A program made the position numbers and the translations under genes. From Candidatus Berkelbacteria bacterium (lineage in GTDB: Bacteria > Patescibacteriota > UBA1384 > XYA2-FULL-43-10 > CAINNR01): a stretch of DNA of 64,000 nucleotides. The notes under the pieces were generated by a model, which did not search any database, was not told the DNA's origin, and was given only the letters and a program-made list of their open reading frames with translations. The first letter of the stretch is position 1, and each line of letters begins with the position of its first letter. This document shows, piece by piece, positions 1-64,000 of this stretch. Location of the stretch: the NCBI GenBank assembly GCA_037142675.1, contig JBAXAF010000001.1, forward strand, positions 28,543 through 92,542, written 5' to 3'.

Positions 1-1
1 G

Positions 2-130
2 GGGCTAACCGGTGAACTCAAAAAGGTTATGGCTAGTGATAAACGCAAGAAAGAAGCCGAAGCATTAGGATTTAGTGTCTATTTCGGCTACAAGAATATT
101 AGTGCAGCACTAGAGAAGAATTTATTTTGA
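2..130 (+). CDS. 3' end of an unidentified CDS running off the window start (...KRKKEAEALGFSVYFGYKNISAALEKNLF*)
   Basis: Open frame from position 2 to TGA at 128-130, convergent with the PBP gene; no recognisable motif. Confidence 0.25.
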   Translation, partial: GLTGELKKVMASDKRKKEAEALGFSVYFGYKNISAALEKNLF

Positions 131-136
131 CTTCTA

Positions 137-2950
137 CTAGAGAGTAGTTTTGAAAGAGTAGTCGTTCGAGCTAACTATATCGCCTGTAGAATTTATTGAT
201 ACAACTCGAAAATGGTAGGTTGTATTTGGTATCAGGGCTGACAGAGCTATTGAATGGTTGGCAATCAGAGATGAATTTTTGGAACTTGATTTGGTGTAAT
301 CGTTATAATTATCGTGGCCGATTGTATCGTAGAAAACTTGGCTAGTGCCGCCGGCGGAAGTTGACCAAGCAATAGTTGCGTCCGTGCTAGTTATACCCCC
401 GGATGAAGTACCCGAAATAGTGAAACTATTGTCAATAGAGAAGAAAGAGACCTCTTTGGTGTCAGCTGTGCCATTGTTGCCGGTAGCTGTCACCTTAAGT
501 ACGTGTCGGCCAGATGCTACCGAGTTAAAGTTAAAACTCATTGAATACGGTGCTACAGTGTCGGAGCCGATTGAGGTGGCATCAATAAAGAACTCGACTC
601 TTGAAGTATCTCCTGGTGAATTAGTCGATACACTAAGTGTTGAGTTGCCACTTAAGGTTTGATCAGCAGTCGGTGAGTTAATTGAAACTGAAATACTGGG
701 GCCAATATCACAAGTTCCTGCTGGCTCAGGGTTGTAGAGCCCATTGGCAACTGCCCAATCATGCACTGGGCCCTCCCAGCTAGGATTATTTGGCATTTCT
801 GAATGAATGTTTGAAAAAATTACTGTGTTAATTAGGTTGTCTGGTGTCCCATCCGGGGCCTTAAGGCCATTGGATTTACAAACCCGAACCGCCACATTGA
901 CATCATCTTTTTCGGTTGGCACTTGCCACGATGCAAAAATATCAGTCGTGGTTTCCTTTGAGAATTCTGTTGGTAATTTATTTGACCATTTTTCAACAGT
1001 TAGAGTTTGAATTCCAGCTGGAGCCACAAATTGTTCCACTGGTTTTCCGCTCATCGCTGCCGCCATAAATTGGTGGAAAATTGGAGCGGCAATAATAGAG
1101 CCATCAGCTCCGCTACTCATAGGCTTGCTACTGTTGTTTCCGGTCCATACACCAACTGCCAAAGAAGGAGTGAACCCCATTGTCCAAGCATCGCGAAAAT
1201 CGGAGGTCGTCCCGGTTTTTGTTGCGACTGGTCTATCAGAAAAATACAAAGGCGTTCTGGTCCCAAAGACCAATGACCTGGCGTTGTTGTCTGAAAGAAT
1301 ATTTTGCATTTGATAAGCGATTTGTGGGTCCAGGGCCTGCTTCCCCTTGTCTTCTTCGGGTTTGTATTCGTAAATTATCTTACCGCCATTGTCGAGGACT
1401 TTAAGTATTGGATGTAAGTCGTGATAAACGCCGTTGTTGGCAAAAGTAGCAAAGCCGTTAGTATGTTCTAGTGGCGAAACCTCGCCTACGCCCAGGCCAA
1501 GGGACAGGCCGTAGCGATCTTTTTGTGTCAGTGATGTGATTCCCATATCAGATGTGGTAGTCAAGACGTTTTCAATGCCGTCGATCGCAGTAGTTTTAAC
1601 CGCAGGAATATTTAGAGAGTTATCGAGTGCTAGTCTTGCAGTTATTGGTCCGTGAGTTCTGCCGTCATAGTTATGGGGAATGTAGCCACCGCCAAAGTCG
1701 GTTGTAAAATCAAATAGTATTTTGCTGGGTGAAAAATCTTTTCGCTTAAGTGCCGTGGCGTAAATATACGGTTTGAACGATGACCCCGGCTGGCGAAGCG
1801 AAGTTGCTACATTAACATTGCCATCGATTCCGGTATCAAAAAAATCTTTACTCCCGACCATCGATAAGACTTCACCGGTCTTGGGATCAATTGCTACCAG
1901 TGCGCCGTTTGATCCACCATATTTTGAAACTTTCGCCATGCCGTCGGTGACTGCTTGTTCAGCGAGTTTTTGAGTATTATAATCAAGCGATGTATAAATT
2001 GAAAGTCCTTCTTTTTCAGCTCGTTGTTCGCCAAACTGTGCCGCTGCCTGTTCCAAAACGTACATTGAAAAATGTGGTGCGAGCATAGACATTTTCCTCG
2101 GTTTGACAGCGGTACCAACCGTTGTTGTATCTTGTTTTTTGGCTGTATCAGCTTGATCCTTGGTGATATATTTCATTTTTACCATTTGGTCAAGGACGTA
2201 GTTTCTGCGGTAAATAAGTTTGTCGGTGTGTGTTCCGTATGGATTATAGTAAGTCGGTGATTGTGGAATAGCTGCGAGAGTTGCTGCTTGTGCCAAATCT
2301 AAGTCTTTGGCTGGCTTACCGTAATACATTGTTGCCGCAGCTTCGACGCCAGCAATCTGTCCGCCGTATGGGATTTCATTTAGGTACATAGTCATAATTT
2401 GATCTTTGGAGTACATGAATTCAAGTTCAACTGCCAAGATTGCTTCTTTAATTTTTCTAGAAATTGTTTGGTTGGAATATAGTAGGGCATTCTTAACATA
2501 TTGTTGAGTAATTGTTGATCCACCCTGTGATCCAGCTCCAATGTGAAAAATATCGTGAATTGCTGCTCTGGCGATGCCTTTAAAATTCAAACCATGATTT
2601 TGGTAGAATGATTGATCTTCAACTGAAACAGTAGCATCTTTAATGTTTTGCGGCATTTGATCAGAGGTAATAATTGTACGTTTTAGATCACCAGTCTCAT
2701 AGAGTAAAACTCCGTTTCTATCAAAGATCTTCGTCGATTGCGACGGCTTCATTTTAGAAATTTTATTTGGGGTTGGGAGATCTTTGGAATACCAAGCAAA
2801 AACCAGTGAAATAGACAGCAAAACCGCCAGCAGGGAGTAGCCGGTAATTATTAGTACCCGCTTTTTATCAATTGGCTTGCGCTTTTTCTTTGCACTATTC
2901 GACTTTGAGCGCAGCTTTAGTGGATTTAGCAGTCCAAAATTAAATGCCAT
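137..2950 (-). CDS. Class A penicillin-binding protein (bifunctional transglycosylase/transpeptidase, PBP1A-like) with C-terminal Ig/FN3-like extension
   Basis: N-terminal TM anchor; GT51 motif EDQSFYQNHG; transpeptidase SxxK (GSSFKP) and KTGTT motifs; RBS GAAGGAAAAAT upstream of ATG. Confidence 0.9.
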   Translation of the reverse strand: MAFNFGLLNPLKLRSKSNSAKKKRKPIDKKRVLIITGYSLLAVLLSISLVFAWYSKDLPTPNKISKMKPSQSTKIFDRNGVLLYETGDLKRTIITSDQMPQNIKDATVSVEDQSFYQNHGLNFKGIARAAIHDIFHIGAGSQGGSTITQQYVKNALLYSNQTISRKIKEAILAVELEFMYSKDQIMTMYLNEIPYGGQIAGVEAAATMYYGKPAKDLDLAQAATLAAIPQSPTYYNPYGTHTDKLIYRRNYVLDQMVKMKYITKDQADTAKKQDTTTVGTAVKPRKMSMLAPHFSMYVLEQAAAQFGEQRAEKEGLSIYTSLDYNTQKLAEQAVTDGMAKVSKYGGSNGALVAIDPKTGEVLSMVGSKDFFDTGIDGNVNVATSLRQPGSSFKPYIYATALKRKDFSPSKILFDFTTDFGGGYIPHNYDGRTHGPITARLALDNSLNIPAVKTTAIDGIENVLTTTSDMGITSLTQKDRYGLSLGLGVGEVSPLEHTNGFATFANNGVYHDLHPILKVLDNGGKIIYEYKPEEDKGKQALDPQIAYQMQNILSDNNARSLVFGTRTPLYFSDRPVATKTGTTSDFRDAWTMGFTPSLAVGVWTGNNSSKPMSSGADGSIIAAPIFHQFMAAAMSGKPVEQFVAPAGIQTLTVEKWSNKLPTEFSKETTTDIFASWQVPTEKDDVNVAVRVCKSNGLKAPDGTPDNLINTVIFSNIHSEMPNNPSWEGPVHDWAVANGLYNPEPAGTCDIGPSISVSINSPTADQTLSGNSTLSVSTNSPGDTSRVEFFIDATSIGSDTVAPYSMSFNFNSVASGRHVLKVTATGNNGTADTKEVSFFSIDNSFTISGTSSGGITSTDATIAWSTSAGGTSQVFYDTIGHDNYNDYTKSSSKNSSLIANHSIALSALIPNTTYHFRVVSINSTGDIVSSNDYSFKTTL

Positions 2951-3066
2951 ATTTTTCCTTCTCTTTACATTATAATCGTTTGTCGGTACTATGTAAAATA
3001 GTTAATCGCTGTTTGTGAAAACTTTAATATTTTATGCCACAATTTGTGGACTGTCAAGCGTGAAAA

Positions 3067-4743
3067 ATGGAAGAATTAAAAAAACAAATTGAAGACGCAA
3101 TCAAGAATGTCGGATATGATCTTCCGGATAATTTTGATTTATCTGTACCGCCAAAGGACGATCTGGGTGATTATTCTACTTCCGTTGCTCTGACTATCGC
3201 TTCGATGAATAATGAAAATCCCAAAGAAACCGCTGAGAAGATTGTTGGTGAGCTAAAATCAGCTGAAATAGAAAAAGTTGAAATTGCCGGTCCGGGATTT
3301 ATTAATATAAAATTATCGAATAAGTTTTTTCATAATTATCTAGCATCAGTTTTGCAAATAGGTAGTAATTACGGAAAAAGTGATGTAGGCAAGGGGCAAA
3401 AAGTTTTAGTTGAATTTATTTCAGCTAATCCAACCGGCCCACTGCATATTGGAAATGCTCGTGGTGGCCCAATCGGCGAAGTGTTGTCCAATATCCTCGC
3501 TTGGCAGGGCTACACCGTTGAAAAAGAATTCTACGTTAATGATACCGGTAACCAAATTAAAAAGTTTGCTGATACGTTGTCTTATTATTACACAGTCAAA
3601 TCTGATCCAAAGTTTCATTTTCCTGAAGGTGGCTATCCGGGCGACTTCTTGAAGGAAGTTTCGGAAGAAATACAGACTGAGTACAAAACTGAGCTTTCCG
3701 ATCTTCATGATCATGAATTGTCGGGCTTTTTTGCTAAGGTGGGGCTGGAAAAAACTATTCGCCGAATTAAAGAAGATATTGAGGCCCTTGGGATTTCATT
3801 TGATCGCTTTGTTTATGAAAGTGATTTTTTAAACTCCGGCAAAAGTATGGAAATAGTCGATCAGCTGAAGGCCGATGGGCATACCGACAGTAGGGAGGGT
3901 GCTCTTTGGTTTACATCAAATGATTTGGACCCTAATGATCGCGAAACTGTGTTGCTGCGTTCCGATGCCGAAAAAACGCCGACATATTTTGCCACCGACA
4001 TTGCTTACCATAAAGATAAATTTGAGCGGGGGAATGATCGTTCAATCGACGTTTGGGGTGCTAATCATCACGGACATATTGCCCGGTTGAAAAGTGCGAT
4101 GAAAGCCATTGGCTGTGACGAAAGTAAATTATCGATTATTCTTTACCAAAATGTTCGGTTGAAAAAAGATGGTGAAACTAAACAAATGGGTAAGCGGCTG
4201 GGGAACTTTATCAATATTGCTGATTTAATTACCAAATTAAAAGTTCCGGCCGATGTCTTTAAATACACAATTATTTCTCAGGCGACTTCTTCAATAATTG
4301 ATTTTGATTTAGATTTAGCTCTTGAGCGTTCGGATAAAAACCCAGTCTACTACTTGCAATATGCTTATGCCAGAATTTGCAGTATATTGCGCAATGCTGA
4401 AAAAGGGGGCATTGCAGAGTTGGAAAAAATTGCAAACGGACAGGGGACGGTTAAGTCGGTCGATCTGGAAAAACTGACCGATAAAAAGGAAATTGCGCTA
4501 ATCAAAACTTTGGCTGGGCTCTCTGAGGCGTTGGAAAAGGCCTCCAGCGAATTTCAAATTCAGGCTCTCCCCCACTTCGCAACCGAAATTGCCAGGGGCT
4601 TCCATAACTTCTATGCCAACTGTCATGTACTTTCGGACGATAAAGAGTTAACTTGCTCTCGTCTGCTTTTAGTCTTAGCAACTCGCAATGTGTTGAAAAT
4701 ATCTCTGATGTTAATGGGGATATCAGCCCCAGAGAAGATGTAA
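3067..4743 (+). CDS. argS: Arginyl-tRNA synthetase
   Basis: Class I HIGH-like motif (PTGPLHIGNARGG), ArgRS length and layout, conserved C-terminal anticodon-binding region. Confidence 0.9.
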   Translation: MEELKKQIEDAIKNVGYDLPDNFDLSVPPKDDLGDYSTSVALTIASMNNENPKETAEKIVGELKSAEIEKVEIAGPGFINIKLSNKFFHNYLASVLQIGSNYGKSDVGKGQKVLVEFISANPTGPLHIGNARGGPIGEVLSNILAWQGYTVEKEFYVNDTGNQIKKFADTLSYYYTVKSDPKFHFPEGGYPGDFLKEVSEEIQTEYKTELSDLHDHELSGFFAKVGLEKTIRRIKEDIEALGISFDRFVYESDFLNSGKSMEIVDQLKADGHTDSREGALWFTSNDLDPNDRETVLLRSDAEKTPTYFATDIAYHKDKFERGNDRSIDVWGANHHGHIARLKSAMKAIGCDESKLSIILYQNVRLKKDGETKQMGKRLGNFINIADLITKLKVPADVFKYTIISQATSSIIDFDLDLALERSDKNPVYYLQYAYARICSILRNAEKGGIAELEKIANGQGTVKSVDLEKLTDKKEIALIKTLAGLSEALEKASSEFQIQALPHFATEIARGFHNFYANCHVLSDDKELTCSRLLLVLATRNVLKISLMLMGISAPEKM

Positions 4744-4744
4744 T

Positions 4745-5155
4745 ATGAGTGAACATAAACTTCGAATTTCAGTTAAAGGCATTTTTAAGGACGCGAACAA
4801 TCGCGTTCTTTTGGTCAAGCTTGAAAGAAACAATCAGGATTTTTGGTCAGCACCTGGCGGCGGAGTAGAAGAAAACGAAACTGTTAAAGACACGTTGCTG
4901 CGGGAACTACGAGAAGAAACCGGATACTCCGGCGAAGTAGGGGAACTGATCTTTGTTCAAGATATTCGCTTTTCTTCCGGTACGCGTCAATTGGAACTAT
5001 TTTTTGAAGGAACTATTGACGAGCAAATCGACAAAAAACCGGAAGAGAGATATCAGTTTTTCACTGAAGAAGAATTCGGCGACATAGAATTCATGCCAAA
5101 GGATCTAAATCCATTTTCCGAACACAAAAAAATCCCCTTTTTCTCAGAGATCTAA
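4745..5155 (+). CDS. NUDIX hydrolase
   Basis: Nudix box GGGVEENETVKDTLLRELREETGY; start overlaps argS stop. Confidence 0.8.
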   Translation: MSEHKLRISVKGIFKDANNRVLLVKLERNNQDFWSAPGGGVEENETVKDTLLRELREETGYSGEVGELIFVQDIRFSSGTRQLELFFEGTIDEQIDKKPEERYQFFTEEEFGDIEFMPKDLNPFSEHKKIPFFSEI

Positions 5156-5165
5156 GTAAAAATTC

Positions 5166-7316
5166 CTAAGTATCGAGTTCGAAGACTTTGGTGTCGGAGA
5201 TGAGCCAAAGTTTTTTTAGTTTTTCGTTGACAGCGAAACTGGTCAAATTCATACCATCTAAAACATATTGTTTTTGATAAGCGCCTGTTTTGGCGAATTG
5301 CAGAACACGGTTGGCTGATTTGTCCAAAATATATAGTGAGTTAGAACTTTGGTCGGTGAAGAACTTTGTCGGAGTGGTAATTTTTGTGTCTGGTGTGGGG
5401 ATTTCGGAAACGGCGAAAGTTGAGTCTTCTACTGATTTGGCGATTTTCACAACTGCCCCGTCTGATTTCAAGACCCAGACGTTACCGTCAACTGCCACGC
5501 TAGTGCTAGCCTTGAGTGAAATTGGCTGTTTGGTAATATAACTTACACCTTTTGAATAACTGCCGGAAGATAAGGTGTGTTTCCAAATTTGTCCTGCGTC
5601 ACCATCAAGTAAATAAATATTTGAGGAATAAACGGCAATGCCAGTTGATTTTTCCCAAGTCGCGTCGGCAGCCAGCTTGGTTTCGGCTATGGATTTAGCG
5701 CTAATATCTAATTTAACCACCGTCGGTTTATCGGTTAGCATTAGTAGTGAACTATCACTATCGTTATATACGGCGTCAGTAACCTTTCCTAGCTCTGCGC
5801 TCACCTGTCCATAGCTTTCGGAGGTTTTTGCCCTGGTGTCGTACTCGGCAATTTTACCGTCTGCCGATACTGAGAAAAGATTAGCGCCGACGGCATAGGT
5901 TTCAATTGAGTTATCGGAAAAAGAGAATATCGGGCTTACCCCAGTGGTAATTCTGGTTGCCATGTTAAGCGTGTCTAATTTTGCCTGTATTTGTGATAGC
6001 AAATTCTTGGCTTCATCAGCAATCGCTGGGGTTGAGGTTGCTTTAGCGGCGGCATCGCGAGCGGAAATTAATTTGTCTTTACCGTTGGTTTTTTTCAGCC
6101 CTAAATCGTCCAGCGCTTTAGAGTACAAACTTCTAGCAGAATCCAGGCTGGCGATGTTTTCGCCAGAAACGCCAACGCTTTGGTTTTTTTTGCTGTTCAT
6201 TTGGATCTTAATAAAACCAACTACAAGGAGCAAAACTAAAATGGCGATGTACAAGTATTTTCTGCTCTTTGGTTTGATTAAGGCCTTGGACCAAAGTGCC
6301 AAATTTGAAAAGAAATAAACTATATTTGATAGAAAGCTGGACCCGCTATTTGTTTTTCTATTAAAGTAATTTACTTTTGGCACACTGCCAAGACGTTCAG
6401 TAACCGGTCGCAAGGTTTTCCCGGAGGTGTCTTTGATTTTGCTGCCAACTTTTTCGGCCCCGGAATAAATTTTCGGCTGAATGTTTTTAGCCCAAAATTC
6501 TCCGGCTTTTCTAGCACCTCGGCCAGTAGCCTTGGCTCCACTGCTTAAGCTCTTAAAAAACATTTTTGTGTAATGAAGTGGCACGGAGTCGGGGATGTCG
6601 TCAAGAAAAATAATATCTGGCTTCTCATCTTCTTCAAGTTGGCTCTCAATGTCTCGTAAATCAAAAACCATTAAGTTAACGTCACGAATTTTGGACTTGC
6701 GAAGATTTTTTGTAATTTCAGTAATTGCGTCTTTGTAAGAAAAAGTCGCAAAAATCTGCCTTAGTCTATCTAACGACAAGTGCGAATAAAACTCGGTGTT
6801 TGCAATTATTACTTTATCTAACGCCGCTACGCTACCATCGATAATTGAAACAAAGGTTTTAAGTGGATGTGCTTCTTCGCCCTCGACTGGTTTTTCAGTA
6901 ATGTGAGAGATTTTATTGCCACGGAAAAGATAGCCGGAAATTCGGCCTGTTTGGGAAAAAATAAGCTCGTCGCCAGATATCAAGCCAATAATAGCGTTTA
7001 GCTTTCCAACCCATTCATGTTCGCCGGACTGTGAAACTTCACCAAGCGCGGCGTTTATTTTTTTAATTACAGTTTCGAAACTCTCGGCTTTGTCGGCACC
7101 CAGGTGCCAATCATCTCCCAAAGTTCCGACGATAGCATTTTTGATTTTTTCACCATCAACCCAGGGGGAGTCGATTTCAATTAAATAGAAAAAGCGATCC
7201 AAAGTGTCCTTTGGCTCGATTGTTCCAACGAAGAGAAATCGTTCCTTGTGCTTTCCCTTGGTCGCAATAGCCCCTATTCCAGCTACAAGATTTTTATCTG
7301 ACATATGTGTATGCAT
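5166..7316 (-). CDS. Hypothetical bitopic membrane protein (cytoplasmic N-domain, one TM, about 350-aa extracellular C-domain)
   Basis: Long ORF, hydrophobic segment YLYIAILVLLLVVGFIKI mid-protein; no recognisable catalytic motif. Confidence 0.55.
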   Translation of the reverse strand: MHTHMSDKNLVAGIGAIATKGKHKERFLFVGTIEPKDTLDRFFYLIEIDSPWVDGEKIKNAIVGTLGDDWHLGADKAESFETVIKKINAALGEVSQSGEHEWVGKLNAIIGLISGDELIFSQTGRISGYLFRGNKISHITEKPVEGEEAHPLKTFVSIIDGSVAALDKVIIANTEFYSHLSLDRLRQIFATFSYKDAITEITKNLRKSKIRDVNLMVFDLRDIESQLEEDEKPDIIFLDDIPDSVPLHYTKMFFKSLSSGAKATGRGARKAGEFWAKNIQPKIYSGAEKVGSKIKDTSGKTLRPVTERLGSVPKVNYFNRKTNSGSSFLSNIVYFFSNLALWSKALIKPKSRKYLYIAILVLLLVVGFIKIQMNSKKNQSVGVSGENIASLDSARSLYSKALDDLGLKKTNGKDKLISARDAAAKATSTPAIADEAKNLLSQIQAKLDTLNMATRITTGVSPIFSFSDNSIETYAVGANLFSVSADGKIAEYDTRAKTSESYGQVSAELGKVTDAVYNDSDSSLLMLTDKPTVVKLDISAKSIAETKLAADATWEKSTGIAVYSSNIYLLDGDAGQIWKHTLSSGSYSKGVSYITKQPISLKASTSVAVDGNVWVLKSDGAVVKIAKSVEDSTFAVSEIPTPDTKITTPTKFFTDQSSNSLYILDKSANRVLQFAKTGAYQKQYVLDGMNLTSFAVNEKLKKLWLISDTKVFELDT

Positions 7317-7361
7317 TCATTCTAACAGATTTTTTAGAAGTCAATCAAGCCACAGAAAACG

Positions 7362-7390
7362 TTGACAAAATATTCAATTAATGATATTCT
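7362..7390 (+). promoter_or_regulatory. Sigma70-like promoter TTGACA-N17-TATTCT upstream of GC-rich ORF 7445
   Basis: Exact -35 hexamer, 17-nt AT-rich spacer, -10 TATTCT, about 55 nt before ATG. Confidence 0.5.
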
Positions 7391-7444
7391 ATCTTAGCAA
7401 TTCAGCTTACCAATGAAGTTGCTAACGAGAGGACGTGATAAGCC

Positions 7445-7867
7445 ATGAATATGGCGAAGATTCAGGAAGCGCTTGCTGATGGTAAGAAGTTGGTGCTCAC
7501 GACGCGGGGCGGCAATTCGCGCGTTGCCGCACTTTGTCATCGGCGCTGCGAACCAGATCTCGGGTTCGATGTCGCCGGTACCTGGGCTGAGGCCGGTACA
7601 ATCTGGGATGCATTGGCCCAGCTCAATTTGAGTTTGATGTTCGGGCCGTGGACCTTTGAGCAGATGTATGGTGTTAATGGTCTGTTCCCGACGTGGTGGA
7701 TGGGCTACTCACCTGACTCGTATGGTCCGTTGGATAAGCTCATCCATGCTGGACATGTAGTGGATGTTCGCCAAACCGCCAACGGAAAGATCGAGCTGAC
7801 CGTTCCGGGTCTGGACTTCGAGATCGAGGCCGACAGCATCGAATTGGCATTCCTGGCAGTCAAGTAA
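7445..7867 (+). CDS. Hypothetical protein encoded by a high-GC ORF (about 60-65% GC by eye) between AT-rich flanks
   Basis: ORF with GC-rich codon choice (GCC, CTG, CGC), RBS GAGGACGTG, followed by intrinsic terminator (GC hairpin plus T-run, about 7893-7925). Confidence 0.5.
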   Translation: MNMAKIQEALADGKKLVLTTRGGNSRVAALCHRRCEPDLGFDVAGTWAEAGTIWDALAQLNLSLMFGPWTFEQMYGVNGLFPTWWMGYSPDSYGPLDKLIHAGHVVDVRQTANGKIELTVPGLDFEIEADSIELAFLAVK

Positions 7868-7934
7868 GGCGCCGACGGTGATATTTGCTGGCGGCGGTTC
7901 GCAGTTTGAACCGTCGCTTTTTTTATCCGAAAAA

Positions 7935-8114
7935 CTACTTTGCCAAATCGCCTTCGTGGCCGTGGCCGGGTTTCACGATTTTCTTGGCATGATTTCTTGA
8001 ATCTTCTTGAATTGAATCACCAATATTAACAATCTTCTCAAACTTGCCGTCTTTGTCACGAACGGCATAAAAGTTCTTTTTACCGCCGACTTTAACGATG
8101 TCTCTTTTTGACAT
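7935..8114 (-). CDS. Small hypothetical protein (59 aa, MSKRDIVKVGGKKNFYAVRDKDGKF...)
   Basis: ATG at 8114 preceded by GGAGG at correct spacing; the longer track ORF (to 8171) lacks an RBS. Confidence 0.45.
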   Translation of the reverse strand: MSKRDIVKVGGKKNFYAVRDKDGKFEKIVNIGDSIQEDSRNHAKKIVKPGHGHEGDLAK

Positions 8115-8182
8115 AATTCCTCCATGCTTACTTTTATCTACCATAATTTTACCACATATGATATTATACAAATCATGATCAA

Positions 8183-8234
8183 CCCTGTTAAATGCGCCGT
8201 TAGCGCAATCTGCAGGGCAGATTATTTAACAGGG
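8183..8234 (+). repeat. Family-2 structured palindromic element (CCCTGTTAAAT - two inner hairpins - ATTTAACAGGG), copy 1, in the 5' UTR of the ABC permease
   Basis: Outer 11-bp inverted repeat enclosing hairpins GCGC-CGTTA-GCGC and ATCTGC-AGGG-GCAGAT; related copy at 33080-33131 with compensatory inner stems. Confidence 0.55.
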
Positions 8235-8247
8235 TAAAAGGAGACAA

Positions 8248-9447
8248 ATGGAAATTTTAAGAAACATGTGGCGGAGGAAGTTTAGAACAGCTTTGACAAT
8301 TTTTGGAATTGTTATCGGAATCTTTGCATTTACCGTTATGGGTTCAATGGCTCTAAAGTTGAACAAAATGATCGATGGTGGAAAAAAGTATGTCACCGGT
8401 CAAATATCAGTTTCGCCAAAAGGTTCAGCTGGCTACGGAACTGCAACTGGGACATTGCCAATTGATACATTAAATAAAATTTCTGAGATTGATGGTGTTG
8501 ATAAGGTCGGAGCGCTGGTTTCGCTTTTAGTTGAGGACATGGACCCTGATAATATGTCAATGAATATGAGCGAGCCACCATCAGTGTACGGTCAGGATCT
8601 AAATTCCGATTTCAAAAACCGCAATTGGGAAACCATGACTATGAAGTCAGGAAAAATGCCTGACAAAGATTCAAAAGACAGCGATATTGCAGTCGGGGTA
8701 AATATTGCCACTGACAAGAAACTTGGCATCGGCGACAGTTATAAAATTCGCGGAAAAGATTTTAACGTTATCGGCATTGTCGACAAAACAATGACTGGGC
8801 CAGATAGCTATGTATTTATGGCAATTACACCGGCAAGGGAAATGCTAATTGAATCAAATCCGTTCATGAAATCACTTTACGCCAGCGGAAAATTAAAACT
8901 TGAAGATGTTAATTCCATGGCGGCAGTTTCCTGGAAAGATGGTGCTGATTCAGAAAAAGTAGCCAATGAAATCAAAAATAAATTTGGTAAGGATGTAACT
9001 GTTATGTCGCCAGTGAAAATGGGTGAGTTAATCGATAAAGCGTCTGCAACTATGAACGCAATTATTCTAGGTAGTGCAATGCTGGCGTTAATCGTTGGCC
9101 TATTCTCAATAGTAAATACTATGGTAATGTCAATTTCTGAACGAACTAAGGAAATTGGAATTAAAAAAGCTATTGGCGCATCGCCTTCTTCCATCGCCTG
9201 GGAGTACACAATGGAGGCCGGTATTATTGGCCTGGTTGGCGGAGCAATTGGCATGGGGTTCGGAGTTTTGGCTGCTACTATAATAAATAACAAATTGGCG
9301 GAAAAAGGGGCGGAAATATTTTTATTAGAACCTAGCTTTCTAATTGCGGTAATAGTATTCTCGTTTGTTGTTGGAATTATTGCTGGGGTAATTCCAGCGG
9401 TTAGAGCATCAAAACTGAAAGTGGTTGAGGCTATACGCGAACTATAA
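8248..9447 (+). CDS. ABC transporter permease, FtsX/MacB family
   Basis: N-terminal TM, large extracytoplasmic loop, three C-terminal TMs typical of the MacB/FtsX fold; RBS AAAGGAG. Confidence 0.85.
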   Translation: MEILRNMWRRKFRTALTIFGIVIGIFAFTVMGSMALKLNKMIDGGKKYVTGQISVSPKGSAGYGTATGTLPIDTLNKISEIDGVDKVGALVSLLVEDMDPDNMSMNMSEPPSVYGQDLNSDFKNRNWETMTMKSGKMPDKDSKDSDIAVGVNIATDKKLGIGDSYKIRGKDFNVIGIVDKTMTGPDSYVFMAITPAREMLIESNPFMKSLYASGKLKLEDVNSMAAVSWKDGADSEKVANEIKNKFGKDVTVMSPVKMGELIDKASATMNAIILGSAMLALIVGLFSIVNTMVMSISERTKEIGIKKAIGASPSSIAWEYTMEAGIIGLVGGAIGMGFGVLAATIINNKLAEKGAEIFLLEPSFLIAVIVFSFVVGIIAGVIPAVRASKLKVVEAIREL

Positions 9448-9453
9448 ATGTTT

Positions 9454-9522
9454 TGTCATTCCGGACTTGATCCGGAATCTCTATCAAAAGTAATTAGATC
9501 CTGAATCAAGTTCAGGATGACA
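9454..9522 (+). repeat. Family-1 double-hairpin REP-like element, copy A (TGTCAT-[TTCCGGA..TCCGGAA]-spacer-[CCTGAA..TTCAGG]-ATGACA)
   Basis: Terminal 6-bp inverted repeat TGTCAT/ATGACA plus two internal hairpins; intercistronic between the ABC permease and ATPase. Confidence 0.6.
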
Positions 9523-9542
9523 ATCTGAAAAAAGGAAATATT

Positions 9543-10220
9543 ATGAATAAAATAGTTGTTGAAGCTAAGGGCATAGAAAAAAGTTATAAAATGTCAAAGC
9601 AAAATGTTGTTTGCGCCCTTTGTGGTGTTGATATTGAGGTGAAAGAAGGTGATTTCTCGGCGATAATTGGCCCTTCTGGTTGTGGCAAATCAACTCTAAT
9701 GCATATATTAGGTTTGCTAGATCGTCCAGACTCAGGAGTTCTCAAGATTGATGGAATTGATATGACAAAATTACCAGAGAAACAAGCTTTCAAAATGCGG
9801 GCAAAAAAGATCGGCTTTATTTTTCAAGGATTTAATTTGATTCCAACCTTAACTGCGATAGAAAATGTTGTCCTTGCTGGCCGTTATGGTGGAATGAAAA
9901 AAGCTGCCAGGCTGAATCGAGCAAAAGAACTTTTGAAGATGCTTGGCTTGACTGATCGTATTAATCACAAGCCAAGCGAGCTTTCTGGTGGCCAACAGCA
10001 AAGAGTGGCAATCGCTCGGGCTTTAATGAATGATCCGGCAATTATATTAGCCGATGAGCCAACAGGGGAGCTTGATTCAAAAACATCCATGGAGATCATG
10101 GATATATTAAAGAAACTTAACAGAGAAGATAACAAAACCTTTTTAATTGTTACTCACAATATGGAAGTCGCTGAAGCCTGCAAGAAGATTGTCAAACTAC
10201 GCGACGGTAAAAACGCCTAA
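9543..10220 (+). CDS. ABC transporter ATP-binding protein
   Basis: Walker [13 protein letters not shown] signature [15 protein letters not shown], Walker B ILADEPT. Confidence 0.9.
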
Positions 10221-10238
10221 GGTTTTTTAACAAGGTGG

Positions 10239-11009
10239 TTAAAGATCTAAATTTCTGATGAATGTGTGCCAAGTTAGGCGTAGCCCTAAAGGAATATAGA
10301 AAAACAAATATTTTATCAGGGCTAGAACTGACCAAGTTCCGTAAATTGCTTTGGTTTGGTGGTTTTTTAGCGCCCGTTTTAAATCGGCGGCAGTTTTGCC
10401 TTCAAAAACCGTGTATGCTCGGCCAATTGCCTCAACAATATGGGCATCAGATCCGCCGGTTTCGCCACGAAAAAGAATAGTCTTATTTAGTGCTGATGCG
10501 GCTAGATTTTCATCGGCCAGAGTTGGTGTCCCATTTACAACCTCAACAGCATCTATTAAATATTTATTACTTATCAATTGTTTTGCGCCAATGCCGTCCA
10601 TGGTTGCTTGCGTCGGGTCATTAAAATTGGTGTGCATAAAAGGATGAGAGGGGACAGCAATTCCGCCTTGCTTGTGAATTTGTTCCAGAGTTGTATGAGC
10701 TGAATGTCCAGGTTCAATTGCTTCCTTCAAAAAAAGGCCAAGAATATGGCCGTGTTTCGAAGATATTTCTTCTCCAATTATTACATCAAAACGGTAATTA
10801 TTTCTTTCTGCGATTTTTACCGCCTGTTGCGCGCCTTCAATAGTGTCGTGATCAGTAATAGCGATAACGTTCAGATCAGTGTAATTTTGAACATATTCCA
10901 AAATTTGTTCAATTGTTGGCCGGCCATCAGAAAAATTACTGTGGATATGCACATCAGCACTGCTCAAACCTATAAAGTTCTCAAGTTTTTTTACCCCTCG
11001 CTTGTGCAT
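10239..11009 (-). CDS. PHP-domain metal-dependent phosphoesterase
   Basis: HIHSNFSDG ... AITDHD histidine/aspartate motifs typical of the PHP family. Confidence 0.75.
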   Translation of the reverse strand: MHKRGVKKLENFIGLSSADVHIHSNFSDGRPTIEQILEYVQNYTDLNVIAITDHDTIEGAQQAVKIAERNNYRFDVIIGEEISSKHGHILGLFLKEAIEPGHSAHTTLEQIHKQGGIAVPSHPFMHTNFNDPTQATMDGIGAKQLISNKYLIDAVEVVNGTPTLADENLAASALNKTILFRGETGGSDAHIVEAIGRAYTVFEGKTAADLKRALKNHQTKAIYGTWSVLALIKYLFFYIPLGLRLTWHTFIRNLDL

Positions 11010-11422
11010 TACTCGCCTTTATTGCTCTGGCCGAAACCACCCTGCTCCTCGTATCTTTCAGCGCCTTTAACCAAGGTGGCGCCAATCTTAAATTTGCGAA
11101 TTTTTCCTTCTGAGTCTAGAAATTCTTCTTTGTTGGATTTTTGATAAAAATCCAAAAGTTCAGCCGATAGAATATCTTTTAGAACACTAAGGTCTTGAGT
11201 GTTGTTTTTAATTTCCTCAACGTATTTTTGATTCTCTGGCAGGTTTAGAATTGTGTCTTTTACTTGCTTCTTTTTAATATTGGCAGTTTTTGCTTCTTCG
11301 CGAGCCTGAACATATTCCAAATCATTTTCGAGCTGCTGCTTAATAGCGTCTTTAGCGGCCTTAATTTCTTTTTGGTTTTTTTCTAACTCAGCGATTCGGT
11401 TTCGAATTTGGTCAACTTCCAT
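11009..11422 (-). CDS. Hypothetical coiled-coil protein
   Basis: Charged, Lys/Glu-rich ORF, stop overlapping the PHP start (operon-like). Confidence 0.45.
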   Translation of the reverse strand: MEVDQIRNRIAELEKNQKEIKAAKDAIKQQLENDLEYVQAREEAKTANIKKKQVKDTILNLPENQKYVEEIKNNTQDLSVLKDILSAELLDFYQKSNKEEFLDSEGKIRKFKIGATLVKGAERYEEQGGFGQSNKGE

Positions 11423-11547
11423 TTTATCCTCGATTCTTTAAATTATTTTTAACTCTTTTCATCAGCATGGCAGATATAGACACCAGGATCAAGTTTCGCT
11501 TGCTTCTTGAAGCGTTTTTGAACCAAACCCAACATGAGTTTTTGTCT

Positions 11548-11625
11548 TGGTCGGAGAGAGAGGATTCGAACCTCCGATCTTCGGACCCCCAGCCCGACGC
11601 ATTAACCGGACTATGCTACTCTCCG
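11548..11625 (-). tRNA. tRNA-Pro (anticodon GGG), CCA encoded
   Basis: Manual cloverleaf: 7-bp acceptor stem CGGAGAG/CTCTCCG, D-stem GCAT/ATGC, anticodon loop CUGGGGG, T-arm GGAGG-TTCGAAT-CCTCT, 3' ACCA. Confidence 0.8.
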
Positions 11626-11904
11626 TAATGTTCTACCCGTAAGCCCCAGCACCAGAGCAAAGCTCGGTACGGGGTGAATAAATTGGACTAGTGATAAAAG
11701 TGGGTGCCTCAGCACCAAGACCACGGTCCTAGCGCAATATTGAGCCAACCTTTCCATATCTTGCGACACAGATCAGCGCCCCGCATAACCTTGCGGCTAT
11801 TTGGGATCCCGACGTTAAAAAAATTGTGGTCCAATTTATTGAATCGGATAGAACATCATTAATATTAGCAGAAACTATTTTAACTTTTAAGATGCTCCAG
11901 AATT

Positions 11905-11945
11905 AAAAAATCGCCCGAAATACAGTTAGGCTGTCAGGCGATTTT
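11905..11945 (-). terminator. Intrinsic terminator downstream of rpmB
   Basis: AAAATCGCC..GGCGATTTT 9-bp stem followed by a T-run on the minus strand. Confidence 0.55.
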
Positions 11946-12107
11946 CTACTTGTCAGATTTGACAGCGGTACGCAAACAACGGGTGCAGAGAACTGTACCG
12001 TTAACTTTTTGTAGATTTGGCTTGAAAAGACGTTTGGTATGTCGCTGTGAATGGGAAACATTCGAGCCGACAACCTTGGCTTTTCCACAGATTGAGCAAA
12101 TGGCCAT
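11946..12107 (-). CDS. rpmB: 50S ribosomal protein L28 (53 aa, below the ORF-track cutoff)
   Basis: Translation [53 protein letters not shown] matches the L28 pattern (N-terminal Cys pair, SHSxxxTKRxFxPNLQ). Confidence 0.8.
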
Positions 12108-12279
12108 GATATTTAGTTTAAAACTAATAACGAATAACTAACAACCGCAACTTATAACAATTCAACTTCCAAAATTGAATCAAATTTGTTACAATACTTA
12201 AGAATTCTAACATAAATGTTTTAAAAATTCAACTTTCCAAAACTATTTGTTATTCACTTTTAGCTATTAGTTAATTATT

Positions 12280-12927
12280 ATGTTTCTACTTAACCTAATT
12301 TCTTCGCCATTTTTTGCCGTTGCAGCCATTGTTGGTTTGCTTTTGGCAATCACGGTTCATGAGTTTGCTCATGCTTGGATGGCCAATTACTTAGGCGATC
12401 CGACGGCAAAAAAACTTGGGCGGCTGACATTAAATCCTTTTAAACATTTGGATCCCCTGGGAACATTATTTTTATTGGTTGCTGGTTTTGGTTGGGGAAA
12501 ACCGGTGCCGTACAATCCATCAAATTTAAAATCCGATGCTGATGAAGTTAAGGTTGCACTGGCTGGAGTTTTTGCTAACCTAATATTTGCCTTAATTCTT
12601 GGTATCCCGCTACGGATTGCTACACTTAGCCACGTCGCAATTAATTCAAATATGTGGTTAATGGCAATTGAATTTGTGCTGGAAATGAATTTGATTTTAA
12701 TTGCTTTCAATATTATACCAATTCCACCACTCGACGGTTCGAAAATAATTTTTCAGTTTATTAGTTTTAACGCCCGAATGAGTTTTGAGCGATACGGTCC
12801 AATAATCTTATTCGCTTTAATAATTGCCAGCAATGTTTTTGGCTTTCCGTTTTTAGTCCGTTTTATGGAGCCAATAATCCGTGTACTCTCGTTTGCGGCT
12901 AAAGGAACATACACGGCGATATTTTAG
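12280..12927 (+). CDS. Site-2 protease family membrane metalloprotease (peptidase M50)
   Basis: HEFAHAWMA (HExxH) in a TM helix and a second-site LDG motif (NIIPIPPLDGSKI); multiple TMs. Confidence 0.8.
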   Translation: MFLLNLISSPFFAVAAIVGLLLAITVHEFAHAWMANYLGDPTAKKLGRLTLNPFKHLDPLGTLFLLVAGFGWGKPVPYNPSNLKSDADEVKVALAGVFANLIFALILGIPLRIATLSHVAINSNMWLMAIEFVLEMNLILIAFNIIPIPPLDGSKIIFQFISFNARMSFERYGPIILFALIIASNVFGFPFLVRFMEPIIRVLSFAAKGTYTAIF

Positions 12928-13043
12928 CATTATCATCATCGGTGATCTAAGATTCCTGTTTGCACAGCAATGACAGAATAAAAAACGCCCTGCCGGTGGT
13001 AAGACCGGCAGGGGTTGTGTTCGTGATTGAGCCGTTGCCAGTG

Positions 13044-13742
13044 CTACACAGCAGCGACTTCGTCGGCAGGGCCCTCGAGCAACGCATGGATCCTGTCGGC
13101 GTCGGTGGCATCCATGCCAGCCGACCGACGCAAGGCAACTAGCTCATTGAGCCGATGCTTCAATCGCTTGAATGCCTGGTTGGCGGTGACGATCCGGTCG
13201 TCGGCGCCCGAGCGAAGCGCTGACTCGATTTCAGCCAGCGTTTCCTTGACGATCTGGTTGCCCCGGATTTCATCCATGGTGAGTCCTGCTTCAACGGCCT
13301 CGTCGACGATCTTCTTGATCCGCTCGGAGAAGATCGGTCGGGAGTTGGCGATCAGGCTGTCGGCAGCTTGGCCAACGGTCGGTCGCTGGACCCGCTGACA
13401 CTTCTCGTGTTTCAGATCAGCATCAATTGCTGTCCAGGGCGTCTCGCTCTGGTGAGGGCCATCAGTTGGCTTCACCGTCAGAGCGACTTGGTCGGACGGC
13501 AACCAATTGCCATGAGGGTCGCCCATCAACTTCTTGCGCGTGTCGGGGCCAATGAAGACCTTTGCTCCCTGGTTGGCCCCTTCGCCGCTGAGACACTCGA
13601 CAATAGTGGCGCGGCCGAAGCGCTCGTGGAGCGCCTCGATTTCGACCACCACTGCTAGTACGTCTGACTTTCGGTAATGCTGGCGGCGCTTGCCCTGTTC
13701 CATGATTACACTTTCTGTGCAAATATGATCTGGCTTCGTCAA
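13044..13742 (-). CDS. Hypothetical protein from a high-GC ORF (likely true start at internal Met, about 13703)
   Basis: ORF with high GC; intrinsic terminator downstream (12988-13020, CCCTGCCGG..CCGGCAGGG plus T-run); no recognisable domain. Confidence 0.45.
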   Translation of the reverse strand: MTKPDHICTESVIMEQGKRRQHYRKSDVLAVVVEIEALHERFGRATIVECLSGEGANQGAKVFIGPDTRKKLMGDPHGNWLPSDQVALTVKPTDGPHQSETPWTAIDADLKHEKCQRVQRPTVGQAADSLIANSRPIFSERIKKIVDEAVEAGLTMDEIRGNQIVKETLAEIESALRSGADDRIVTANQAFKRLKHRLNELVALRRSAGMDATDADRIHALLEGPADEVAAV

Positions 13743-13868
13743 GTCGAAGCTCTCAATTCACGCGCTTTGTGCGGCGGATGGTCAGAATTGTAGCATAAAA
13801 TTATATATTTGTCAATAAAAAAAGCCTGCCACGGACGGCAGGCAGTGCTTGGTTGTTGGTGGGGCCGG

Positions 13869-14507
13869 TTAGGTCTCAGCCTGTACCGGGATTTCAAGCC
13901 CGGCTATCGGTTTCCTTGGCTGTGTCGCAGGGTCGGACAGGTGATCGATCAGTGGCGCGAATGTTCCCTGAAGTAGCGCCGCGACTGTCATTGGCTTGTG
14001 CCAGTCTTGATGATCGTCTTTGTAGGAGATATCGATCATCATCTCCTCGGACTTGGGCGCCTTGCGAGCTCCCTTGATGTGGCCGGGGTCATCAGCGAAG
14101 AGGATTTCTGCGTTCCGCAGGCTGTCTCGCTGATCACAATCACCATACATCAATCGAAGCAGTTTCAGGACTCTGGCATCGATTTGTGGAAATATCGGGG
14201 AGATGTCCGACAGGTCGACGTCGATTGTACCTGGACGGATAATGTCCTTGACGCTAAACCCCCGAATTGCCCATTCTCCTTCGTCGTCGGCGTACTCGAC
14301 GCGGAGTACTGTGTCGCTGGTGCCCATGCCAAAGGCTGGGTTTGTACTGAAGATCTTGCCGGTCAGTGACTCATCTTTACCCCACCCTCGGTACCGAACT
14401 GTGATCGGTCGACCTTGCAGAGACCGCCTAACTACATCAAGCTCGCAGTTCATGGCGATGAGTAGGTAGAGTGCGGCCGAATCTTCTGGCGACAATTGGG
14501 CTATCAT
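13869..14507 (-). CDS. Hypothetical protein from a high-GC ORF, adjacent to the previous one
   Basis: 212-aa ORF in the same GC-rich block; no recognisable domain. Confidence 0.45.
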   Translation of the reverse strand: MIAQLSPEDSAALYLLIAMNCELDVVRRSLQGRPITVRYRGWGKDESLTGKIFSTNPAFGMGTSDTVLRVEYADDEGEWAIRGFSVKDIIRPGTIDVDLSDISPIFPQIDARVLKLLRLMYGDCDQRDSLRNAEILFADDPGHIKGARKAPKSEEMMIDISYKDDHQDWHKPMTVAALLQGTFAPLIDHLSDPATQPRKPIAGLEIPVQAET

Positions 14508-14560
14508 ATGTCAATACACTCCCACTGGATGCAGAATTGTTGGATCAACTAATATATATC

Positions 14561-14590
14561 AAAAAAATGGCTTGCAAGCCATTAATAATA
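14561..14590 (-). terminator. Intrinsic terminator (perfect palindrome AATGGCTTGCAAGCCATT plus T-run) after the zinc-ribbon gene
   Basis: 18-bp perfect palindrome flanked by an A-run and T-run. Confidence 0.5.
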
Positions 14591-14663
14591 TTGATTTAGA
14601 TTGTCCGCAGGATCATCTTCGATAGACCGCGCCCTTCGGGCTTGCAATGACAAAACAAAGAAA

Positions 14664-15032
14664 CTATTCCGGGAGGGTTAGCCCTTTTTCGTAGATTTTT
14701 TCGTTGCGTTTTACGATTTCTTTATTGAAACAATCTTCACAAAGAATATTTTCAGATTTTGGTTCAAAAGGAACTTCGGCCTTTTTGCCGCACTTTTTGC
14801 ACTTAATCCAGTTCATTGGGTGTTTTTCGCGCAGTTGTGATTTGAATTTCTCGGCACAAGGTTTGCAGCGCTTGGGCACATTTTGCAATCCCTTATCATA
14901 GAAAAACTGCTGCTCTCCGACGGTCCAAATGAATTTGTCGCCGCAGTCCTTGCAGACCAGAACTTGATCCTCGAATTGTTTTTCGCTTGTTGCCATTACA
15001 TAAATCGTACCGTCAAATGGTTTCATTGTCAA
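14664..15032 (-). CDS. Zinc-ribbon protein with four CxxC pairs
   Basis: CKDCG..CKPC..CKKCG..CEDC spacing; start uncertain (possibly leaderless from the internal Met MATSEK behind a TTGACA-N17-TACGAT promoter). Confidence 0.55.
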   Translation of the reverse strand: MTMKPFDGTIYVMATSEKQFEDQVLVCKDCGDKFIWTVGEQQFFYDKGLQNVPKRCKPCAEKFKSQLREKHPMNWIKCKKCGKKAEVPFEPKSENILCEDCFNKEIVKRNEKIYEKGLTLPE

Positions 15033-15063
15033 TTCAGGGCAAATCTGTTAAATTTTGGAGTAG

Positions 15064-15777
15064 ATGGATAAAAATTCCGAAGCACAAAATTTGGCTGATA
15101 AAAAAGTATCATCTTATATTTATTATGGTTCGAATTCGGAAGCTTCTTATTTAGCGGTCAAAGATTTTGCCAAAAATGCCGGCATTTCCGAATTTGATAC
15201 AGTAGAAATTGAGCCGGAGGTAGGGGAGAAAAATTCCAAGGGTGAAATTGGTGTTAAAGCGGTTCGTGAAATGATTCGGCAAATAAACTTGACTCCAGGC
15301 CATGGCAGCGGTAAACTGGCGATAATCAAAGAAGCTGATCGATTGGGGCTTGAGGCGGCAAATACGCTGCTTAAAACCTTGGAGGAGCCGCCAAGAACGG
15401 CTACAATTATTCTATTGTCGGCCGATCTTAGATTGTTGCCAACTATTCGTTCGCGTTGCCAAATAGTCCGTTTTGATGATAAAACCACTGATGCTGACGA
15501 GGAAGTATTAGCTGAATTTCGGGAGATAATTCGCGGCAACTTGGGCAAGTCGTTTAAAAGTGCTGATAAAATGAGCACCAGTGCCGACTTGGACCAGCGA
15601 TTGAATACAATTCTTTCATCATTGCGTAATCAATTGCCAGATGACCCTAACATTAACAAAGTTAGAGTTATCAAATCAATATTGATGGCGAGGCGAAATT
15701 TAAAAATTACCACTAGCAAAAGATTAGTTTTAGAAAATTTATTTATGGAAATTAAATATGGCAAAAGTAGCAGTTAA
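15064..15777 (+). CDS. holB: DNA polymerase III delta' subunit
   Basis: AAA+ clamp-loader fold without an intact Walker A; LLKTLEEPP and sensor TIRSRCQ motifs. Confidence 0.8.
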   Translation: MDKNSEAQNLADKKVSSYIYYGSNSEASYLAVKDFAKNAGISEFDTVEIEPEVGEKNSKGEIGVKAVREMIRQINLTPGHGSGKLAIIKEADRLGLEAANTLLKTLEEPPRTATIILLSADLRLLPTIRSRCQIVRFDDKTTDADEEVLAEFREIIRGNLGKSFKSADKMSTSADLDQRLNTILSSLRNQLPDDPNINKVRVIKSILMARRNLKITTSKRLVLENLFMEIKYGKSSS

Positions 15778-16552
15778 AATAAAAAGTACAGGTCAGATTA
15801 TTGAAGTTGACAGTGGAAAATTTGATTTTTCTACTGGCGATTGGCTGTTGGTAGAAACGCGTGAGTGCAAAGAGGTGGCAATTGTCGCAGATGGTGACCA
15901 CTCGGACACTGCGAAATCGGAAAGCGGGGAAGCTGCCGAGCCGGAAATTGAAATTATTCGAAAATTGTCAGAAAAAGATTTGGAGCAGTATAAAGAATAC
16001 AAAAAAATTGCCCAAGGTATGATTCCTGAATGCCAGAAAAAAATTGAGTTTCATAAATTACCGATGGAATTAATGGATGCTGAGCTTTCATTCGATGAAA
16101 AAAAATTAACCTTCTATTTTTCAGCCGAAGGCCGAGTAGATTTTCGCTCGTTGGTATCTGATTTGGCATCAACTTTCAAAAAATTAATTCGCTTGCAGCA
16201 AATAGGTGCTAGGGACGAAGCTAGATTTATCGGTGGCTGTGGTCGTTGTGGCCAGCCTCTTTGTTGCCGGAGGTTTCTAAAAGGTGATTTAGACTCTGTT
16301 ACCATTGATATGGCGCAAATTCAAGGATTAGCAGCCATGGGATCTACCAGAGTTACCGGCTGTTGCGGTAAGTTAATGTGTTGCTTAAAGTATGAGTTGG
16401 GCGAATATGAAGAATCAGCTAAAAGTATGCCAAAGATCGGCGACAAAATTAAAACTGAGAAGGGGCCAGGGTTTGTAATTTCGCAAAATTTATTAACCAA
16501 GAAAGTTTTGGTCGAGGTTGAAGACGGAACAAAATTGGAGGTAGAGTGCTAG
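15758..16552 (+). CDS. PSP1 C-terminal domain protein (RicT/YaaT-like)
   Basis: Conserved Cys-rich PSP1 block CGRCGQPLCCRRF...GCCGKLMCCLKYE; the conserved holB-yaaT gene pair. Confidence 0.8.
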   Translation: MAKVAVKIKSTGQIIEVDSGKFDFSTGDWLLVETRECKEVAIVADGDHSDTAKSESGEAAEPEIEIIRKLSEKDLEQYKEYKKIAQGMIPECQKKIEFHKLPMELMDAELSFDEKKLTFYFSAEGRVDFRSLVSDLASTFKKLIRLQQIGARDEARFIGGCGRCGQPLCCRRFLKGDLDSVTIDMAQIQGLAAMGSTRVTGCCGKLMCCLKYELGEYEESAKSMPKIGDKIKTEKGPGFVISQNLLTKKVLVEVEDGTKLEVEC

Positions 16553-17262
16553 AAATAGCTATAATAGTATGTGTTGCAGCAGTTTTTGTCATAATTGCCT
16601 TTCGTTTCCCGAAGACGGGCAATTTATCTTTGGCAAAACGGGAAAAATCTTTTGACGATGAGGCGGCAATACTTGAGGCAAAAAAGATTTTGAATGAAAA
16701 GTCGCCCGAAGATTTACCGGAGGTTCTGCCCGCAGGAGTTGAGCCGACAGATGAACTTGATGCTTATGATGAAGAATTATCTGAGCTTCTAAAATCTGCT
16801 AGGGAAAAAATCGACAGTGGGAAATACGCTTCAGCAGAGAATATCTTAATCGATGCCATCTGCAAGGATAGCAAATGCGCTTGGGCATATGAGCGGCTGG
16901 GTCATGTGTATTTAATGATTGGGAAGAATTTGAATGACGCAACCGAGTCATTTCTTATGGCAACCAAAATTGATCGCGGCAATGACAGCGCTTGGTTTGG
17001 TCTCGGGCAAATTTATTTTTCTGAAGCTCATTTTAATAAAGCGATCGATGCTTTTTCCAAAGCAGTAAATATTTCTCGCACAGACGCGCAGTATTTGGCG
17101 GCGTTAGGCAAAGCGTACTTGGAAGTCCGACAATATGGCAAGGCGTCAAAATCATTGAAGCGTGCGGCATCACTCGACATTTCGAACGTTGAATATAAAA
17201 AATTGGCCTCATTCGCTGAAGATAAACATCGCGAGCACTCACGCGCATCAAAGCTTAGTTAA
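16546..17262 (+). CDS. Membrane-anchored TPR-repeat protein
   Basis: N-terminal TM, then TPR-like repeats (AWxxLGxxY patterns). Confidence 0.55.
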   Translation: MLEIAIIVCVAAVFVIIAFRFPKTGNLSLAKREKSFDDEAAILEAKKILNEKSPEDLPEVLPAGVEPTDELDAYDEELSELLKSAREKIDSGKYASAENILIDAICKDSKCAWAYERLGHVYLMIGKNLNDATESFLMATKIDRGNDSAWFGLGQIYFSEAHFNKAIDAFSKAVNISRTDAQYLAALGKAYLEVRQYGKASKSLKRAASLDISNVEYKKLASFAEDKHREHSRASKLS

Positions 17263-17266
17263 TTCG

Positions 17267-17295
17267 TTGAAATTATATGTAAATTCTGATAGAAT
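17267..17295 (+). promoter_or_regulatory. Promoter TTGAAA-N17-TAGAAT for the tRNA/rpmG cluster
   Basis: Near-consensus hexamers with 17-nt spacer about 45 nt upstream of the first tRNA. Confidence 0.45.
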
Positions 17296-17337
17296 AGTGA
17301 GCGTTGAGGGTAATTTTTTATATTGAGGGGTAAATTT

Positions 17338-17413
<76 letters not shown>

Positions 17414-17506
17414 CCTCGACAAAATTGTCTCGGGTGGTACCAGTACCTGGAGATTATTATTGCCAGAATTGGCTCGGCTGATAACAACACCTTTAAAATT
17501 GCATAT

Positions 17507-17592
17507 GCTGGGATAGCGAAGTGGTCAAACGCATTGGACTGTAAATCCAACGGCTTACGCCTTCGTAGGTTCGAGTCCTACTCCCAGCACCA
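17507..17592 (+). tRNA. tRNA-Tyr (anticodon GTA) with long variable arm
   Basis: Acceptor GCTGGGA/TCCCAGC, anticodon loop CTGTAAA, long extra arm, T-loop GGTTCGAGTCC, ACCA. Confidence 0.85.
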
Positions 17593-17743
17593 GCCAAAAT
17601 TGCTAATTCAATTAGCGGTTTTGGCTGGTGAGTTGAATAGTAAGAAGGCGAGAAAGTCGGAGGCGCGACTGGCGCCGAGACGGGGTCGACGAATCCCGAA
17701 GCATCGGGATATCGGTGACCGAGTCCTACTCCCAGCACCACTT

Positions 17744-17819
17744 GCCGATATAGCTCAGTTGGTAGAGCAACACTTTTGTAAAGTGAAGGTCGTGGGTTCG
17801 AATCCCTCTATCGGCTCCA
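17744..17819 (+). tRNA. tRNA-Thr (anticodon TGT)
   Basis: Acceptor GCCGATA/TATCGGC, anticodon loop TTTGTAA, T-loop GGTTCGAATCC, CCA encoded. Confidence 0.8.
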
Positions 17820-17861
17820 TTTAAATCGTTTTAAAAAACAGAATAAACCCGAAAGGAATAT

Positions 17862-18023
17862 ATGGCAAAAGATGCACGCAATGTTGTAACTTTGGAATGC
17901 GAAGTCTGCAAGGAAAGAAATTATCAGACTGAGAAAAATACCAAATTGCAAAAAGAGCGATTACTTTTGAAAAAATATTGTAAACGCTGCAAAAAACAAA
18001 CTCAGCACAAAGAAGCTAAATAA
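17862..18023 (+). CDS. rpmG: 50S ribosomal protein L33 (53 aa, below the ORF-track cutoff)
   Basis: MAKDARNVVTLECEVCKERNYQTEKNTKLQKERLLLKKYCKRCKKQTQHKEAK; two CxxC pairs and the L33 length; located in the Thr-Tyr-Thr tRNA cluster. Confidence 0.8.
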   Translation: MAKDARNVVTLECEVCKERNYQTEKNTKLQKERLLLKKYCKRCKKQTQHKEAK

Positions 18024-18038
18024 AACATAGCTTCACTT

Positions 18039-18112
18039 AGGGGTATAGTTCAATGGTAGAACGACGGTCTCCAAAACCGTTAATCGGGGTTCGAGCCCTC
18101 GTACCCCTGCCA
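18039..18112 (+). tRNA. tRNA-Trp (anticodon CCA)
   Basis: Acceptor AGGGGTA/TACCCCT, anticodon stem ACGGT/ACCGT loop CTCCAAA, T-loop GGTTCGAGCCC, CCA encoded. Confidence 0.85.
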
Positions 18113-18264
18113 AAAATTCCTCAATCAATTTGTTTGGGGAATTTTTGATTAATAAGTGATAATTTATCAAAAACACGATATTTTTGGTTAAATTTTTAAA
18201 AAACGTATTGTTTTTTTTAAAATATGATAAGATTTAGCTAAATTATTAAAAAAATGGAGAAAAA

Positions 18265-19596
18265 ATGGAGAAAACGAAGGTTTTGGAGCTTTGCAAGAAA
18301 GAAAAAATTAAATTTATCCATTTGCAATTCTCTGATTTAGACGGAATCGTAAAAAGTGTTGAAATTCCAATTTCTCAATTATCAGACACATTAGAGAAGG
18401 GCAAGTGGTTCGACGGATCATCAATTGAAGGTTTTGCCCGTATTGCTGAGTCGGATATGTTTTTGCAGCCAGACCTGTTAACTTTTGCCATAATTCCATG
18501 GGATCAGGAAGAGGGGATTAAATCTGCTCGAATTATTTGTGATGTTATGACACCGGACAAAACACCGTTTATTGGTGATCCTCGTCAGATTTTAAAAAGA
18601 AATCTTTTGGAGATTAAGAAAACCGGTTACGAGTACTTTGTCGGTCCGGAACTCGAATTTTTCTTATTTAGAAAAGACGATGATGGTGAAATTGACTTAA
18701 GCCCGACAGATAGCGCTGGCTATTTCGATTACTCTGATGACTGGGCGTCGGTGGTCAGAAAAGAAATTTCAAATGCTGCAGAGCAGATGGGAATAGAAAT
18801 TGAAACGGTTCATCATGAAGTTTCAACATCTCAGCACGAGATAGACTTTAAATACTCAAATGCGTTGCAAGCAGCTGACAATGTTATTACACTAAAATTT
18901 ATCATTAAGGCAATTGCCGATCGTTACGGTTTGCATGCAACATTTATGCCAAAACCAGTGTTTGGCATAAATGGATCAGGAATGCACGTTCATCAGAGCT
19001 TATGGAAAGGCGGCAAGAATGCTTTCTTTTCGGCATCGGACAAATATTTTCTCTCGACTTTAGCAAAACAGTTTATCGCTGGCCAGCTAAAAGAGGCTCC
19101 GGGGATTTGCGCTGTGACTTCGCCTTTGGTAAACTCATATAAAAGATTAGTCCCGGGGTATGAGGCACCAGTCTATCTTTCTTGGGCTAGAGTTAATCGT
19201 TCGGCTTTAATCCGCATCCCACGTTTTTCAGCTGACAACCAAAGTGCTGCTCGTATTGAGCTTCGCTGCCCAGACCCGTCGTGCAATCCTTATTTGGCAT
19301 TCTCTGCAATGCTTTTGGCTGGTATCTCTGGGATTAAGGATAAGCTTGATCCGCCAAAACCGGTTGAAGAGAACATCTACGAGATGAATGATAATCAGCG
19401 AAAATTGCGAAAAATCAAAACCTTGCCGGATTCACTTGGGTCAGCTTTAGCGGTTTACGAAAAGAGTAAATTGGTAGAACTGGCTTTGGGACAACATATA
19501 TTTGATAGGTTGCGTGAATCGAGGCGACGGGAATGGAATGAATATCGGATCAGAATCTCCAGTTGGGAAGAAGAAGCTTATTTAAAAAAATTTTGA
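18265..19596 (+). CDS. glnA: Glutamine synthetase family protein
   Basis: GS catalytic-domain motifs GPELEFFLF, NGSGMHVHQSLW, and the C-terminal region. Confidence 0.8.
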   Translation: MEKTKVLELCKKEKIKFIHLQFSDLDGIVKSVEIPISQLSDTLEKGKWFDGSSIEGFARIAESDMFLQPDLLTFAIIPWDQEEGIKSARIICDVMTPDKTPFIGDPRQILKRNLLEIKKTGYEYFVGPELEFFLFRKDDDGEIDLSPTDSAGYFDYSDDWASVVRKEISNAAEQMGIEIETVHHEVSTSQHEIDFKYSNALQAADNVITLKFIIKAIADRYGLHATFMPKPVFGINGSGMHVHQSLWKGGKNAFFSASDKYFLSTLAKQFIAGQLKEAPGICAVTSPLVNSYKRLVPGYEAPVYLSWARVNRSALIRIPRFSADNQSAARIELRCPDPSCNPYLAFSAMLLAGISGIKDKLDPPKPVEENIYEMNDNQRKLRKIKTLPDSLGSALAVYEKSKLVELALGQHIFDRLRESRRREWNEYRIRISSWEEEAYLKKF

Positions 19597-19615
19597 TCAC
19601 AGGTAATGGAGGGCA

Positions 19616-20044
19616 ATGCAATTAACATCAACTGATTTTGAAGATGGGGGAGAACTGGCGGATAAATTTTCTTGCAATGGTGAAGGAGCTCGGCCGCTTC
19701 TAACCTGGTCGGAAATTCCACCGGATACGAAAACACTGGCAATTACTCTTGTTGACCCGGACGCCCCTGACGGCAGTTTTGTTCACTGGATAGCAATAAA
19801 TATTCCAGTAGACACATTAAGCATTGCTAGTGGCGAAATAGTCGGAGAAGAGCTAATTAATTCTTCTGGAAAATCATCGTACATCGCGCCTTGCCCACCC
19901 GCAGGTAATCATCATTACATTTTCACTCTGTACGCCCTGGACGCAGGCAGGATCAGCGCTTCATCATCGGAGAGTTTTTTGCTTGCTGTTGGTCCACATA
20001 TTGTAAGTCAAGCTAAGCTGACTGGGCTCTACGGTAAAAGCTAG
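19616..20044 (+). CDS. YbhB/YbcL (PEBP/RKIP) family protein
   Basis: DPDAPDG..HW motif and GNHHYIFTLYALD typical of bacterial PEBP. Confidence 0.75.
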   Translation: MQLTSTDFEDGGELADKFSCNGEGARPLLTWSEIPPDTKTLAITLVDPDAPDGSFVHWIAINIPVDTLSIASGEIVGEELINSSGKSSYIAPCPPAGNHHYIFTLYALDAGRISASSSESFLLAVGPHIVSQAKLTGLYGKS

Positions 20045-20106
20045 TTGTTTGATTTTTATCTAGTTGGTATAATAAAGAAAATCAGGGTTAATAAAGTTGA
20101 GGGGAT

Positions 20107-22539
20107 ATGCAGCCTATTAGGATTTTTGATATTATTGCTCGTCGCCGGATTATGATTTTCGGCGTGGTTTTAGTTATAATTTTTGGCACAGCTATTGGCT
20201 TGGCTGCGAACTTTTTTGCCAATTCTAAAAAAGCTCATGCCGACAGTTACACTCTCGGTGACGGTGGCTACATTGGCCCAAATGATGCTTCCAGGGATTG
20301 GGCCAATACCGATGTCACTGTCACTGCTTCTGCTGATAATCCCGCAGCAATTGATGGCAAACATACATTCAAGAACTTGACTGTTCAAGGAACACTAACG
20401 ACGTCGGATTACAACCGCTACGGTGTTGATGGTATGTACTATGAAAAAAATTTAGCAGATGCTCGCGACGCTAAATCGTTATTTGAACTTACTAACGACC
20501 GTTATGTGTTTATAATGCGAGGGTTTATCAACACTGGTGGCGTCGCAAAAGACTATTATCTGACGAGTGAAACCGATGGCACAGTAAGCGGGCATCCTGA
20601 TTCCTTTCGAGTCGATGATACAGCTGTAATGCGTTTCTACCCGGCTGTTTCAGAATCAACTGAAAAATCTGCAGATTTGTTTACTGGTGAAGTTGGTTAT
20701 GCAATGACCAACTATGGTAGCATTTATGACGGAACGAACGGAAAATTTCAGCAGTATTCTGATGCTTTAACCAGCGCAGGAAGTCCAATACTACCTTTCG
20801 AGTTGGTCTATGCAAATAGTGGCGGCGGCCAGCACTACTTTGGTGTTTCAACATGCGCTGCTGCATGTTCAACTACAATAGGAAATCACACATTTGTTCG
20901 AACGGTGGATAATGAAACTACTTTTGCTGGTATGCCCGACGGTTCAATCGAGACCTATCAGGCTTGGCAGGGTAGCCGCACTGACACAGATGTTAGCGCT
21001 GTGAAGCAAGATTTGGTAAATATTTTCAATAAAAATTGGACTATCTCCAAAGCCGATTTGATTAGCGGGGTTTCTGCCCACCGAAAAAATAATCTATATG
21101 AAGATTACTACTTTGCAGATAATTACAACTTTTTCTCTGATCCTAAGGTTTATCTTCAGAACGACAAAAATATGCTGGATTCTCCTGTGACAGTTGCTTT
21201 GTCAGATGACCAACAATACCAATGGTCGAGCGCTGTTGGTGACATTAAATACGCTTTTTTTCTACCTAAAACTGATTGGTATACAACTTCCCCTTTAGCA
21301 AGGCGGGGGAACGCAAATGCGGGTTTTCCGATTATTGCTCAGTCACTATTTAGAACTATGCACAATCTTCCTTCGACGGCAGGTAAGCGAACCGAGATTA
21401 CGGTTACGGAAACTCTTTCAATTTTGGGAACTGGCAGAATAAACGTAAATGGCAAAGGTTTTGCTAACTCATTTATAACCGCTAGCGGTGGCAGAACACG
21501 TTTTGGGGCGGGTCCAGGAGCTGGCTATGGCGACCACAACTCTTCTCCTGCGGCTTCTCATGCGGGGCTAGGCGGCGGTCAAAATGATGCGACTGTTCGC
21601 TACGATAACGCTGTCGGCAATCAACCAACTTTGCCTGGGTCTGCTGGTGGATTTAATAGTGATGATATGGGTTGCGCTTATAGAATATCCGTAGGCTATC
21701 TTGATACTCTCTGTATTAGAGGCATTGACTATTATCTTGGATTTGGTGGTGGATACATCTCTCTATCAGCCAATGTGGTTAATTTATCTCCTGGCTCAGC
21801 TATTACAGCCAACTCGACAGCTGGGCGTTCTTATCAGCCAACTCCTGGTGGGTCAGGTGGAGCTATTATCATTCAAGACGCAGATTCTGGCTCACAGTAT
21901 GGCGGCGCAATCGAAGCTATGGGCGCAGGCTCAGATGAGTCTGAGGACCATACTATTTCACCTGGCGGCGGCGGCGGCAGTATTTACATTGCCACGTCCG
22001 GTAGCGTTGCGGGTTTAAGGGCTAAAGAAAATACAGCACTGGCTCCTTCATTTTATAATGCCTCAGATTGGTTTAGGAATAACCGCCCTGGCCAATTTGA
22101 TGTTCTGAAAATTTCAGCTTCAGGAGGTGATTCGGAGCGTGGCGTTGATGGTTCATACGGAATAGTAAATATCGTTGGTAGCCAACCACCAATGGCTGGA
22201 ATTCACAAAATCATTGACAAGATTTATCCGCTTGATGGTACGTCGCCGTATAACCTAAAACCTGCTGATAAAATACGCGTTACTTTACATGTGACCAATT
22301 TGGTCGCTGGCCAGCCAATTACAATACGGGACGAGTTTTTCAGTGATGGTACAGCCGCTGGTATTAGCAAGTTCACGTTAATCGCTAGCAGCAATGATTG
22401 TAAAACTCATCTCGGTGGCGCTAGCGTTGACCTTTCGTCGTGCACCATGACTCCGTCGACTTCGGACATCTCCTGGACGTTTACTCCAGCTGCTGGACAA
22501 GAAACCGTCGATCTTCAATACAGTCTTTTGGTCAAGTAA
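20107..22539 (+). CDS. Large secreted/surface protein, Gly-rich repeats (hypothetical)
   Basis: N-terminal signal anchor, G-rich low-complexity stretches (GGGY, GAGPGAGYG), no enzymatic motif. Confidence 0.55.
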   Translation: MQPIRIFDIIARRRIMIFGVVLVIIFGTAIGLAANFFANSKKAHADSYTLGDGGYIGPNDASRDWANTDVTVTASADNPAAIDGKHTFKNLTVQGTLTTSDYNRYGVDGMYYEKNLADARDAKSLFELTNDRYVFIMRGFINTGGVAKDYYLTSETDGTVSGHPDSFRVDDTAVMRFYPAVSESTEKSADLFTGEVGYAMTNYGSIYDGTNGKFQQYSDALTSAGSPILPFELVYANSGGGQHYFGVSTCAAACSTTIGNHTFVRTVDNETTFAGMPDGSIETYQAWQGSRTDTDVSAVKQDLVNIFNKNWTISKADLISGVSAHRKNNLYEDYYFADNYNFFSDPKVYLQNDKNMLDSPVTVALSDDQQYQWSSAVGDIKYAFFLPKTDWYTTSPLARRGNANAGFPIIAQSLFRTMHNLPSTAGKRTEITVTETLSILGTGRINVNGKGFANSFITASGGRTRFGAGPGAGYGDHNSSPAASHAGLGGGQNDATVRYDNAVGNQPTLPGSAGGFNSDDMGCAYRISVGYLDTLCIRGIDYYLGFGGGYISLSANVVNLSPGSAITANSTAGRSYQPTPGGSGGAIIIQDADSGSQYGGAIEAMGAGSDESEDHTISPGGGGGSIYIATSGSVAGLRAKENTALAPSFYNASDWFRNNRPGQFDVLKISASGGDSERGVDGSYGIVNIVGSQPPMAGIHKIIDKIYPLDGTSPYNLKPADKIRVTLHVTNLVAGQPITIRDEFFSDGTAAGISKFTLIASSNDCKTHLGGASVDLSSCTMTPSTSDISWTFTPAAGQETVDLQYSLLVK

Positions 22540-22548
22540 TTAATATCA

Positions 22549-23607
22549 ATGAAAAAATATTTGATGCCAATTGGGATTTTGTTTTTGCTGGCAGTCTTTT
22601 GTTTGCCAAGTATTTGTGCGTTTGCTCTCGACGCTAGCAATGAAACTCCAACACTAAATTGGGGCAGTCCGTCGGCGTTCTGGACGGACGGCAGTCAAAA
22701 TTACATAACTTACTACCAAGGAATTACAACTGGGCCGCCTGACGCTTCTATTTCTCATGCGACTGACGTTTTTCGAAACGTCGCGCCAGCAACTTTGCCT
22801 GATTTAATTTTCAATAAAAACTGTTTGTTAGATGCTAAAGACTCCAGCCTTACTTCGGTAGGGCAGTGTGTCAATTTTAACGGCCCAAGCTCGACGACAG
22901 TTTTTAATAGCCGAACATACGCTAATGGTTTCTTGAAATCGGCAACTGCAGTTATTAAATATCCATCGATAAATGTTATCGGTGACTCATTTAACTCGTC
23001 TGGTAACTTTGCCTATTGGGGGCAGCACTTACGTCAAACAGACCCTTCAAATTCTACTGATTCCAATGCTTATTGGCAGATGAAAGGTTATCAGTTTAAT
23101 CAAGCTGCTCAATCATATTGGGATAACACCGACGCAAATAACAATAAGACAATGACTGCCACTATTGCCAGGTTAATGCAAAACGCAAAGGCGCTATCTG
23201 CAGGGACGTCTAATTTAATTACAACTTCGTTTAACGGGATATGCTATCCGCTATCTTTTTCTGATAATTCTTGCACTGAGGTCAACCAGTATTCAGACGG
23301 CCGCGTGTGGTATTCGAGAGGCCCTCTCATTCTAAATGGTGGGGTCACTTATTCTAATAAAGCAAGTATAATAGTGCAAACTGGTGATTTGAAAATAGAT
23401 AGCTCAGTTAAAGCTTCTGCTAGCAGCCCGAATTCAAGCCTTGGTTTAATCGTTCAGAGCGGCAATGTTACAATTACCAACAATTCAGCTAGTCTAATGA
23501 CAGTCAGAGCATCTATTTTTGCCCCACAGGGGACAATTAAACTTGTTGGTAGCAATATTACCTTAATCGGCTCATTCATTGCTAAAGACTTTGATGTCGG
23601 TAGTTAG
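22549..23607 (+). CDS. Secreted hypothetical protein
   Basis: Signal peptide MKKYLMPIGILFLLAVFCLPSICAFA; Ser/Thr/Asn-rich. Confidence 0.5.
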   Translation: MKKYLMPIGILFLLAVFCLPSICAFALDASNETPTLNWGSPSAFWTDGSQNYITYYQGITTGPPDASISHATDVFRNVAPATLPDLIFNKNCLLDAKDSSLTSVGQCVNFNGPSSTTVFNSRTYANGFLKSATAVIKYPSINVIGDSFNSSGNFAYWGQHLRQTDPSNSTDSNAYWQMKGYQFNQAAQSYWDNTDANNNKTMTATIARLMQNAKALSAGTSNLITTSFNGICYPLSFSDNSCTEVNQYSDGRVWYSRGPLILNGGVTYSNKASIIVQTGDLKIDSSVKASASSPNSSLGLIVQSGNVTITNNSASLMTVRASIFAPQGTIKLVGSNITLIGSFIAKDFDVGS

Positions 23608-23633
23608 CTAGGAAAATTAGACAGAATTAAAAG

Positions 23634-25760
23634 ATGAGTAAATTAAATCAAATAAAAAAAATAGTGTTCATTGCCATACTGGTGTTTTCTCCACTGGTTA
23701 TTTCTTTTGTCGGGCCGACAAAGGCTAGCGCGGCGGCTTCTTTAACTGGCCACGAAGCCGACGGGACAGAAATTTGGACCATTGCCAAGAATCCTGCAGC
23801 ATTTCCAGATATTCAAACTATTCCGGTGGGAAGTTATGGCAATGGTATTACCGCTCCACTCATTAGCTTGCGCGTTAGTGGTAATACCACGCTAAAAATT
23901 TTAGGCCCTCATACCTTTTATAACCTAACGGTAGACGATGGTGCCACTATCACTAGCGACGCACTTTCTATGGGCGTTGATTATCAAGGAGGCATTTATA
24001 GTATTGGGAGCAGTTACCCGTTGAACCCAAGTGCTCAAAATAAAATAATCGACCTGACGGTCAAAGAGAAGCTTACCGTTAATGGCACAATTTCAGCGGA
24101 CGGACTTGGCTTCAGTGGCGGACATTTACCATATAATCAATTTTGTGTGCGCTATGGGGATGGTACATGTGCTGGCTGGTATGCTCACACCCAAGCGTTT
24201 TTCACCAACCCCGATGTATATTTATGGGGGCGTGGTCAAGGCCCTGGCGGCGGTGCTTCTAGAGTAACTTACGCAAACGAACACAGCGCCGGTGCTGGCG
24301 GCGGCTTTGGCGGTAAGGGTGGAGCCGGTTTTGCCTGTGATGATGCCTATTGCACTAGAGAACAGACCGAGGTACCGGCAGGTATGCCGGCTCCAGGTGT
24401 TGTCTACGGTAGCGTTGGTGATTTTGGTTCTGGCGGCGGCTATGCAAATCATGACCAGCTAAACGAACCAGTCGATGGTGGCGCCGGTGGTGGTGTAATA
24501 AAAATTCAGGCGAAAGAAATTTCAATGTCAACTGATAGCAAAATTTCTGCTAACGGATTATCTGGTACTGGTAGTGGTGAAACTGCTGGCGGCGCCGGTT
24601 CCGGTGGTTCAATTTCGCTACAGTTCAACCAGGGTTCAATAAAGCAACCTTTTGTTAAAGCAGGAGTTAACCCACAGAATTATTTAGCGTGGAAAGCCGA
24701 TGATGGCCAGGTGACAATTAACGCGATGAATGACCATGTTAATGGGGGGACAGACAATATTACTGCGAATGGTGGGAACGGAGCGGCATATGCTGGTGCT
24801 GGCGGCGGCGGAAGAATTTATGTTGGGCCTCTATCACTTATCGGAAGCTTGTCAGCTGACCCGGCCAGTGGGATTGCTCCACTAAGCACTACCTTAACGG
24901 CCACTGCCAGTGGATCCGACGAGGGCACATTAAATTATACTTTTTGGTGGAACTGTGAAAGTGCATCTAGTAACGTTGGCGAAGTTTCTGCGGCTGGAGT
25001 TTGTGGCAGCCCAAATGATCCGACAAAAGGAGCCAAATTTGATGCTGTTGATGTTTTGACAAAATCAGTTTCTCGTACATACGGATCAGCTGGAGTATAT
25101 CATCCTAAAGTAATTATTGAGCGTGGCGCAGCAACCCCGGTAACGGCATCCACTACTGTCACAGTAACAGCGCCAACATTAACCAGCGCTTTATCAGCGA
25201 ATCCGACCAGCGGTGTATCGCCCCTGAGCACAACATTAACTGCAAGCGCAGGAGGTACGGCTACTGGTACCTTAAATTATTCTATCTGGTGGGATTGCGA
25301 TAACGGAACCACAAGTGTAGCTAGCGCAATTGCCGCATGCGGCAATCCTTCTGATCCAGCCAAAGGAGTGAAATATGATGCTACATCTAGCACGACTAAG
25401 ACGGTTTCACACATTTACTCTACCGGCTTCATTCATGCTAAAGTTATCATTGAAAGAGGTACCGCTGCGCCGGCAACTTCTATTGCTCTAGTTAACGTTC
25501 AGGCACCTCCTTGCGTAGCTTTCCCCGATCAGACGCAGACAGTCTCTTGCCCAGCTGGCCAGGTAGGCGCTATAACACAAGGTAGAAGATCTACCTGTCC
25601 TGGACCCGTTTGGGGCGCTTGGACAACAACGTCAACCACCTGCGCCGTTGCTCCGCCTACTTCGAGCGGGAACATTAATTTTACTCAAGATAGCAGAAAT
25701 GAATCTACTTGGCCGCCAGGATTTCGAGATTTGCAGCCACTGTCCAGTATAAGTAAGTAG
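23634..25760 (+). CDS. Secreted Gly-rich protein with two tandem PKD/Ig-like domains
   Basis: Signal peptide; duplicated about 110-aa block (ASGIAPLSTTLTATASGSDEGTLNYTFWWNCE... / TSGVSPLSTTLTASAGGTATGTLNYSIWWDCD...). Confidence 0.6.
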   Translation: MSKLNQIKKIVFIAILVFSPLVISFVGPTKASAAASLTGHEADGTEIWTIAKNPAAFPDIQTIPVGSYGNGITAPLISLRVSGNTTLKILGPHTFYNLTVDDGATITSDALSMGVDYQGGIYSIGSSYPLNPSAQNKIIDLTVKEKLTVNGTISADGLGFSGGHLPYNQFCVRYGDGTCAGWYAHTQAFFTNPDVYLWGRGQGPGGGASRVTYANEHSAGAGGGFGGKGGAGFACDDAYCTREQTEVPAGMPAPGVVYGSVGDFGSGGGYANHDQLNEPVDGGAGGGVIKIQAKEISMSTDSKISANGLSGTGSGETAGGAGSGGSISLQFNQGSIKQPFVKAGVNPQNYLAWKADDGQVTINAMNDHVNGGTDNITANGGNGAAYAGAGGGGRIYVGPLSLIGSLSADPASGIAPLSTTLTATASGSDEGTLNYTFWWNCESASSNVGEVSAAGVCGSPNDPTKGAKFDAVDVLTKSVSRTYGSAGVYHPKVIIERGAATPVTASTTVTVTAPTLTSALSANPTSGVSPLSTTLTASAGGTATGTLNYSIWWDCDNGTTSVASAIAACGNPSDPAKGVKYDATSSTTKTVSHIYSTGFIHAKVIIERGTAAPATSIALVNVQAPPCVAFPDQTQTVSCPAGQVGAITQGRRSTCPGPVWGAWTTTSTTCAVAPPTSSGNINFTQDSRNESTWPPGFRDLQPLSSISK

Positions 25761-25817
25761 GTAAAAAAAATTTTATTCTGTGCGCAATCTGTATTTTTAT
25801 AAAAAGTATTAAAAGTG

Positions 25818-25847
25818 TTGCACAACAAAAAACTATTGTTGTATAAT
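25818..25847 (+). promoter_or_regulatory. Promoter TTGCAC-N18-TATAAT for the pilus-assembly operon
   Basis: Consensus -10, good -35, followed by RBS AGGAGGG before ATG 25874. Confidence 0.5.
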
Positions 25848-25873
25848 AGAAGAAATGAATTGTAGGAGGGTTA

Positions 25874-26509
25874 ATGCCGGGTGAAAATGAGCACGGTGCT
25901 CGAGTAGAAGAGCCGTTTTTGGAAATTAATACTAGCGAAGACGAAGGCGGAGGAGCGGCTAATATTGTTTTTGTCTCCTCAATAATTCTGGTAGTTTTAA
26001 TTACCGGATTTTTTATTTTCTATAAATATAGAACTGATTCAGAGGTTAAAGACAAGCAGCAGGCGCTCAATAGCGTGATGGATCAAATCAATAGCAGTGA
26101 AAATAAAGCAATTACTGTTAAGGCTCAAAACTTAAATTCTGCGCTCGGAATACTAACCGTTGCATCAAAATCGAAATACTCATTTAAAACTTTTATTGAC
26201 GCCTTAAAAACAAAAATTACTAAAGATACAAAGTTAAACTCAATATCAATTTCTGATGCAGGGCTGGTTTCTATGGATGGCATTACTACAAATTTTCGTT
26301 CTGTCGCCGACTTAGCCGTGGCACTTGGAGCTTCGCCAAAGTTAAAAAATGTTCAAATAGTTGGCCTTACCAAGTCAGATGACGAATCTTCTAGCTTGGT
26401 CGGTTTTTCCATGACGGCAGAAATCAAAGATTGGTCTACTGCTTCGTCGGCTGATTCTAACACTGATTCTGCCGATAGCGCTGGTAGCGTTGGAGGTGCA
26501 AGTGAATAA
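25874..26509 (+). CDS. PilN-like type IV pilus inner-membrane assembly protein (tentative)
   Basis: Single N-terminal TM, coiled-coil then periplasmic domain, located upstream of pilB. Confidence 0.4.
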   Translation: MPGENEHGARVEEPFLEINTSEDEGGGAANIVFVSSIILVVLITGFFIFYKYRTDSEVKDKQQALNSVMDQINSSENKAITVKAQNLNSALGILTVASKSKYSFKTFIDALKTKITKDTKLNSISISDAGLVSMDGITTNFRSVADLAVALGASPKLKNVQIVGLTKSDDESSSLVGFSMTAEIKDWSTASSADSNTDSADSAGSVGGASE

Positions 26510-27068
26510 AAAAGATTTAAATCTATTATTGCCGGCCATAACAGCCATTTTGGCCATTGCCAGCTATTTTATTTGCAGTGATCTTTTTATGCCCACAATT
26601 GCAGACAACACCTCAAAAATTACTGCATATGATCAAGAAATTACCTCAGCCAATGAAAAGCTTGACTCTATCTCTGCTGCTGACAAATCAATGACGGAAT
26701 TGTCATCGGTGGTAAACAATCTGTTAATTGCTGTTCCTGAGAGTGCTAATGCTCCTGATTTAATCACCGAAATTGAAGTAATTGCTAGCCAGAGCCAGGT
26801 ACTGTTGCCTAGTTTGTCGCCGCCATCTGCTGCTATTGTTGGTGGAGCATCGGGTGTCGCGTCAGGCAAAAGTTTCTTAACCAGCCTAACGGTTTTTGGC
26901 ACCTTCCAGAACATCAATACCTTTATTAATTCCTTAGAAACTTCAATTCGTTTTTCAAAGATTAATAATTTGAGCTTGTCTGCTTCAGAGAATGGCTTAT
27001 CTGCCTCAATCACAATTGAGGTCTATAGCCGTCCAGCAATTTCTAGCTCTATCGGGGTGTCACAATGA
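26490..27068 (+). CDS. PilO-like type IV pilus assembly protein (tentative)
   Basis: Single TM, coiled-coil, overlapping gene pair with the preceding ORF. Confidence 0.4.
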   Translation: MEVQVNKKDLNLLLPAITAILAIASYFICSDLFMPTIADNTSKITAYDQEITSANEKLDSISAADKSMTELSSVVNNLLIAVPESANAPDLITEIEVIASQSQVLLPSLSPPSAAIVGGASGVASGKSFLTSLTVFGTFQNINTFINSLETSIRFSKINNLSLSASENGLSASITIEVYSRPAISSSIGVSQ

Positions 27069-27337
27069 AACAAAATACTTTTTCTGATAAGGCAATGCTA
27101 GTGGTAAGCTTGGCTTTGCTGGTACTAATTATTGTCACATTTGTTTGGATGTGGTTCTGGTCAAGCCGACCGTCAGTAGATAGCTTCAAAACAACAGATA
27201 ACTTGCAGCCGATTAGTGTGGCCGGGCTTGAGACTCGGGCTCAAAAAATTCTTGATGGTTTAAAAAATAATTCTGGCATTCCAATCCCCGAACCTACCTC
27301 GAAGGAGGGACGGGATGATCCATTTGCCAGTCTTTAA
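27065..27337 (+). CDS. Small membrane protein in the pilus operon (PilP-like?)
   Basis: 90 aa, one TM, translational coupling with the upstream gene. Confidence 0.35.
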   Translation: MKQNTFSDKAMLVVSLALLVLIIVTFVWMWFWSSRPSVDSFKTTDNLQPISVAGLETRAQKILDGLKNNSGIPIPEPTSKEGRDDPFASL

Positions 27338-27339
27338 AT

Positions 27340-27470
27340 GAAATTATAATATCAAAATTCTAAATTCTAAACAAACCCAAATGATCAAATTCTTGAATAT
27401 TAAAGAAGATAAAACATTTTAATTTTGATATTGTTTAGGAATTAGATATTAGAGTTTAGAAATTTGTATT
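27340..27470 (+). repeat. AT-rich, roughly 130-bp element with terminal inverted repeats (AATTCTAAATTCTAAAC ... GTTTAGAAATT), copy X, upstream of pilB
   Basis: Shares TTCTAAACAAAYCCAAATGAYCAAA core and inverted ends with copy Y at 36386-36525. Confidence 0.45.
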
Positions 27471-27477
27471 TATAAAT

Positions 27478-29904
27478 ATGGATAGTCAAAAAAAAAATTC
27501 TCCAATTATTAATTCGCAATTTAGCGGTCTTTATCAGGCCCTTTCTTCTCAATCAATTATCGACGTATTTGTAGTTCAGGGCTTGGTTCTGCCGGCCGAT
27601 GGTGAAAAGATTAAATCTAAATATCAAAACAATCTTGCGATTGAACGTTTTTTATTATCAAATAAATTAATTTCTCGCGAGGCGATTAACAAGGCCTACA
27701 GCATCATATTAAAACTGCCGTTTATTTCACTTCATAACGTTGCGATTCCGGAAGATGTTAAAAAAGTTGTCCCAGAGCGCTTGGCTAAGAAGTTCCAGGT
27801 AGCGGCTTTTGCAAAAAAAAATCAAATACTCAATTTGGCGATTGCAAATCCTGGAGAGTTATTTTTGCCGCAAAATCAAACGTTGGAGAGTTTAGTCGCC
27901 AGTAAAAATTTAACTTTGGAACTATTTATTACCACACCTGAGGATTTGATTCAGGTTCTTGGTCGTGGCAAAGAGGCTGTGTCCCTAGATAAAGGTAACT
28001 TGCCAGTAATTTTTTTACGCAATAGAAATGTTGACCAAAAAGTTTTGCAATTATTGCCGCTGGAATTTATCTTGAAAAATAGGTTAGTTATTTTTGACAA
28101 ACTAGGTCCAAAAACATTTAGAATTGCCCAGGAAGATCCGTACAATGCTAAAACTAAGCAAATCATTGAATATCTAAAAACCAATAACAATTTGGAGCTA
28201 GAGGAGTTTTCTACTTCAAAGGATGACATAGATTATCTTATTTCTCTCTATCAAAAAGCTGCAGCTGGTGTTGTTTTAGACAAACCCGAAGTTTTGGAGA
28301 AAAAAGCTGACGGCGGAGCCTTTAGCGGCTTGTTGGAATCATTGGTCTCTGACAATAAGCCTGGAATCGCCAGCGAAGAGTCCATCAGTAAAGCTGTCCC
28401 AATGCAAACCAGCAAATTTGGCGAACTATCCGGGCCAAAAAAAAGTTCTGATCAGCCAGCGTCAGCTCAAGATGAAGTTAGGTATGAACTTGAGGCAACA
28501 AAAAAATTAGAAAATGAGGAAAAAGACATAGGAAAACTTTTGGGTAAGGATGTGAAGACAGTGGAAGAGTTAAAGGAAATTGCCAGTGAAAATTCAACCC
28601 CAAAGTTTGTAGCTGGAATAATCAGTTTTGCTCTGACTATCGGTTCTTCTGATATTCATGTTGAGCCAGAGGCCAAAAGACTTAGAATCCGTTGCAGAGT
28701 CGATGGGATATTGAAAGATATTTTTCAATTGCCGCCGGAATATGGTCCTCAAATTATAAGTCGAATAAAAATACTTGCAGGCATGAAACTTGATGAAACC
28801 AGGATCCCACAGGATGGTCGTTTTTCAGTTGACTTCATGGAGCGAGAAGTTGATGTCCGCGTTTCTATGTTGCCAACTGTCTACGGCGAAAAAACCGTAA
28901 TGAGAATCTTGGATAAGACTCAAGGAATAAGGTCGCTGGAGGATTTGGGGTTTGTCGGTTCGGCTTTCAAAATTGTAATGGAGCAAATCAAACAGCCGTA
29001 TGGAATTATTATGTCCACTGGCCCAACTGGATCAGGAAAATCCACAACCTTGTACGCGATACTTAATCGATTAAACCAGCCAGGAGTGAATGTTGTTACC
29101 CTTGAGGACCCAGTTGAATACGAAGTTCCTGGTGTTAACCAGTGCCAAATTAAGCCAAAAATTGGTTTTACTTTTGCTGAAGGCCTTCGAAGCATTTTGC
29201 GACAAGACCCAAACATCATTATGGTTGGTGAGGTTCGCGATGCTGATACGGCTTCAATGGCTACACACGCAGCTCTAACTGGTCATTTGGTCCTAACCAC
29301 TCTGCACACTAATGATGCGGCGTCAGCACTGCCTCGGCTGATCAACATGGGAGTTGAGCCATTTCTAATTACCTCTAGTATAAATTTAATTATTGCACAA
29401 AGATTACTTCGTCGCATTTGCCCTAAGTGCAGGGAAAAGGTTGAAATTCCAGAAGCCCTAAAGCAAGCCATTCAAAAAGAAGTTAACAGCATTTCTAAAA
29501 CCAATCAGGACGATATCGCCAGGGTGAAAGAGTTACAATTTTATAAGGGTCGAGGATGCAAAGAGTGCACAGAGGGTTATAAGGGGCGAGTCGGCATTTA
29601 TGAACTTTTGGTTATGGATGATCAAATCGAGAACTTAGCAGTTTCTCGTCGACCAGCTTCAGAAATTAAAGACGCGGCAATAGCAGCTGGAATGCTAACA
29701 ATGAAGCAAGATGGCATTTTAAAGGCAATAGACGGGTTGACTACAATCGATGAAGTACTGCTGGCTACTGGTGAAGTTGGGATGGGTGAGGCCATCAATG
29801 CGGCTAAAGCTCAAGTTGCCCCGAAACCGGCAATGCCAGACTGCGAACCAGAAGAAAAAAAGGAAAACATAGAACCAAAAGTAAACAATGATAAAAATGA
29901 TTGA
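27478..29904 (+). CDS. pilB: Type IV pilus assembly ATPase PilB (GspE family) with long N-terminal extension
   Basis: Walker A GPTGSGKST, Asp/His boxes, tetracysteine CPKC..CKEC, GspE core. Confidence 0.85.
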   Translation: MDSQKKNSPIINSQFSGLYQALSSQSIIDVFVVQGLVLPADGEKIKSKYQNNLAIERFLLSNKLISREAINKAYSIILKLPFISLHNVAIPEDVKKVVPERLAKKFQVAAFAKKNQILNLAIANPGELFLPQNQTLESLVASKNLTLELFITTPEDLIQVLGRGKEAVSLDKGNLPVIFLRNRNVDQKVLQLLPLEFILKNRLVIFDKLGPKTFRIAQEDPYNAKTKQIIEYLKTNNNLELEEFSTSKDDIDYLISLYQKAAAGVVLDKPEVLEKKADGGAFSGLLESLVSDNKPGIASEESISKAVPMQTSKFGELSGPKKSSDQPASAQDEVRYELEATKKLENEEKDIGKLLGKDVKTVEELKEIASENSTPKFVAGIISFALTIGSSDIHVEPEAKRLRIRCRVDGILKDIFQLPPEYGPQIISRIKILAGMKLDETRIPQDGRFSVDFMEREVDVRVSMLPTVYGEKTVMRILDKTQGIRSLEDLGFVGSAFKIVMEQIKQPYGIIMSTGPTGSGKSTTLYAILNRLNQPGVNVVTLEDPVEYEVPGVNQCQIKPKIGFTFAEGLRSILRQDPNIIMVGEVRDADTASMATHAALTGHLVLTTLHTNDAASALPRLINMGVEPFLITSSINLIIAQRLLRRICPKCREKVEIPEALKQAIQKEVNSISKTNQDDIARVKELQFYKGRGCKECTEGYKGRVGIYELLVMDDQIENLAVSRRPASEIKDAAIAAGMLTMKQDGILKAIDGLTTIDEVLLATGEVGMGEAINAAKAQVAPKPAMPDCEPEEKKENIEPKVNNDKND

Positions 29905-29982
29905 TCAAATACGCTAGACATTGTTTGACTGCAGTGGTTTTTCTTTGGTATCATAATATTAAGTTAACATCCTGGAGGGAAT

Positions 29983-31065
29983 ATGGAGCCTACTGGCAAT
30001 GATACTTCGAAGTTCCCGGCGTTTTCACGCCTGCTTAGTTTGGCGATCTCGAAAGGTGCCTCTGACATCCATATTGTTGTTGGTTCTCATCCACTACTGC
30101 GGATAGATGGTAGGTTGCTGCCAGTTACCTCTGAGCCACCTTTGACGCTTGATAAGGTTAATAATCTACTGTCGGAAATCGCCAGCCCAGAGATTTTAGA
30201 AAAAGTTAAATCTAAAACAGAAATGGATTTTTCTTTTGAATTTGATCACACTCGATTCCGCACAAATGTGTATTTGCAAAAGAATCTGCCGGCTGCATCA
30301 CTGCGGTTAATTCCTAGCAAGGTAAAAACTTACACAGAACTTGGTTTGCCGCCAATCGTTGAATTTTTTACCTCTCAGTCTCAAGGCCTGGTTATTATTA
30401 CCGGCCCAACTGGCCATGGAAAATCAACCACACTGGCTTCAATGGTGCAAAAAATTAATTTAGAGCGGCGCGAGCATATTATTACTATTGAAGATCCAAT
30501 TGAGTATTTGTTTACCAGCGAAAAGAGCTTGGTTTCCCAACGTGAAATTGGCACTGACAGTCAAAGTTTTCCAGCAGCGCTTCGGAGTGCTCTTCGTGAG
30601 GACCCAAATGTTATACTCATTGGTGAAATGCGAGATCTGGAAACCATCGAATCCGCGCTAACAATGGCGGAAACTGGACACTTAGTTTTGACGACTCTGC
30701 ACACAAATTCAGCTGCTCAAACCATAGATCGAATCGTTGGAGTTTTCCCAGCTTATCAGCAACAGCAAATTAGGAGCCAGCTGGCGTCAGTTCTCTTGGG
30801 AGTTATGTCCCAAAGGCTGATTCCAAAAATATCAGGTGGCCGAGCGGTTGCCGCTGAGGTAATGATTGCAAATCCTGCAATTCGCACCTTGGTTCGTGAT
30901 AACAAAATACATCAAATTCCGAATGTTATTCAAACATCTGCTTCAGAAGGTATGATTTTGCTTGATAAGGTTCTGGCTGAATTAATTTCTCGCGGAGAAG
31001 TTTCGCTCGAAGATGCACTGACCTGGTCAATATCTCCGAAGTCTCTAAAAATGATGGTGTATTAA
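29983..31065 (+). CDS. pilT: Twitching-motility retraction ATPase PilT
   Basis: Walker A GPTGHGKSTT, PilT-type His box, about 360 aa. Confidence 0.85.
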   Translation: MEPTGNDTSKFPAFSRLLSLAISKGASDIHIVVGSHPLLRIDGRLLPVTSEPPLTLDKVNNLLSEIASPEILEKVKSKTEMDFSFEFDHTRFRTNVYLQKNLPAASLRLIPSKVKTYTELGLPPIVEFFTSQSQGLVIITGPTGHGKSTTLASMVQKINLERREHIITIEDPIEYLFTSEKSLVSQREIGTDSQSFPAALRSALREDPNVILIGEMRDLETIESALTMAETGHLVLTTLHTNSAAQTIDRIVGVFPAYQQQQIRSQLASVLLGVMSQRLIPKISGGRAVAAEVMIANPAIRTLVRDNKIHQIPNVIQTSASEGMILLDKVLAELISRGEVSLEDALTWSISPKSLKMMVY

Positions 31066-31066
31066 T

Positions 31067-32269
31067 ATGATGAGATTTAAATACAGGGCGAAAAATGATC
31101 GCGGCGACATGGTCGGCGGCGTTGTTCGAGCTGATAATGTTTTGGCCGCAGAAAAGATTCTGCGTTCAAATAATCTGGTTACCGTCGACATTTTCCCCGA
31201 AACCACTGAGGTTTTTTCGGTTTTTGGAATTCGCAAAAAGGTTTCTCTTAGAGACAAGGCTATTTTTTCCAGCCAGCTTTCCACTATGGTTTCTGCTGGT
31301 TTGTCGTTGCCAAAGTCAATCAACATTATTGCGGCCCAAACTGATAATCAGTATCTCAAAAGTATTTTTTATAACGTCAACCGCGACCTAGAAGAAGGGT
31401 TGAATTTCTCATCTTCATTGGCAAAATACCCGGATGTTTTCGACGAGCTTTTTGTTAATGTTGTTAGGTCGGGCGAATCAACCGGTAACCTTGAAACAGT
31501 AATGCAGCGAATGTCAGAGAAAATTGATAAAGATCAAAATTTGTCTGCCAAACTTTTCTCAGCAATGATTTACCCAATCTTCATTATTGTAGCTTTAATT
31601 GGTGTCGGCTGGTTATTACTGGTGAAAATTGTGCCGCAAATTGAATCTGTTTTTAAAGATTCCAACGCCGCTCTTCCTTGGGCGACATCGACCTTAATTT
31701 CCATTTCCCATTTTCTCTCCGGCTACTGGTGGATAATATTATTAGCTGTGCTTTTACTTGTATTTTTTGGTCGCTATTATCTGGCCACAAATCAAGGTAA
31801 GGCCTTTTACGCCAAGGCACAATTAAGCATCCCAGGGTTCAAGAAGGTGTCATCAGATGTCTATATGGCAAGGTTCTGTCGAACAATTCAAATGCTTTTT
31901 GAGTCGGGTGTGCCGCTTTTGGACGCAATTAACACAACCGGTAACGTTATGGTAAACAGCTACTACAAAAGTTCGCTCCAAAGAATTTCAAAAGAGGTTC
32001 AAAAAGGTGTATCATTAAGTGTAGAACTTTCTAAGGATCCATTGTACCCACCGCTAATTAGCCAAATGATGGCGGTTGGCGAGCAAACCGGTAAATCTGC
32101 TGATGTAATGGAGAAATTGGCTAAGTTTTATGAAGACGAAGCTCAGAACGCAATCAGTGGTGTATATTCATTGGTTGAGCCGCTAGCTATGGTTCTTGTA
32201 GGCATTGGAGTGGCTGTCTTAGTTTTTGCTATATTAGTTCCAATATATCAAATAGCACAAATGCAGTAA
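31067..32269 (+). CDS. pilC: Type IV pilus platform protein PilC (GspF family)
   Basis: Two GspF repeats, three TM segments, position after pilT. Confidence 0.85.
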   Translation: MMRFKYRAKNDRGDMVGGVVRADNVLAAEKILRSNNLVTVDIFPETTEVFSVFGIRKKVSLRDKAIFSSQLSTMVSAGLSLPKSINIIAAQTDNQYLKSIFYNVNRDLEEGLNFSSSLAKYPDVFDELFVNVVRSGESTGNLETVMQRMSEKIDKDQNLSAKLFSAMIYPIFIIVALIGVGWLLLVKIVPQIESVFKDSNAALPWATSTLISISHFLSGYWWIILLAVLLLVFFGRYYLATNQGKAFYAKAQLSIPGFKKVSSDVYMARFCRTIQMLFESGVPLLDAINTTGNVMVNSYYKSSLQRISKEVQKGVSLSVELSKDPLYPPLISQMMAVGEQTGKSADVMEKLAKFYEDEAQNAISGVYSLVEPLAMVLVGIGVAVLVFAILVPIYQIAQMQ

Positions 32270-32330
32270 GCCGCGGTCGGTCGGTAGCATTGAATTGCTA
32301 ATTTAGTTAAATATTTATTTAGGAGGAAAA

Positions 32331-32849
32331 ATGAAGAGTAGAAAAGCCTTTACATTAATTGAGCTTCTTATTGTTATCGCCATTATTGGCATTTTGGCTG
32401 CTGTTATCTTTGTCAGCTTGAACGCTGCTAGAAAGAAAGCCTATGATGCGCAAGTTAAGAGCGACATGACATCGCTTTCACAGGCCCTTGAGATTGTTAA
32501 GATAGACAGAACCTTGCCAGGATTTAATTGGTCCACACTTGTAGATGTCCCTTCAACCGTTGCCACTTCAAATGATGCCAATATTGCTCGCTGGACAGAC
32601 AGTGGTGATGCTACAACCGGTAATCGATTGGTTCCGAAACTACCTACTAATCCAAATGGTGGCGTTTATGGCATTCACATTATTGCTGGCAACTCTTACT
32701 CCATGGTTGGCGCACTTAGTGTCGCGAACAAATTTTACTGCATTAAAGACGGCCAATCCAAAGAGTTTACTGCGGTTGCAACCGCCGCCGCTGGGACAAC
32801 TCCAGCAGCCACCAATCTTCAAAATGCTCATACGGCGTGTGATTCCTAG
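32331..32849 (+). CDS. Type IV pilin (copy 1)
   Basis: Class III signal MKSRKA|FTLIELLIVIAIIGILAAV, C-terminal Cys pair, RBS AGGAGG. Confidence 0.8.
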   Translation: MKSRKAFTLIELLIVIAIIGILAAVIFVSLNAARKKAYDAQVKSDMTSLSQALEIVKIDRTLPGFNWSTLVDVPSTVATSNDANIARWTDSGDATTGNRLVPKLPTNPNGGVYGIHIIAGNSYSMVGALSVANKFYCIKDGQSKEFTAVATAAAGTTPAATNLQNAHTACDS

Positions 32850-32873
32850 AAGTGATTCTTAGCTTTTGTTAAT

Positions 32874-32909
32874 GTTTGTCCCGCTTCTAGCGGGACAAAC
32901 TTGTTTTTT
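32874..32909 (+). terminator. Intrinsic terminator after pilin 1 (identical copy after pilin 2 at 33730-33765)
   Basis: TTTGTCCCGC-TTCTA-GCGGGACAAA stem-loop plus T-run. Confidence 0.6.
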
Positions 32910-32924
32910 CTACCATATATTTAT

Positions 32925-33030
32925 GGTAAATAGCTACTACAAAAGTTCACTGTAAATAATTTCAAAAGAGCTCCAAAAAGTGTATCATTATAAGTGTAGA
33001 ACTTTACAAATAGCACAAATGCAGTAAGCC
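32925..33030 (+). pseudogene. Degenerate partial copy of the pilC 3' end (duplication remnant)
   Basis: About 80% identity to pilC 31940-32010 plus the last 35 nt of pilC/intergenic (AAATAGCACAAATGCAGTAAGCCGCGGTCGG...), internal deletion, frame destroyed. Confidence 0.55.
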
Positions 33031-33079
33031 GCGGTCGGTCGGTAGCATTGAATTGCTAATTTAGTTAAATATTTATTTA

Positions 33080-33131
33080 CCCCTGTTAAATGCGCCTACG
33101 GCGCAACTCGCGAAACGAGTATTTAACGGGG
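33080..33131 (+). repeat. Family-2 structured palindromic element, copy 2, inserted between the duplicated pilin promoter and its RBS
   Basis: CCCCTGTTAAAT...ATTTAACGGGG enclosing hairpins GCGCC-TAC-GGCGC and ACTCG-CGAAA-CGAGT; absent from the otherwise identical region upstream of pilin 1. Confidence 0.55.
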
Positions 33132-33143
33132 TGTAGGAGGAAA

Positions 33144-33701
33144 ATGCGAAAAGTAATGCAGTCCGCCTGTGGCGGAAAGAGTAGAAAAGCCTTTACATTA
33201 ATTGAGCTTCTTATTGTTATCGCCATTATTGGCATATTGGCTGCCGTTATCTTTGTTAGTTTGAACGCTGCCAGAAAGAAAGCCTACGATGCGCAAGTTA
33301 AGAGCGATATGACATCACTTTCACAGGCCCTTGAGATTGTTAAAATTGATAGGCCTCTAACCCCAATGCCACTAGCTTTCACGCAGCTTATATATGATAA
33401 GGATAATCTTGGCACATCTGACAGAAATATTGCTCGCTGGACAGACAGTGGTGATGCCGCAACTGGAGGCAGGTTAGTGCCAAAGCTTCCAATTAACCAA
33501 AATAATTCTTCATATTTTATCAACATCGGACCTACATCGAGCGATTATGCGCTTATTAGCGCGCTTAGTATTCCTAACAAGTTTTTCTGTGTTCACAATG
33601 GACAGTCGTTTGAAATTATTGGTGTAGCCACAGCTGCGGCTGGCACCACTCCTGCCGTTCCTGTTTTTACAGATGCAAAAAATCAGTGCGCTACGTCCTA
33701 G
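33144..33701 (+). CDS. Type IV pilin (copy 2, divergent C-terminus)
   Basis: MRKVMQSACGGKSRKA|FTLIELLIVIAIIGILAAV; N-terminal 50 aa nearly identical to pilin 1; RBS GGAGGAAA. Confidence 0.75.
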   Translation: MRKVMQSACGGKSRKAFTLIELLIVIAIIGILAAVIFVSLNAARKKAYDAQVKSDMTSLSQALEIVKIDRPLTPMPLAFTQLIYDKDNLGTSDRNIARWTDSGDAATGGRLVPKLPINQNNSSYFINIGPTSSDYALISALSIPNKFFCVHNGQSFEIIGVATAAAGTTPAVPVFTDAKNQCATS

Positions 33702-33772
33702 CCTAGCGTGTCCTTTGCGTATATGGAAAGTTTGTCCCGCTTCTAGCGGGACAAACTTGTTTTTGCTAAGAT

Positions 33773-34534
33773 ATGTTTATGGCAGTAGCTTTAATTTTTT
33801 TGCTGGTCGGCTTGTTTGTTGGCAGTTTTTTAAATGTGCTAATTTTTCGCTTTCCTGAGATGAAAGGCTTGGTTTCTGGCCGCTCCTATTGTCCTCACTG
33901 TAAAAAAACCATTGCTTGGTTCGATCTTATTCCGGTTGCGAGCTATATTATTCTTTGGGGTAAGTGTCGAAATTGTCGAAAACAAATATCATTGCAATAT
34001 CCACTGGTTGAAATATCTACTGGAATCGTCTTTTTTTTCTTGGCAAAAACAATTGGTGTTGACTACCCACTAATCGGCTATTTGTTGATCGCTTGTGTAT
34101 CTATGTTAATTTTCGTATATGACGCCAAGTTTCTTGAAATTCCTGAAGTTTTTTCCTGGTTGCTGTTGATTTCCGCAATCGTGCTTACGGTACTTAGTTC
34201 AAGTTTTTCTATAAACGATTTTCTATTAGGTGGCTTAATTGGCGGTGGTGTACTGGGAATTATGGTGGGTATTTCGGAAGAACGGATGATGGGATCAGGC
34301 GACATCAAAATTGGTCTAGCTTTTGGTTTTTTGCTCGGTGCCCACAGATCAATCCTGTTTTTATTTTTATCGTTTATTATTGGTGCTATTGTCGGTTTAA
34401 TCCTAATGATGTCTAGCAAGAAAAAAGTGCAGTCAGAAATTGCTTTTGCGCCTTTTTTAATTATAGCAGCCCTAATTTGTATTATTTGGGGTAACCAGCT
34501 AGTTAATTTGTGCCAAAAATTTGCTATGATATAA
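33773..34534 (+). CDS. pilD: Prepilin peptidase PilD (A24 family)
   Basis: N-terminal CxxC..CxxC zinc motif (CPHCKK..CRNCRK), eight TMs, catalytic Asp region. Confidence 0.85.
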   Translation: MFMAVALIFLLVGLFVGSFLNVLIFRFPEMKGLVSGRSYCPHCKKTIAWFDLIPVASYIILWGKCRNCRKQISLQYPLVEISTGIVFFFLAKTIGVDYPLIGYLLIACVSMLIFVYDAKFLEIPEVFSWLLLISAIVLTVLSSSFSINDFLLGGLIGGGVLGIMVGISEERMMGSGDIKIGLAFGFLLGAHRSILFLFLSFIIGAIVGLILMMSSKKKVQSEIAFAPFLIIAALICIIWGNQLVNLCQKFAMI

Positions 34535-34536
34535 TC

Positions 34537-35115
34537 ATGAAAATTACGCAGCGCTACTATGCCGCTTTTTTGCAAGTGCCGAATAAAAGGAAGGGGATGA
34601 CGCTGATTGAGCTTCTGATCTCTCTTGCTATAATCGGCATGATGACTGGAATTGCCTTCCCTATTTTTTCTTATTATCAAAAAAGAAGCACTGCGGACAG
34701 CGACATCCGAAATTTTGTTTCACTTTTCAATTACGCCAGGTCGCTGCAGAACAATCCGGAGAATGTCTCCAGGCTTGATTCAAACAAGAATTACAATTAC
34801 GAAATTAAGTTCACTAATTCATCGAATATAAATCGCGCTGAGCTGTATCTAAAAACTGATGATCCGGCTGGGCCAATAATTATTGATAAAATTGATTTTG
34901 CCGAAGATATCATGGTGAATGGCGATGTTGGTGGTAACGAGCTTAAGATTACTTTTGGTGGGACCCTGCCAGATGAAAATATTTCCTGCTCTCCAACTGA
35001 TTGCTCAACTTCAATTGCAATAGGGCTCACGACCAGGGGTGCGGGCTCAATTATCAAAACCGCAACGATACTAAATACAACCGCTTCCCAGCTGCTATCA
35101 ATATCAAATAATTAA
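34537..35115 (+). CDS. Minor pilin / pseudopilin
   Basis: Prepilin-type N-terminus ...KRKG|MTLIELLISLAIIG; start codon choice uncertain. Confidence 0.6.
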   Translation: MKITQRYYAAFLQVPNKRKGMTLIELLISLAIIGMMTGIAFPIFSYYQKRSTADSDIRNFVSLFNYARSLQNNPENVSRLDSNKNYNYEIKFTNSSNINRAELYLKTDDPAGPIIIDKIDFAEDIMVNGDVGGNELKITFGGTLPDENISCSPTDCSTSIAIGLTTRGAGSIIKTATILNTTASQLLSISNN

Positions 35116-35123
35116 TTTTTTAG

Positions 35124-35696
35124 ATGAAATTTTTAGTTAAAAAATCTCGGGGCTTCGGTTTAATAGAAACTCTGGTTGCTTGCGCAATATTGATTTTGAT
35201 TTGTGGTTCTCTGCTGGCGATCAATGTCCTGGTAGCTCGCGATATTATTTTTGCCAGAGGACGATCTGTTGCTTTTAATTTGGCACAAGAAGGAATCGAA
35301 AGTGTAAGACAAATCCGTGATACTAATTTAGTTGATAGGCAGGATACAACAAATTGGAACACTTTTGTTTGTAGCGCCACTGGGCTTTCGCCACTAGATT
35401 ACTCTAGTGTATATAAAGTTACTGAAGGTCGCTTGAACTCATGCTATCCAGACAATACTACCTCAAGAATTGCCTTAACGCCAGACAGCGCCGGAGAGCC
35501 AATTACTATTGGTCCCGTAACATATATCAGAAAGATTAGTTTTATAGTTTCTGGTATTAATCCAGCCATCAGCAACGCAACAATTACAAGTGCTAACTCG
35601 GTTCGAGTTAAAGTTCAGGTTGATTGGACCGAAAACGGAAGCGACCGCACAATTCAAGCCACTGAATTACTTACCAACTGGAAGCGGGGACTGTGA
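35124..35696 (+). CDS. Minor pilin
   Basis: MKFLVKKSRG|FGLIETLVACAILIL prepilin signal. Confidence 0.65.
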   Translation: MKFLVKKSRGFGLIETLVACAILILICGSLLAINVLVARDIIFARGRSVAFNLAQEGIESVRQIRDTNLVDRQDTTNWNTFVCSATGLSPLDYSSVYKVTEGRLNSCYPDNTTSRIALTPDSAGEPITIGPVTYIRKISFIVSGINPAISNATITSANSVRVKVQVDWTENGSDRTIQATELLTNWKRGL

Positions 35697-35728
35697 GCAA
35701 TTTTCAAACAAGAACAGTGTTAAAGAAT

Positions 35729-36385
35729 ATGAAATCAAAAAAAGCCTTTACCTTAATTGAGATTCTAGTTGCTGTAGCGATATTTTCGACTGCAATGATT
35801 ATTGCTACAGGCATTTTTTCCAATGTTATAGGTAGCCAAAGCTTGGTTACCGCTAGCTCAACTGTGAATAATGAAGCTCAGCGTATTTTGCGTCAAATAT
35901 CAGACGACACAGTAAACGCTATCGGAACTGGAACAACAAATATTCCAGCCGGAACGGCTGGAAGTGATATTCAGGCCAAAGGTATTTTGTTTTTGAAAGA
36001 TGATGGATCAATCGCAAGCGCGGCCGATATTCCAACTGGAGTAGTTCTTTTTTCCAGTGCTGGCTTAAAAATTTACAGAATAAAAAATAATAATATCGAA
36101 TATACTGCCGATACGACATCAAATAAGTTGAGATTCAACTCCCTGGCTTCACCACCTAAAGTTGACGAGCGGCCGAGCGGCTACAATTTCCTCAGACTCA
36201 ACAGCTCGAATGTTGAAATCAGCACACTCAATCTTTCCGGGTTTTTCTGTTACAATTCTAGTTGTTTGCAGGCGCCGTATCTTAAAATTGATATGACGAT
36301 TCAAACAAAAAACTATTCATCTCAAGCTGCAAGACATCGGGCAAAGATTCAACTGCGAACAATGGTTACTGGCAGAAGCTATTGA
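35729..36385 (+). CDS. Minor pilin
   Basis: MKSKKA|FTLIEILVAVAIF prepilin signal; alternative GTG start at 35693 overlapping the upstream stop. Confidence 0.6.
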   Translation: MKSKKAFTLIEILVAVAIFSTAMIIATGIFSNVIGSQSLVTASSTVNNEAQRILRQISDDTVNAIGTGTTNIPAGTAGSDIQAKGILFLKDDGSIASAADIPTGVVLFSSAGLKIYRIKNNNIEYTADTTSNKLRFNSLASPPKVDERPSGYNFLRLNSSNVEISTLNLSGFFCYNSSCLQAPYLKIDMTIQTKNYSSQAARHRAKIQLRTMVTGRSY

Positions 36386-36525
36386 TAAAATCAATTTCTA
36401 ATATCTAATTCCTAATTTCTAAACAAATCCAAATGACCAAAATCCAAATTTTTAAAACTTTAAGATATTTGAATTTTGAAATTGTCTGGAGTTTAGAGGT
36501 TGGAATTTAGAATTTAATTTTGCGG
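36386..36525 (+). repeat. AT-rich, roughly 140-bp element, copy Y, downstream of the last pilin
   Basis: Related to copy X (27340-27470): CTAATATCTAATTCCTAA at its left end is the reverse complement of TTAGGAATTAGATATTAG at the right end of X, and the two copies share a core. Confidence 0.45.
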
Positions 36526-36533
36526 AGCAAAAT

Positions 36534-37517
36534 ATGAAACGAATCTTTTCAGGCATTCAACCAACTGGTATCCTGCATTTAGGTAATTATCTCGGTGCCA
36601 TTAAGCAATGGGTGGATTTGCAGCATAAAGTTGATGAATCAATTTTTTGCGTTGTTGATTTGCACGCCATTACTGTTGATCGCGATCCTAAATTGCCTGA
36701 GAATATTCTAAATGTCGCTGCTTGGTATCTGGCTTGCGGTGTCGACTTATCGAAATCAAAAATCTTTGTTCAGTCAATGCGTCCGGAGCACACCGAATTG
36801 GCCTGGGTTTTGAATTGCTTCGCCACTATGGGGGAGTTGGGCAGAATGACACAGTATAAAGAAAAGTCTGAGGGGAAAAAGGACTTAGTTTCCGTTGGGC
36901 TTTTTGACTATCCAATTCTAATGGCTGCCGACATACTATTATACGGCGCGACTGACGTGCCCGTTGGCGACGACCAAAAACAGCATGTCGAGTTAGCCCG
37001 TGATTTAGCAATCCGTTTCAATAATAAATATGGTAACGTTTTTACCGTGCCCGAGCCAATAATTCGCCAAGATGTTCAGCGGGTTAAGGGCTTGGACAAC
37101 CCGGAAAAGAAAATGGCAAAGTCCGCCGGCTCGGAATACAACTTTATTGCTTTGTCGGATGAACCAGACGTTGTGCGAAAAAAAATTAGTCGAGCAGTTA
37201 CAGATTCTGGAAGTGAAATTGTTGCACGCGAAGATAAACCAGCAATGACAAACTTGCTAAATATTTTCTCTGGAATTTCCGGCCGCGATATAAAAAGTTT
37301 GGAAGCCGATTTTGCTGGTAAAGGCTACGGGGACTTTAAAAAGGCTCTGGCTGAAGAAATTATTTTATTTTTAGAGCCAAAGCAAGCAAAATACAAAGAA
37401 ATCATCGCCGATAAGGATAAGTTGCGCAAAACTCTAATCGATGGCGCCAAGTCAGTCGAGCCAATTGCCCAAAAAACGCTAGAAGAAGTGAGGAAAAAAA
37501 TCGGGTTGGGAATTTAA
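36534..37517 (+). CDS. trpS: Tryptophanyl-tRNA synthetase
   Basis: GIQPTGILHLGNYLGA (HIGH-like) and KMAKS motifs; TrpRS length. Confidence 0.9.
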   Translation: MKRIFSGIQPTGILHLGNYLGAIKQWVDLQHKVDESIFCVVDLHAITVDRDPKLPENILNVAAWYLACGVDLSKSKIFVQSMRPEHTELAWVLNCFATMGELGRMTQYKEKSEGKKDLVSVGLFDYPILMAADILLYGATDVPVGDDQKQHVELARDLAIRFNNKYGNVFTVPEPIIRQDVQRVKGLDNPEKKMAKSAGSEYNFIALSDEPDVVRKKISRAVTDSGSEIVAREDKPAMTNLLNIFSGISGRDIKSLEADFAGKGYGDFKKALAEEIILFLEPKQAKYKEIIADKDKLRKTLIDGAKSVEPIAQKTLEEVRKKIGLGI

Positions 37518-37945
37518 TGGATAAGATTTATATAAATACAGACGGTGGATCTCGGGGAAATCCAGGTCCTGCAGCGGTTGGCGTAGTTTTTTTTGATGCC
37601 GATCAAAAAGTTATTCATGAATACAAGGAGTGTATTGGCCACGGAACAAATAATGAGGCGGAGTACCTTGCAATTATCAAAGCATTGGAGATATTAACTA
37701 AATCCAAGTGGTTTGCTGAAAATAATATTGTCGAGAAAGAAGTAATCTGTCGGCTTGACTCACAGCTTGTGGTTGAACAGATCAATGGTAATTATAAAAT
37801 TAAACAGGACCACTTAAAGCTTTTTATTGCTCAAATTCGACAAATGATTGCCCAAATGCAGCTAAGTATCTCTTTCATTCACATCCCACGGGAGGAGAAC
37901 AAGTTGGTCGACAAATTGGTCAATAAAGCGCTGGACGAGGCTTAA
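37517..37945 (+). CDS. rnhA: Ribonuclease HI
   Basis: DGGSRGNPGPAAVG and the catalytic D/E/D framework; about 140 aa. Confidence 0.85.
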   Translation: MDKIYINTDGGSRGNPGPAAVGVVFFDADQKVIHEYKECIGHGTNNEAEYLAIIKALEILTKSKWFAENNIVEKEVICRLDSQLVVEQINGNYKIKQDHLKLFIAQIRQMIAQMQLSISFIHIPREENKLVDKLVNKALDEA

Positions 37946-37985
37946 TTTGTCATTGCGAGGAGATGTGCGACGTGGCAATCTCATT

Positions 37986-38054
37986 TGTCATTCCGGACTT
38001 GATCCGGAATCTATCTAATAGTTTTTTGGATCCTGAATCAAGTTCAGGATGACA
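37986..38054 (+). repeat. Family-1 double-hairpin element, copy B (nearly identical to copy A), preceded by an extra partial left end (37948-37956 TGTCATTGC)
   Basis: TGTCATTCCGGACTTGATCCGGAAT...CCTGAATCAAGTTCAGGATGACA; ends 10 nt before the DUF167 ATG. Confidence 0.6.
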
Positions 38055-38064
38055 GAAAAATACC

Positions 38065-38286
38065 ATGAAAGTCTCCATCAAAGTTATTCCATCTGCTAAA
38101 GTTGAACAAATCCAGCCAGCTCTAGATGGCTCTCTAAAAGTTTGGTTACGTGCTCGCCCAAAAGAAGGCGAGGCTAACAAAGCACTTGTAAAATTACTTT
38201 CAAAACATTTTGATGTCCCAAAAACATCAATAGATATCGTTTCTGGTCTAACCTCTCGGAACAAAGTTGTTGAAATAGAAAAATAG
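38065..38286 (+). CDS. DUF167 (YggU/UPF0235) family protein
   Basis: About 73 aa; I..KV.P.AK......DG.L.V.L.A.P..G.AN..L...L pattern. Confidence 0.7.
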   Translation: MKVSIKVIPSAKVEQIQPALDGSLKVWLRARPKEGEANKALVKLLSKHFDVPKTSIDIVSGLTSRNKVVEIEK

Positions 38287-38349
38287 TACTATATAAGCAC
38301 AGCTTTTAACGCCTCGTGTCCGCTTCGCGGGGCTATTGAATCTTGTTAT

Positions 38350-38378
38350 AAAAAAAGCCGCGCCCCAGTTGGGGCACG
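38350..38378 (-). terminator. Intrinsic terminator for the GC-rich minus-strand gene, followed (minus sense) by TTTTTTTATAACAAGA (7 T's; complement of plus-strand AAAAAAA 38350-38356)
   Basis: GCCCCA-ACT-GGGGC hairpin plus T-run; the downstream T6-ATAACAAGAT string is shared with the terminator at 47021-47052. Confidence 0.5.
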
Positions 38379-38392
38379 AGCCAGATGAACTA

Positions 38393-38881
38393 TCACTCTT
38401 TCCAGCCGACATATTTCAGCTGGCGGACTGCTTGTAGCGGCTTCAGTTGAACTGCAGGAAACTTTTGAGCGTGGCGGACGATGGTGCGGCCCTCCACTTT
38501 CCCCATAATGAACACCCGCGTGAAGCCACATCGGGGGCAACCTTGCAGATCTGCCATTCCGTGACTGTATCCGTCGAAGTCGCGGGCGGGTTTTTGCGAT
38601 AATGCAACTTCGCTGAAGCATCGCAGACAGACTTTGCTCATGTCAATGATAAAGTTTTCCGCGGAACACTTCAGGCAAGATACAGGCTGTGCTCCTATTA
38701 CAATGTAAGCATCAGCCACCAGCGTCGGGTACGCTTCTACTGCTTCAGCCAACCGGTAGTCGTGCTCGCAGTTGTTCTGGATCTCCTCGAGCTGCTTGGC
38801 GAGCTTGTCCAGTTCTGTCTGGAGCCTGATGGCTTCGTTCTTTGGCCGTTTGCATTTAGGTGCTAGCGTTAGGTTGTGCAT
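38393..38881 (-). CDS. Hypothetical Cys-rich protein from a moderately GC-rich ORF (about 55% by eye)
   Basis: Start MHNLTLAP with RBS AAAGGAG at 7-nt spacing; CxxC..CxxC pairs; terminator downstream. Confidence 0.45.
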   Translation of the reverse strand: MHNLTLAPKCKRPKNEAIRLQTELDKLAKQLEEIQNNCEHDYRLAEAVEAYPTLVADAYIVIGAQPVSCLKCSAENFIIDMSKVCLRCFSEVALSQKPARDFDGYSHGMADLQGCPRCGFTRVFIMGKVEGRTIVRHAQKFPAVQLKPLQAVRQLKYVGWKE

Positions 38882-39017
38882 TACAAACTCCTTTTGGAAA
38901 CGATAAAATATTATCATTTTATTGTATATATGTCAACATTGAAAAACGAGCTTGGGAAGTGTAAAATAAAACTAAATAATTAAGGAGATGTTCCGAAGTA
39001 AATTCGGGATAACATTA

Positions 39018-41948
39018 ATGTCATTTAAAAAGGTTGATCCACAACTTAACTTACCGAAACTTGAGGAGAAAATCCTTAAATTTTGGGATGAGAATAAAAC
39101 CTTCCAGAAATCTTTGGATATTCGCAAGGACGCGCCACGATACACTTTTTATGACGGGCCGCCATTCGCCACTGGAACGCCTCACTACGGCCATATTCCC
39201 TCATCACTAATGAAAGATGCTGTACCGCGTTATTGGACAATGAAGGGCAAACTGGTAGAGCGCAAGTGGGGTTGGGATTGTCATGGGCTGCCAATTGAGA
39301 ACATTGCTGAAAAAGAACTTGGAATTAAAACTAAAAAAGAGATCGAAGAAATTGGTGTAGATAAGTTCAACGAATTTTGCAGGTCAAAAGTTTTGGGTTA
39401 TGTTGATGAATGGAAAAAAGTTATTCGTCGTATGGGGCGCTGGGCTGATATGGACAACGCCTACAAAACAATGGATTTGGATTACATGGAGTCGGTTTGG
39501 TCAGTTTTTAAAGATTTATATGACAAAGATTTGATTTATGAAGGCTATCGCTCCATGCATATTTGCCCTCGTTGCGAGACCACTTTGTCGCAATCTGAAG
39601 TTGCAGAGGGCTACAAAGATATTAAAGATTTGTCAGTAATCGCAAAATTTCATTTAGATGCTGGCCAGAAATTCGGCGATCATGAAACAAAAGATGCGGC
39701 ATATATTTTGGCGTGGACTACTACCCCGTGGACATTGATAGGAAATGTTGCATTGGCTGTTGGAGCTGACATAAAATATTCTGCACTTAGAATTAATGGC
39801 ATCAAAGAACTACTAATATTGGCATCAGATAGAGTGGAAGACGTTACTAAGGATAATGATATTGAAATTGTTCACGATGATATCAAAGGATCGGATTTAG
39901 TCGGATTAAAATATCAGCCGTTATTCGATGTTGATAAAAATGTCAAAAATGCTGAAAATGGATGGTGTGTTGTTGCGGCCGATTTTGTAACTACCGAAGA
40001 TGGCACCGGCGTTGTTCATATTGCTCCGGCATTTGGTGAAGACGATATGAATTTGGGAAAAAAATTAGATTTGCCATTTATTCAGCACGTCGGTATGGAT
40101 GGAATTATCAAGCCTGGTTACGGCGAATTCTCTGGTTTGTCAGTCAAGCCGGCAGAGGATGTCCAGTCTACTGATGTTGCCATTATTAAATACCTTGCCG
40201 GAAAAAATTTATTATTCGATAAAAAGCAATACGAGCATTCATATCCGCACTGTTGGCGTTGTGACACTCCACTAATTAACTACGCAACATCTTCCTGGTT
40301 TGTGGCAGTTGAAAAAGTAAAAACTCAAGCTTTGGAGTTAGCAAAAGACATTAATTGGTCGCCAAAACATGTAAAGGCCGGGCGTTTTGGCATGTGGCTA
40401 GAAGGTGCACGCGACTGGTCAATTTCAAGGCAGAGATATTGGGCATCAGTAATGCCTATTTGGAAATGCGAAAAATGCAACGAAATAAAAGTTGTTGGAT
40501 CAGTTTCCCAGTTAGAAGAATTATCTGGCGAAAAGGTGACCGATTTGCATAAACATATTGTTGACAAAATTTCTTTCAAATGTGAAAAATGTAACAGCGA
40601 AATGAAACGAATCCCTGATGTTTTGGACACCTGGTTTGATTCCGGTTCAATGCCATACGCCCAAATGCATTATCCCTTTGAAAATAAAGAAAAATTTGAA
40701 AATAATTTTCCTGCGGATTTTATTGCTGAGGGCGTGGACCAAACTCGCGCTTGGTTTTATTATTTACATATTTTAGCGACTGCAACCCAGCATAAACCAG
40801 CTTTCAAAAATGTTATTGTTAACGGTATTGTTTTGGCCGAGGATGGCAAGAAGATGTCAAAGCGATTGCAGAATTATCCTGACCCAATGGAGATGTTTAA
40901 TAAATATGGCGCTGATGTAATGCGGATGTATTTCCTGACTTCACCTGTTGTTGCCGCTGAAAATTTGAATTTTTCAGAATCTGATATGTCAGAATTCTCC
41001 CGTGGTATGTTTAGGATGCTGTGGAATTCGTATTATTTTTTCATACTTTATGTGACAACTGATAATTGGACCCCGGCAGAAAATTATAAGCCGGGCAACT
41101 TGCTAGATGTTTGGATCGTTTCCAAACTTGAAACTTTGAATCTGGAAATTGAGAAAAACATGCAAGCGTATAACTTACCAGGGGCGACCAGATTGTTTGC
41201 GGAATTTATTGATGAGCTTTCAAATTGGTATATACGCAGAAGCAGAAAAAGATTTTGGAAGTCAGAAAACGATGACGATAAAAATGCAGCGTACGCTACT
41301 TTGCATTATGTTTTAACAAAATTATCTCAACTTTTGGCACCATTCGCACCATTTGTTTCTGAAGAAATTTATCAAAATTTGACTGGCAAAGAATCAGTTC
41401 ACTTGTCTGATTTTCCAGTCGCAAACAAGGGCTTTATTAAAGACGATGTTATTGCTGACATGGATTTAGCGCGAAAAATTGTCGAGCTTGGTCTTTCCAA
41501 AAGAGCAGAAGCGGCAATTAAAGTTCGCCAGCCGCTTATGACGATTAAATACAAGGCTAAACAATTGTCTGTGGAGCTGGAATCAATTATTGCAAGTGAG
41601 GTCAATGTTAGAAGCATATATTATGACAAGGAAATTTCTGATGATATTGAGCTGGACACGCAGTTGTCTGATGATCTAATTTTGGAAGGCAAGGCGCGAG
41701 AATTTGTTAGAATTGTTCAGGGGTTACGCAAAAAAGCCGACTTTGATATCTCTGATAGAATAGAAACTTACTATATAACTGAAGACCAGACACTTTTAAG
41801 CGCAATTTCTAAAGAATTGGAATATATCAAAAAAGAAACCTTGTCCGAGAAGTTGGAAGGCAAAAGAAATGATTCTTTAGATATCTCTGAGGAGTCTAAA
41901 ATTGATGGGGTAAGCATATTTATTGGGGCAAGAAGGACTAAAACATAA
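39018..41948 (+). CDS. ileS: Isoleucyl-tRNA synthetase
   Basis: HIGH (PHYGHI) and KMSKRL motifs, CP1 editing domain, C-terminal zinc CxxC pairs; start at MSFKK (RBS GGGA at 8 nt) rather than the upstream ATG that abuts GGAG. Confidence 0.9.
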   Translation: MSFKKVDPQLNLPKLEEKILKFWDENKTFQKSLDIRKDAPRYTFYDGPPFATGTPHYGHIPSSLMKDAVPRYWTMKGKLVERKWGWDCHGLPIENIAEKELGIKTKKEIEEIGVDKFNEFCRSKVLGYVDEWKKVIRRMGRWADMDNAYKTMDLDYMESVWSVFKDLYDKDLIYEGYRSMHICPRCETTLSQSEVAEGYKDIKDLSVIAKFHLDAGQKFGDHETKDAAYILAWTTTPWTLIGNVALAVGADIKYSALRINGIKELLILASDRVEDVTKDNDIEIVHDDIKGSDLVGLKYQPLFDVDKNVKNAENGWCVVAADFVTTEDGTGVVHIAPAFGEDDMNLGKKLDLPFIQHVGMDGIIKPGYGEFSGLSVKPAEDVQSTDVAIIKYLAGKNLLFDKKQYEHSYPHCWRCDTPLINYATSSWFVAVEKVKTQALELAKDINWSPKHVKAGRFGMWLEGARDWSISRQRYWASVMPIWKCEKCNEIKVVGSVSQLEELSGEKVTDLHKHIVDKISFKCEKCNSEMKRIPDVLDTWFDSGSMPYAQMHYPFENKEKFENNFPADFIAEGVDQTRAWFYYLHILATATQHKPAFKNVIVNGIVLAEDGKKMSKRLQNYPDPMEMFNKYGADVMRMYFLTSPVVAAENLNFSESDMSEFSRGMFRMLWNSYYFFILYVTTDNWTPAENYKPGNLLDVWIVSKLETLNLEIEKNMQAYNLPGATRLFAEFIDELSNWYIRRSRKRFWKSENDDDKNAAYATLHYVLTKLSQLLAPFAPFVSEEIYQNLTGKESVHLSDFPVANKGFIKDDVIADMDLARKIVELGLSKRAEAAIKVRQPLMTIKYKAKQLSVELESIIASEVNVRSIYYDKEISDDIELDTQLSDDLILEGKAREFVRIVQGLRKKADFDISDRIETYYITEDQTLLSAISKELEYIKKETLSEKLEGKRNDSLDISEESKIDGVSIFIGARRTKT

Positions 41949-43073
41949 ATGTTTGCGAAACTCAGGGGTCTAGATTTTCCGCTGCTGATCACTTCTACTC
42001 TTTTATCGTTTGTCGGAATTGCCGTAATTTACAGTTTGGTTTTTGCTCAAGTTGAAAGCAATTTGGCTCTAAAGCAATTAATATTTTTTTTAATTGGTTT
42101 GGTAATATTGTTTGCGCTCGCAAATTTTGACTACAGAATACTTTCTGGTACTAGCTGGTATTTATATTTAATTGTGATTGCTCTTTTGGTTATAGTTGAT
42201 CTATTTGGAAAAACTACCGGTGGGGCAACCCGCTGGATTGACCTGAAAATCTTTCAACTACAGCCTTCGGAATTTTATAAATTTGTTTCTGTTATCTTTA
42301 TGGCGTCCTTTCTTTCCCGCCGGCTTGGTCGGGTAAAAACTGCGGATATTTTGTATATGTTTTTAATGTTATTGCCGCCATTGTTTTTGGTGCTGATTGA
42401 ACCGGATTTGGGAACAGCATTGGTGATTATTTTTTCCTGGTTTGTGATGATTATTTTTTCAAAATTAACCGCAAAGCAGTATGTGCTGATTTTCGGCTCT
42501 CTGGTAGCTTTAATTGCTATATTCTTTTTGTCGGTCTACAAAATCCCACCCTTTACACCACTGCTTATGGATTATCAACGCACAAGGGTTGAAACATTAA
42601 TTCATCCATCAAAGGACAAAAAATACATTTATGAAAAAGGATACAATGTTGCTCAGGCTCAAATTGCCATCGGTTCTGGTGGAATATTCGGTAGAGGTTT
42701 AAGTCACGGTTCGCAATCTCAGCTACAATTCTTGCCAAAACCGGAGACCGACTTTATTTTTTCTAGTTATTCCGAAGCTTTTGGGTTGATTGGGGGCTTA
42801 ATATTATTGGCAGCTTTTGTACATCTTCTTATTCGGACGATTGACGTTGCAAGGTTGGCGAAAGATAACTTCGGATATCTTTTGGCGGTTGGCGCTGGGG
42901 CAACTTTTGCTTTCCAAATTGTCGTGAATGTTGCTATGAATTTAGGCTTGGCTCCCGTCACAGGGATACCACTACCATTTGTCAGTGCTGGCGGTTCTTC
43001 GCTTATTACATCGTTCATTCTAATCGGCATATTAGAAAGTATTTATATCCATCGGAAGAAACTCAGCTTTTAA
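41949..43073 (+). CDS. SEDS-family peptidoglycan polymerase (FtsW/RodA)
   Basis: About ten TMs, conserved SEDS C-terminal motifs (PLPFVSAGGSS). Confidence 0.8.
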   Translation: MFAKLRGLDFPLLITSTLLSFVGIAVIYSLVFAQVESNLALKQLIFFLIGLVILFALANFDYRILSGTSWYLYLIVIALLVIVDLFGKTTGGATRWIDLKIFQLQPSEFYKFVSVIFMASFLSRRLGRVKTADILYMFLMLLPPLFLVLIEPDLGTALVIIFSWFVMIIFSKLTAKQYVLIFGSLVALIAIFFLSVYKIPPFTPLLMDYQRTRVETLIHPSKDKKYIYEKGYNVAQAQIAIGSGGIFGRGLSHGSQSQLQFLPKPETDFIFSSYSEAFGLIGGLILLAAFVHLLIRTIDVARLAKDNFGYLLAVGAGATFAFQIVVNVAMNLGLAPVTGIPLPFVSAGGSSLITSFILIGILESIYIHRKKLSF

Positions 43074-43152
43074 CCTCTTGACTATTTTTTCTGAATTTGC
43101 TAAGATTAGTTTGTATTCCGTCGGGGATTTTTTAAATTAGAGGGTTGAAATT

Positions 43153-43188
43153 ATCTATCAGTAGATTCCCGTTTCAGCGGGAATGACA
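43153..43188 (+). repeat. Family-1 element, right half only (ATCTATCAGTAGATTCCCG-TTTCAG-CGGGAATGACA)
   Basis: Matches the right hairpin and terminus of copies C/D with a compensatory stem; abuts the rplU RBS AGGAG. Confidence 0.5.
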
Positions 43189-43200
43189 GGAGCTCATATA

Positions 43201-43518
43201 ATGTTCGCAATCGTAAGCCTTGCTGGCAAGCAGTTTACTGTTGAAACTGGCAAGAAAATCAAAATTGATTCCAAGCTAGAATCCAAAGACATGAAAATTA
43301 AACTTTCTGAGGTTTTGTTAATTGCCGACGAAAAAAAACTAATTATCGGCAAGCCTACAGTTGACGGTGCTTCAGTTGATGCTGAAATTTTGGAAGAGAA
43401 AAAAGCAGCAAAAGTTTTGATCGTTAAGCATCATCCGAAAAAAAGGTACAGACGAACAATTGGCCACAGACAAGATCTAACAACTTTAAAAATCCTAAAA
43501 ATAAATGAAGGAAAATAA
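43201..43518 (+). CDS. rplU: 50S ribosomal protein L21
   Basis: MFAIVSLAGKQFTV...KHHPKKRYRRTIGHRQDLT matches the L21 pattern; RBS AGGAG. Confidence 0.8.
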   Translation: MFAIVSLAGKQFTVETGKKIKIDSKLESKDMKIKLSEVLLIADEKKLIIGKPTVDGASVDAEILEEKKAAKVLIVKHHPKKRYRRTIGHRQDLTTLKILKINEGK

Positions 43519-43702
43519 AGTAACCAAATATTTTATTGACTCGTATCTTGAGCTAAAGAAAGTTACCTGGCCAACACGAAAACAGCTCATTCGAGATACC
43601 CTAATTGTAATCGTTTCAGCTGCTATCGCTACGGCAATTTTGGCACTAATAGACTTAGGACTAACAAATACATTGCAATATTTTGTTTCTTTGAAAGGAT
43701 AA
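43505..43702 (+). CDS. secE: Preprotein translocase subunit SecE
   Basis: 65 aa, single C-terminal TM, ELKKVTWPTRKQ motif, upstream of nusG. Confidence 0.75.
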   Translation: MKENKVTKYFIDSYLELKKVTWPTRKQLIRDTLIVIVSAAIATAILALIDLGLTNTLQYFVSLKG

Positions 43703-43705
43703 ATT

Positions 43706-44371
43706 ATGACAAGCTCAAAATCCAAAGCTGAAGATCCACAAGTTGAAGAAGTAAAATCTGAAGTTGTTGATGTTGAAGAATCTGCGGCAGAGGAAATTCC
43801 AGCTGAGGAAGTTAAGCCGACAATTTTGAAAACCAACCGTCAGTCTGGTGAGCGCAACTGGTATGTGATTCATACTTATTCTGGCTACGAAGAGCAGGTA
43901 TCAGACAATCTAAAACAACGGATTGAATCATTTGGCATGGAAGATAAAATTTTTGATGTTATCGTTCCGAAAGAAAAACAAATTGAAATCCGAAACGGTA
44001 AACGCAGAACTGTTGAGAAAAGAATATTTCCAGGTTATGTTTTGGTTGATATGATAGTCGATGATGATTCTTGGTATGTTGTTAGAAATACACCAAACGT
44101 CACCGGCTTTATTGGCTTCGGCGTTAGACCGACACCAATGTCAATCGAAGAAATTGAACGAATCAAAAAACGAATGGGCGTTGAAGAACCAAAATATAAA
44201 ATTGAATTCACAATTGGTGACTTGGTTAAAATCACCGACGGCGCACTTAAAGGATTTGACGCTAAGGTTGAAGATATTGATCACGAAAAAGGTAAGATTA
44301 AAGTTTTGGTTAATATGTTTGGACGCGAGACCCCAGTGAATCTCGACTTCCTGCAAGTAAAGAAAGTATAA
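43706..44371 (+). CDS. nusG: Transcription antiterminator NusG with acidic N-terminal extension
   Basis: NGN domain ([11 protein letters not shown]) and C-terminal KOW ([18 protein letters not shown]). Confidence 0.85.
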
Positions 44372-44381
44372 GGAAAAAACA

Positions 44382-44807
44382 ATGGCAAAAGAAGTAAAAG
44401 CAATAATTAAATTACAGTGTGCTGCCGGTAAAGCTAACCCAGCACCACCAGTTGGCCCAGCTTTGGGACAGCATGGTGTAAACATTATGGAATTTTGTAA
44501 TTCCTTTAATGAGCAAACCAGAGAATTAGGTGACACTATTATTCCGGTAGAAATAACAGTTTTCGAAGATCGAACTTTTTCTTTCATCTTGAAAAATCCA
44601 CCAGCAGCAATTCTATTGAAAAAAGCTATCAATATTGAAAAGGGTTCAGGAAGCTCAAAAAAAGAAAAAGTTGGTAAAATTTCTCAGGCAAAACTTCGAG
44701 AAATCGCTGAAATTAAATTACCGGACTTAAATGCTAAAACCGTAGACGCAGCAATGAATACTTTGGCTGGAACTGCAAAGAACATGGGTATCGAAGTAGA
44801 GAAGTGA
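44382..44807 (+). CDS. rplK: 50S ribosomal protein L11
   Basis: [39 protein letters not shown] - canonical L11 N-terminus. Confidence 0.9.
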
Positions 44808-44815
44808 CCCATTGG

Positions 44816-44881
44816 GTCATCCCGCACTTGATGCGGGATCCACAAATAGTTTAGTAGATTCCCGCCTTCGCGGGAATGACA
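44816..44881 (+). repeat. Family-1 double-hairpin element, copy C (GTCAT-[CCCGCA..TGCGGG]-spacer-[ATTCCCGC..GCGGGAAT]-GACA)
   Basis: Same architecture and spacer (ATCCACAAATAGTTTAGTAG) as copy D; both stems differ from copies A/B but remain paired. Confidence 0.6.
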
Positions 44882-44890
44882 TTGAATACA

Positions 44891-44926
44891 AAAATCTCCC
44901 TATGAAAACAGGGAGATTTTTGGTAG
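44891..44926 (+). terminator. Intrinsic terminator after rplK
   Basis: AAATCTCCCT-ATGAAAAC-AGGGAGATTT 10-bp stem followed by TTTTGG. Confidence 0.55.
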
Positions 44927-46908
44927 AATGGTATGTTAGTCAAAAAAATCGCACCTACTTTGCTATCCACGACCCGTTTAAGCCAAAGGAGGGGCAAAGG
45001 CTTTCTAGATACGTAGATAGCAAATTAGATACGATTACTATTAACTTAATCATAGCAAAATTGTCAGCGATGTCAAATAAAACTCTAAAGATAGAAAACG
45101 GTCAAAGTATGAAAATTGATGATCTTATCATAGGTCTTCATACTTTGGGTTATGAGCGAGTCGAACACTTGACTAACTTTGGGCAGTTTTCTGTTTCTGG
45201 TGGGCTAGTAACGATTTACTCTTCAGCTAATTTTTATCCAATAACACTGGATTTTTTTGGCAACCAGATTGATCAAATTTATTCATTTGATATTTTAACT
45301 AATTACAAAAAGGAAAAAATCAGTTCGCTAGAAATTGCTGACAACAAAATTAAGTTAGATGAGAATATTGTTAAGCCTGCAGAACTAGTAGTCCATATTG
45401 ACCACGGAATTGGAATATATCGTGGCAGGATCTTAAAAAAATTGGGGGCAAAATGTCAGGAATTTTTAGCCATTGAATATGCAAATGGCGATTTTTTGTA
45501 TGTGCCAGAGAAAGTTATTGCCAAATTAACAAAGTATCTTGGTATCAGTCGAAAAACTCCGCGACTCTCAAGATTGGGTTCTACCGTTTGGGAAAAAACT
45601 AGAAAAAAAATTGAGGAAAGTATTTTAGCCCTGGCCAAAGAGTTGCTGTTGGTATATGCCAAAAGAGAGCTCATTACCCGACCAAAATATAAGATTGATC
45701 TTGCCTGGGATAAGAAATTAAAAGCAACTTTTAAACACATCGAAACTCCTGATCAAGAGCGAGCAATTTCAGAAATTTACCAAGACTTAGAGTTGGGCCG
45801 TCCAATGGACAGGCTGCTAATCGGTGATGTTGGATTTGGTAAAACCGAAGTTGCTGTTCGGGCTGCTGCTCAGGTAATTGAAAATGGTGGCCAGGTGGCA
45901 ATTTTGGCCCCAACAACAATCCTTTCCCGTCAGCATTTTGTTACCATTACCGATCGACTAAAGGACTTGCCAATTCAGGTTGCTGAGCTTTCAAGGTTCG
46001 TCAAGAGACAAGATCAAGAAAAAATTGTCGCCGGTTTAAAATCTGGAAAGATTGACTTGGTTGTTGGAACTCACCGGCTGATTAAATCGGATATTGCTTT
46101 CAAAAATCTTGGTCTCTTAATCGTTGATGAGGAACAACGGTTTGGTGTCAAAGACAAAGAAAAATTGAAAGGTTTCAAAAACGATGTCGATATTTTATCC
46201 CTTTCGGCGACTCCAATTCCTAGAACGTTGTTTATTTCACTCTCCGGAATTCGCCAGCTTTCAGTTATCAAAACTCCACCAGCCGGACGCAGGCCAATTG
46301 AAACTAAAATTGAAAAGTACGATGTCAAAAAAATTGAAGAGTATATGCTGTTAGAATTAAATCGTGGCGGTCAAGTATATTTTCTTCACAATGATGTCAA
46401 AACTATTGAAGCCAGAGCGGCAGAATTTCGTCGAATTTTTCCCAAAGCAAATATTGCCGTTGGTCATGGGCAGATGCCTGAAGAAAAACTGTCACAAGTT
46501 ATGGCCGATTTTGCGGCAATGAAAATTGATATTTTGTTTTGCTCAACAATCATTGAAAATGGTTTAGATATTCCAACAGCTAATACTTTGATAGTCGAGG
46601 ATGCTGATAATTTTGGATTGTCGCAGCTGTACCAAATTCGGGGACGAATCGGCAGGGGAGAGAATCAGGCATTTTCTTATTTCACATACAAAAAAAATCT
46701 AGTTGGTAATGCTTACAAAAGATTGCAGGCCTTGGCCGAAAAGACTGATTTAGGTAGTGGTTTTGATATTGCCTATTCCGACTTGGAAATTCGTGGTGGT
46801 GGTAACATTTTAGGCAAAGAACAACATGGAAACATGGAAGAACTTGGATTGATACTATATACAAAGCTTTTAAATCAAGCAGTTGGAAGATTAAAGTCGA
46901 AGAAATAA
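44902..46908 (+). CDS. mfd: Transcription-repair coupling factor, N-terminally truncated relative to canonical Mfd (start uncertain; 44902 lies in the terminator loop, next in-frame ATG 45070)
   Basis: UvrB-like D1b block (GQFSVSGGLVTIYS..ITLDFFGNQIDQIYSFD), CarD/RID domain (HIDHGIGIYRG), SF2 translocase motifs (GDVGFGKTEVA, DEEQRFG, TRG-like) ; only about 25 aa after motif VI. Confidence 0.65.
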   Translation: MKTGRFLVEWYVSQKNRTYFAIHDPFKPKEGQRLSRYVDSKLDTITINLIIAKLSAMSNKTLKIENGQSMKIDDLIIGLHTLGYERVEHLTNFGQFSVSGGLVTIYSSANFYPITLDFFGNQIDQIYSFDILTNYKKEKISSLEIADNKIKLDENIVKPAELVVHIDHGIGIYRGRILKKLGAKCQEFLAIEYANGDFLYVPEKVIAKLTKYLGISRKTPRLSRLGSTVWEKTRKKIEESILALAKELLLVYAKRELITRPKYKIDLAWDKKLKATFKHIETPDQERAISEIYQDLELGRPMDRLLIGDVGFGKTEVAVRAAAQVIENGGQVAILAPTTILSRQHFVTITDRLKDLPIQVAELSRFVKRQDQEKIVAGLKSGKIDLVVGTHRLIKSDIAFKNLGLLIVDEEQRFGVKDKEKLKGFKNDVDILSLSATPIPRTLFISLSGIRQLSVIKTPPAGRRPIETKIEKYDVKKIEEYMLLELNRGGQVYFLHNDVKTIEARAAEFRRIFPKANIAVGHGQMPEEKLSQVMADFAAMKIDILFCSTIIENGLDIPTANTLIVEDADNFGLSQLYQIRGRIGRGENQAFSYFTYKKNLVGNAYKRLQALAEKTDLGSGFDIAYSDLEIRGGGNILGKEQHGNMEELGLILYTKLLNQAVGRLKSKK

Positions 46909-46942
46909 AATACTCTGGGCTGAAGCCACAGAGTATTTTTTA
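46908..46942 (+). terminator. Intrinsic terminator after mfd
   Basis: AATACTCTG-GGCTGAAGCCA-CAGAGTATT plus T6. Confidence 0.55.
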
Positions 46943-47020
46943 GCGCTCTGTATGCTTTCAGCTTCATTATTAATCGCTTCATCCTCGAACTAAAGTTTGA
47001 GGTTTTCGCTATCTTGTTAT

Positions 47021-47052
47021 AAAAAACACCGCCCATTACGTCGGACGGTGTG
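47021..47052 (-). terminator. Intrinsic terminator after the GC-rich gene 47080..47508, followed by TTTTTTATAACAAGAT
   Basis: CACCG..CGGTG hairpin plus T-run on the minus strand. Confidence 0.5.
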
Positions 47053-47079
47053 ACAACTCGGAAAGTTGTCGGGTTCGCG

Positions 47080-47508
47080 CTAGAAGCCGTTGGTGTGATC
47101 ACCGCTCTGATGACCAGCCGGCGGGTCGGTGAGGCGAAGGTCATTCGGATCGGGTTGCGGCGGGATGCCATGTTGAGGAGGTGGGGCATTCTTGTTCAAG
47201 GCCTCAATCATAGCGCGGTCGTCGATTACAACTGTGATGATCGGTCCAGAACTGTCATGAACTGGTGCCAGTGCCGCTTGCGCAGGTGATGGCGACCGCT
47301 TGACAGCCTGGTACTGCTCCTCGTCGACCATTACCATCCAGCGATACCACCGACCAAGGTGGTCAAGTTTCCAGACAATGTCGGAGCCGGTGACCTTTCC
47401 GACCTGGTTGGAGCGGCAGAGCCGATAGTTGTCCATGCCGGCCGAAATGCCAAACAGGACAACCGCTACCCACAGAACCAACCCGATAAACGTCAGGTTA
47501 TCTTTCAT
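47080..47508 (-). CDS. Hypothetical membrane-anchored protein from a high-GC ORF
   Basis: Start MKDNLTF with RBS GAGGCGAGAG; N-terminal TM FIGLVLWVAVVLFGI; Pro-rich C-terminus. Confidence 0.45.
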   Translation of the reverse strand: MKDNLTFIGLVLWVAVVLFGISAGMDNYRLCRSNQVGKVTGSDIVWKLDHLGRWYRWMVMVDEEQYQAVKRSPSPAQAALAPVHDSSGPIITVVIDDRAMIEALNKNAPPPQHGIPPQPDPNDLRLTDPPAGHQSGDHTNGF

Positions 47509-47622
47509 CTCTCGCCTCACTACGTGTGATTTTCAGCGTATGTATAAACTATAGCACATTATCATAAAAAAGTCAACTAAAAAATGCCTTCGATACTTTA
47601 TCTCAGGCATTTTTCGATCAAT

Positions 47623-47838
47623 TTAGAACTTGTCTATGTATGGATTTGGGGCATCTTCTTTACCAGTGAGCTTTTTCATTGCCTTGGCGACCCTGGCCTC
47701 TTCTGGAGTCCGATAAGTTACAGGCTCAGACGGCAATAATTCTCTCTTTAGTGGTTCAGCTTTTGACATTGATGGTGGTAGTGGAGCTGGATCATTGTAC
47801 TCAAACCCTATTTGTCCTCCGGCTTCAGGATTTCCCAT
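47623..47838 (-). CDS. Small hypothetical protein (71 aa)
   Basis: Strong RBS GAGGAGG 4-5 nt before ATG; intrinsic terminator (47577-47615) directly after the stop. Confidence 0.45.
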   Translation of the reverse strand: MGNPEAGGQIGFEYNDPAPLPPSMSKAEPLKRELLPSEPVTYRTPEEARVAKAMKKLTGKEDAPNPYIDKF

Positions 47839-47893
47839 AGTGCCTCCTCAAAAATATATATTTAAGTTACTATTATAGTATAGCAAAAAAATT

Positions 47894-47964
47894 TGTCATC
47901 CTCGGACGGCGTAGCCAGATCCGGGGATCCACTAATAGTAGATTCCCGCCTTTGCGGGAATGAC
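47894..47964 (+). repeat. Family-1 double-hairpin element, copy D (left hairpin with enlarged loop)
   Basis: TGTCATCCTCGGA-CGGCGTAGCCAGA-TCCGGGGATCCACTAATAGTAGATTCCCGC-CTTT-GCGGGAATGAC; abuts the dprA RBS GGGGGAAAG. Confidence 0.6.
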
Positions 47965-47974
47965 GGGGGAAAGT

Positions 47975-49084
47975 ATGACCAGAGTTCTATCGGAAACTGA
48001 AAAAGAAGCCTTGTTGATTTTGGATCAAAGCCCAAAAGTTGGGGCGAAAACTTTAAAAAAGGTAATCCATCATTATAAAAATGACTTGACAAAAGTTTTA
48101 GTGGATTCGAAGGAAAACTTGTCTAATTTTTTTCTCGGCGCACCGCTTGAAGGGATTATTGAAGCGAGAAAATTGAAACTGGATAAAAGGGTTTATGAAA
48201 AGCTCAATATTGCCCCGGTGTTTTTTGGCGAAAAGGCATATTCTAAACTTTTATCTGAAATATTTGATCCGCCGATAATTTTGTATTGTCGCGGTAATAT
48301 TGAACTTCTGAACACAATTTCTATCGCCGTTGTTGGTAGCAGAAAATATACCAGTTACTCGAAATCAGTGTTGGATAAAATTATTCCCTCATTAGTATCT
48401 GCCGATGTTACAATAATTTCCGGTTTGGCACTTGGCGTTGACGGTATGGCCCACTATTTAACTTTAGAAAATAGTGGCAAGACAATTGGAGTTTTAGGTT
48501 GCGGCGTCGATGAAATATACCCAACATCAAATCGTCAGTTGGGCGAGCGAATGCTGAATAGCGGCGGACTCATAATTTCTGAATTTCCGCCGGGTACGCC
48601 GCCATTGAAACAAAATTTTCCGCTGCGTAACCGAATCATCGCTGGGATGTCTTCAGGAACATTTGTCGTTGAAGCCAGACATGATTCCGGATCACTAATC
48701 ACCGCCGGTTTGGCCAATGAATATGGCAGGGAAGTTTTTGCCGTGCCGGGGAACATTGACAGTTTTGCTTCCGAAGGAACAAACGAATTAATTAAACAAG
48801 GCGCAAAAATGGTAACTGGCGCCGCTGACATTTTATCCGAACTCGATATTGCATTTTCTGTCGGCAAAAGCTCGATTATCATGCCGGAAAATATTGAGGA
48901 AGAAAAAATCTTTAAAGCCATTGAACTTGAGGCACTTGAAGTTGACAAAATCTCGAAATTAACTAAGCTGGATATTGTGACAGTAAATTCGCTAATGTCA
49001 GTTTTCGAGATTTCTGGTAAAGTAGAAAAAGTCGGAGGCGGATTTCGTTTGAGGGGAAAATTAAAAACAAAAGGAGCTGAATGA
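47975..49084 (+). CDS. dprA: DNA processing protein DprA (Smf)
   Basis: Rossmann-like core GSRKYTSY..GLALGVDG..GGLIISEFPPGT; the conserved dprA-topA gene pair. Confidence 0.85.
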   Translation: MTRVLSETEKEALLILDQSPKVGAKTLKKVIHHYKNDLTKVLVDSKENLSNFFLGAPLEGIIEARKLKLDKRVYEKLNIAPVFFGEKAYSKLLSEIFDPPIILYCRGNIELLNTISIAVVGSRKYTSYSKSVLDKIIPSLVSADVTIISGLALGVDGMAHYLTLENSGKTIGVLGCGVDEIYPTSNRQLGERMLNSGGLIISEFPPGTPPLKQNFPLRNRIIAGMSSGTFVVEARHDSGSLITAGLANEYGREVFAVPGNIDSFASEGTNELIKQGAKMVTGAADILSELDIAFSVGKSSIIMPENIEEEKIFKAIELEALEVDKISKLTKLDIVTVNSLMSVFEISGKVEKVGGGFRLRGKLKTKGAE

Positions 49085-51312
49085 ATTTGGTTATTGTTGA
49101 ATCGCCAGCAAAGGCAAAAACGATTGAGAAATATTTGGGCAAGGATTTTAAGGTCCTGGCCTCTTTTGGTCATGTTCGTGATTTGCCAAAAAAAGTTCTT
49201 GGCGTTGACGTTGCCAATAATTACGAACCAACCTACGAAATCCCAACTGATTCGAAAAAAACAATTGCCGCACTGAAAAAAGAGCAAGCAAAAGCAAAAA
49301 TTATTTACCTTGCAACTGACTTGGACCGTGAAGGAGAAGCAATTTCTTGGCATGTGGCCAAGGCGCTTAAATTGCGCGAAGATGATGAAAATGTAAAGCG
49401 AATTACTTTTTCCGAGATTACCGGCACGGCGCTAAAACACGCTGTTGCCCATCCGCGAAAAATTGATATGAATTTAGTAGATGCTCAGCAGGCCCGCCGA
49501 GTACTCGACCGCTTAGTCGGCTACAAACTCTCACCATTGTTGTGGAAAAAAGTTAAATCCGGTTTGTCTGCTGGCCGCGTTCAATCAGTCGCTGTCCGCT
49601 TAGTTGTTGAGCGCGAGAGAGAAATCAAAGCTTTTAACCCAGAAGAGTTTTGGATATTGGCTGTTGTTTTGTCGCAGAAAGGCGATGAACTAAAATTCAA
49701 AGCTTTTTTGGTTGAAGAGAACGGCAAGCCTATTAAAAAGCTTGATATCAAGAATGAAAAAGATGCAAAAAGGTTGGAGAAGACTTTGTCTGGTGCTAAA
49801 TATAAAGTGTTATCATTGGACAAAAATGATTCGGTTAGAAACCCTTCGGCGCCGTTTACTACTTCAACTTTGCAGATGGAATCCTCGCGCAAGCTTGGCG
49901 TTTCGGTTAAGCAAACTATGATGTTGGCACAACGTCTGTATGAGGCTGGAAAAATTACTTATATGAGAACTGATTCGATTAATTTATCCACTGCTGCTGT
50001 TGCTGAAATTCGCAAGGTGGTGGAAAAAGATTACGGCAAAAAATATTTGCCAGAAACTGCTCAAAAATATACAACAAAAACCAAACATGCACAGGAAGCT
50101 CATGAAGCAATCCGTCCAACTCATTTTAATGAGAGAATTGCATCTGAGGATCCACGCGAACAAAGATTATACGATTTAATTTGGAAACGCACAGTTGCTT
50201 CGCAAATGTCTTCAGCGATTTTTCAAGTTATTGAGGCTAGGGTTTTGGCCGAAGTTAAAGAGAAATTAGTTTTTCTTGCTCGTGGTGAGTCAATTAAGTT
50301 TGACGGTTTCATTAAAGTCTATACCGAAGGTAAAGATGACGAAGCCGAGGAGGAAAAAGTTACAATTCCAGAATTGACTAAGGATGAGATTTTAGATTTT
50401 CATCAATTCGAAAAATTACAAAAGTTCACTGAGCCGCCAAAGCGCTACACCGAGGCCACGCTGGTTAAAAAATTGGAAAGCCTGGGAATTGGCAGACCGT
50501 CAACTTACGCGCCAACGATGTCAACAATTCAGGACAGAGGTTATGTTCGCCTTGAGGAAAAAAGATTTTATCCTGAAGAAATTTCAGAAATAGTTAATGA
50601 CCTTTTGGTCGAGCATTTTCCTAAAGTCGTAGATTTTCAGTTCACAGCAAAAATGGAAGATGAATTCGACGAAATTGCTGAAGGAAAATTAAAGTGGCAA
50701 GATGTGATTGGTGAATTTTATGTTCCATTTGCAGCCACATTGAAAGAAAAGAATAAAGAATTAGATAAAAAAGATATTATGCCAATTGTTGAGATTGGCG
50801 AAAAATGCCCAGAGTGTAAGAAGCCATTGATTGAACGTTTTGGCCGCTTTGGAAAGTTCATAGCTTGCTCCGATTATCCGACTTGTAAATATTCCCGTCC
50901 TCTGGAAAACAAGAAAGAAATGAAAAATGCGGTTGTCGCCGATGAAGACGGCGGCACCACTAAGGTTTCCGAAGCTGAGGGTGAGAAATGTGAGAAATGC
51001 GGTGGGAAAATGGTGTTGAAAGAGGGGAGATTTGGCAAATTCCTGGCCTGTGAAAATTATCCAAAGTGCAAAAATACCAAAACCATTATTACCGATACAA
51101 AAGTAAAATGCCCAGAGTGCGAAAAGGGGACATTGGTTGAGCGCCGAACAAAACGCGGCCGCACTTTCTGGGGCTGCTCGGCTTATCCAAGCTGTAAATA
51201 CGCCAGTTGGGAAGACCCGAATAAGAAAGCGGAAGAAGTCGGAACTGACGGTGCTGTAGATAATTTAGAAACAAAAAGTCCGCAGGAAATCGACGAAAAA
51301 CCAGAGGAATAA
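49081..51312 (+). CDS. topA: DNA topoisomerase I with C-terminal zinc ribbons
   Basis: Toprim N-terminus (IVESPAKAKTI), active-site region, three C4 zinc ribbons (CPECKK..C..C). Confidence 0.9.
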   Translation: MNLVIVESPAKAKTIEKYLGKDFKVLASFGHVRDLPKKVLGVDVANNYEPTYEIPTDSKKTIAALKKEQAKAKIIYLATDLDREGEAISWHVAKALKLREDDENVKRITFSEITGTALKHAVAHPRKIDMNLVDAQQARRVLDRLVGYKLSPLLWKKVKSGLSAGRVQSVAVRLVVEREREIKAFNPEEFWILAVVLSQKGDELKFKAFLVEENGKPIKKLDIKNEKDAKRLEKTLSGAKYKVLSLDKNDSVRNPSAPFTTSTLQMESSRKLGVSVKQTMMLAQRLYEAGKITYMRTDSINLSTAAVAEIRKVVEKDYGKKYLPETAQKYTTKTKHAQEAHEAIRPTHFNERIASEDPREQRLYDLIWKRTVASQMSSAIFQVIEARVLAEVKEKLVFLARGESIKFDGFIKVYTEGKDDEAEEEKVTIPELTKDEILDFHQFEKLQKFTEPPKRYTEATLVKKLESLGIGRPSTYAPTMSTIQDRGYVRLEEKRFYPEEISEIVNDLLVEHFPKVVDFQFTAKMEDEFDEIAEGKLKWQDVIGEFYVPFAATLKEKNKELDKKDIMPIVEIGEKCPECKKPLIERFGRFGKFIACSDYPTCKYSRPLENKKEMKNAVVADEDGGTTKVSEAEGEKCEKCGGKMVLKEGRFGKFLACENYPKCKNTKTIITDTKVKCPECEKGTLVERRTKRGRTFWGCSAYPSCKYASWEDPNKKAEEVGTDGAVDNLETKSPQEIDEKPEE

Positions 51313-51368
51313 AAAAGCACCATTGGGAATAAATTCCCGCAGGTGCCTGGTTCTCTGTCAGCCCTTGA

Positions 51369-51566
51369 TTACTTCTTGGCGGTTGGCGTTGGGAAGCTAA
51401 TACCAACTGCGGCAACAGCCAGCCCGAGCAACATGCAGATAAGACTCATCGCATATTGAGCGATGACATGTGCAGGCGATGTCCCAGCGCACGTGTAGAC
51501 GTTGGGGTAAATCGCCATGGACAGCGCTATGAGCACTATCATGTAAATCAGCCTAACCGGAATCAT
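51369..51566 (-). CDS. Small two-TM membrane protein (65 aa)
   Basis: RBS GGGAGATGA; two hydrophobic helices; hairpin plus T-run downstream (51312-51345). Confidence 0.4.
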   Translation of the reverse strand: MIPVRLIYMIVLIALSMAIYPNVYTCAGTSPAHVIAQYAMSLICMLLGLAVAAVGISFPTPTAKK

Positions 51567-51628
51567 TTGGTTTCATCTCCCTGACCAGTTGTTCGAAATC
51601 GTATCTATTGCATCATAAATAAACTTAT

Positions 51629-52240
51629 TTGTCAATGCTTCCAAAACCAGTACAGAATTTAATCGATGAGTTTTCCAAACTTCCAGGTGTGGGCCCCAAA
51701 ACCGCAGCCAGGCTGGTTTTCTTTTTGCTAAAAAAACCAAAAATCGATGTTCTAGCTTTTGGAAATGCTGTAACTGAGCTCATGGAAAATATTATGTATT
51801 GCAAGGAGTGTTTTTCCATTACAGATGTGGATATTTGCGAAATTTGTTCCAGCGATAGCCGAGACGAGTCAATTTTGGCTGTTGTTGAAGAGCCACTAGA
51901 TATTGTGGCCCTAGAAAGAACCCGCGCAATAAACGGTCTATATCATGTGCTTGGCGGAGCAATTTCTCCAATTGATGGAATTGGCCCAGAAAATTTAAGA
52001 ATCATTGAGCTACTTGACAAAGTGGCGAATAATCCTAAAATAAGAGAAGTAATTCTCGCCACGAATCCATCGCTCGAAGGAGAGGCCACTGCGACCTACA
52101 TTAAAACTCAAATAGAGAAAAATGGACGCGAAGTAGAAATTACACGGATTGCCAGAGGTTTGCCGGTTGGCGGAGACCTTGAGTATGCGGACGAGGTTAC
52201 ATTGTCGAGATCCTTGGAGGGAAGAAAAAAATACAAATAA
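51629..52240 (+). CDS. recR: Recombination protein RecR
   Basis: HhH (LPGVGPKTAARL), C4 zinc finger (CKEC..CEIC), Toprim domain. Confidence 0.9.
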   Translation: MSMLPKPVQNLIDEFSKLPGVGPKTAARLVFFLLKKPKIDVLAFGNAVTELMENIMYCKECFSITDVDICEICSSDSRDESILAVVEEPLDIVALERTRAINGLYHVLGGAISPIDGIGPENLRIIELLDKVANNPKIREVILATNPSLEGEATATYIKTQIEKNGREVEITRIARGLPVGGDLEYADEVTLSRSLEGRKKYK

Positions 52241-52316
52241 TGACCCTCGGTCATTTTAATGCCTTGCGATGCCTTTAGTCAGATTAATATATCTTGTTAT
52301 AATTAGGAGGAGGAGA

Positions 52317-52508
52317 ATGCCTGACAGATTTATTTGCGACTGCGGATATAGCAGTGAAGCGTTTGCTGAAAGTTGCCCAATGTGTGGGGCAATGATGATG
52401 ACTATCGACGGTGACGATGATGTTGATGACCCGAAACTAGCCGAGAAGTACGATGACAGCAATGATGACGACGCCGAAATGGAAATGTCGGCGGCAAAAG
52501 CCGCTTAA
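52317..52508 (+). CDS. Small acidic zinc-ribbon protein (63 aa)
   Basis: RBS AGGAGGAGGAG; CDCG...CPMCG then an Asp-rich tail; intrinsic terminator at 52521-52551. Confidence 0.5.
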   Translation: MPDRFICDCGYSSEAFAESCPMCGAMMMTIDGDDDVDDPKLAEKYDDSNDDDAEMEMSAAKAA

Positions 52509-52580
52509 CTAAAATTTAAAAAAAGCCCCGAGGTTCTAGCGGGGCTTTTTTAATTAGCGTTGATCTGATACTATTTAGCT

Positions 52581-53921
52581 ATGAAATTGTATAACACTTT
52601 GTCAAAATCTGTTGAGGAATTTAAGCCGCAGGACGAAAAAAACGTTAAGCTCTACACTTGCGGCCCAACAGTTTATAACTATGCTCACATTGGTAATTTG
52701 CGGACGTATATTTTTGAAGACGTTTTGCGTCGATCGCTGGAATTCTTAGGATATGCCGTTGATCACGTAATGAACATGACTGATGTTGACGATAAAACCA
52801 TTAAAGCTTCTGGTGGCAAGCAGGTAGAATTTAAGGAACTAACGCAAAAGTTTGAAGAAGCATTCTTGTCGGATCTGAAAAAATTAAACATTGAAAAGCC
52901 GACGGAAATTACCAGGGCAACGGAATATATTGAGCAAATTGTTGATTTCGTTTCTGATCTAATAGATCGGGGTTTTGCATACAAGGGTGAAGATGGCTCA
53001 ATTTATTTTTCAATCGAAAAATTTGCTGGCTACGGAAAATTATCTGGTCTGGACAAGGATGGAATAAAATCCGGCGCCAGAGTTTCTCAGGACGAATATA
53101 CTAAAGAGAATCCTGCAGATTTTGCACTTTGGAAGGCTTGGGACGAAGTTGATGGCGAGATCTTTTGGGATACTAAGCTGGGCAAGGGCCGACCTGGTTG
53201 GCATATTGAGTGTTCGGCTATGAGTCAGGACAAATTGGGTAACACGCTAGATATTCATGCCGGCGCAGTTGACCTAATTTTTCCTCATCATGAGAATGAA
53301 ATTGCTCAGTCCGAAGCCCGAACCGGCAAAAAATTTGTAAATTATTGGGTTCATGCGGAACATCTTTTGGTTGATGGCAAAAAAATGTCCAAGAGTTTAG
53401 ATAATTTTTACAAGCTTTCCGGCATTGAGGCCAAAGGTTTTTCACCGCTGGATTTTCGCTATATGTGTTTGTCGGCCAGTTATCGCGATAAACTCAACTT
53501 CACTTGGGAATCGCTGGAAGCCGCAGCCAATGCGTTAAAACGAGCAAGAAAAATTATAACTAGCATCGATGATGGCAGAAAAGTTAACGAAGAATACATG
53601 TCAAAATTCAAATCAGCGGTTGAAAATGATCTGAATACTCCGGAGGCGCTGGCAGTTTTTTGGAACCTTTTGCGTGATGAGAAAGTGTCAGCAGGTGATA
53701 AAAAAGCTACCGCGTTGGAAATGGATAAAATTTTCTCTTTGGATCTAAATAAAATTTCCAATGATGAAATTCCTGCCAATGTTTTGAAATTAGTTAATGA
53801 AAGGATTGCAGCTCGCAAAGAGAAAGATTTTGAGTTATCTGATAAAATTCGTGGTCAAATTGAAGAACTCGGGTTTTCGGTCGAAGACGCTGGTGACCAG
53901 TCAAAAGTTGTGAAGAAGTAG
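52581..53921 (+). CDS. cysS: Cysteinyl-tRNA synthetase
   Basis: HIGH (AHIGNLRTY), KMSKSLDN, zinc-binding Cys (C..C..H..E). Confidence 0.9.
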   Translation: MKLYNTLSKSVEEFKPQDEKNVKLYTCGPTVYNYAHIGNLRTYIFEDVLRRSLEFLGYAVDHVMNMTDVDDKTIKASGGKQVEFKELTQKFEEAFLSDLKKLNIEKPTEITRATEYIEQIVDFVSDLIDRGFAYKGEDGSIYFSIEKFAGYGKLSGLDKDGIKSGARVSQDEYTKENPADFALWKAWDEVDGEIFWDTKLGKGRPGWHIECSAMSQDKLGNTLDIHAGAVDLIFPHHENEIAQSEARTGKKFVNYWVHAEHLLVDGKKMSKSLDNFYKLSGIEAKGFSPLDFRYMCLSASYRDKLNFTWESLEAAANALKRARKIITSIDDGRKVNEEYMSKFKSAVENDLNTPEALAVFWNLLRDEKVSAGDKKATALEMDKIFSLDLNKISNDEIPANVLKLVNERIAARKEKDFELSDKIRGQIEELGFSVEDAGDQSKVVKK

Positions 53922-53975
53922 CACTATAAAAAGAAAAGCGCCACAGTGGCGCATGCCATGTGGCGGGAAGTGTGT

Positions 53976-53996
53976 AAGGCCCAGTGGGCCTTTTTT
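53976..53996 (+). terminator. Intrinsic terminator after cysS
   Basis: GGCCCA-GT-GGGCC followed by T6. Confidence 0.5.
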
Positions 53997-55108
53997 GATT
54001 GTGGGGCTGCCCAGTTTGTCGCCGGTTTAGCTGGTGACAACTCTGATCCGAAGATCACAGTACTGGGTTTTGCTGGTTTGGAACCAGCTGGTTTCGGATC
54101 CTTCCGATGCTTGTTGCCAGCATTTCTGCCGGCAAATCGGGAAGAGGAATTTCCCATAGTAACTGTCCCAAGCGTCCGAGCCAACCGATCACCGAAGTGA
54201 TCAAGAATACTTCTGCGGCTTTTATGAACGAGTACAAAGACCGTCCAAGCGCGCATCGGAAATGTCCGATTGAAGCATCTTTTGGTGGCCCAGGCGTCAG
54301 GGACAGACTTGTAATAAGTGTCCCGACGGGGCCACCAGGTGAACTTTGAACGGGGACTTGTTCGCAGTTCATTTGGGGCTCAGCATGGTCAGTGCTAATG
54401 TCCTTTTATTGGCGACAATCGCCAGACCATGGCCATTAAAGTCGGCGCTAGCTGGGATTTAAGCGCTTTCCTTTTGACAGCTGCACTTTAGCATATACTA
54501 TATAGATCTGTCAATAGGCACGGTGAAATAAAAAAGCACCCGAGGGAACGTTGAGTTGTCCCAAGGGTGCCGCTGGTCTGCGACTTGGCGTGCCTAGGCT
54601 ACGCCAACCGCGTTCTGCGCTCGGTTCCCCGAGTGCGGAATCGGTACTTCATGAAGTGAAATTCCTCCACCCCGTATTGGGGTCCATGGAATGATTCGGC
54701 TGCTTGTTGCTGGCCGGATTATCAGCATCTAATCGCGTTGATTGATGCCAATATTTCCGGCCGGGCCGGGCCCGCGCTGGTCTAGCTGCCGCCGGTGCTG
54801 ATCGCCGCCGCGCCCACGTCGTCCTGGACGAGCTGGGGAATCATACCGATGCTGGTGGCCTTGTTCTCGCCGCTGCTGCAGTTATTCACTATCGGAGTCA
54901 TGCCCAAACATAACCTGCGTCTGTGCCTCATGGCACTCACCTTGTCCACTCCCATTGCCGGGAGGTAATGAAGCTCCGCTGCTTTCCGCGCTGTCAACTT
55001 CCCAGTCTTGCCCACGGATTGCAACTTTGCTTTTGCTATGTTGGCGGAGCCCACCAATTTTTGTGGGTCACTGTGTGTCTACCCTCGATCCTCCACCAAA
55101 CTGAAAAC

Positions 55109-55138
55109 ATATTATCATATACTAAAAGTTTTGTCAAT
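55109..55138 (-). promoter_or_regulatory. Minus-strand promoter TTGACA-N18-TAATAT directing transcription into the GC-rich block 54535-55100
   Basis: Reverse complement reads TTGACAAAACTTTTAGTATATGATAATAT; matching minus-strand intrinsic terminator at about 54535-54575. Confidence 0.4.
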
Positions 55139-55206
55139 AGTTTTTCTAAAAAACTAATAGCTGTCAGCTGCTAGCTTTTAGAAAGAAAATCAGTTATAAT
55201 TCTGGC

Positions 55207-56199
55207 ATGAAAAATTGTTGGCAGAAATTAAAAAGACCAATTCTAATGTTGTCGCCGATGGCGGGGTACACCGACTCGGCTTTTCGGATTGTTTGCAAAA
55301 ACCAAGGTGCGAATTTGTTGATGACCGAATTAATTTCTGCCGACGCTATTGCTCATTGGGCGAAGAAAGCTAATGGCTATCAGCTGTCAGCTAGCAGCTT
55401 TTCGAAAAGCCCGACATACAAGCTAATGGAATTTCAAAAAGCCGAAATGCCAATTATTGTTCAGCTATTTGGCAAGCACCCGGAGAAGTTCGCTATTGCC
55501 GCTAAGTGGATTGAAGAAAATTTGAAACCGGCGGGAATTGACATTAATATGGGATGTCCGGCAAAAAAAGTTGTAAAATCCGATCACGGAGCTACGCTAC
55601 TGCGCGACCAAGAACGAGGTGTTGCGGTTGTCGAAGCGGTGCGAGCAGCAACAAAATTGCCGCTGTCAGTCAAAACTAGGCTGGGCTGGGAGAGCGATAA
55701 TGAAATTCTAGAATTTGCCCCAAAACTAATTGCGGCTGGAGTTGACGCATTAATTATCCATGGCAGAACATATAAAGATGGGTTCGCTGGAGATGCGCGA
55801 TGGGAAAATATATATAAGGTAAAAGCTAATAGTTGTCAGCTGTCAGCTGTTAAGGTAATTGGCAATGGAGACATTCGAAATCAAACGAATATAAAAGAAA
55901 GGTTAGGGAATTTAGACGGTGTGGCGATTGGTCGCGGCGCGGTTGGTAATCCTTTTATATTTAACAGTGACTTTGCCAAACTGTCCGAAAGCCAAGTGCT
56001 GGAACTAAAAAAGAAAACAATTTTAGAGCATGCAAAGTTAGCTTTTGAAATTAAAGGCGAGAAGGGGATTGTTGAACTAAGGAAACATTTGCTGGCCTAT
56101 TTCAAAGGACACCCAAGGGCAAAAGAACTACGAAAATCGTTTGTAACAGTTAAAAATGTTTCAGAAATTAAAATTGCGCTAACTGCTATTGACAAATAG
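55207..56199 (+). CDS. tRNA-dihydrouridine synthase (Dus/NifR3 family)
   Basis: SPMAGYTDSAFR, FMN-binding TIM-barrel motifs (INMGCPAKKV, catalytic Cys); carries two in-frame copies of a short repeat (see findings). Confidence 0.85.
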   Translation: MKNCWQKLKRPILMLSPMAGYTDSAFRIVCKNQGANLLMTELISADAIAHWAKKANGYQLSASSFSKSPTYKLMEFQKAEMPIIVQLFGKHPEKFAIAAKWIEENLKPAGIDINMGCPAKKVVKSDHGATLLRDQERGVAVVEAVRAATKLPLSVKTRLGWESDNEILEFAPKLIAAGVDALIIHGRTYKDGFAGDARWENIYKVKANSCQLSAVKVIGNGDIRNQTNIKERLGNLDGVAIGRGAVGNPFIFNSDFAKLSESQVLELKKKTILEHAKLAFEIKGEKGIVELRKHLLAYFKGHPRAKELRKSFVTVKNVSEIKIALTAIDK

Positions 56200-56246
56200 C
56201 TAACAAAGTGCTAGACTTGATTTGTTCAAGGAAAGGGGATTAAAAA

Positions 56247-56270
56247 AGAGGAGCGGGAACCTCCTTTTTT
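56247..56270 (+). terminator. Intrinsic terminator after dus
   Basis: AGGAG-CGGGAAC-CTCCT followed by T6. Confidence 0.5.
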
Positions 56271-56602
56271 GTATCACTGGAGCGTTTAATTCGAGAAGTA
56301 GAAGTTTGATTCGAAAAATGTTCAAAACATTTTTCTGGGGAGAATTATCAAATTTCACTACTCGATATACTGACTTGTAGGCAGAAGTATAGCTGGGATT
56401 TAGGGACCTATGGGCAGAAGGATTTTTAAACTAGCGGCATTTCGACCCCATAAACTATGTGGGTCAGCCGCGAAGTTGCCTTCTGCTTCTCTCCTTTTTC
56501 CTGGCTAGACTTCTGCCTTCTTTTTTTCCGGCTTGCCGGTTCAAGATAGAGGAACAGACCTGCGCCGCAACGCGGGCAGGACCACATTGGAGGTGACGCA
56601 TC

Positions 56603-57694
56603 ATGCGTCGCACAGGTTTGGCAGTTGTAGTCGCTCTGGTGCTGGCCCTCACCGCTACGGCGGTATTGGGCGGGGGATTCGTCCTCGACAGCATCGTGGC
56701 TCAAGTGTATTCCGAGAAAGTGACGATGGTGGATGCAGGAGTATCCACTTACGCCAACTACTCGGATACGATGAGCGGCACGATCAACGGAGTCGCGCCC
56801 AACGCCGGCAATGTCACGGCGCTTTGGGACAAGTTTGGCGTAACGAACGAGACACGGTGGCTGCGAATTGTCACTGTTGTCAAGGACGTTAAGAGCCAAC
56901 AGATCATCGACATCAAGCAGGCCTTTGTCACTCCGGAGAACAAGCAGACCAACGACGGCATCGTATGCAAGGTCGTTAGTCCGTACGAGATCTGGATCGA
57001 CACACAGAGCCTGCCCGAATTCACGAGGTTTTCGCCCGTTGTGGTTCAGAACGCCTCGACCAAGGAGCACCGCATCATCTGGATCTTCCGCTCGGTTAGC
57101 CATATCGAGCGCGAGAACTCGGCCGACGTGTTCATCACTCGGCTCGATATCTCAGATGAGTTGTCGGAGGATCTGGTCGGAGGACAGCCGCAACTGGGTC
57201 TGACGCAGACACTGCTCGAGAGCAAGGACCGCCCCAAGGCAGTCTCGCGCCTACTTCGGGCGTACGTTTACTCGAGGTACCCGATTCAGCTGACCAGGAC
57301 ATCGGCGCCGTATCAAATCGTGGCCGATGGTCGGGCCCAGGCTGTTCAGGGCATGGCCCAGGACCAGACGCGCGATGCTATCGCCAGGCTGACTGCTGCC
57401 TATGAGAAACAGGCCGCGGAAAGCAAGGCGACTATCGACAACTTGGTCCAGAAGCTGAACGCGTCAAAGCCTCAGAATTGGAGTATTGGGGTCGGCCCCT
57501 CTCCGACTGGCGCTTGGTACGTTTGGCTCGATGGCGGGCCCAAAATGCGCGTTGCCGCTGACACTGTCAGTTTCAACACGCTGCTGGGCACTCACTGGGT
57601 CGAAGTTGTACCTGAAGGTGACGCGTTCAAGAGTTGGCACCGCTGCGTTGTGACGCAAGCGGGCCAGCAGCTCGACTACGCGGAGGTGAAGTAG
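56603..57694 (+). CDS. Secreted hypothetical protein from a high-GC ORF
   Basis: RBS GGAGGTGACGC, signal peptide MRRTGLAVVVALVLALTATAVLG; about 60% GC by eye. Confidence 0.5.
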   Translation: MRRTGLAVVVALVLALTATAVLGGGFVLDSIVAQVYSEKVTMVDAGVSTYANYSDTMSGTINGVAPNAGNVTALWDKFGVTNETRWLRIVTVVKDVKSQQIIDIKQAFVTPENKQTNDGIVCKVVSPYEIWIDTQSLPEFTRFSPVVVQNASTKEHRIIWIFRSVSHIERENSADVFITRLDISDELSEDLVGGQPQLGLTQTLLESKDRPKAVSRLLRAYVYSRYPIQLTRTSAPYQIVADGRAQAVQGMAQDQTRDAIARLTAAYEKQAAESKATIDNLVQKLNASKPQNWSIGVGPSPTGAWYVWLDGGPKMRVAADTVSFNTLLGTHWVEVVPEGDAFKSWHRCVVTQAGQQLDYAEVK

Positions 57695-57695
57695 G

Positions 57696-58634
57696 ATGAA
57701 GTCGCAAAGGTTGTTTCTGTTTGGTTTTGCACTGTTGCTCTGCGTTGCAGGTTTTGCGCAGGGGCAGCAGGCCTTGACCGCTAATGTCGCCGTGACTGAG
57801 GCTAGGACCGATACCCCGTTTAGCATCACCTGGGGAACGGTTATGCCTCTGGCCGGCCACATCTTCGCGCAGCCTTGGCTCAAATCATGCAAGGCAGTGT
57901 GGAGCGACTATTACCCGTCCCCGGCTCGTTTGACCACGGTCTACGATTGCCCTGCAAAGGGTGACAGTCTGACCCCGGTCAACGACGTCGCTGGGCAGAG
58001 GCCCTGCTGGGTTTTCTGGAAGGAAAAGGGGGTCTGCGGTGCCGCGGTGGAGAGAGGCGATAGGGGGAACTTTATCGTTTCGACGTTCACCATCATCGGC
58101 GGTATCAAGGAAGTCGTACACGAAACCACGGTGGAGAGAACGCGTACTGAGTATGTCGAAACACCAGGACGCGTGGACACAGTCTTTGTCAGCACTCGGG
58201 GGTACATTCCTCCTGCTGGCATAACTGCCGTCGGAACTACCAACCTGTCTATCCCCTCGGGGCATGAGAACATTGGCCCTGAAGAAGGAAAGCTCTATCT
58301 TGGTTTCCGTCGCACTGTGAACACTCCGGCGGTTTGTCCGCCGAAACCGCCCAACCCGCCTCCTCCGCCCCCAAGTGGGCCGACCTGTCCGCCGGGGACC
58401 CCGAATCCCCCTAACCCGCCCAGCTCGCCCGAGGTGAACGTGCCTCCGCACGATCCTTCTACCCCTGTGGTGCCTGGCGGGGACTCCGTTCCCCCAGGCG
58501 TTGGGCCACCCCCGCCGGCACCGCCGGACCACGGGATTATCACACCCGACCCGGGCGAACCACCTACGCCTCCGCATATGCCCACCCCAGATGGTGAGCA
58601 TCAAGCGGACCCGGTGGATCCGACAACGCTGTAA
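57696..58634 (+). CDS. Secreted hypothetical protein from a high-GC ORF with Pro-rich C-terminal tail
   Basis: Signal peptide MKSQRLFLFGFALLLCVAGFAQG; C-terminal PPKPPNPPPPPPSGP...; start codon 1 nt after the upstream stop. Confidence 0.5.
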   Translation: MKSQRLFLFGFALLLCVAGFAQGQQALTANVAVTEARTDTPFSITWGTVMPLAGHIFAQPWLKSCKAVWSDYYPSPARLTTVYDCPAKGDSLTPVNDVAGQRPCWVFWKEKGVCGAAVERGDRGNFIVSTFTIIGGIKEVVHETTVERTRTEYVETPGRVDTVFVSTRGYIPPAGITAVGTTNLSIPSGHENIGPEEGKLYLGFRRTVNTPAVCPPKPPNPPPPPPSGPTCPPGTPNPPNPPSSPEVNVPPHDPSTPVVPGGDSVPPGVGPPPPAPPDHGIITPDPGEPPTPPHMPTPDGEHQADPVDPTTL

Positions 58635-58757
58635 CTGTAGCCGCCCAAAGCGGCACAGAGTTCTGCTGGGAGCGCCTCTTTACCGAGGCTCTCCCAGATT
58701 TATCCAAGTCTACAAACCGTTGCAGATTTGGAATAAAAAAAGAAAACAAAAATGCTA

Positions 58758-58786
58758 TTGACAAACAAAAATTAACATGGTATATA
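58758..58786 (+). promoter_or_regulatory. Promoter TTGACA-N17-TATATA for the surface-protein genes
   Basis: CTATTGACAAACAAAAATTAACATGGTATATATT about 80 nt upstream of ATG 58866. Confidence 0.45.
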
Positions 58787-58865
58787 TTAATGTTAATACA
58801 AGTTTCAATTTAAGTTATTAATTAAGTAAGTTTTATTAAAAAGCTGCTGGGAGAAAAGGACAAAA

Positions 58866-60353
58866 ATGAAAATAGGGGAAATGTTTGCAAAGGTTGGGGG
58901 AAGTATCAAAGGTTTCGTTACAAACAGAAAGAAAATGGTTGCAACTGTAGCCGTAGCCGCAACACTTGTTGCAGGAGTTTTTGGTTTGCAAGCAAAGCAG
59001 TCTGCTAATGCTACTGGCACACCAAGATTCAACTTCTTGACTGGTGACTCAGAAATGTTACGAGTCGGCAAAGTTACCGATTCTACTTGGGGCGACCCAA
59101 TCAGCGCCAATATTGGTGACAGAGTTGCCTTTCTTTTCTATTACCACAACGGTATGTTAAACACTACCGCCCACAATACGACTCTTTGTGTTGATTTGCC
59201 TGTAGATCAAGGAACACAGCTAAAAGCTACAAGTTACCTTTGGTCTTCAGAAACAGCTTATATTCAAGACACTGTTGTTGACGGTGCTATTGTTGGCCAA
59301 GCTGGCGCAACAATCAACCTTCCAACAAACGGTAGAATTTCCTATGTTCCAGGTACTTCACGATGGTTTGCAAATGGTTCCAGCACTGGTCAAAATTTGC
59401 CAGATGGAATTGTTTCCGCTTCCGGTATCAACATTGGTGACATTCAGGGTTGCTGGCAGTATTCAGGCTATGTTACTTTCTTGGCCGATATTGGTGGCCA
59501 ATCAAATCTAGTTTTGGATAAAAAAGTTGCTCATCCAGGTGAAACCACTTGGCATGACGAAATTGTTGCCAATCCTGGCGACAGCGCAGTTTACAACGTT
59601 GGCGTTCGAAATGACGGCGATGTTACCGCTGCACAAGTTTCCGTTAAAGACGTTTTGCCTACTCATATGACCTATGAAACCGGTACAACTTATCTATATA
59701 CCAAAGATCATCCAGAAGGTTTGAAACAGGCAGACACTTTGTTTTCAACAGGAATTGCACTTCCTAACATGCTTCCTGGTCAGGCAAATGCCGACTACAT
59801 CACTTACCGAGCGAAAGTCGATTCCAATATCCCTGCTGGTACTTGGGCCTTGAATAATCAAGCTCGAGTTTATCAAGCTGGTGTTGAAAAAGACATGGAC
59901 CAAGCCAAAGTTACAGTGACCGCCAACCGTGGTTTAGTTATCGCAAAAACAGTTTCAAACGGTACGAGCTGGGTTGAGCAGAACACTGCAAAAATTGGTG
60001 ATACTGCATCTTATAGAATTATAGTTAAAAATACTGGTAATATCGCCGTCACCGGTGTGTATGTCAAAGACATCTTGCCGATGTATGTAAACTATATTCC
60101 AGGCACAACCAAAATTGATGGTGTTGCTGTAGGCGACCAAATAATCACTACTGCTGGACTTTTAATCGGTGATTTGGCTCCAGGCGCACAAAAAGTTATC
60201 ACTCTACAAGGCATAGTATTTGGTTGTCCTCCTATTGGTGGATTCAACGCGACCAATACTGGTTATACTTGGGCAACCGGTGTAGCACAGATTTCTGATA
60301 CAGCAATTACTGTCATCAACGTTACCGCTCCGACAGCACCTGCTACTCATTGA
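58866..60353 (+). CDS. Secreted DUF11-repeat (CARDB/Ig-like) surface protein, paralog of the next gene
   Basis: Signal anchor; N-terminal 120 aa homologous to the next ORF (PRFNFL.GD.EM...DPIS....D...YYHNGM.NTTA.NTT); DUF11-like VKNTGNIAVTGVYVKDILP. Confidence 0.65.
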   Translation: MKIGEMFAKVGGSIKGFVTNRKKMVATVAVAATLVAGVFGLQAKQSANATGTPRFNFLTGDSEMLRVGKVTDSTWGDPISANIGDRVAFLFYYHNGMLNTTAHNTTLCVDLPVDQGTQLKATSYLWSSETAYIQDTVVDGAIVGQAGATINLPTNGRISYVPGTSRWFANGSSTGQNLPDGIVSASGINIGDIQGCWQYSGYVTFLADIGGQSNLVLDKKVAHPGETTWHDEIVANPGDSAVYNVGVRNDGDVTAAQVSVKDVLPTHMTYETGTTYLYTKDHPEGLKQADTLFSTGIALPNMLPGQANADYITYRAKVDSNIPAGTWALNNQARVYQAGVEKDMDQAKVTVTANRGLVIAKTVSNGTSWVEQNTAKIGDTASYRIIVKNTGNIAVTGVYVKDILPMYVNYIPGTTKIDGVAVGDQIITTAGLLIGDLAPGAQKVITLQGIVFGCPPIGGFNATNTGYTWATGVAQISDTAITVINVTAPTAPATH

Positions 60354-60386
60354 TAATTTATTACTCATAATTGAACGGGGACTCAC

Positions 60387-62471
60387 ATGAACAGATTCAA
60401 AAAATTTCTTAAGCGGATGCAGCCAAAAGCCAAGTATATACTAGGTATTTTGGGAATCGCCGCAATCGTTTCGCAGGGAGCGTTTGCCTTCACAAAAATT
60501 TCAGCCACCGAACCGAGATTTAACTTTCTCTCCGGTGACTATGAAATGTTCCGTGGGGCAAACTTAACTGCCGCTGACACAGCTTGGAAAGATCCTATTT
60601 CCGGAACTGCTAATGACACCTACCAGGGCCTGATTTATTATCACAATGGTATGGTTAATACTACAGCCGAGAATACTACGATCAAAGTTACAATTCCAAG
60701 TCAGACAACTAGCAAAACCGCGACTCTATCAGCTTCAATTTCTGCTGATAATGCCGCAACCGTCACTGATACTATTATTGACGGTCAAGTAGTTGGACTG
60801 TCTGGTTTAACTGTAAGCCTGGACAAAGACGCAAGCCTTGCGTTGGTTCCTGGTTCGGTTAAATGGTATCCTGGCAACGGAACATCTGCCCAAAACGATA
60901 AAGCTTTGAATTCAGAGTCAGCTTTACCAAATGGCCAGAGTGGTAATTCAATTGATGACGCGGGTATTAACATTGGTGGTATTCAAGGTTGTTGGGACTT
61001 CGCAGGTTATGTTACCTTCGATTTCAAAGCTACCCCAATTACCAATGTTGCCCTCGACGTTGATAAAACAGTTCGCAATGTTACCGCTGGTGAAACAAAC
61101 TTTGTTGAGCTAACAAATGCTGCGAAGTCTGAAGTGGTTGAATTCAAAATTGATGCAACCAATACTGGTGACACTACAGCTAATAATCTTAAAGTTAAAG
61201 ACGCGTTGCCAGCTGATTTGACCTTTGTCCCGGGATCAATGAAAATTGCCCGCGACGGTTCAAGTACTTTTGACAATGTTACCGATGCCAATGCTGCGCT
61301 AGTTTTTGCTGGCGGTTGGACTGCTGGTAATCTTCAGGCTGGAGACGATAAAGCCGATGTTATTACTTTTGAAGCCAAAGCTCCAACCAGTATCAGCGCT
61401 GTTAAAACTGTTACAAATACAGCAACTGTTTCCTCCGGTGCGATTTCAGATTCTGACACCGCTCAGGTAAAGTTGCAGGTAACTGCTGCTCCAAACCTAA
61501 TCAAAAACAAAAGTGCCAAGAATCTATCAACTGGCCAAGTTTCAGCACAAAGCGGCGAAGTTAAAGCGCTTGATGCTAAGCCGGGCGACACAATCGAATA
61601 TACTTTGATTACTAAAAATATCGGCGATGCCGCTTCCAATAACCATGTTATTAAAGACGGTGTCAACGATGTTCTACAGGAATCAAACTTTGTTTCCGCT
61701 TCAAACGGTGGACATGTTGTTAACACGGGATTGACTGGAAATGATTCTAAGCAAATCCAATACGACGCAGTAGACATTGCTCCAGATCAAACTGTTGAGC
61801 GAACATTCACTGTCAAGGTTATGGATCCTTTGCCAAACAATCCAGCTTCCGGATATGACTTCGACCACAAACTGTATAACATCTATGGTGATACAGTTTT
61901 GGTTACGATTTCTATCCCAGCACCTCCTCCAGTTGCTCCAATTCTTCACATCAGCAAAACTGTTCGCGATTTCACTATTAACGAATTAAACTTTGTCGAT
62001 AGTAATACCGCAACAGCTGGCGATACACTAGAGTATATGATTTCCTTCTCCAATACCGGTAACGGCCCAGCCGACTTAGTTAAATTCTCAGATATTCTGC
62101 CTGCCGGCGTTGCCTATATTCCTGGCACAACCATTCTTTCAGTTAATGGTGGCCAAGAACATACAATGCCAGACGGAATCATTGCTGACGGTGTAATGTT
62201 TGATACTGTTGCTGCCGGAGATACTGGCTATATTAAGCTTAAAGCAGTCTCTGCCGCAACAATTGCCGCCAACACAGTTTTGACCAATACTGCCAACCTA
62301 ATTGATAACAACGTCACAATTTCCGATACAGCACAGACCACAGTTAAAGCTCCGATCGTTGTTGCTTCAGCTCCACTTCCACGAACAGGCGCAGACAGCC
62401 TTCCAATCGCTGCTGTCGCCTCAGTTCTTCTGTCAGCTGGTTCAATGTTGGTTATCCGCAGATTCGTCTAA
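60387..62471 (+). CDS. DUF11-repeat surface protein with LPxTG-type cell-wall sorting signal
   Basis: C-terminus LPRTG + hydrophobic stretch + RRFV; repeated ...NTGD..A.N..VKD.LP.. units. Confidence 0.7.
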   Translation: MNRFKKFLKRMQPKAKYILGILGIAAIVSQGAFAFTKISATEPRFNFLSGDYEMFRGANLTAADTAWKDPISGTANDTYQGLIYYHNGMVNTTAENTTIKVTIPSQTTSKTATLSASISADNAATVTDTIIDGQVVGLSGLTVSLDKDASLALVPGSVKWYPGNGTSAQNDKALNSESALPNGQSGNSIDDAGINIGGIQGCWDFAGYVTFDFKATPITNVALDVDKTVRNVTAGETNFVELTNAAKSEVVEFKIDATNTGDTTANNLKVKDALPADLTFVPGSMKIARDGSSTFDNVTDANAALVFAGGWTAGNLQAGDDKADVITFEAKAPTSISAVKTVTNTATVSSGAISDSDTAQVKLQVTAAPNLIKNKSAKNLSTGQVSAQSGEVKALDAKPGDTIEYTLITKNIGDAASNNHVIKDGVNDVLQESNFVSASNGGHVVNTGLTGNDSKQIQYDAVDIAPDQTVERTFTVKVMDPLPNNPASGYDFDHKLYNIYGDTVLVTISIPAPPPVAPILHISKTVRDFTINELNFVDSNTATAGDTLEYMISFSNTGNGPADLVKFSDILPAGVAYIPGTTILSVNGGQEHTMPDGIIADGVMFDTVAAGDTGYIKLKAVSAATIAANTVLTNTANLIDNNVTISDTAQTTVKAPIVVASAPLPRTGADSLPIAAVASVLLSAGSMLVIRRFV

Positions 62472-62626
62472 TCGACTTATAACAAGATGTGATAGTGTGC
62501 CCTTGGGCACCACAAGGCGTTAAAAGCCGAATGAAATGAGGCTTATAGGGAAAATTATTTAGGGGGATAATCGTCCTGTCAGATAGAAAAAAGCCTTCGA
62601 GAAATCGGAGGCTTTTTTCGTACGTA

Positions 62627-62655
62627 TTGACAAAACAACAAAAATAATATATACT
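62627..62655 (+). promoter_or_regulatory. Promoter TTGACA-N17-TATACT upstream of GC-rich ORF 62733
   Basis: Exact spacing; preceded by terminator 62587-62619; module duplicated at 63374-63402. Confidence 0.5.
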
Positions 62656-62732
62656 GCTGCCATAACTGCTTTGGCAGTTCAATCCTGCATAGCTGATGAT
62701 CATACGTGATCTTAGGCGATTGGAGACTGAAA

Positions 62733-63260
62733 ATGAGACCAATGACGTGGGACGAGCTTAACCGTATCTACTGGGGCAGGGACTTGATACGAGTCTCATG
62801 GGAAGAGAACGGCTGCGTGAGGAAGGTCAGGATCCTCATAATGCACCATGAGGACCGATACGGGAGCCATGGTGCGTATGTCTTTAGCCAGAGCCTCACA
62901 TATGCCGATAACCCCAACTGGCGTGGCGCTGACAGTGGCTTCCACTGGCAGTTTGATCCTCAGGTATCAGCTGAGAACCCGTCGCAGGGCCTCGTCACCT
63001 TCCTGAATGATCTGGCTGTCCCCGAACTTTGGCGGACGATGGATGACATCGTTTTCTGCCAGAAGATCGGCAAAGGGTCCTATAAGAAGATCGGCAACTG
63101 CAGCCTGAAGGTTCTTCGGCAGTTGGAGCGCTTTGTCGGGCGGCTTGAGACCACCCAGGGCCTCGATCACCGTGTGCTTCACCGCACGAAGGGGATGCTC
63201 GACCAGGCGTTCAATGAGATCATGGCGTCCTCGGCGAAGCTCCACACTGCCTTGAGCTAA
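62733..63260 (+). CDS. Hypothetical protein from a high-GC ORF
   Basis: RBS GGAGACTGAAA; nested-hairpin terminator with T7 at 63270-63307. Confidence 0.45.
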   Translation: MRPMTWDELNRIYWGRDLIRVSWEENGCVRKVRILIMHHEDRYGSHGAYVFSQSLTYADNPNWRGADSGFHWQFDPQVSAENPSQGLVTFLNDLAVPELWRTMDDIVFCQKIGKGSYKKIGNCSLKVLRQLERFVGRLETTQGLDHRVLHRTKGMLDQAFNEIMASSAKLHTALS

Positions 63261-63373
63261 CTTGTCCGTCCGCCGCGCCCCACGTATTGGGGTCCGGCGG
63301 TTTTTTTATTACCCCAAGAATCGGAGGCCTTTTTCGTGTCTTGCCGTGAAGTGAAATTGGTTTGTTCCATCGG

Positions 63374-63402
63374 TTGACAAAGTATATCAAATATGATATA
63401 CT
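63374..63402 (+). promoter_or_regulatory. Promoter TTGACA-N17-TATACT upstream of GC-rich ORF 63583
   Basis: GGTTGACAAAGTATATCAAATATGATATACT; shares the AATCGGAGGCYTTTTTCGT upstream block with the 62627 module. Confidence 0.5.
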
Positions 63403-63582
63403 TATTTCACGTTGCTGGAACGATTACGTTTCAGCAGTAAAAGCTAAATCTGCTCTTTCGTTGCGGCAACTGAGCAGATGTCAAGAAGTTCCGGAAGCAC
63501 ACCGGATTATCAAAAACTGCACAATGCCGCCCGATCGCTAATATGCGATCTGGTAATTTCCCCACTAATAGGGGGAAGTCAA

Positions 63583-64000
63583 ATGTCTCAGCATAAGTCA
63601 GAGATGTTTCGGGTTCACATGCCGTTTCGTGCACGCCTGGCGCAGTTCATTGCGCTAAGGGCGTACCGGGGGTTCTGTACCGAGGTTCTGGAGGAGACGA
63701 ATTTCGAGCAGGATCCGATCCTGCTGACGGTACACGAAAGCCAGCTCAAAGAGTCTGGCATGGAGAGAGGACGTACAACTCGAATCGTGGTACGCTACGA
63801 CGGCGGCATCGTCGTCGAAATGCGACTGCTATCGTGGGGTGAACAAGGCGACAGTTTCGGCGAGCAGTGGTCAGTCCAATCGATCACTGTCCGTGTTCAG
63901 CGACAGCTTGTCGGCCACACGTCGTGGGATGACGAAGACGTGGAATGGAGGTTTCGTTCGTATGCAGAGGAAGACCTTCAGTCATCCATCGAGAGGTGGT
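63583..64000 (+). CDS. Hypothetical protein from a high-GC ORF, 5' part (runs off the window end; absent from the ORF track)
   Basis: RBS GGGGGAAG 5 nt before ATG; open frame with no stop to the window end. Confidence 0.4.
   Translation, partial: MSQHKSEMFRVHMPFRARLAQFIALRAYRGFCTEVLEETNFEQDPILLTVHESQLKESGMERGRTTRIVVRYDGGIVVEMRLLSWGEQGDSFGEQWSVQSITVRVQRQLVGHTSWDDEDVEWRFRSYAEEDLQSSIERW

Follow-up and report, generated by a model that had tools for sequence, protein, structure and literature searches.

Degenerate heptanucleotide arrays in the promoter and two surface loops of a Berkelbacteria tRNA-dihydrouridine synthase gene, probably related by copying between sites

Results

Three arrays at the dus locus

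The window analysed here, the whole stretch of 64,000 nucleotides (64 kb) from a Candidatus Berkelbacteria contig, carries an intact gene for a tRNA-dihydrouridine synthase (dus) in which the invariant residues of the Dus family are conserved. Three copies of a short repetitive sequence lie within this gene and its promoter, and the features concerned are as follows (positions are those of the window).

55109 to 55137, minus strand: conserved divergent sigma-70 promoter from the promoter scan (TTGACA, 17-nt spacer, TAATAT)
55153 to 55180, plus strand: promoter copy, units ACTAATA GCTGTCA GCTGCTA GCTTTTA
55195 to 55200, plus strand: probable dus -10 box, a perfect TATAAT 6 nt ahead of the ATG
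55207 to 56199, plus strand: dus, tRNA-dihydrouridine synthase, intact, 330 aa, Pfam Dus E = 3e-69
55369 to 55403, plus strand: first coding copy (site 1), units GCTAATG GCTATCA GCTGTCA GCTAGCA GCTTTTC
55825 to 55852, plus strand: second coding copy (site 3), units GCTAATA GTTGTCA GCTGTCA GCTGTTA

When GCTAATRGYTRTCAGCTGTCAGCT was searched against the 64-kb window with up to three mismatches, matches were obtained only at 55153-55176, 55369-55392 and 55825-55848, all on the plus strand and all at dus, compared with an expectation of zero from 100 dinucleotide-preserving shuffles. Repeat clustering of the window places the three copies in one family (D11), and neither the 13-mer core nor the 17-mer head of the motif has a convincing match beyond dus in the window. 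This confirms the three copies that an earlier note on this DNA had placed at dus, with coordinates that were correct to within 1-3 nt. The single motif of about 25 bp described there is real and present three times, but each copy actually consists of 4-5 degenerate tandem 7-nt units (GCTAATR, GYTRTCA, GCTGYYA, GCTTTTM); TRF reports period 7 at 55376-55399 and 55834-55850 (3.4 and 2.4 copies) with at most two perfect units per copy, and both coding copies show a lag-7 autocorrelation of 0.50-0.63. The head GCTAATR is common to the three copies, and two of them share a tail of GCTTTT followed by GAAA. On sequence, the array formula is (CAGCTG+N)n, a 6-nt palindrome (CAGCTG) plus one spacer base; the unit in the dus frame is GCTGTCA, with the transition variants GCTATCA, GTTGTCA, GCTGTTA and GCTAATA, and its reverse complement is CAGCTGA, TAGCTGA or CAACTGA. 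An array of such spaced palindromes reads almost identically on both strands, and the hairpin potential of the dus copies is weak (z = -1.78, -2.51 and -0.43).

Only one of the six frames of the array is open, reading ANSCQLSA, and both coding copies use that frame. Inspection of the letters places TAA and TAG in two forward frames of the head, GCTAATAG, and TGA in all three frames of the reverse strand, a constraint that matches the logic laid out for other heptamer repeats (PMC4679880). Both coding copies start on a codon boundary, with GCT encoding Ala55 at 55369 and Ala207 at 55825; they are translated as ANGYQLSASSF (residues 55-65) and ANSCQLSAV (residues 207-215), and the peptides read are KANGYQLSASSF (55366-55401) and KANSCQLSAVKV (55822-55857).

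The upstream copy had been assigned to the dus 5' UTR and is better placed in the promoter, since TATAAT lies only 6 nt 5' of the ATG and the dus mRNA is thus probably leaderless or nearly so; the promoter scan left this -10 site unscored because a -35 is absent there. The copy sits between the divergent minus-strand promoter and the dus -10 box. Aligned with L001, the closest orthologous locus, it forms a 23-nt insertion; the native -35 of L001 (TTTCAA) is displaced by the array in the window, and this displacement of the -35 region may alter dus transcription. The divergent promoter block, also visible in L001, L141, L142 and L145, is the boundary of an insertion-prone spacer, which holds other insertions in L141, L142 and L145. 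Compared by eye, the promoter copy equals the first-site array of the orthologue P0024 minus one GCTGTCA unit (24/25 positions). Rfam returned no family at gathering thresholds over the 64-kb window, and at E <= 1 over 53700-56650 only tRNAs.

Placement of the coding arrays in the Dus protein

In an AF2 model of the window's Dus (mean pLDDT 91), site 1 falls between beta2 and beta3, where it takes in the end of helix 45-56, a loop and a short helix 62-66 (pLDDT 72-77), and the second coding copy falls between alpha6 and beta7, taking in the end of helix 200-209 and the loop before strand 216-220. In this model both coding copies lie in surface loops leading from helix to strand, on the non-catalytic side of the TIM barrel, away from the active site. 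The two loops are four beta-alpha units apart, at equivalent positions in the two half-barrels, a topology that would put them on opposite barrel sides and makes contact between the two folded loops unlikely. Solved Dus structures (1VHN, 6EI9) are gapped at both sites, with 13-15 aa less at the first and 4-6 aa less at the second, and generic Dus loops have median lengths of 22 and 11 aa versus 36 and 14 in the window's Dus; the generic lengths come from a search of 50%-identity representatives, which held too few CPR relatives to widen the pairing test described below.

Comparison with orthologues

The nearest orthologues, P0002 and P0005 (79-82% identical), are exactly 7 aa (21 nt) shorter at the first site and have no array there or in the promoter, with dus intact; a protein search lists dozens of Dus sequences in the 70-80% identity range. 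The proposal that both coding segments are in frame and specific to a lineage is borne out by alignment with P0002 and P0005 at the first site and with the solved Dus structures at both sites. Their description as in-frame insertions fits the first coding copy (net +21 nt relative to P0002). The second is no clean insertion and has for the most part taken the place of another heptamer array: relatives have AAGTCNA-type arrays at this position. P0024 matches the window in array architecture at the first site, yet like P0002 it carries AAGTCKA units at the second, so the array now seen there in the window has supplanted an older one. Vertical inheritance of this common array is unsupported, given that the two are not sisters in a loop-masked NJ tree; the sharing may reflect either recombination or independent gain.

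The same two loops hold heptamer arrays of other units in CPR orthologues, including (AGTTGTC)x4, (AAGTCNA)n, (GCGAAAA)n, (GAAATCC)n and AAATTTA-type arrays, and the L002 orthologue has four perfect heptamer units. Across eight CPR orthologues lag-7 autocorrelation is 0.54 in loop DNA versus 0.28 in the remaining gene. Loop lengths in orthologues speak against a strict reading in heptamer steps, as they are not strict multiples of 7 aa apart (26, 27, 30, 32, 33, 36 and so on). The two loops of most orthologues hold unrelated sequences, every orthologue examined is in frame, and the dus locus is the same in the two assemblies of this genome. The orthologue P0046 contains the peptide SVVSCQL. 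Metagenome Dus loci among the matches listed were all at most 43% identical and served only as background in the array scan. Some orthologue loops hold peptides that we read as derived from hairpin elements (PAGRQG, DSHFHGND).

Sharing of arrays between the two loops

In at least five lineages both loops of one dus gene share lineage-specific DNA, up to 33/33 nt. An identical 32-nt array is present at both sites in L143 and nowhere else in 18.6 kb, an identical 33-nt array is present at both sites in L144, and similar arrays occupy both sites in L142, L145 and the window; the paired arrays of L143 and L144 were not found in 18-20 kb of flanking DNA. Among 81 dereplicated orthologues, four have loops with a peptide word of 6 aa or more in common, compared with 0.35% of pairs taken across genes; only 1 of 2000 permutations gave as many. 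Selection on the peptide does not account for the codon-level identity of the paired loops (P about 10^-3.5 and 10^-2.9), and convergence at the protein level was rejected on these values as their source.

The presence of the same lineage-specific DNA in both loops of a gene points to copying of arrays between sites. The pattern itself is observed, and the mechanism that it suggests would probably be short-homology template switching or gene conversion, by which arrays may have been pasted between nearby sites. Two observations weigh against such exchange: the homologous tracts, at about 25-33 nt, are barely long enough for exchange that depends on RecA, and the flanks of the two sites share only A-rich microhomology. 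No description of very short-tract copying between loops of one bacterial gene was found in the literature searched.

Arrays elsewhere in this and other genomes

Among non-trivial periods above about 5 nt, only period 7 shows clear enrichment in the 64-kb window (3 arrays versus 0.1 in shuffles). Arrays of other units lie between genes at the following positions.

27351 to 27464, plus strand: intergenic arrays, units AAATTCT / TTAGAAA, starting 14 nt past the stop of the upstream ORF
36393 to 36422, plus strand: intergenic array, unit AATTTCT, starting 8 nt past the stop of the upstream ORF

The rplJ-rplL spacer of the same genome contains an inverted pair of the dus array family that folds as a hairpin (-28.8 kcal/mol, z = -4.45) and ends 14 nt 5' of the rplL ATG. 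CAAGTKA-family heptamer arrays are present in frame in both tgt and murD of this genome, and the tgt product exceeds solved TGT by 7 and 14 aa precisely where its two heptamer arrays lie. Over about 82 kb the genome has five arrays of the (CAGCTG+N) family (three at dus, two at rplJ-rplL); heptamer arrays of any unit type are common, with 13 in this length.

In species-representative genomes a 21-nt pattern of the family was found at 58 loci versus about 9 estimated by chance, and further GCTRTYA units flank every match. The hosts are Bacteroidota, Acidobacteriota, Nitrospirota, Rubrobacter, Desulfobacterota and one Berkelbacteria genome (L105, the only other Berkelbacteria genome matched, with one match genome-wide); viral contigs gave no matches to the motif. 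In these other genomes the stop codon of the upstream gene forms the start of the array in 25/59 arrays, and 14 adjoin the stop of a convergent gene. An array encoding ANSCQLSA is present in frame in priA of another Berkelbacteria genome and also in the T9SS sorting domains of Bacteroidales proteins, and 32 nt are common to a Bacteroidales T9SS protein gene and the Berkelbacteria priA. Such near-identical arrays in unrelated phyla and genes are not obviously explained by independent slippage. In line with the earlier note, related copies of the motif occur in another ORF (PriA of another Berkelbacteria genome) and elsewhere (the rplJ-rplL spacer of this one); the inserted residues are not conserved in orthologues, and the motif does have other genomic copies.

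Discussion

Relation to known repeat classes

By its composition, the dus motif is a coding-region variant of known bacterial heptanucleotide direct repeats (TAACTGA-type, LSSR, STRR). Among the long SSRs of prokaryotes, those with a heptanucleotide unit form the most frequent class (Mrazek et al., 2007, summarised in PMC4679880), and the TAACTGA heptamer direct repeats (MacGregor, 2015, Front Microbiol; PMC4679880) are, like the dus arrays, tandem 7-nt direct repeats of 2-6 copies. TAGCTGA and CAACTGA differ from TAACTGA at one position and CAGCTGA at two, which places them in the same class and arguably in a sister unit family. Table 3 of that paper includes TAGCTGA (translated SAISYQL) and CAACTGA (translated SVVSCQL), the latter translation being exactly the peptide of P0046, and shows that TAACTGA-variant units are rare as repeats in the BOGUAY genome. 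In both the TAACTGA repeats and the dus arrays the "forward" orientation is stopped in three frames and only the "reverse" can code; both families often lie over stop codons or just 5' of start codons, have few copies within ORFs, at peripheral positions, and are patchily distributed over unrelated phyla including Bacteroidetes. The dus arrays differ in their dominant unit, CAGCTG+N, which is a palindrome with a spacer, in their host, a CPR group (Berkelbacteria) outside the study of MacGregor (2015), and in their low copy number compared with 169 sets for TAACTGA (PMC4679880). They also occupy internal loops of a conserved enzyme, whereas TAACTGA coding copies lie at protein termini, and they are duplicated between two sites of one gene, which is undescribed in PMC4679880.

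The exact array sequences were not found in the literature searched, nor was any CPR-specific paper on such repeats. The STRR of cyanobacteria are heptamers in tandem that are scattered between genes and are not known to have a function, and they differ from the dus arrays in unit sequence and in being longer, abundant and mainly non-coding. Rickettsia palindromic elements (RPEs), reportedly described by Ogata and co-workers in 2000 and in later work, are about 100-150 bp long and form long hairpins, with tens to hundreds of dispersed copies and no short tandem units. The likeness to RPEs suggested in the earlier note is upheld as regards behaviour, as both lie in frame within housekeeping ORFs, leave the host protein intact and encode peptides at the protein surface, away from the active site. 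It is not upheld as regards size and copy number, and hairpin structure gives a mixed picture, weak at the dus copies and strong in the rplJ-rplL pair, so the dus copies are probably not an RPE-type mobile element: they are 28-35 nt long, 7-nt periodic, few and mostly copied locally, and their self-complementarity is due to the CAGCTG unit and not to inverted repeats at the level of an element.

Other classes fit less well. A MITE is not supported, as neither terminal inverted repeats nor a credible target-site duplication was seen; the 8-nt TAAGGTAA that flanks the second coding copy on both sides coincides with conserved KV...KV codons, and its reading as a target-site duplication was rejected because the ancestral loop would be shorter than any Dus examined. 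The template and variable repeats (TR/VR) of a diversity-generating retroelement are rejected, with copies of 24-33 nt versus about 100 bp, differences that are transitions and not adenine-specific, and no reverse transcriptase among the called neighbour genes of dus.

Origin and spread of the arrays

We consider it fairly probable that the motif is a short degenerate heptanucleotide array, rather than a discrete transposable element, and that its copies are related by copying between sites. Arrays would gain and lose length 7 nt at a time through slipped-strand mispairing. To survive in coding sequence an array would need the stop-free frame, one of six, that reads ANSCQLSA, a net change equal to a multiple of three units, so that coding sequence changes in steps of 21 nt (7 aa), and a site that tolerates extra residues. 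The loops before beta3 and beta7 of Dus are such tolerant places, and the spacer between the divergent promoters is a third. Arrays pasted from one site to another would then diverge by point mutation and by gain or loss of units. Most probably the arrays are passengers that play no part in catalysis by Dus. Two features fit this reading less comfortably: with only two perfect units per copy, ongoing slippage is expected to be slow, and the common head (GCTAATR) and tail are more like a defined element than a plain microsatellite.

A broader version of this reading, which we regard as on balance doubtful, is that CPR heptamer arrays are self-propagating, coding-compatible mini-insertions. A specific mechanism would copy and paste them whole into loops between helix and strand of enzymes that are essential (Dus, Tgt, MurD, PriA), including repeated exchange between the pseudo-symmetric loops of Dus. 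If so, lineage-specific loop insertions of CPR proteins would in large part stem from repeat DNA and not from ordinary indels.

Alternative explanations

The copies could instead be independent insertions of a selfish palindromic element, RPE-like or MITE-like, that enters permissive housekeeping loops in frame. In-frame copies in Dus surface loops would be expected of it, as would the ANSCQLSA-coding arrays of Berkelbacteria priA and Bacteroidales T9SS sorting domains and the in-frame CAAGTKA arrays of tgt and murD; the unit CAGCTG is itself palindromic, the rplJ-rplL copy forms a strong hairpin, and the window shares its array with P0024 although the two are not sisters in the tree. We nevertheless think this unlikely, given the shortness and weak hairpins of the dus copies and the lack of terminal inverted repeats or a credible target-site duplication. 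The 64-kb window holds no copies beyond those at dus, L105 holds a single match, and no transposase or mobility gene was seen in the context examined. The paired arrays of L143 and L144 are missing from their flanks, and the second coding copy replaces an older array, leaving no clean insertion.

Selection for cis-regulatory sites, in which the copies would bind a protein or small RNA controlling dus and pairs would be kept identical by their common partner, appears distinctly unlikely. The three copies are concentrated on dus and its promoter, within-gene pairing recurs in at least five lineages with each its own sequence, and a CAGCTG palindrome would suit a dimeric binding protein. The position of the rplJ-rplL copy shortly before the rplL start recalls the TAACTGA repeats just 5' of start codons, for which a post-transcriptional regulator has been proposed (PMC4679880). 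Against this, dus is intact in P0002 and P0005, where the array is missing from both the first site and the promoter, and loop sequences are unrelated in most orthologues; as arrays differ completely between lineages, regulation would need a co-evolving partner each time. Neither strand of the 64-kb window yielded a complementary copy, and the region matches no Rfam family. Autoregulation of Dus through mRNA mimicry of the tRNA D-loop (TCAGTTG) was rejected, as orthologues with A-rich arrays have no such likeness.

A contingency locus, in which heptamer tracts act as phase-variation switches and a one-unit change frameshifts dus or shifts promoter spacing, is very improbable: contingency SSRs resemble the dus arrays in being short repeats of slippage-capable length in promoter and coding sequence, single-unit slippage would switch dus off because 7 nt is not a multiple of 3, one copy does lie in the promoter spacer, the L002 orthologue has its four perfect units, and heptanucleotide phase variation is documented in other bacteria in parts of the Haemophilus literature, but the dus arrays are short and degenerate with no more than two perfect units per copy, each orthologue examined is in frame, the two assemblies are identical at the locus, and dus is a housekeeping tRNA-modification gene with neither a surface nor a restriction-modification function.

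Implications for CPR proteins and their annotation

Proteins of the CPR (Patescibacteria) are known to annotators for odd low-complexity loop insertions. Read as locally copied heptamer arrays, our preferred interpretation, the dus case links such insertions to a DNA process with 7-nt arrays, one frame and 21-nt increments. The paired arrays of identical DNA offer a tractable case of concerted evolution, with very short-tract copying inside bacterial coding sequence. The comparison also extends the TAACTGA-like heptamer family to the CPR and several other phyla, and identifies the palindromic unit CAGCTG+N. Heptamer arrays are easily confused with mobile elements, can disrupt alignments and can make sequences look more diverged than they are, and peptide signatures such as ANSCQLSA, SVVSCQL, SEIRNPK, KSKIQNP and similar are useful for recognizing them in annotation.

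The dus Locus and Its Three Array Copies

The tRNA-dihydrouridine synthase gene (dus) encodes a 330-aa protein (Pfam Dus, E = 3e-69) and lies in the order topA, recR, cysS, GC-rich spacer, dus, which is likewise found in relatives. The source is a metagenome-assembled genome of Candidatus Berkelbacteria (CPR): the Dus sequence shows 100% identity to an NCBI protein entered under this name, and contig CAZGMR010000011.1 of assembly GCA_964526775.1 carries an identical locus. The motif that had been reported here is real, with three matches in the window, all at dus, where none would be expected by chance; shorter motif cores gave no convincing additional matches in the window.

55207-56199, + strand: dus open reading frame
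from 55153, + strand: promoter copy, ACTAATA GCTGTCA GCTGCTA GCTTTTA
from 55369, + strand: first coding copy, GCTAATG GCTATCA GCTGTCA GCTAGCA GCTTTTC
from 55825, + strand: second coding copy, GCTAATA GTTGTCA GCTGTCA GCTGTTA

All three copies are built of 7-nt units, and TRF assigned period 7 to both coding copies. No other period longer than about 5 nt shows a clear excess in the window. Each core unit consists of the palindrome CAGCTG and one extra base, so reverse complementation leaves the array unchanged except that the spacer T becomes A, which explains the "near-palindrome" noticed earlier and the near-matches on the minus strand. The array has a single open reading frame (A-N-S-C-Q-L-S-A); the head GCTAATAG carries TAA and TAG in the remaining two forward frames and the reverse strand has TGA in each of its three frames. 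Both coding copies, which agree at 21 of 24 positions, use this frame and begin at a codon boundary. As isolated RNAs the copies form unremarkable hairpins (z = -1.8, -2.5 and -0.4).

The upstream copy, taken in the earlier note as part of a 5' UTR, is better described as a promoter insertion. Compared with the dus locus of the orthologue P0002 it adds 23 nt, and it is flanked by a conserved promoter on the minus strand (55137 to 55109) and a TATAAT box that lies 6 nt 5' of the dus ATG. The dus gene is probably leaderless, and the promoter copy may affect its transcription. Different insertions occupy the same spacer in three related loci (L141, L142, L145).

The Coding Copies in the Dus Protein

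The proposal that both coding copies are insertions holds for the first site (residues 55-65), where P0002 and P0005, the sisters of the window Dus in a loop-masked tree (79-82% identity), are exactly 7 aa (21 nt) shorter; the Dus of T. maritima (1VHN) and E. coli DusB (6EI9) lack 13-15 aa there. The second site (residues 207-215) is 4-6 aa shorter in the solved structures, but in close relatives the loop is near the window's length and built of a different heptamer array (AAGTCAA AACTCAA, repeated, in P0002; AAGTCTA AAGTCGA, repeated, in P0024), and the window copy has therefore largely replaced an older array. Measured between the same anchors, the two loops have generic Dus medians of 22 and 11 aa, compared with 36 and 14 in the window. 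In an AlphaFold model (mean pLDDT 91) each segment comprises a helix end and the next loop, directly before strands beta3 and beta7; these helix-to-strand loops are modeled on the side of the barrel away from the active site, with four beta-alpha units between one and the other. The arrays most likely have no function for the enzyme.

The same loops are repeat hot spots in relatives. In the eight CPR dus loci for which DNA was obtained, both loops have variable cores with a 7-nt period (mean lag-7 identity 0.54 vs 0.28 in the remaining gene sequence). The units vary with the lineage and include (AGTTGTC)x4 in L002, (GCGAAAA)n in L142, (GAAATCC)n in L145, AAATTTA/AAATTCA in L143 and A-rich units in L144. 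Among 87 orthologues, loop peptides such as KSKIQNP, SEIRNPK and SVVSCQLS resemble translated heptamers.

Two further kinds of variation were observed in these proteins. The P0024 gene (L141, about 650-673) has a further 24 nt of GC-rich sequence, GACTTCGACGAGCTCAGTCGAGTC, inserted in frame in the loop preceding the GIDINMGCP strand; the other aligned orthologues lack this insertion. At the protein level, the very close Dus proteins P0014-P0032 differ by whole-cassette swaps in the first loop (VNKNKDLE, the 23-aa VAKKQDARNKLQTNHKSQIIKFK, VGKNSKSEYRN...), and the recurrence of these cassettes in other clades suggests inter-lineage recombination.

Copying Between Sites of One Gene

Matching arrays recur pairwise within single dus genes, in a sequence particular to each lineage. 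The same 32 nt occupies both loops of L143, 480 nt apart and with no other copy in 18.6 kb, a stretch of 33 nt is repeated exactly between the loops of L144, 465 nt apart, and the two loop arrays are closely alike in L142 and in L145. A word of at least 6 aa is shared between the two loops in 4 of 81 dereplicated orthologues vs 0.35% of cross-gene pairs, a count reached in 1 of 2000 permutations, and with looser matches (the window, P0007, P0013) there are at least five independent paired lineages. Selection for a particular peptide would not be expected to yield codon identity at every position (P about 10^-3.5 and 10^-2.9). Sites also correspond between genes: by eye, the window promoter copy matches the P0024 first-site array minus one GCTGTCA unit (24/25 positions), and the first-site peptide of P0006, LKIKDKRLKI, is found again at the second site of P0008. 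From these comparisons, the two or three neighboring sites are best described as undergoing concerted evolution of very short tracts. Copying would proceed via gene conversion or template switching, for which A-rich microhomology and the arrays themselves would act as seeds.

Heptamer Arrays Elsewhere

Our survey of about 82 kb of the same genome (the window plus ~18 kb of further sequence from L146 and L147) contained 13 period-7 arrays, five of them in frame in housekeeping genes. Arrays in this sequence are listed below.

L147 19730-19797: rplJ-rplL spacer, two inverted GCTRTCA-family arrays, ~6 kb past the window 3' end
L147 21171-21217: tgt array 1, in frame, GAATTCA-type, encodes LELRIKNHNSEFSIHNS
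L147 21522-21554: tgt array 2, in frame, CAAGTGA-type, encodes TQVTSDKLQVTSK
L146 22705-22734, - strand: murD array, in frame, CAAGTKA-type, encodes KLVTSHKLQVKS
window 27351-27464 and 36393-36422: intergenic arrays, units AAATTCT, TTAGAAA, AATTTCT

The rplJ-rplL arrays, which belong to the unit family of the dus copies, fold into a 7-nt-periodic hairpin (-28.8 kcal/mol, z = -4.45, 0/200 shuffles) that ends 14 nt 5' of the rplL ATG. The arrays in tgt (tRNA-guanine transglycosylase) make the protein longer than solved TGT structures by exactly 7 and 14 aa, and the second belongs to one unit family with the murD array, which lies ~9.8 kb before the window start on a contig identical to the window across their overlap. 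The intergenic arrays start 8-14 nt past the stop codons of upstream ORFs.

In a collection of species-representative genomes, a 21-nt degenerate pattern matched 58 loci vs ~9 estimated by chance, every match being surrounded by further GCTRTYA units. Hosts were Bacteroidota, Acidobacteriota, Nitrospirota, Rubrobacter, Desulfobacterota and one Berkelbacteria genome. In 25/59 cases the array starts where the upstream gene has its stop codon, and in 14 it adjoins that of a convergent gene; a few arrays lie in frame within real proteins. Those that do include PriA of Berkelbacteria RIFOXYA2_FULL_43_10 (IIIKLSANSCQLSASLKN) and four ~700-aa paralogues in Bacteroidales MAGs (L084, L099, L126, L137), where the array encodes KLSANS[CY]QLSAVR in what looks like a T9SS C-terminal sorting domain (YPNPA...). 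The Bacteroidales arrays share about 32 identical nt with that of Berkelbacteria priA (L105).

Relation to Known Repeats

The dus motif belongs, as a heptanucleotide repeat array, to a general kind already known. Mrazek's finding that no class of long SSR is commoner in prokaryotes than heptanucleotide repeats is summarized, together with the idea of polymerase slippage, in PMC4679880. The closest description is that of MacGregor's TAACTGA heptamer direct repeats, in which CAACTGA is translated SVVSCQL and TAGCTGA is translated SAISYQL (Table 3 of PMC4679880). The arrays here have units one or two bases away from TAACTGA and share the frame logic and association with stop/start codons, but their unit is palindromic (CAGCTG+N) and low in copy number, and they occur in a CPR host, within the internal loops of conserved enzymes, and are copied intragenically.

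The likeness to Rickettsia palindromic elements (RPEs) that had been drawn was half correct: the segments derive from repeats, lie in frame, are specific to the lineage and have relatives in other ORFs, but they are not RPE-type elements, from which they depart in length, in copy number and, for the dus copies, in hairpin strength, and with which they share only in-frame, surface-loop behavior. They likewise do not fit the definitions of MITEs, DGRs or contingency loci. In the literature searched, no description was found of identical arrays being pasted recurrently between the equivalent pair of Dus-barrel loops and the promoter, and how often heptamer arrays apparently lie in frame within CPR housekeeping genes also seems undescribed.

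Neighboring Non-coding Candidates

A ~1.1-kb GC-rich island (53900-55100; ~54% GC vs ~40% for the genome) separates cysS from dus; it lies downstream of the minus-strand promoter (55137 to 55109), which is strong and conserved, and both of its strands have only short overlapping ORFs. The island shares 73% identity with L001 (the P0002 locus) over 809 nt and 74% with L145 over 264 nt, had no Rfam match even at E <= 1, and is a candidate large non-coding RNA. Similar islands, GC-rich and poor in ORFs, occur near 13000-13800 and 47000-47900. Just 3' of dus, preceded by a + strand promoter (56189-56217), a conserved element of ~145-190 nt (56335-56530; 77-93% identity to L001, L141 and L142) forms a long irregular hairpin with 49 predicted pairs, 10 showing compensatory changes among five sequences; it had no match in Rfam and may be a 6S-like or other small RNA.

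Two small hairpin repeat families, TTTGTCATTCCGGA...TCCGGAATC (9452-9522, 37984-38054) and GTAGATTCCCGC..GCGGGAATGAC (43155-43190, 44848-44883, 47932-47967), lie at or near ORF ends. A few peptides found in frame in the Dus loops of some orthologues (PAGRQG, DSHFHGND) resemble translations of such repeats, and look like translated GC-rich hairpin elements.

Follow-up and report, generated by a model that had tools for sequence, protein, structure and literature searches.

Near one end of a 64,000-nt stretch of DNA (hereafter the window), two consecutive GC-rich ORFs are each preceded by nearly the same short sequence block and, further on, by identical promoter hexamers, which raises the question of how this arrangement arose and whether block, promoter and ORF came in together. 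The initial annotation had read it as a duplicated terminator-promoter module behind which GC-rich cargo is installed by a cassette-like mechanism.

Genomic setting

The window belongs to the core chromosome of a Berkelbacteria-like CPR bacterium (~42.7% GC). Its genes include those for PBP1A, ArgRS, GlnA, IleRS, FtsW, NusG, Mfd, TopA, RecR, CysRS and Dus, together with type IV pilus genes, DprA and two surface proteins with DUF11/CLIPPER repeats, while prfB, Pth, rplA, rplJ and rplL lie past its end. Among the large ORFs scanned across 73 kb, we found no integrase or transposase domains. The two ORFs of interest, which we designate C10 and C11, are found downstream of a gene (60387..62471, + strand) for a 694-aa surface protein with Pfam DUF11, DUF7619 and DUF7507 domains and a C-terminal LPRTG sorting signal. 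This gene, referred to below as the DUF11 gene, is conserved in the relatives L007, L087, L088, L090 and L091. On the other side, the terminator of C11 is followed by a gene for a PaaX-like regulator and then by prfB. The C10-C11 arrangement is 100% identical in all six contigs that carry C10 and, since these come from six independent assemblies, it is no assembly artefact.

C10 and C11 are GC-rich ORFans

As annotated initially, a GC-rich ORF lies downstream of each copy of the block. C10 (62733..63260, + strand) encodes 175 aa and has a GGAG Shine-Dalgarno sequence ~8 nt upstream of its ATG. C11, also on the + strand, starts at 63583, is cut by the window end at 64000 and finishes at L001 11348, encoding 165 aa in full. 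Overall GC is 0.56 for both ORFs, with GC1/GC2/GC3 of 0.55/0.40/0.74 in C10 and a GC3 of 0.65 in C11, as against a GC of ~0.40-0.44 in the neighbour genes and a host GC3 of 0.28-0.42. In a search of 5.8 billion proteins, each of the two found only itself, and the cargo, C10 included, had no matches in Pfam, NCBIfam, PADLOC, PHROG or PDB sequences. An exhaustive HMMER search with C10 returned weak, repeat-inflated summed matches to Big_9/cadherin giant proteins, and the single-sequence AlphaFold model of this protein has a pLDDT of 46. C10 and C11 show no similarity to each other in any frame, at either the DNA or the protein level. Their predicted leaders are also of different lengths, ~70 nt for C10 vs ~173 nt for C11.

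Both ORFs are followed by a predicted terminator. T1, the terminator of C10 (63270..63307, + strand), is a hairpin of the form CCGCCGCGCCCCA-CGTAT-TGGGGTCCGGCGG followed by T7, and T2, the terminator of C11, lies at L001 11357-11397. The two are ~80% identical, and T2 is 85% identical to the terminator of the cargo ORF found at the same place in L087.

The repeated block is one arm of the predicted DUF11 terminator

The 19-mer AATCGGAGGCYTTTTTCGT occurs at 62603-62621 and 63319-63337, with 18/19 positions identical, and each copy is followed by TTGACA-N17-TATACT (62627-62655 and 63374-63402), exactly as first described. A third copy is absent from the window at up to three mismatches (≤3; 0.06 chance matches expected). 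The likeness of the two copies loosely reaches ~22 nt (AGAAATCGG vs AAGAATCGG). The block is separated from the promoter by 5 nt in copy 1 vs 36 nt in copy 2, and these unequal distances, together with the chance-level matches between the two promoter spacers documented below, mean that the true duplication is limited to the 19-22 nt block. Of the duplicated terminator-promoter module originally proposed, the block is therefore retained, but the promoters are not, since their likeness (21/29) is one of type.

Our analysis fully explains copy 1 (62603..62621, + strand), which corresponds to the 3' arm, the T-tract and a CGT of the predicted intrinsic terminator of the DUF11 gene. This bidirectional-type terminator (62586..62619, + strand; inverted repeat I2) begins 115 nt past the DUF11 stop codon and consists of a 15-bp stem, GAAAAAAGCCTTCGA/TCGGAGGCTTTTTTC, which takes in both the A-run and the T-run and is closed by a GAAA loop. 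Its predicted RNA fold is highly stable, at -22.4 kcal/mol (z = -6.9). Like T1 and T2, the hairpin containing copy 1 thus combines, past the end of a gene, a stable G+C stem-loop with a T/U tract. Copy 2 (63319..63337, + strand) does not, as there is no complementary 5' arm and the fold of the region 63305-63375 is on a par with that of shuffled sequence (z = 0.02). In L087, L088 and L007, a full orthologous hairpin is found after the DUF11 gene, in one copy each. Since copy 2 has neither a 5' arm nor a structure, and the relatives have a single full hairpin, we consider copy 2 to be an orphan 3' half-terminator, which looks like a recombination scar. The one base that distinguishes it from copy 1 (GGCC vs GGCT) is compatible with, and weakly suggestive of, a different allele.

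P1 and P2 belong to a native promoter type

The predicted promoters P1 (62627..62655, + strand) and P2 (63374..63402, + strand) each match the sigma-70 type at 11 of 12 positions with a 17-nt spacer, P2 having in addition an extended -10 TG. Upstream of P2 stands GTCTTGCCGTGAAG, and a perfect 10-nt palindrome (inverted repeat I11, 63380-63389/63394-63403) overlaps this promoter. When the 15 promoters of this type were compared with one another, the P1-P2 identity of 21/29 ranked 11th among 105 pairs (mean 17.4, sd 2.3). What P1 and P2 share consists of the consensus positions and chance-level spacer matches, and their likeness is no greater than that of unrelated promoter pairs of the same type. 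The top value in the promoter matrix, 25/29, is between P1 and the promoter at the same position in L088. In L087 and L007 as well, the terminator is followed by a TTGACA-type positional equivalent of P1, which in L007 precedes the prfB ATG by 7 nt, without an intervening ORF, and appears to drive prfB directly. We consequently read the terminator and P1, with their orthologues in L087, L088 and L007, as host intergenic sequence, P1 being the resident promoter of the locus. This lends no support to the proposal that the cargo was installed behind a recurring module by a cassette-like mechanism.

The same promoter type is found ahead of PBP1A, ahead of the first DUF11 gene and ahead of rplJ (ATTGACAAAT...TATAGT). 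The rplJ promoter is conserved in L007 and, in looser form, in L008 and L009, with no GC-rich insert ahead of it there. This occurrence at host genes, here and in relatives, marks the TTGACAAA-type promoter as the native strong sigma-70 promoter of the clade, not borne by the cargo.

A hypervariable slot between the DUF11 gene and prfB

To place the locus among its relatives, of which three were gained by a metagenome scan for slot variants, we used prfB, which gives the order (((window, L087), L088, L007), L008, L090), L091. In L007, L090 and L091 no cargo separates the DUF11 gene from prfB. In L087 the interval holds a 175-aa GC-rich ORF, X1, unrelated to C10 or C11 in any frame, in L088 a 152-aa GC-rich ORF, X2, with a PaaX-like gene, in L008 a homologue of X2, named X3, and in the window C10 and C11 with the PaaX-like gene. 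An all-against-all comparison (blastp, tblastx) found the cargo ORFs to be unrelated except for the X2-X3 pair, and four cargo proteins had no close relatives among IMG/VR viral contigs. The terminators of the cargo (T1, T2 and those of L087, L088 and L008) are alike although the ORFs differ. Judged by this comparison of relatives, the interval is a hypervariable slot in which the regulatory frame is kept and the ORF turns over, and C10 and C11 are supported as lineage-specific insertions.

The interval between rplA and rplJ shows the same behaviour. It contains a GC-rich ORF in the genome of the window, an AT-rich ORF in L008 and a short, non-coding-looking unit in L087, and it is empty in L007.

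GC-rich units across the window

C10 and C11 are not the only ORFs of their kind. About twelve GC-rich units are present in the window and the 9 kb downstream, singly or paired among housekeeping genes, with a GC of 0.52-0.61 and a GC3 of 0.61-0.76 vs a host GC3 of 0.28-0.42. Every unit has a predicted terminator and, with a single exception, a near-consensus promoter. This supports the view that each GC-rich ORF is transcribed separately, from a near-consensus sigma-70 promoter of its own to an intrinsic terminator of its own. As for known RNA genes in these units, Rfam at gathering thresholds and ARAGORN run on the window returned tRNAs only, and Rfam at E<=1 over 53800-56700 gave zero matches.

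The pattern TTGACAAA-N15-TANNNT matches the window six times, vs 0.04 expected, and all six matches are upstream of GC-rich units. A promoter score of at least 11 was reached ahead of 11 of the 12 GC-rich units vs 7 of 44 host upstream regions (Fisher p ~2e-6), in a comparison based on hand annotation in which many of the host regions are operon-internal. A cruder, automated repeat in the relatives gave 2/8 vs 7/40 and hence no enrichment; it had too little statistical power and suffered from ORFs called on the wrong strand and from long leaders. The recurring promoter that had been reported at GC-rich ORFs is thus enriched there, but it is a native type that also serves rplJ and other host genes. 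The initial annotation held that equal frequency at ordinary genes would reduce it to a generic promoter; it is not equally frequent at those genes, but it is still the generic strong promoter of this organism.

Two of the individual promoters cited previously, at 7362-7390 (+ strand) and 55137-55109 (- strand), are indeed present. A third, at 54474, exists on the + strand (54474-54501) but is better read as an overlapping minus-strand site, 54514-54485, which faces a GC-rich unit at 54372-53924.

The pair of GC-rich ORFs at 56603-58634, designated C9, bears directly on whether such units are acquired. Same-position orthologues exist in L087 and L088 (57-60% identity), and the relatives in L007 and L091, at 24-41% identity, are distant or mosaic; every one of them is GC-rich and stands behind a conserved promoter and leader. 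As the pair remains GC-rich across all relatives, out to those with a prfB identity of 62-64%, this composition is a stable trait of the gene class and is not explained by simple recent transfer from a GC-rich donor. At least the C9 pair is, on this evidence from orthologues, an old, vertically inherited and fast-evolving resident rather than recent cargo, and a GC-rich composition is therefore not simply a mark of recent transfer. The promoter assigned to C9 (56189-56217) has a hairpin after it and may not be the direct promoter of the pair. We also considered border repeats as insertion scars and rejected them: the 13-nt repeats at C9 and C12 are largely promoter consensus, and that of C9 is ruled out by the age of the unit and by the occurrence of the same words in L007.

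Proposed origin of the tandem arrangement

The arrangement itself resolves into ordinary parts: a terminator of the host, a promoter of consensus type and a single scar that recombination would have left. How these came to lie as they do is, we think, probably explained by the joining in tandem of two units within a slot framed by the host terminator and P1, copy 2 marking the junction. The DUF11-prfB interval would be a long-lived hypervariable slot whose host-side frame is the DUF11 terminator followed by P1. Transcription of the DUF11 gene would end at 62619, the C10 mRNA would start at P1 and stop at T1, and the C11 mRNA would start at P2 and stop at T2, so that C10 and C11 would each be self-contained, with promoter, leader, ORF and intrinsic terminator. 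A second slot unit, made up of the half-terminator, the 36 nt after it, P2, C11 and T2, would have been joined to the first, most likely when two slot alleles recombined, illegitimately or unequally, at an end-point within the terminator hairpin. One plausible route would be homology-facilitated illegitimate recombination following the uptake of DNA, which is itself plausible since the window has DprA and type IV pilus genes. The identical hexamers of P1 and P2 would simply be those of the organism's standard strong promoter, neither duplicated nor cargo-borne. Neither the six identical C10 contigs nor the metagenome scan contained a strain with C10 alone or C11 alone. Tandem joining alone does not account for the enrichment of consensus promoters at GC-rich units.

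Part of the same evidence could be read as dedicated cassette mobility, with site-specific or short-homology recombination at an att site (the T-run/ATTGACAAA junction or the hairpin) leaving direct repeats at the borders. C10 is flanked by a direct repeat, TATTGACAAATAA stands on both sides of the GC-rich insert between rplA and rplJ (L001 15942 and 16630), and a T-run with ATTGACAAA is found at many cassette borders. ORF bodies are swapped with promoter, leader and terminator kept, and the empty site of L007 has one promoter where occupied slots have one on each side. We nevertheless hold this explanation, and with it the cassette-like acquisition put forward initially, to be improbable. Among the ORFs scanned in the 73 kb, none was found to encode an integrase, transposase or other recombinase, terminal inverted repeats are lacking, and the 19-mer is not dispersed. 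The 13-nt repeat of C9 is no insertion scar, for the reasons given above, and repeats vary in length and position from unit to unit, most units having none. Homology between the promoters is, moreover, confined to consensus positions.

Still less likely is that a single ancestral unit (half-terminator, promoter, ORF and terminator) was duplicated in tandem in situ and that the two copies then diverged. The head-to-tail layout with a period of ~716-747 nt, the identical order of parts in both units and the ~80% likeness of T1 and T2 would fit such an event, but C10 and C11 are dissimilar at the DNA and protein levels in any frame, their leaders are unequal (~70 vs 173 nt), and a functionless half-terminator that is still 95% identical is at odds with uniform divergence. 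A role for the 19-mer as a cis-element in its own right, kept by selection to bind a protein or to act as an RNA motif and co-regulating both ORFs, is hardly credible despite its 18/19 identity, shared orientation and position upstream of both promoters, because it stands 5 nt from the promoter in one copy but 36 nt in the other, copy 1 is wholly explained as a terminator arm, copy 2 folds like shuffled sequence, and the relatives have one copy only, always within the hairpin.

A possible clade-wide gene class

Tandem joining deals with the repeat. Unusual, and still without an explanation, is the wider pattern of ORFan units that sit under consensus promoters, turn over fast and stay GC-rich. 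In this reduced CPR genome there are around a dozen such small units, one of them even between rplA and rplJ. An unlikely reading, which we put forward tentatively, is that they represent a clade-wide class of GC-rich, fast-evolving or ORFan and often secreted genes (GC3 0.6-0.78 in genomes of GC3 ~0.35, in a family-level Berkelbacteria-like clade) residing in conserved expression slots, which would imply either an unrecognised, ORF-precise form of cassette exchange or an active, GC-biased diversification or maintenance that acts on this gene class. If so, the ORF body would be replaced, or would diverge past recognition, while the host promoter, leader and terminator frame stays in place. An exchange process would use promoter and terminator sequences as recombination sites, and neither process would be ordinary horizontal transfer followed by amelioration. 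The question raised is why this gene class should remain GC-rich in an AT-rich genome. The locus provides a concrete and testable view of how accessory genes may be gained or exchanged in ultra-small symbiotic bacteria without obvious mobile-element machinery.

Relation to known systems

A literature search for an equivalent system in CPR genomes found nothing relevant. Phage morons are independent transcription units of deviant GC that are found inserted among conserved genes and bring a promoter and a terminator of their own (PMC3594210). The units described here resemble them in that a single ORF lies between a predicted sigma-70-type promoter and a predicted factor-independent terminator, in their deviant composition (ORF GC of 0.56 vs ~0.40-0.44 in neighbours, GC3 of 0.65-0.74 vs 0.28-0.42), in their presence or absence among syntenic relatives, the slot being empty in L007, L090 and L091, and in that the function of the ORF is not known in either case. 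In contrast to morons, they reside in a CPR core chromosome among the housekeeping genes for CysRS, Dus, prfB, Pth, rplA, rplJ, TopA and others rather than in a phage or prophage, and the zero matches of the cargo in PHROG give no indication of phage residence. The upstream-side promoter, moreover, belongs to the host locus and is older than the cargo, and some of the GC-rich units are ancient residents.

Chromosomal integration hotspots are hypervariable intergenic slots between conserved core genes. Here too conserved genes flank each slot (the DUF11 gene and prfB in one case, rplA and rplJ in the other), what it contains changes from one related lineage to the next, and it carries no mobility gene. 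The differences are that the cargo consists of single small ORFans instead of multi-gene islands, that it is uniformly GC-rich within an AT-rich genome, and that the promoter/terminator frame is conserved while the ORF is replaced. The units are best described as moron-like accessory units in CPR chromosomal hotspots.

Small single-ORF units arranged head to tail, with a hairpin-forming element at each 3' end and unrelated cargo in neighbouring units, are also reminiscent of integron cassettes. The latter, however, are typically promoterless, whereas each unit here has its own promoter. The 3' hairpins here are ordinary terminators with T-runs, which on that basis sets them apart from attC sites, and the units are dispersed over many loci rather than gathered in one array. 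Neither an IntI integrase nor an attI site was found (large ORFs, 73 kb). A transposon, IS element or MITE was likewise rejected, as the C10 unit lacks inverted repeats at its termini, the 19-mer occurs only twice and other units are without comparable border repeats.

Rho-independent terminators can be end-points of illegitimate recombination, or of homology-facilitated illegitimate recombination in natural transformation. The present case differs in that it would be deduced from a single scar, and no donor allele for the junction was identified. The likeness is nonetheless apparent in three respects: the candidate junction falls within a strong hairpin, the event would have homologous host sequence on one side, and competence-type genes (DprA, type IV pilus) are present.

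A conserved, putatively structured block between Dus and the GC-rich pair

Between Dus and the pair of GC-rich ORFs at 56603-58634, on the plus strand, lies a block of about 150 nt (56365-56518) with counterparts in the relatives' loci L007 (3339-3492), L087 (about 300-454) and L088 (1269-1409). Nucleotide identity within the block is 77-83%, as against 64-72% in the flanking protein genes. Its ends pair with each other (GGCAGAAGT...ACTTCTGCC), and the predicted fold is a long rod of 51 pairs, 17 of which show compensatory changes, the most distant sequence contributing most of these. An Rfam search with the block gave no match at E<=1. The block may be a small RNA or a structured leader.

Further upstream, a predicted TTGACAAA promoter (56189-56217) runs across the stop codon of Dus, and directly after it comes a strong hairpin (56236-56266) that carries a T-run. 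Promoter and hairpin together (56189-56266) are conserved in L007, where they follow a different gene, and they may represent an attenuator or yield a very short transcript instead of driving the GC-rich pair directly.

Palindromic elements at promoters and around the PaaX_M gene

P2, the predicted promoter upstream of the GC-rich ORFan C11, is overlapped at its spacer and -10 by a perfect 10-nt inverted repeat (AAGTATATCA / TGATATACTT, 4 nt apart; 63380-63403), a possible operator. As for C10, the preceding ORFan, residues about 44-106 (62865-63050) weakly resemble a single repeat of Big_9/cadherin-like bacterial Ig domains (single-repeat BLAST E about 1e-4), with which they share the motif HG...SLTY..NW.G.DS; a Pfam search with C10 itself found no match.

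Just past the window end, a 42-nt direct repeat lies on both sides of an AT-rich, 178-aa PaaX_M-domain gene (11442-11483 and 12035-12076 in L001, the locus that runs on past the window). Each copy is itself palindromic (GTGAAAA..ATCGATCGAT..TTTTCAC), and the two are probably paired operators. The same repeat-gene-repeat layout, with a different palindrome, is found in L007 (about 2400-2450 and 3085-3125), where the gene occupies a different locus, and in L088 (about 8270-8330 and 8870-8900). The PaaX_M gene appears to travel together with its flanking repeats.

At prfB, a -10-like hexamer lies upstream in L001 (about 12090-12116) and in every relative (L007 9985-10003, L087 7140-7164, L008 655-676, L090 about 4300-4320 and L091 about 5980-6003). 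Since it is only 6-7 nt 5' of the ATG, this suggests that the prfB mRNA of the clade is leaderless.

Other GC-rich units and repeats

On the minus strand, the GC-rich unit at 53924-54514 has a predicted promoter (54514-54485) and terminator, but its ORFs lack a codon-position GC pattern (GC3 0.49); it may be non-coding. The adjoining minus-strand unit (55137-54530) contains no more than a short ORF, with GC-rich 3' sequence of about 250 nt behind it; compared with L007, the unit's promoter is conserved but its body is not. Between rplA and rplJ is inserted a GC-rich ORFan of 181 aa (L001 16023-16568) with a signal-peptide-like N terminus and its own predicted promoter and terminator, directly 3' of which the native rplJ promoter is still present. 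Two unrelated GC-rich minus-strand units (ORFs 38393-38881 and 47080-47508) have in common, past their terminators, a 16-nt sequence that reads TTTTTTATAACAAGAT on their own strand (38340-38361 and 47011-47032).

Two pilin genes are tandem duplicates of one another (32249-33782), and the 89-100% identity of their flanks extends to the terminators and to a segment of 73 nt upstream. Intergenic REP-like palindromic repeats form two families, TTTGTCATTCCGGACTTGATCCGGAATC...GGATCCTGAATCAAGTTCAGGATGACA (9452-9522, 37984-38054 and, in L001, about 16780-16850) and TAGATTCCCGC...GCGGGAATGAC (43155, 44848 and 47932).
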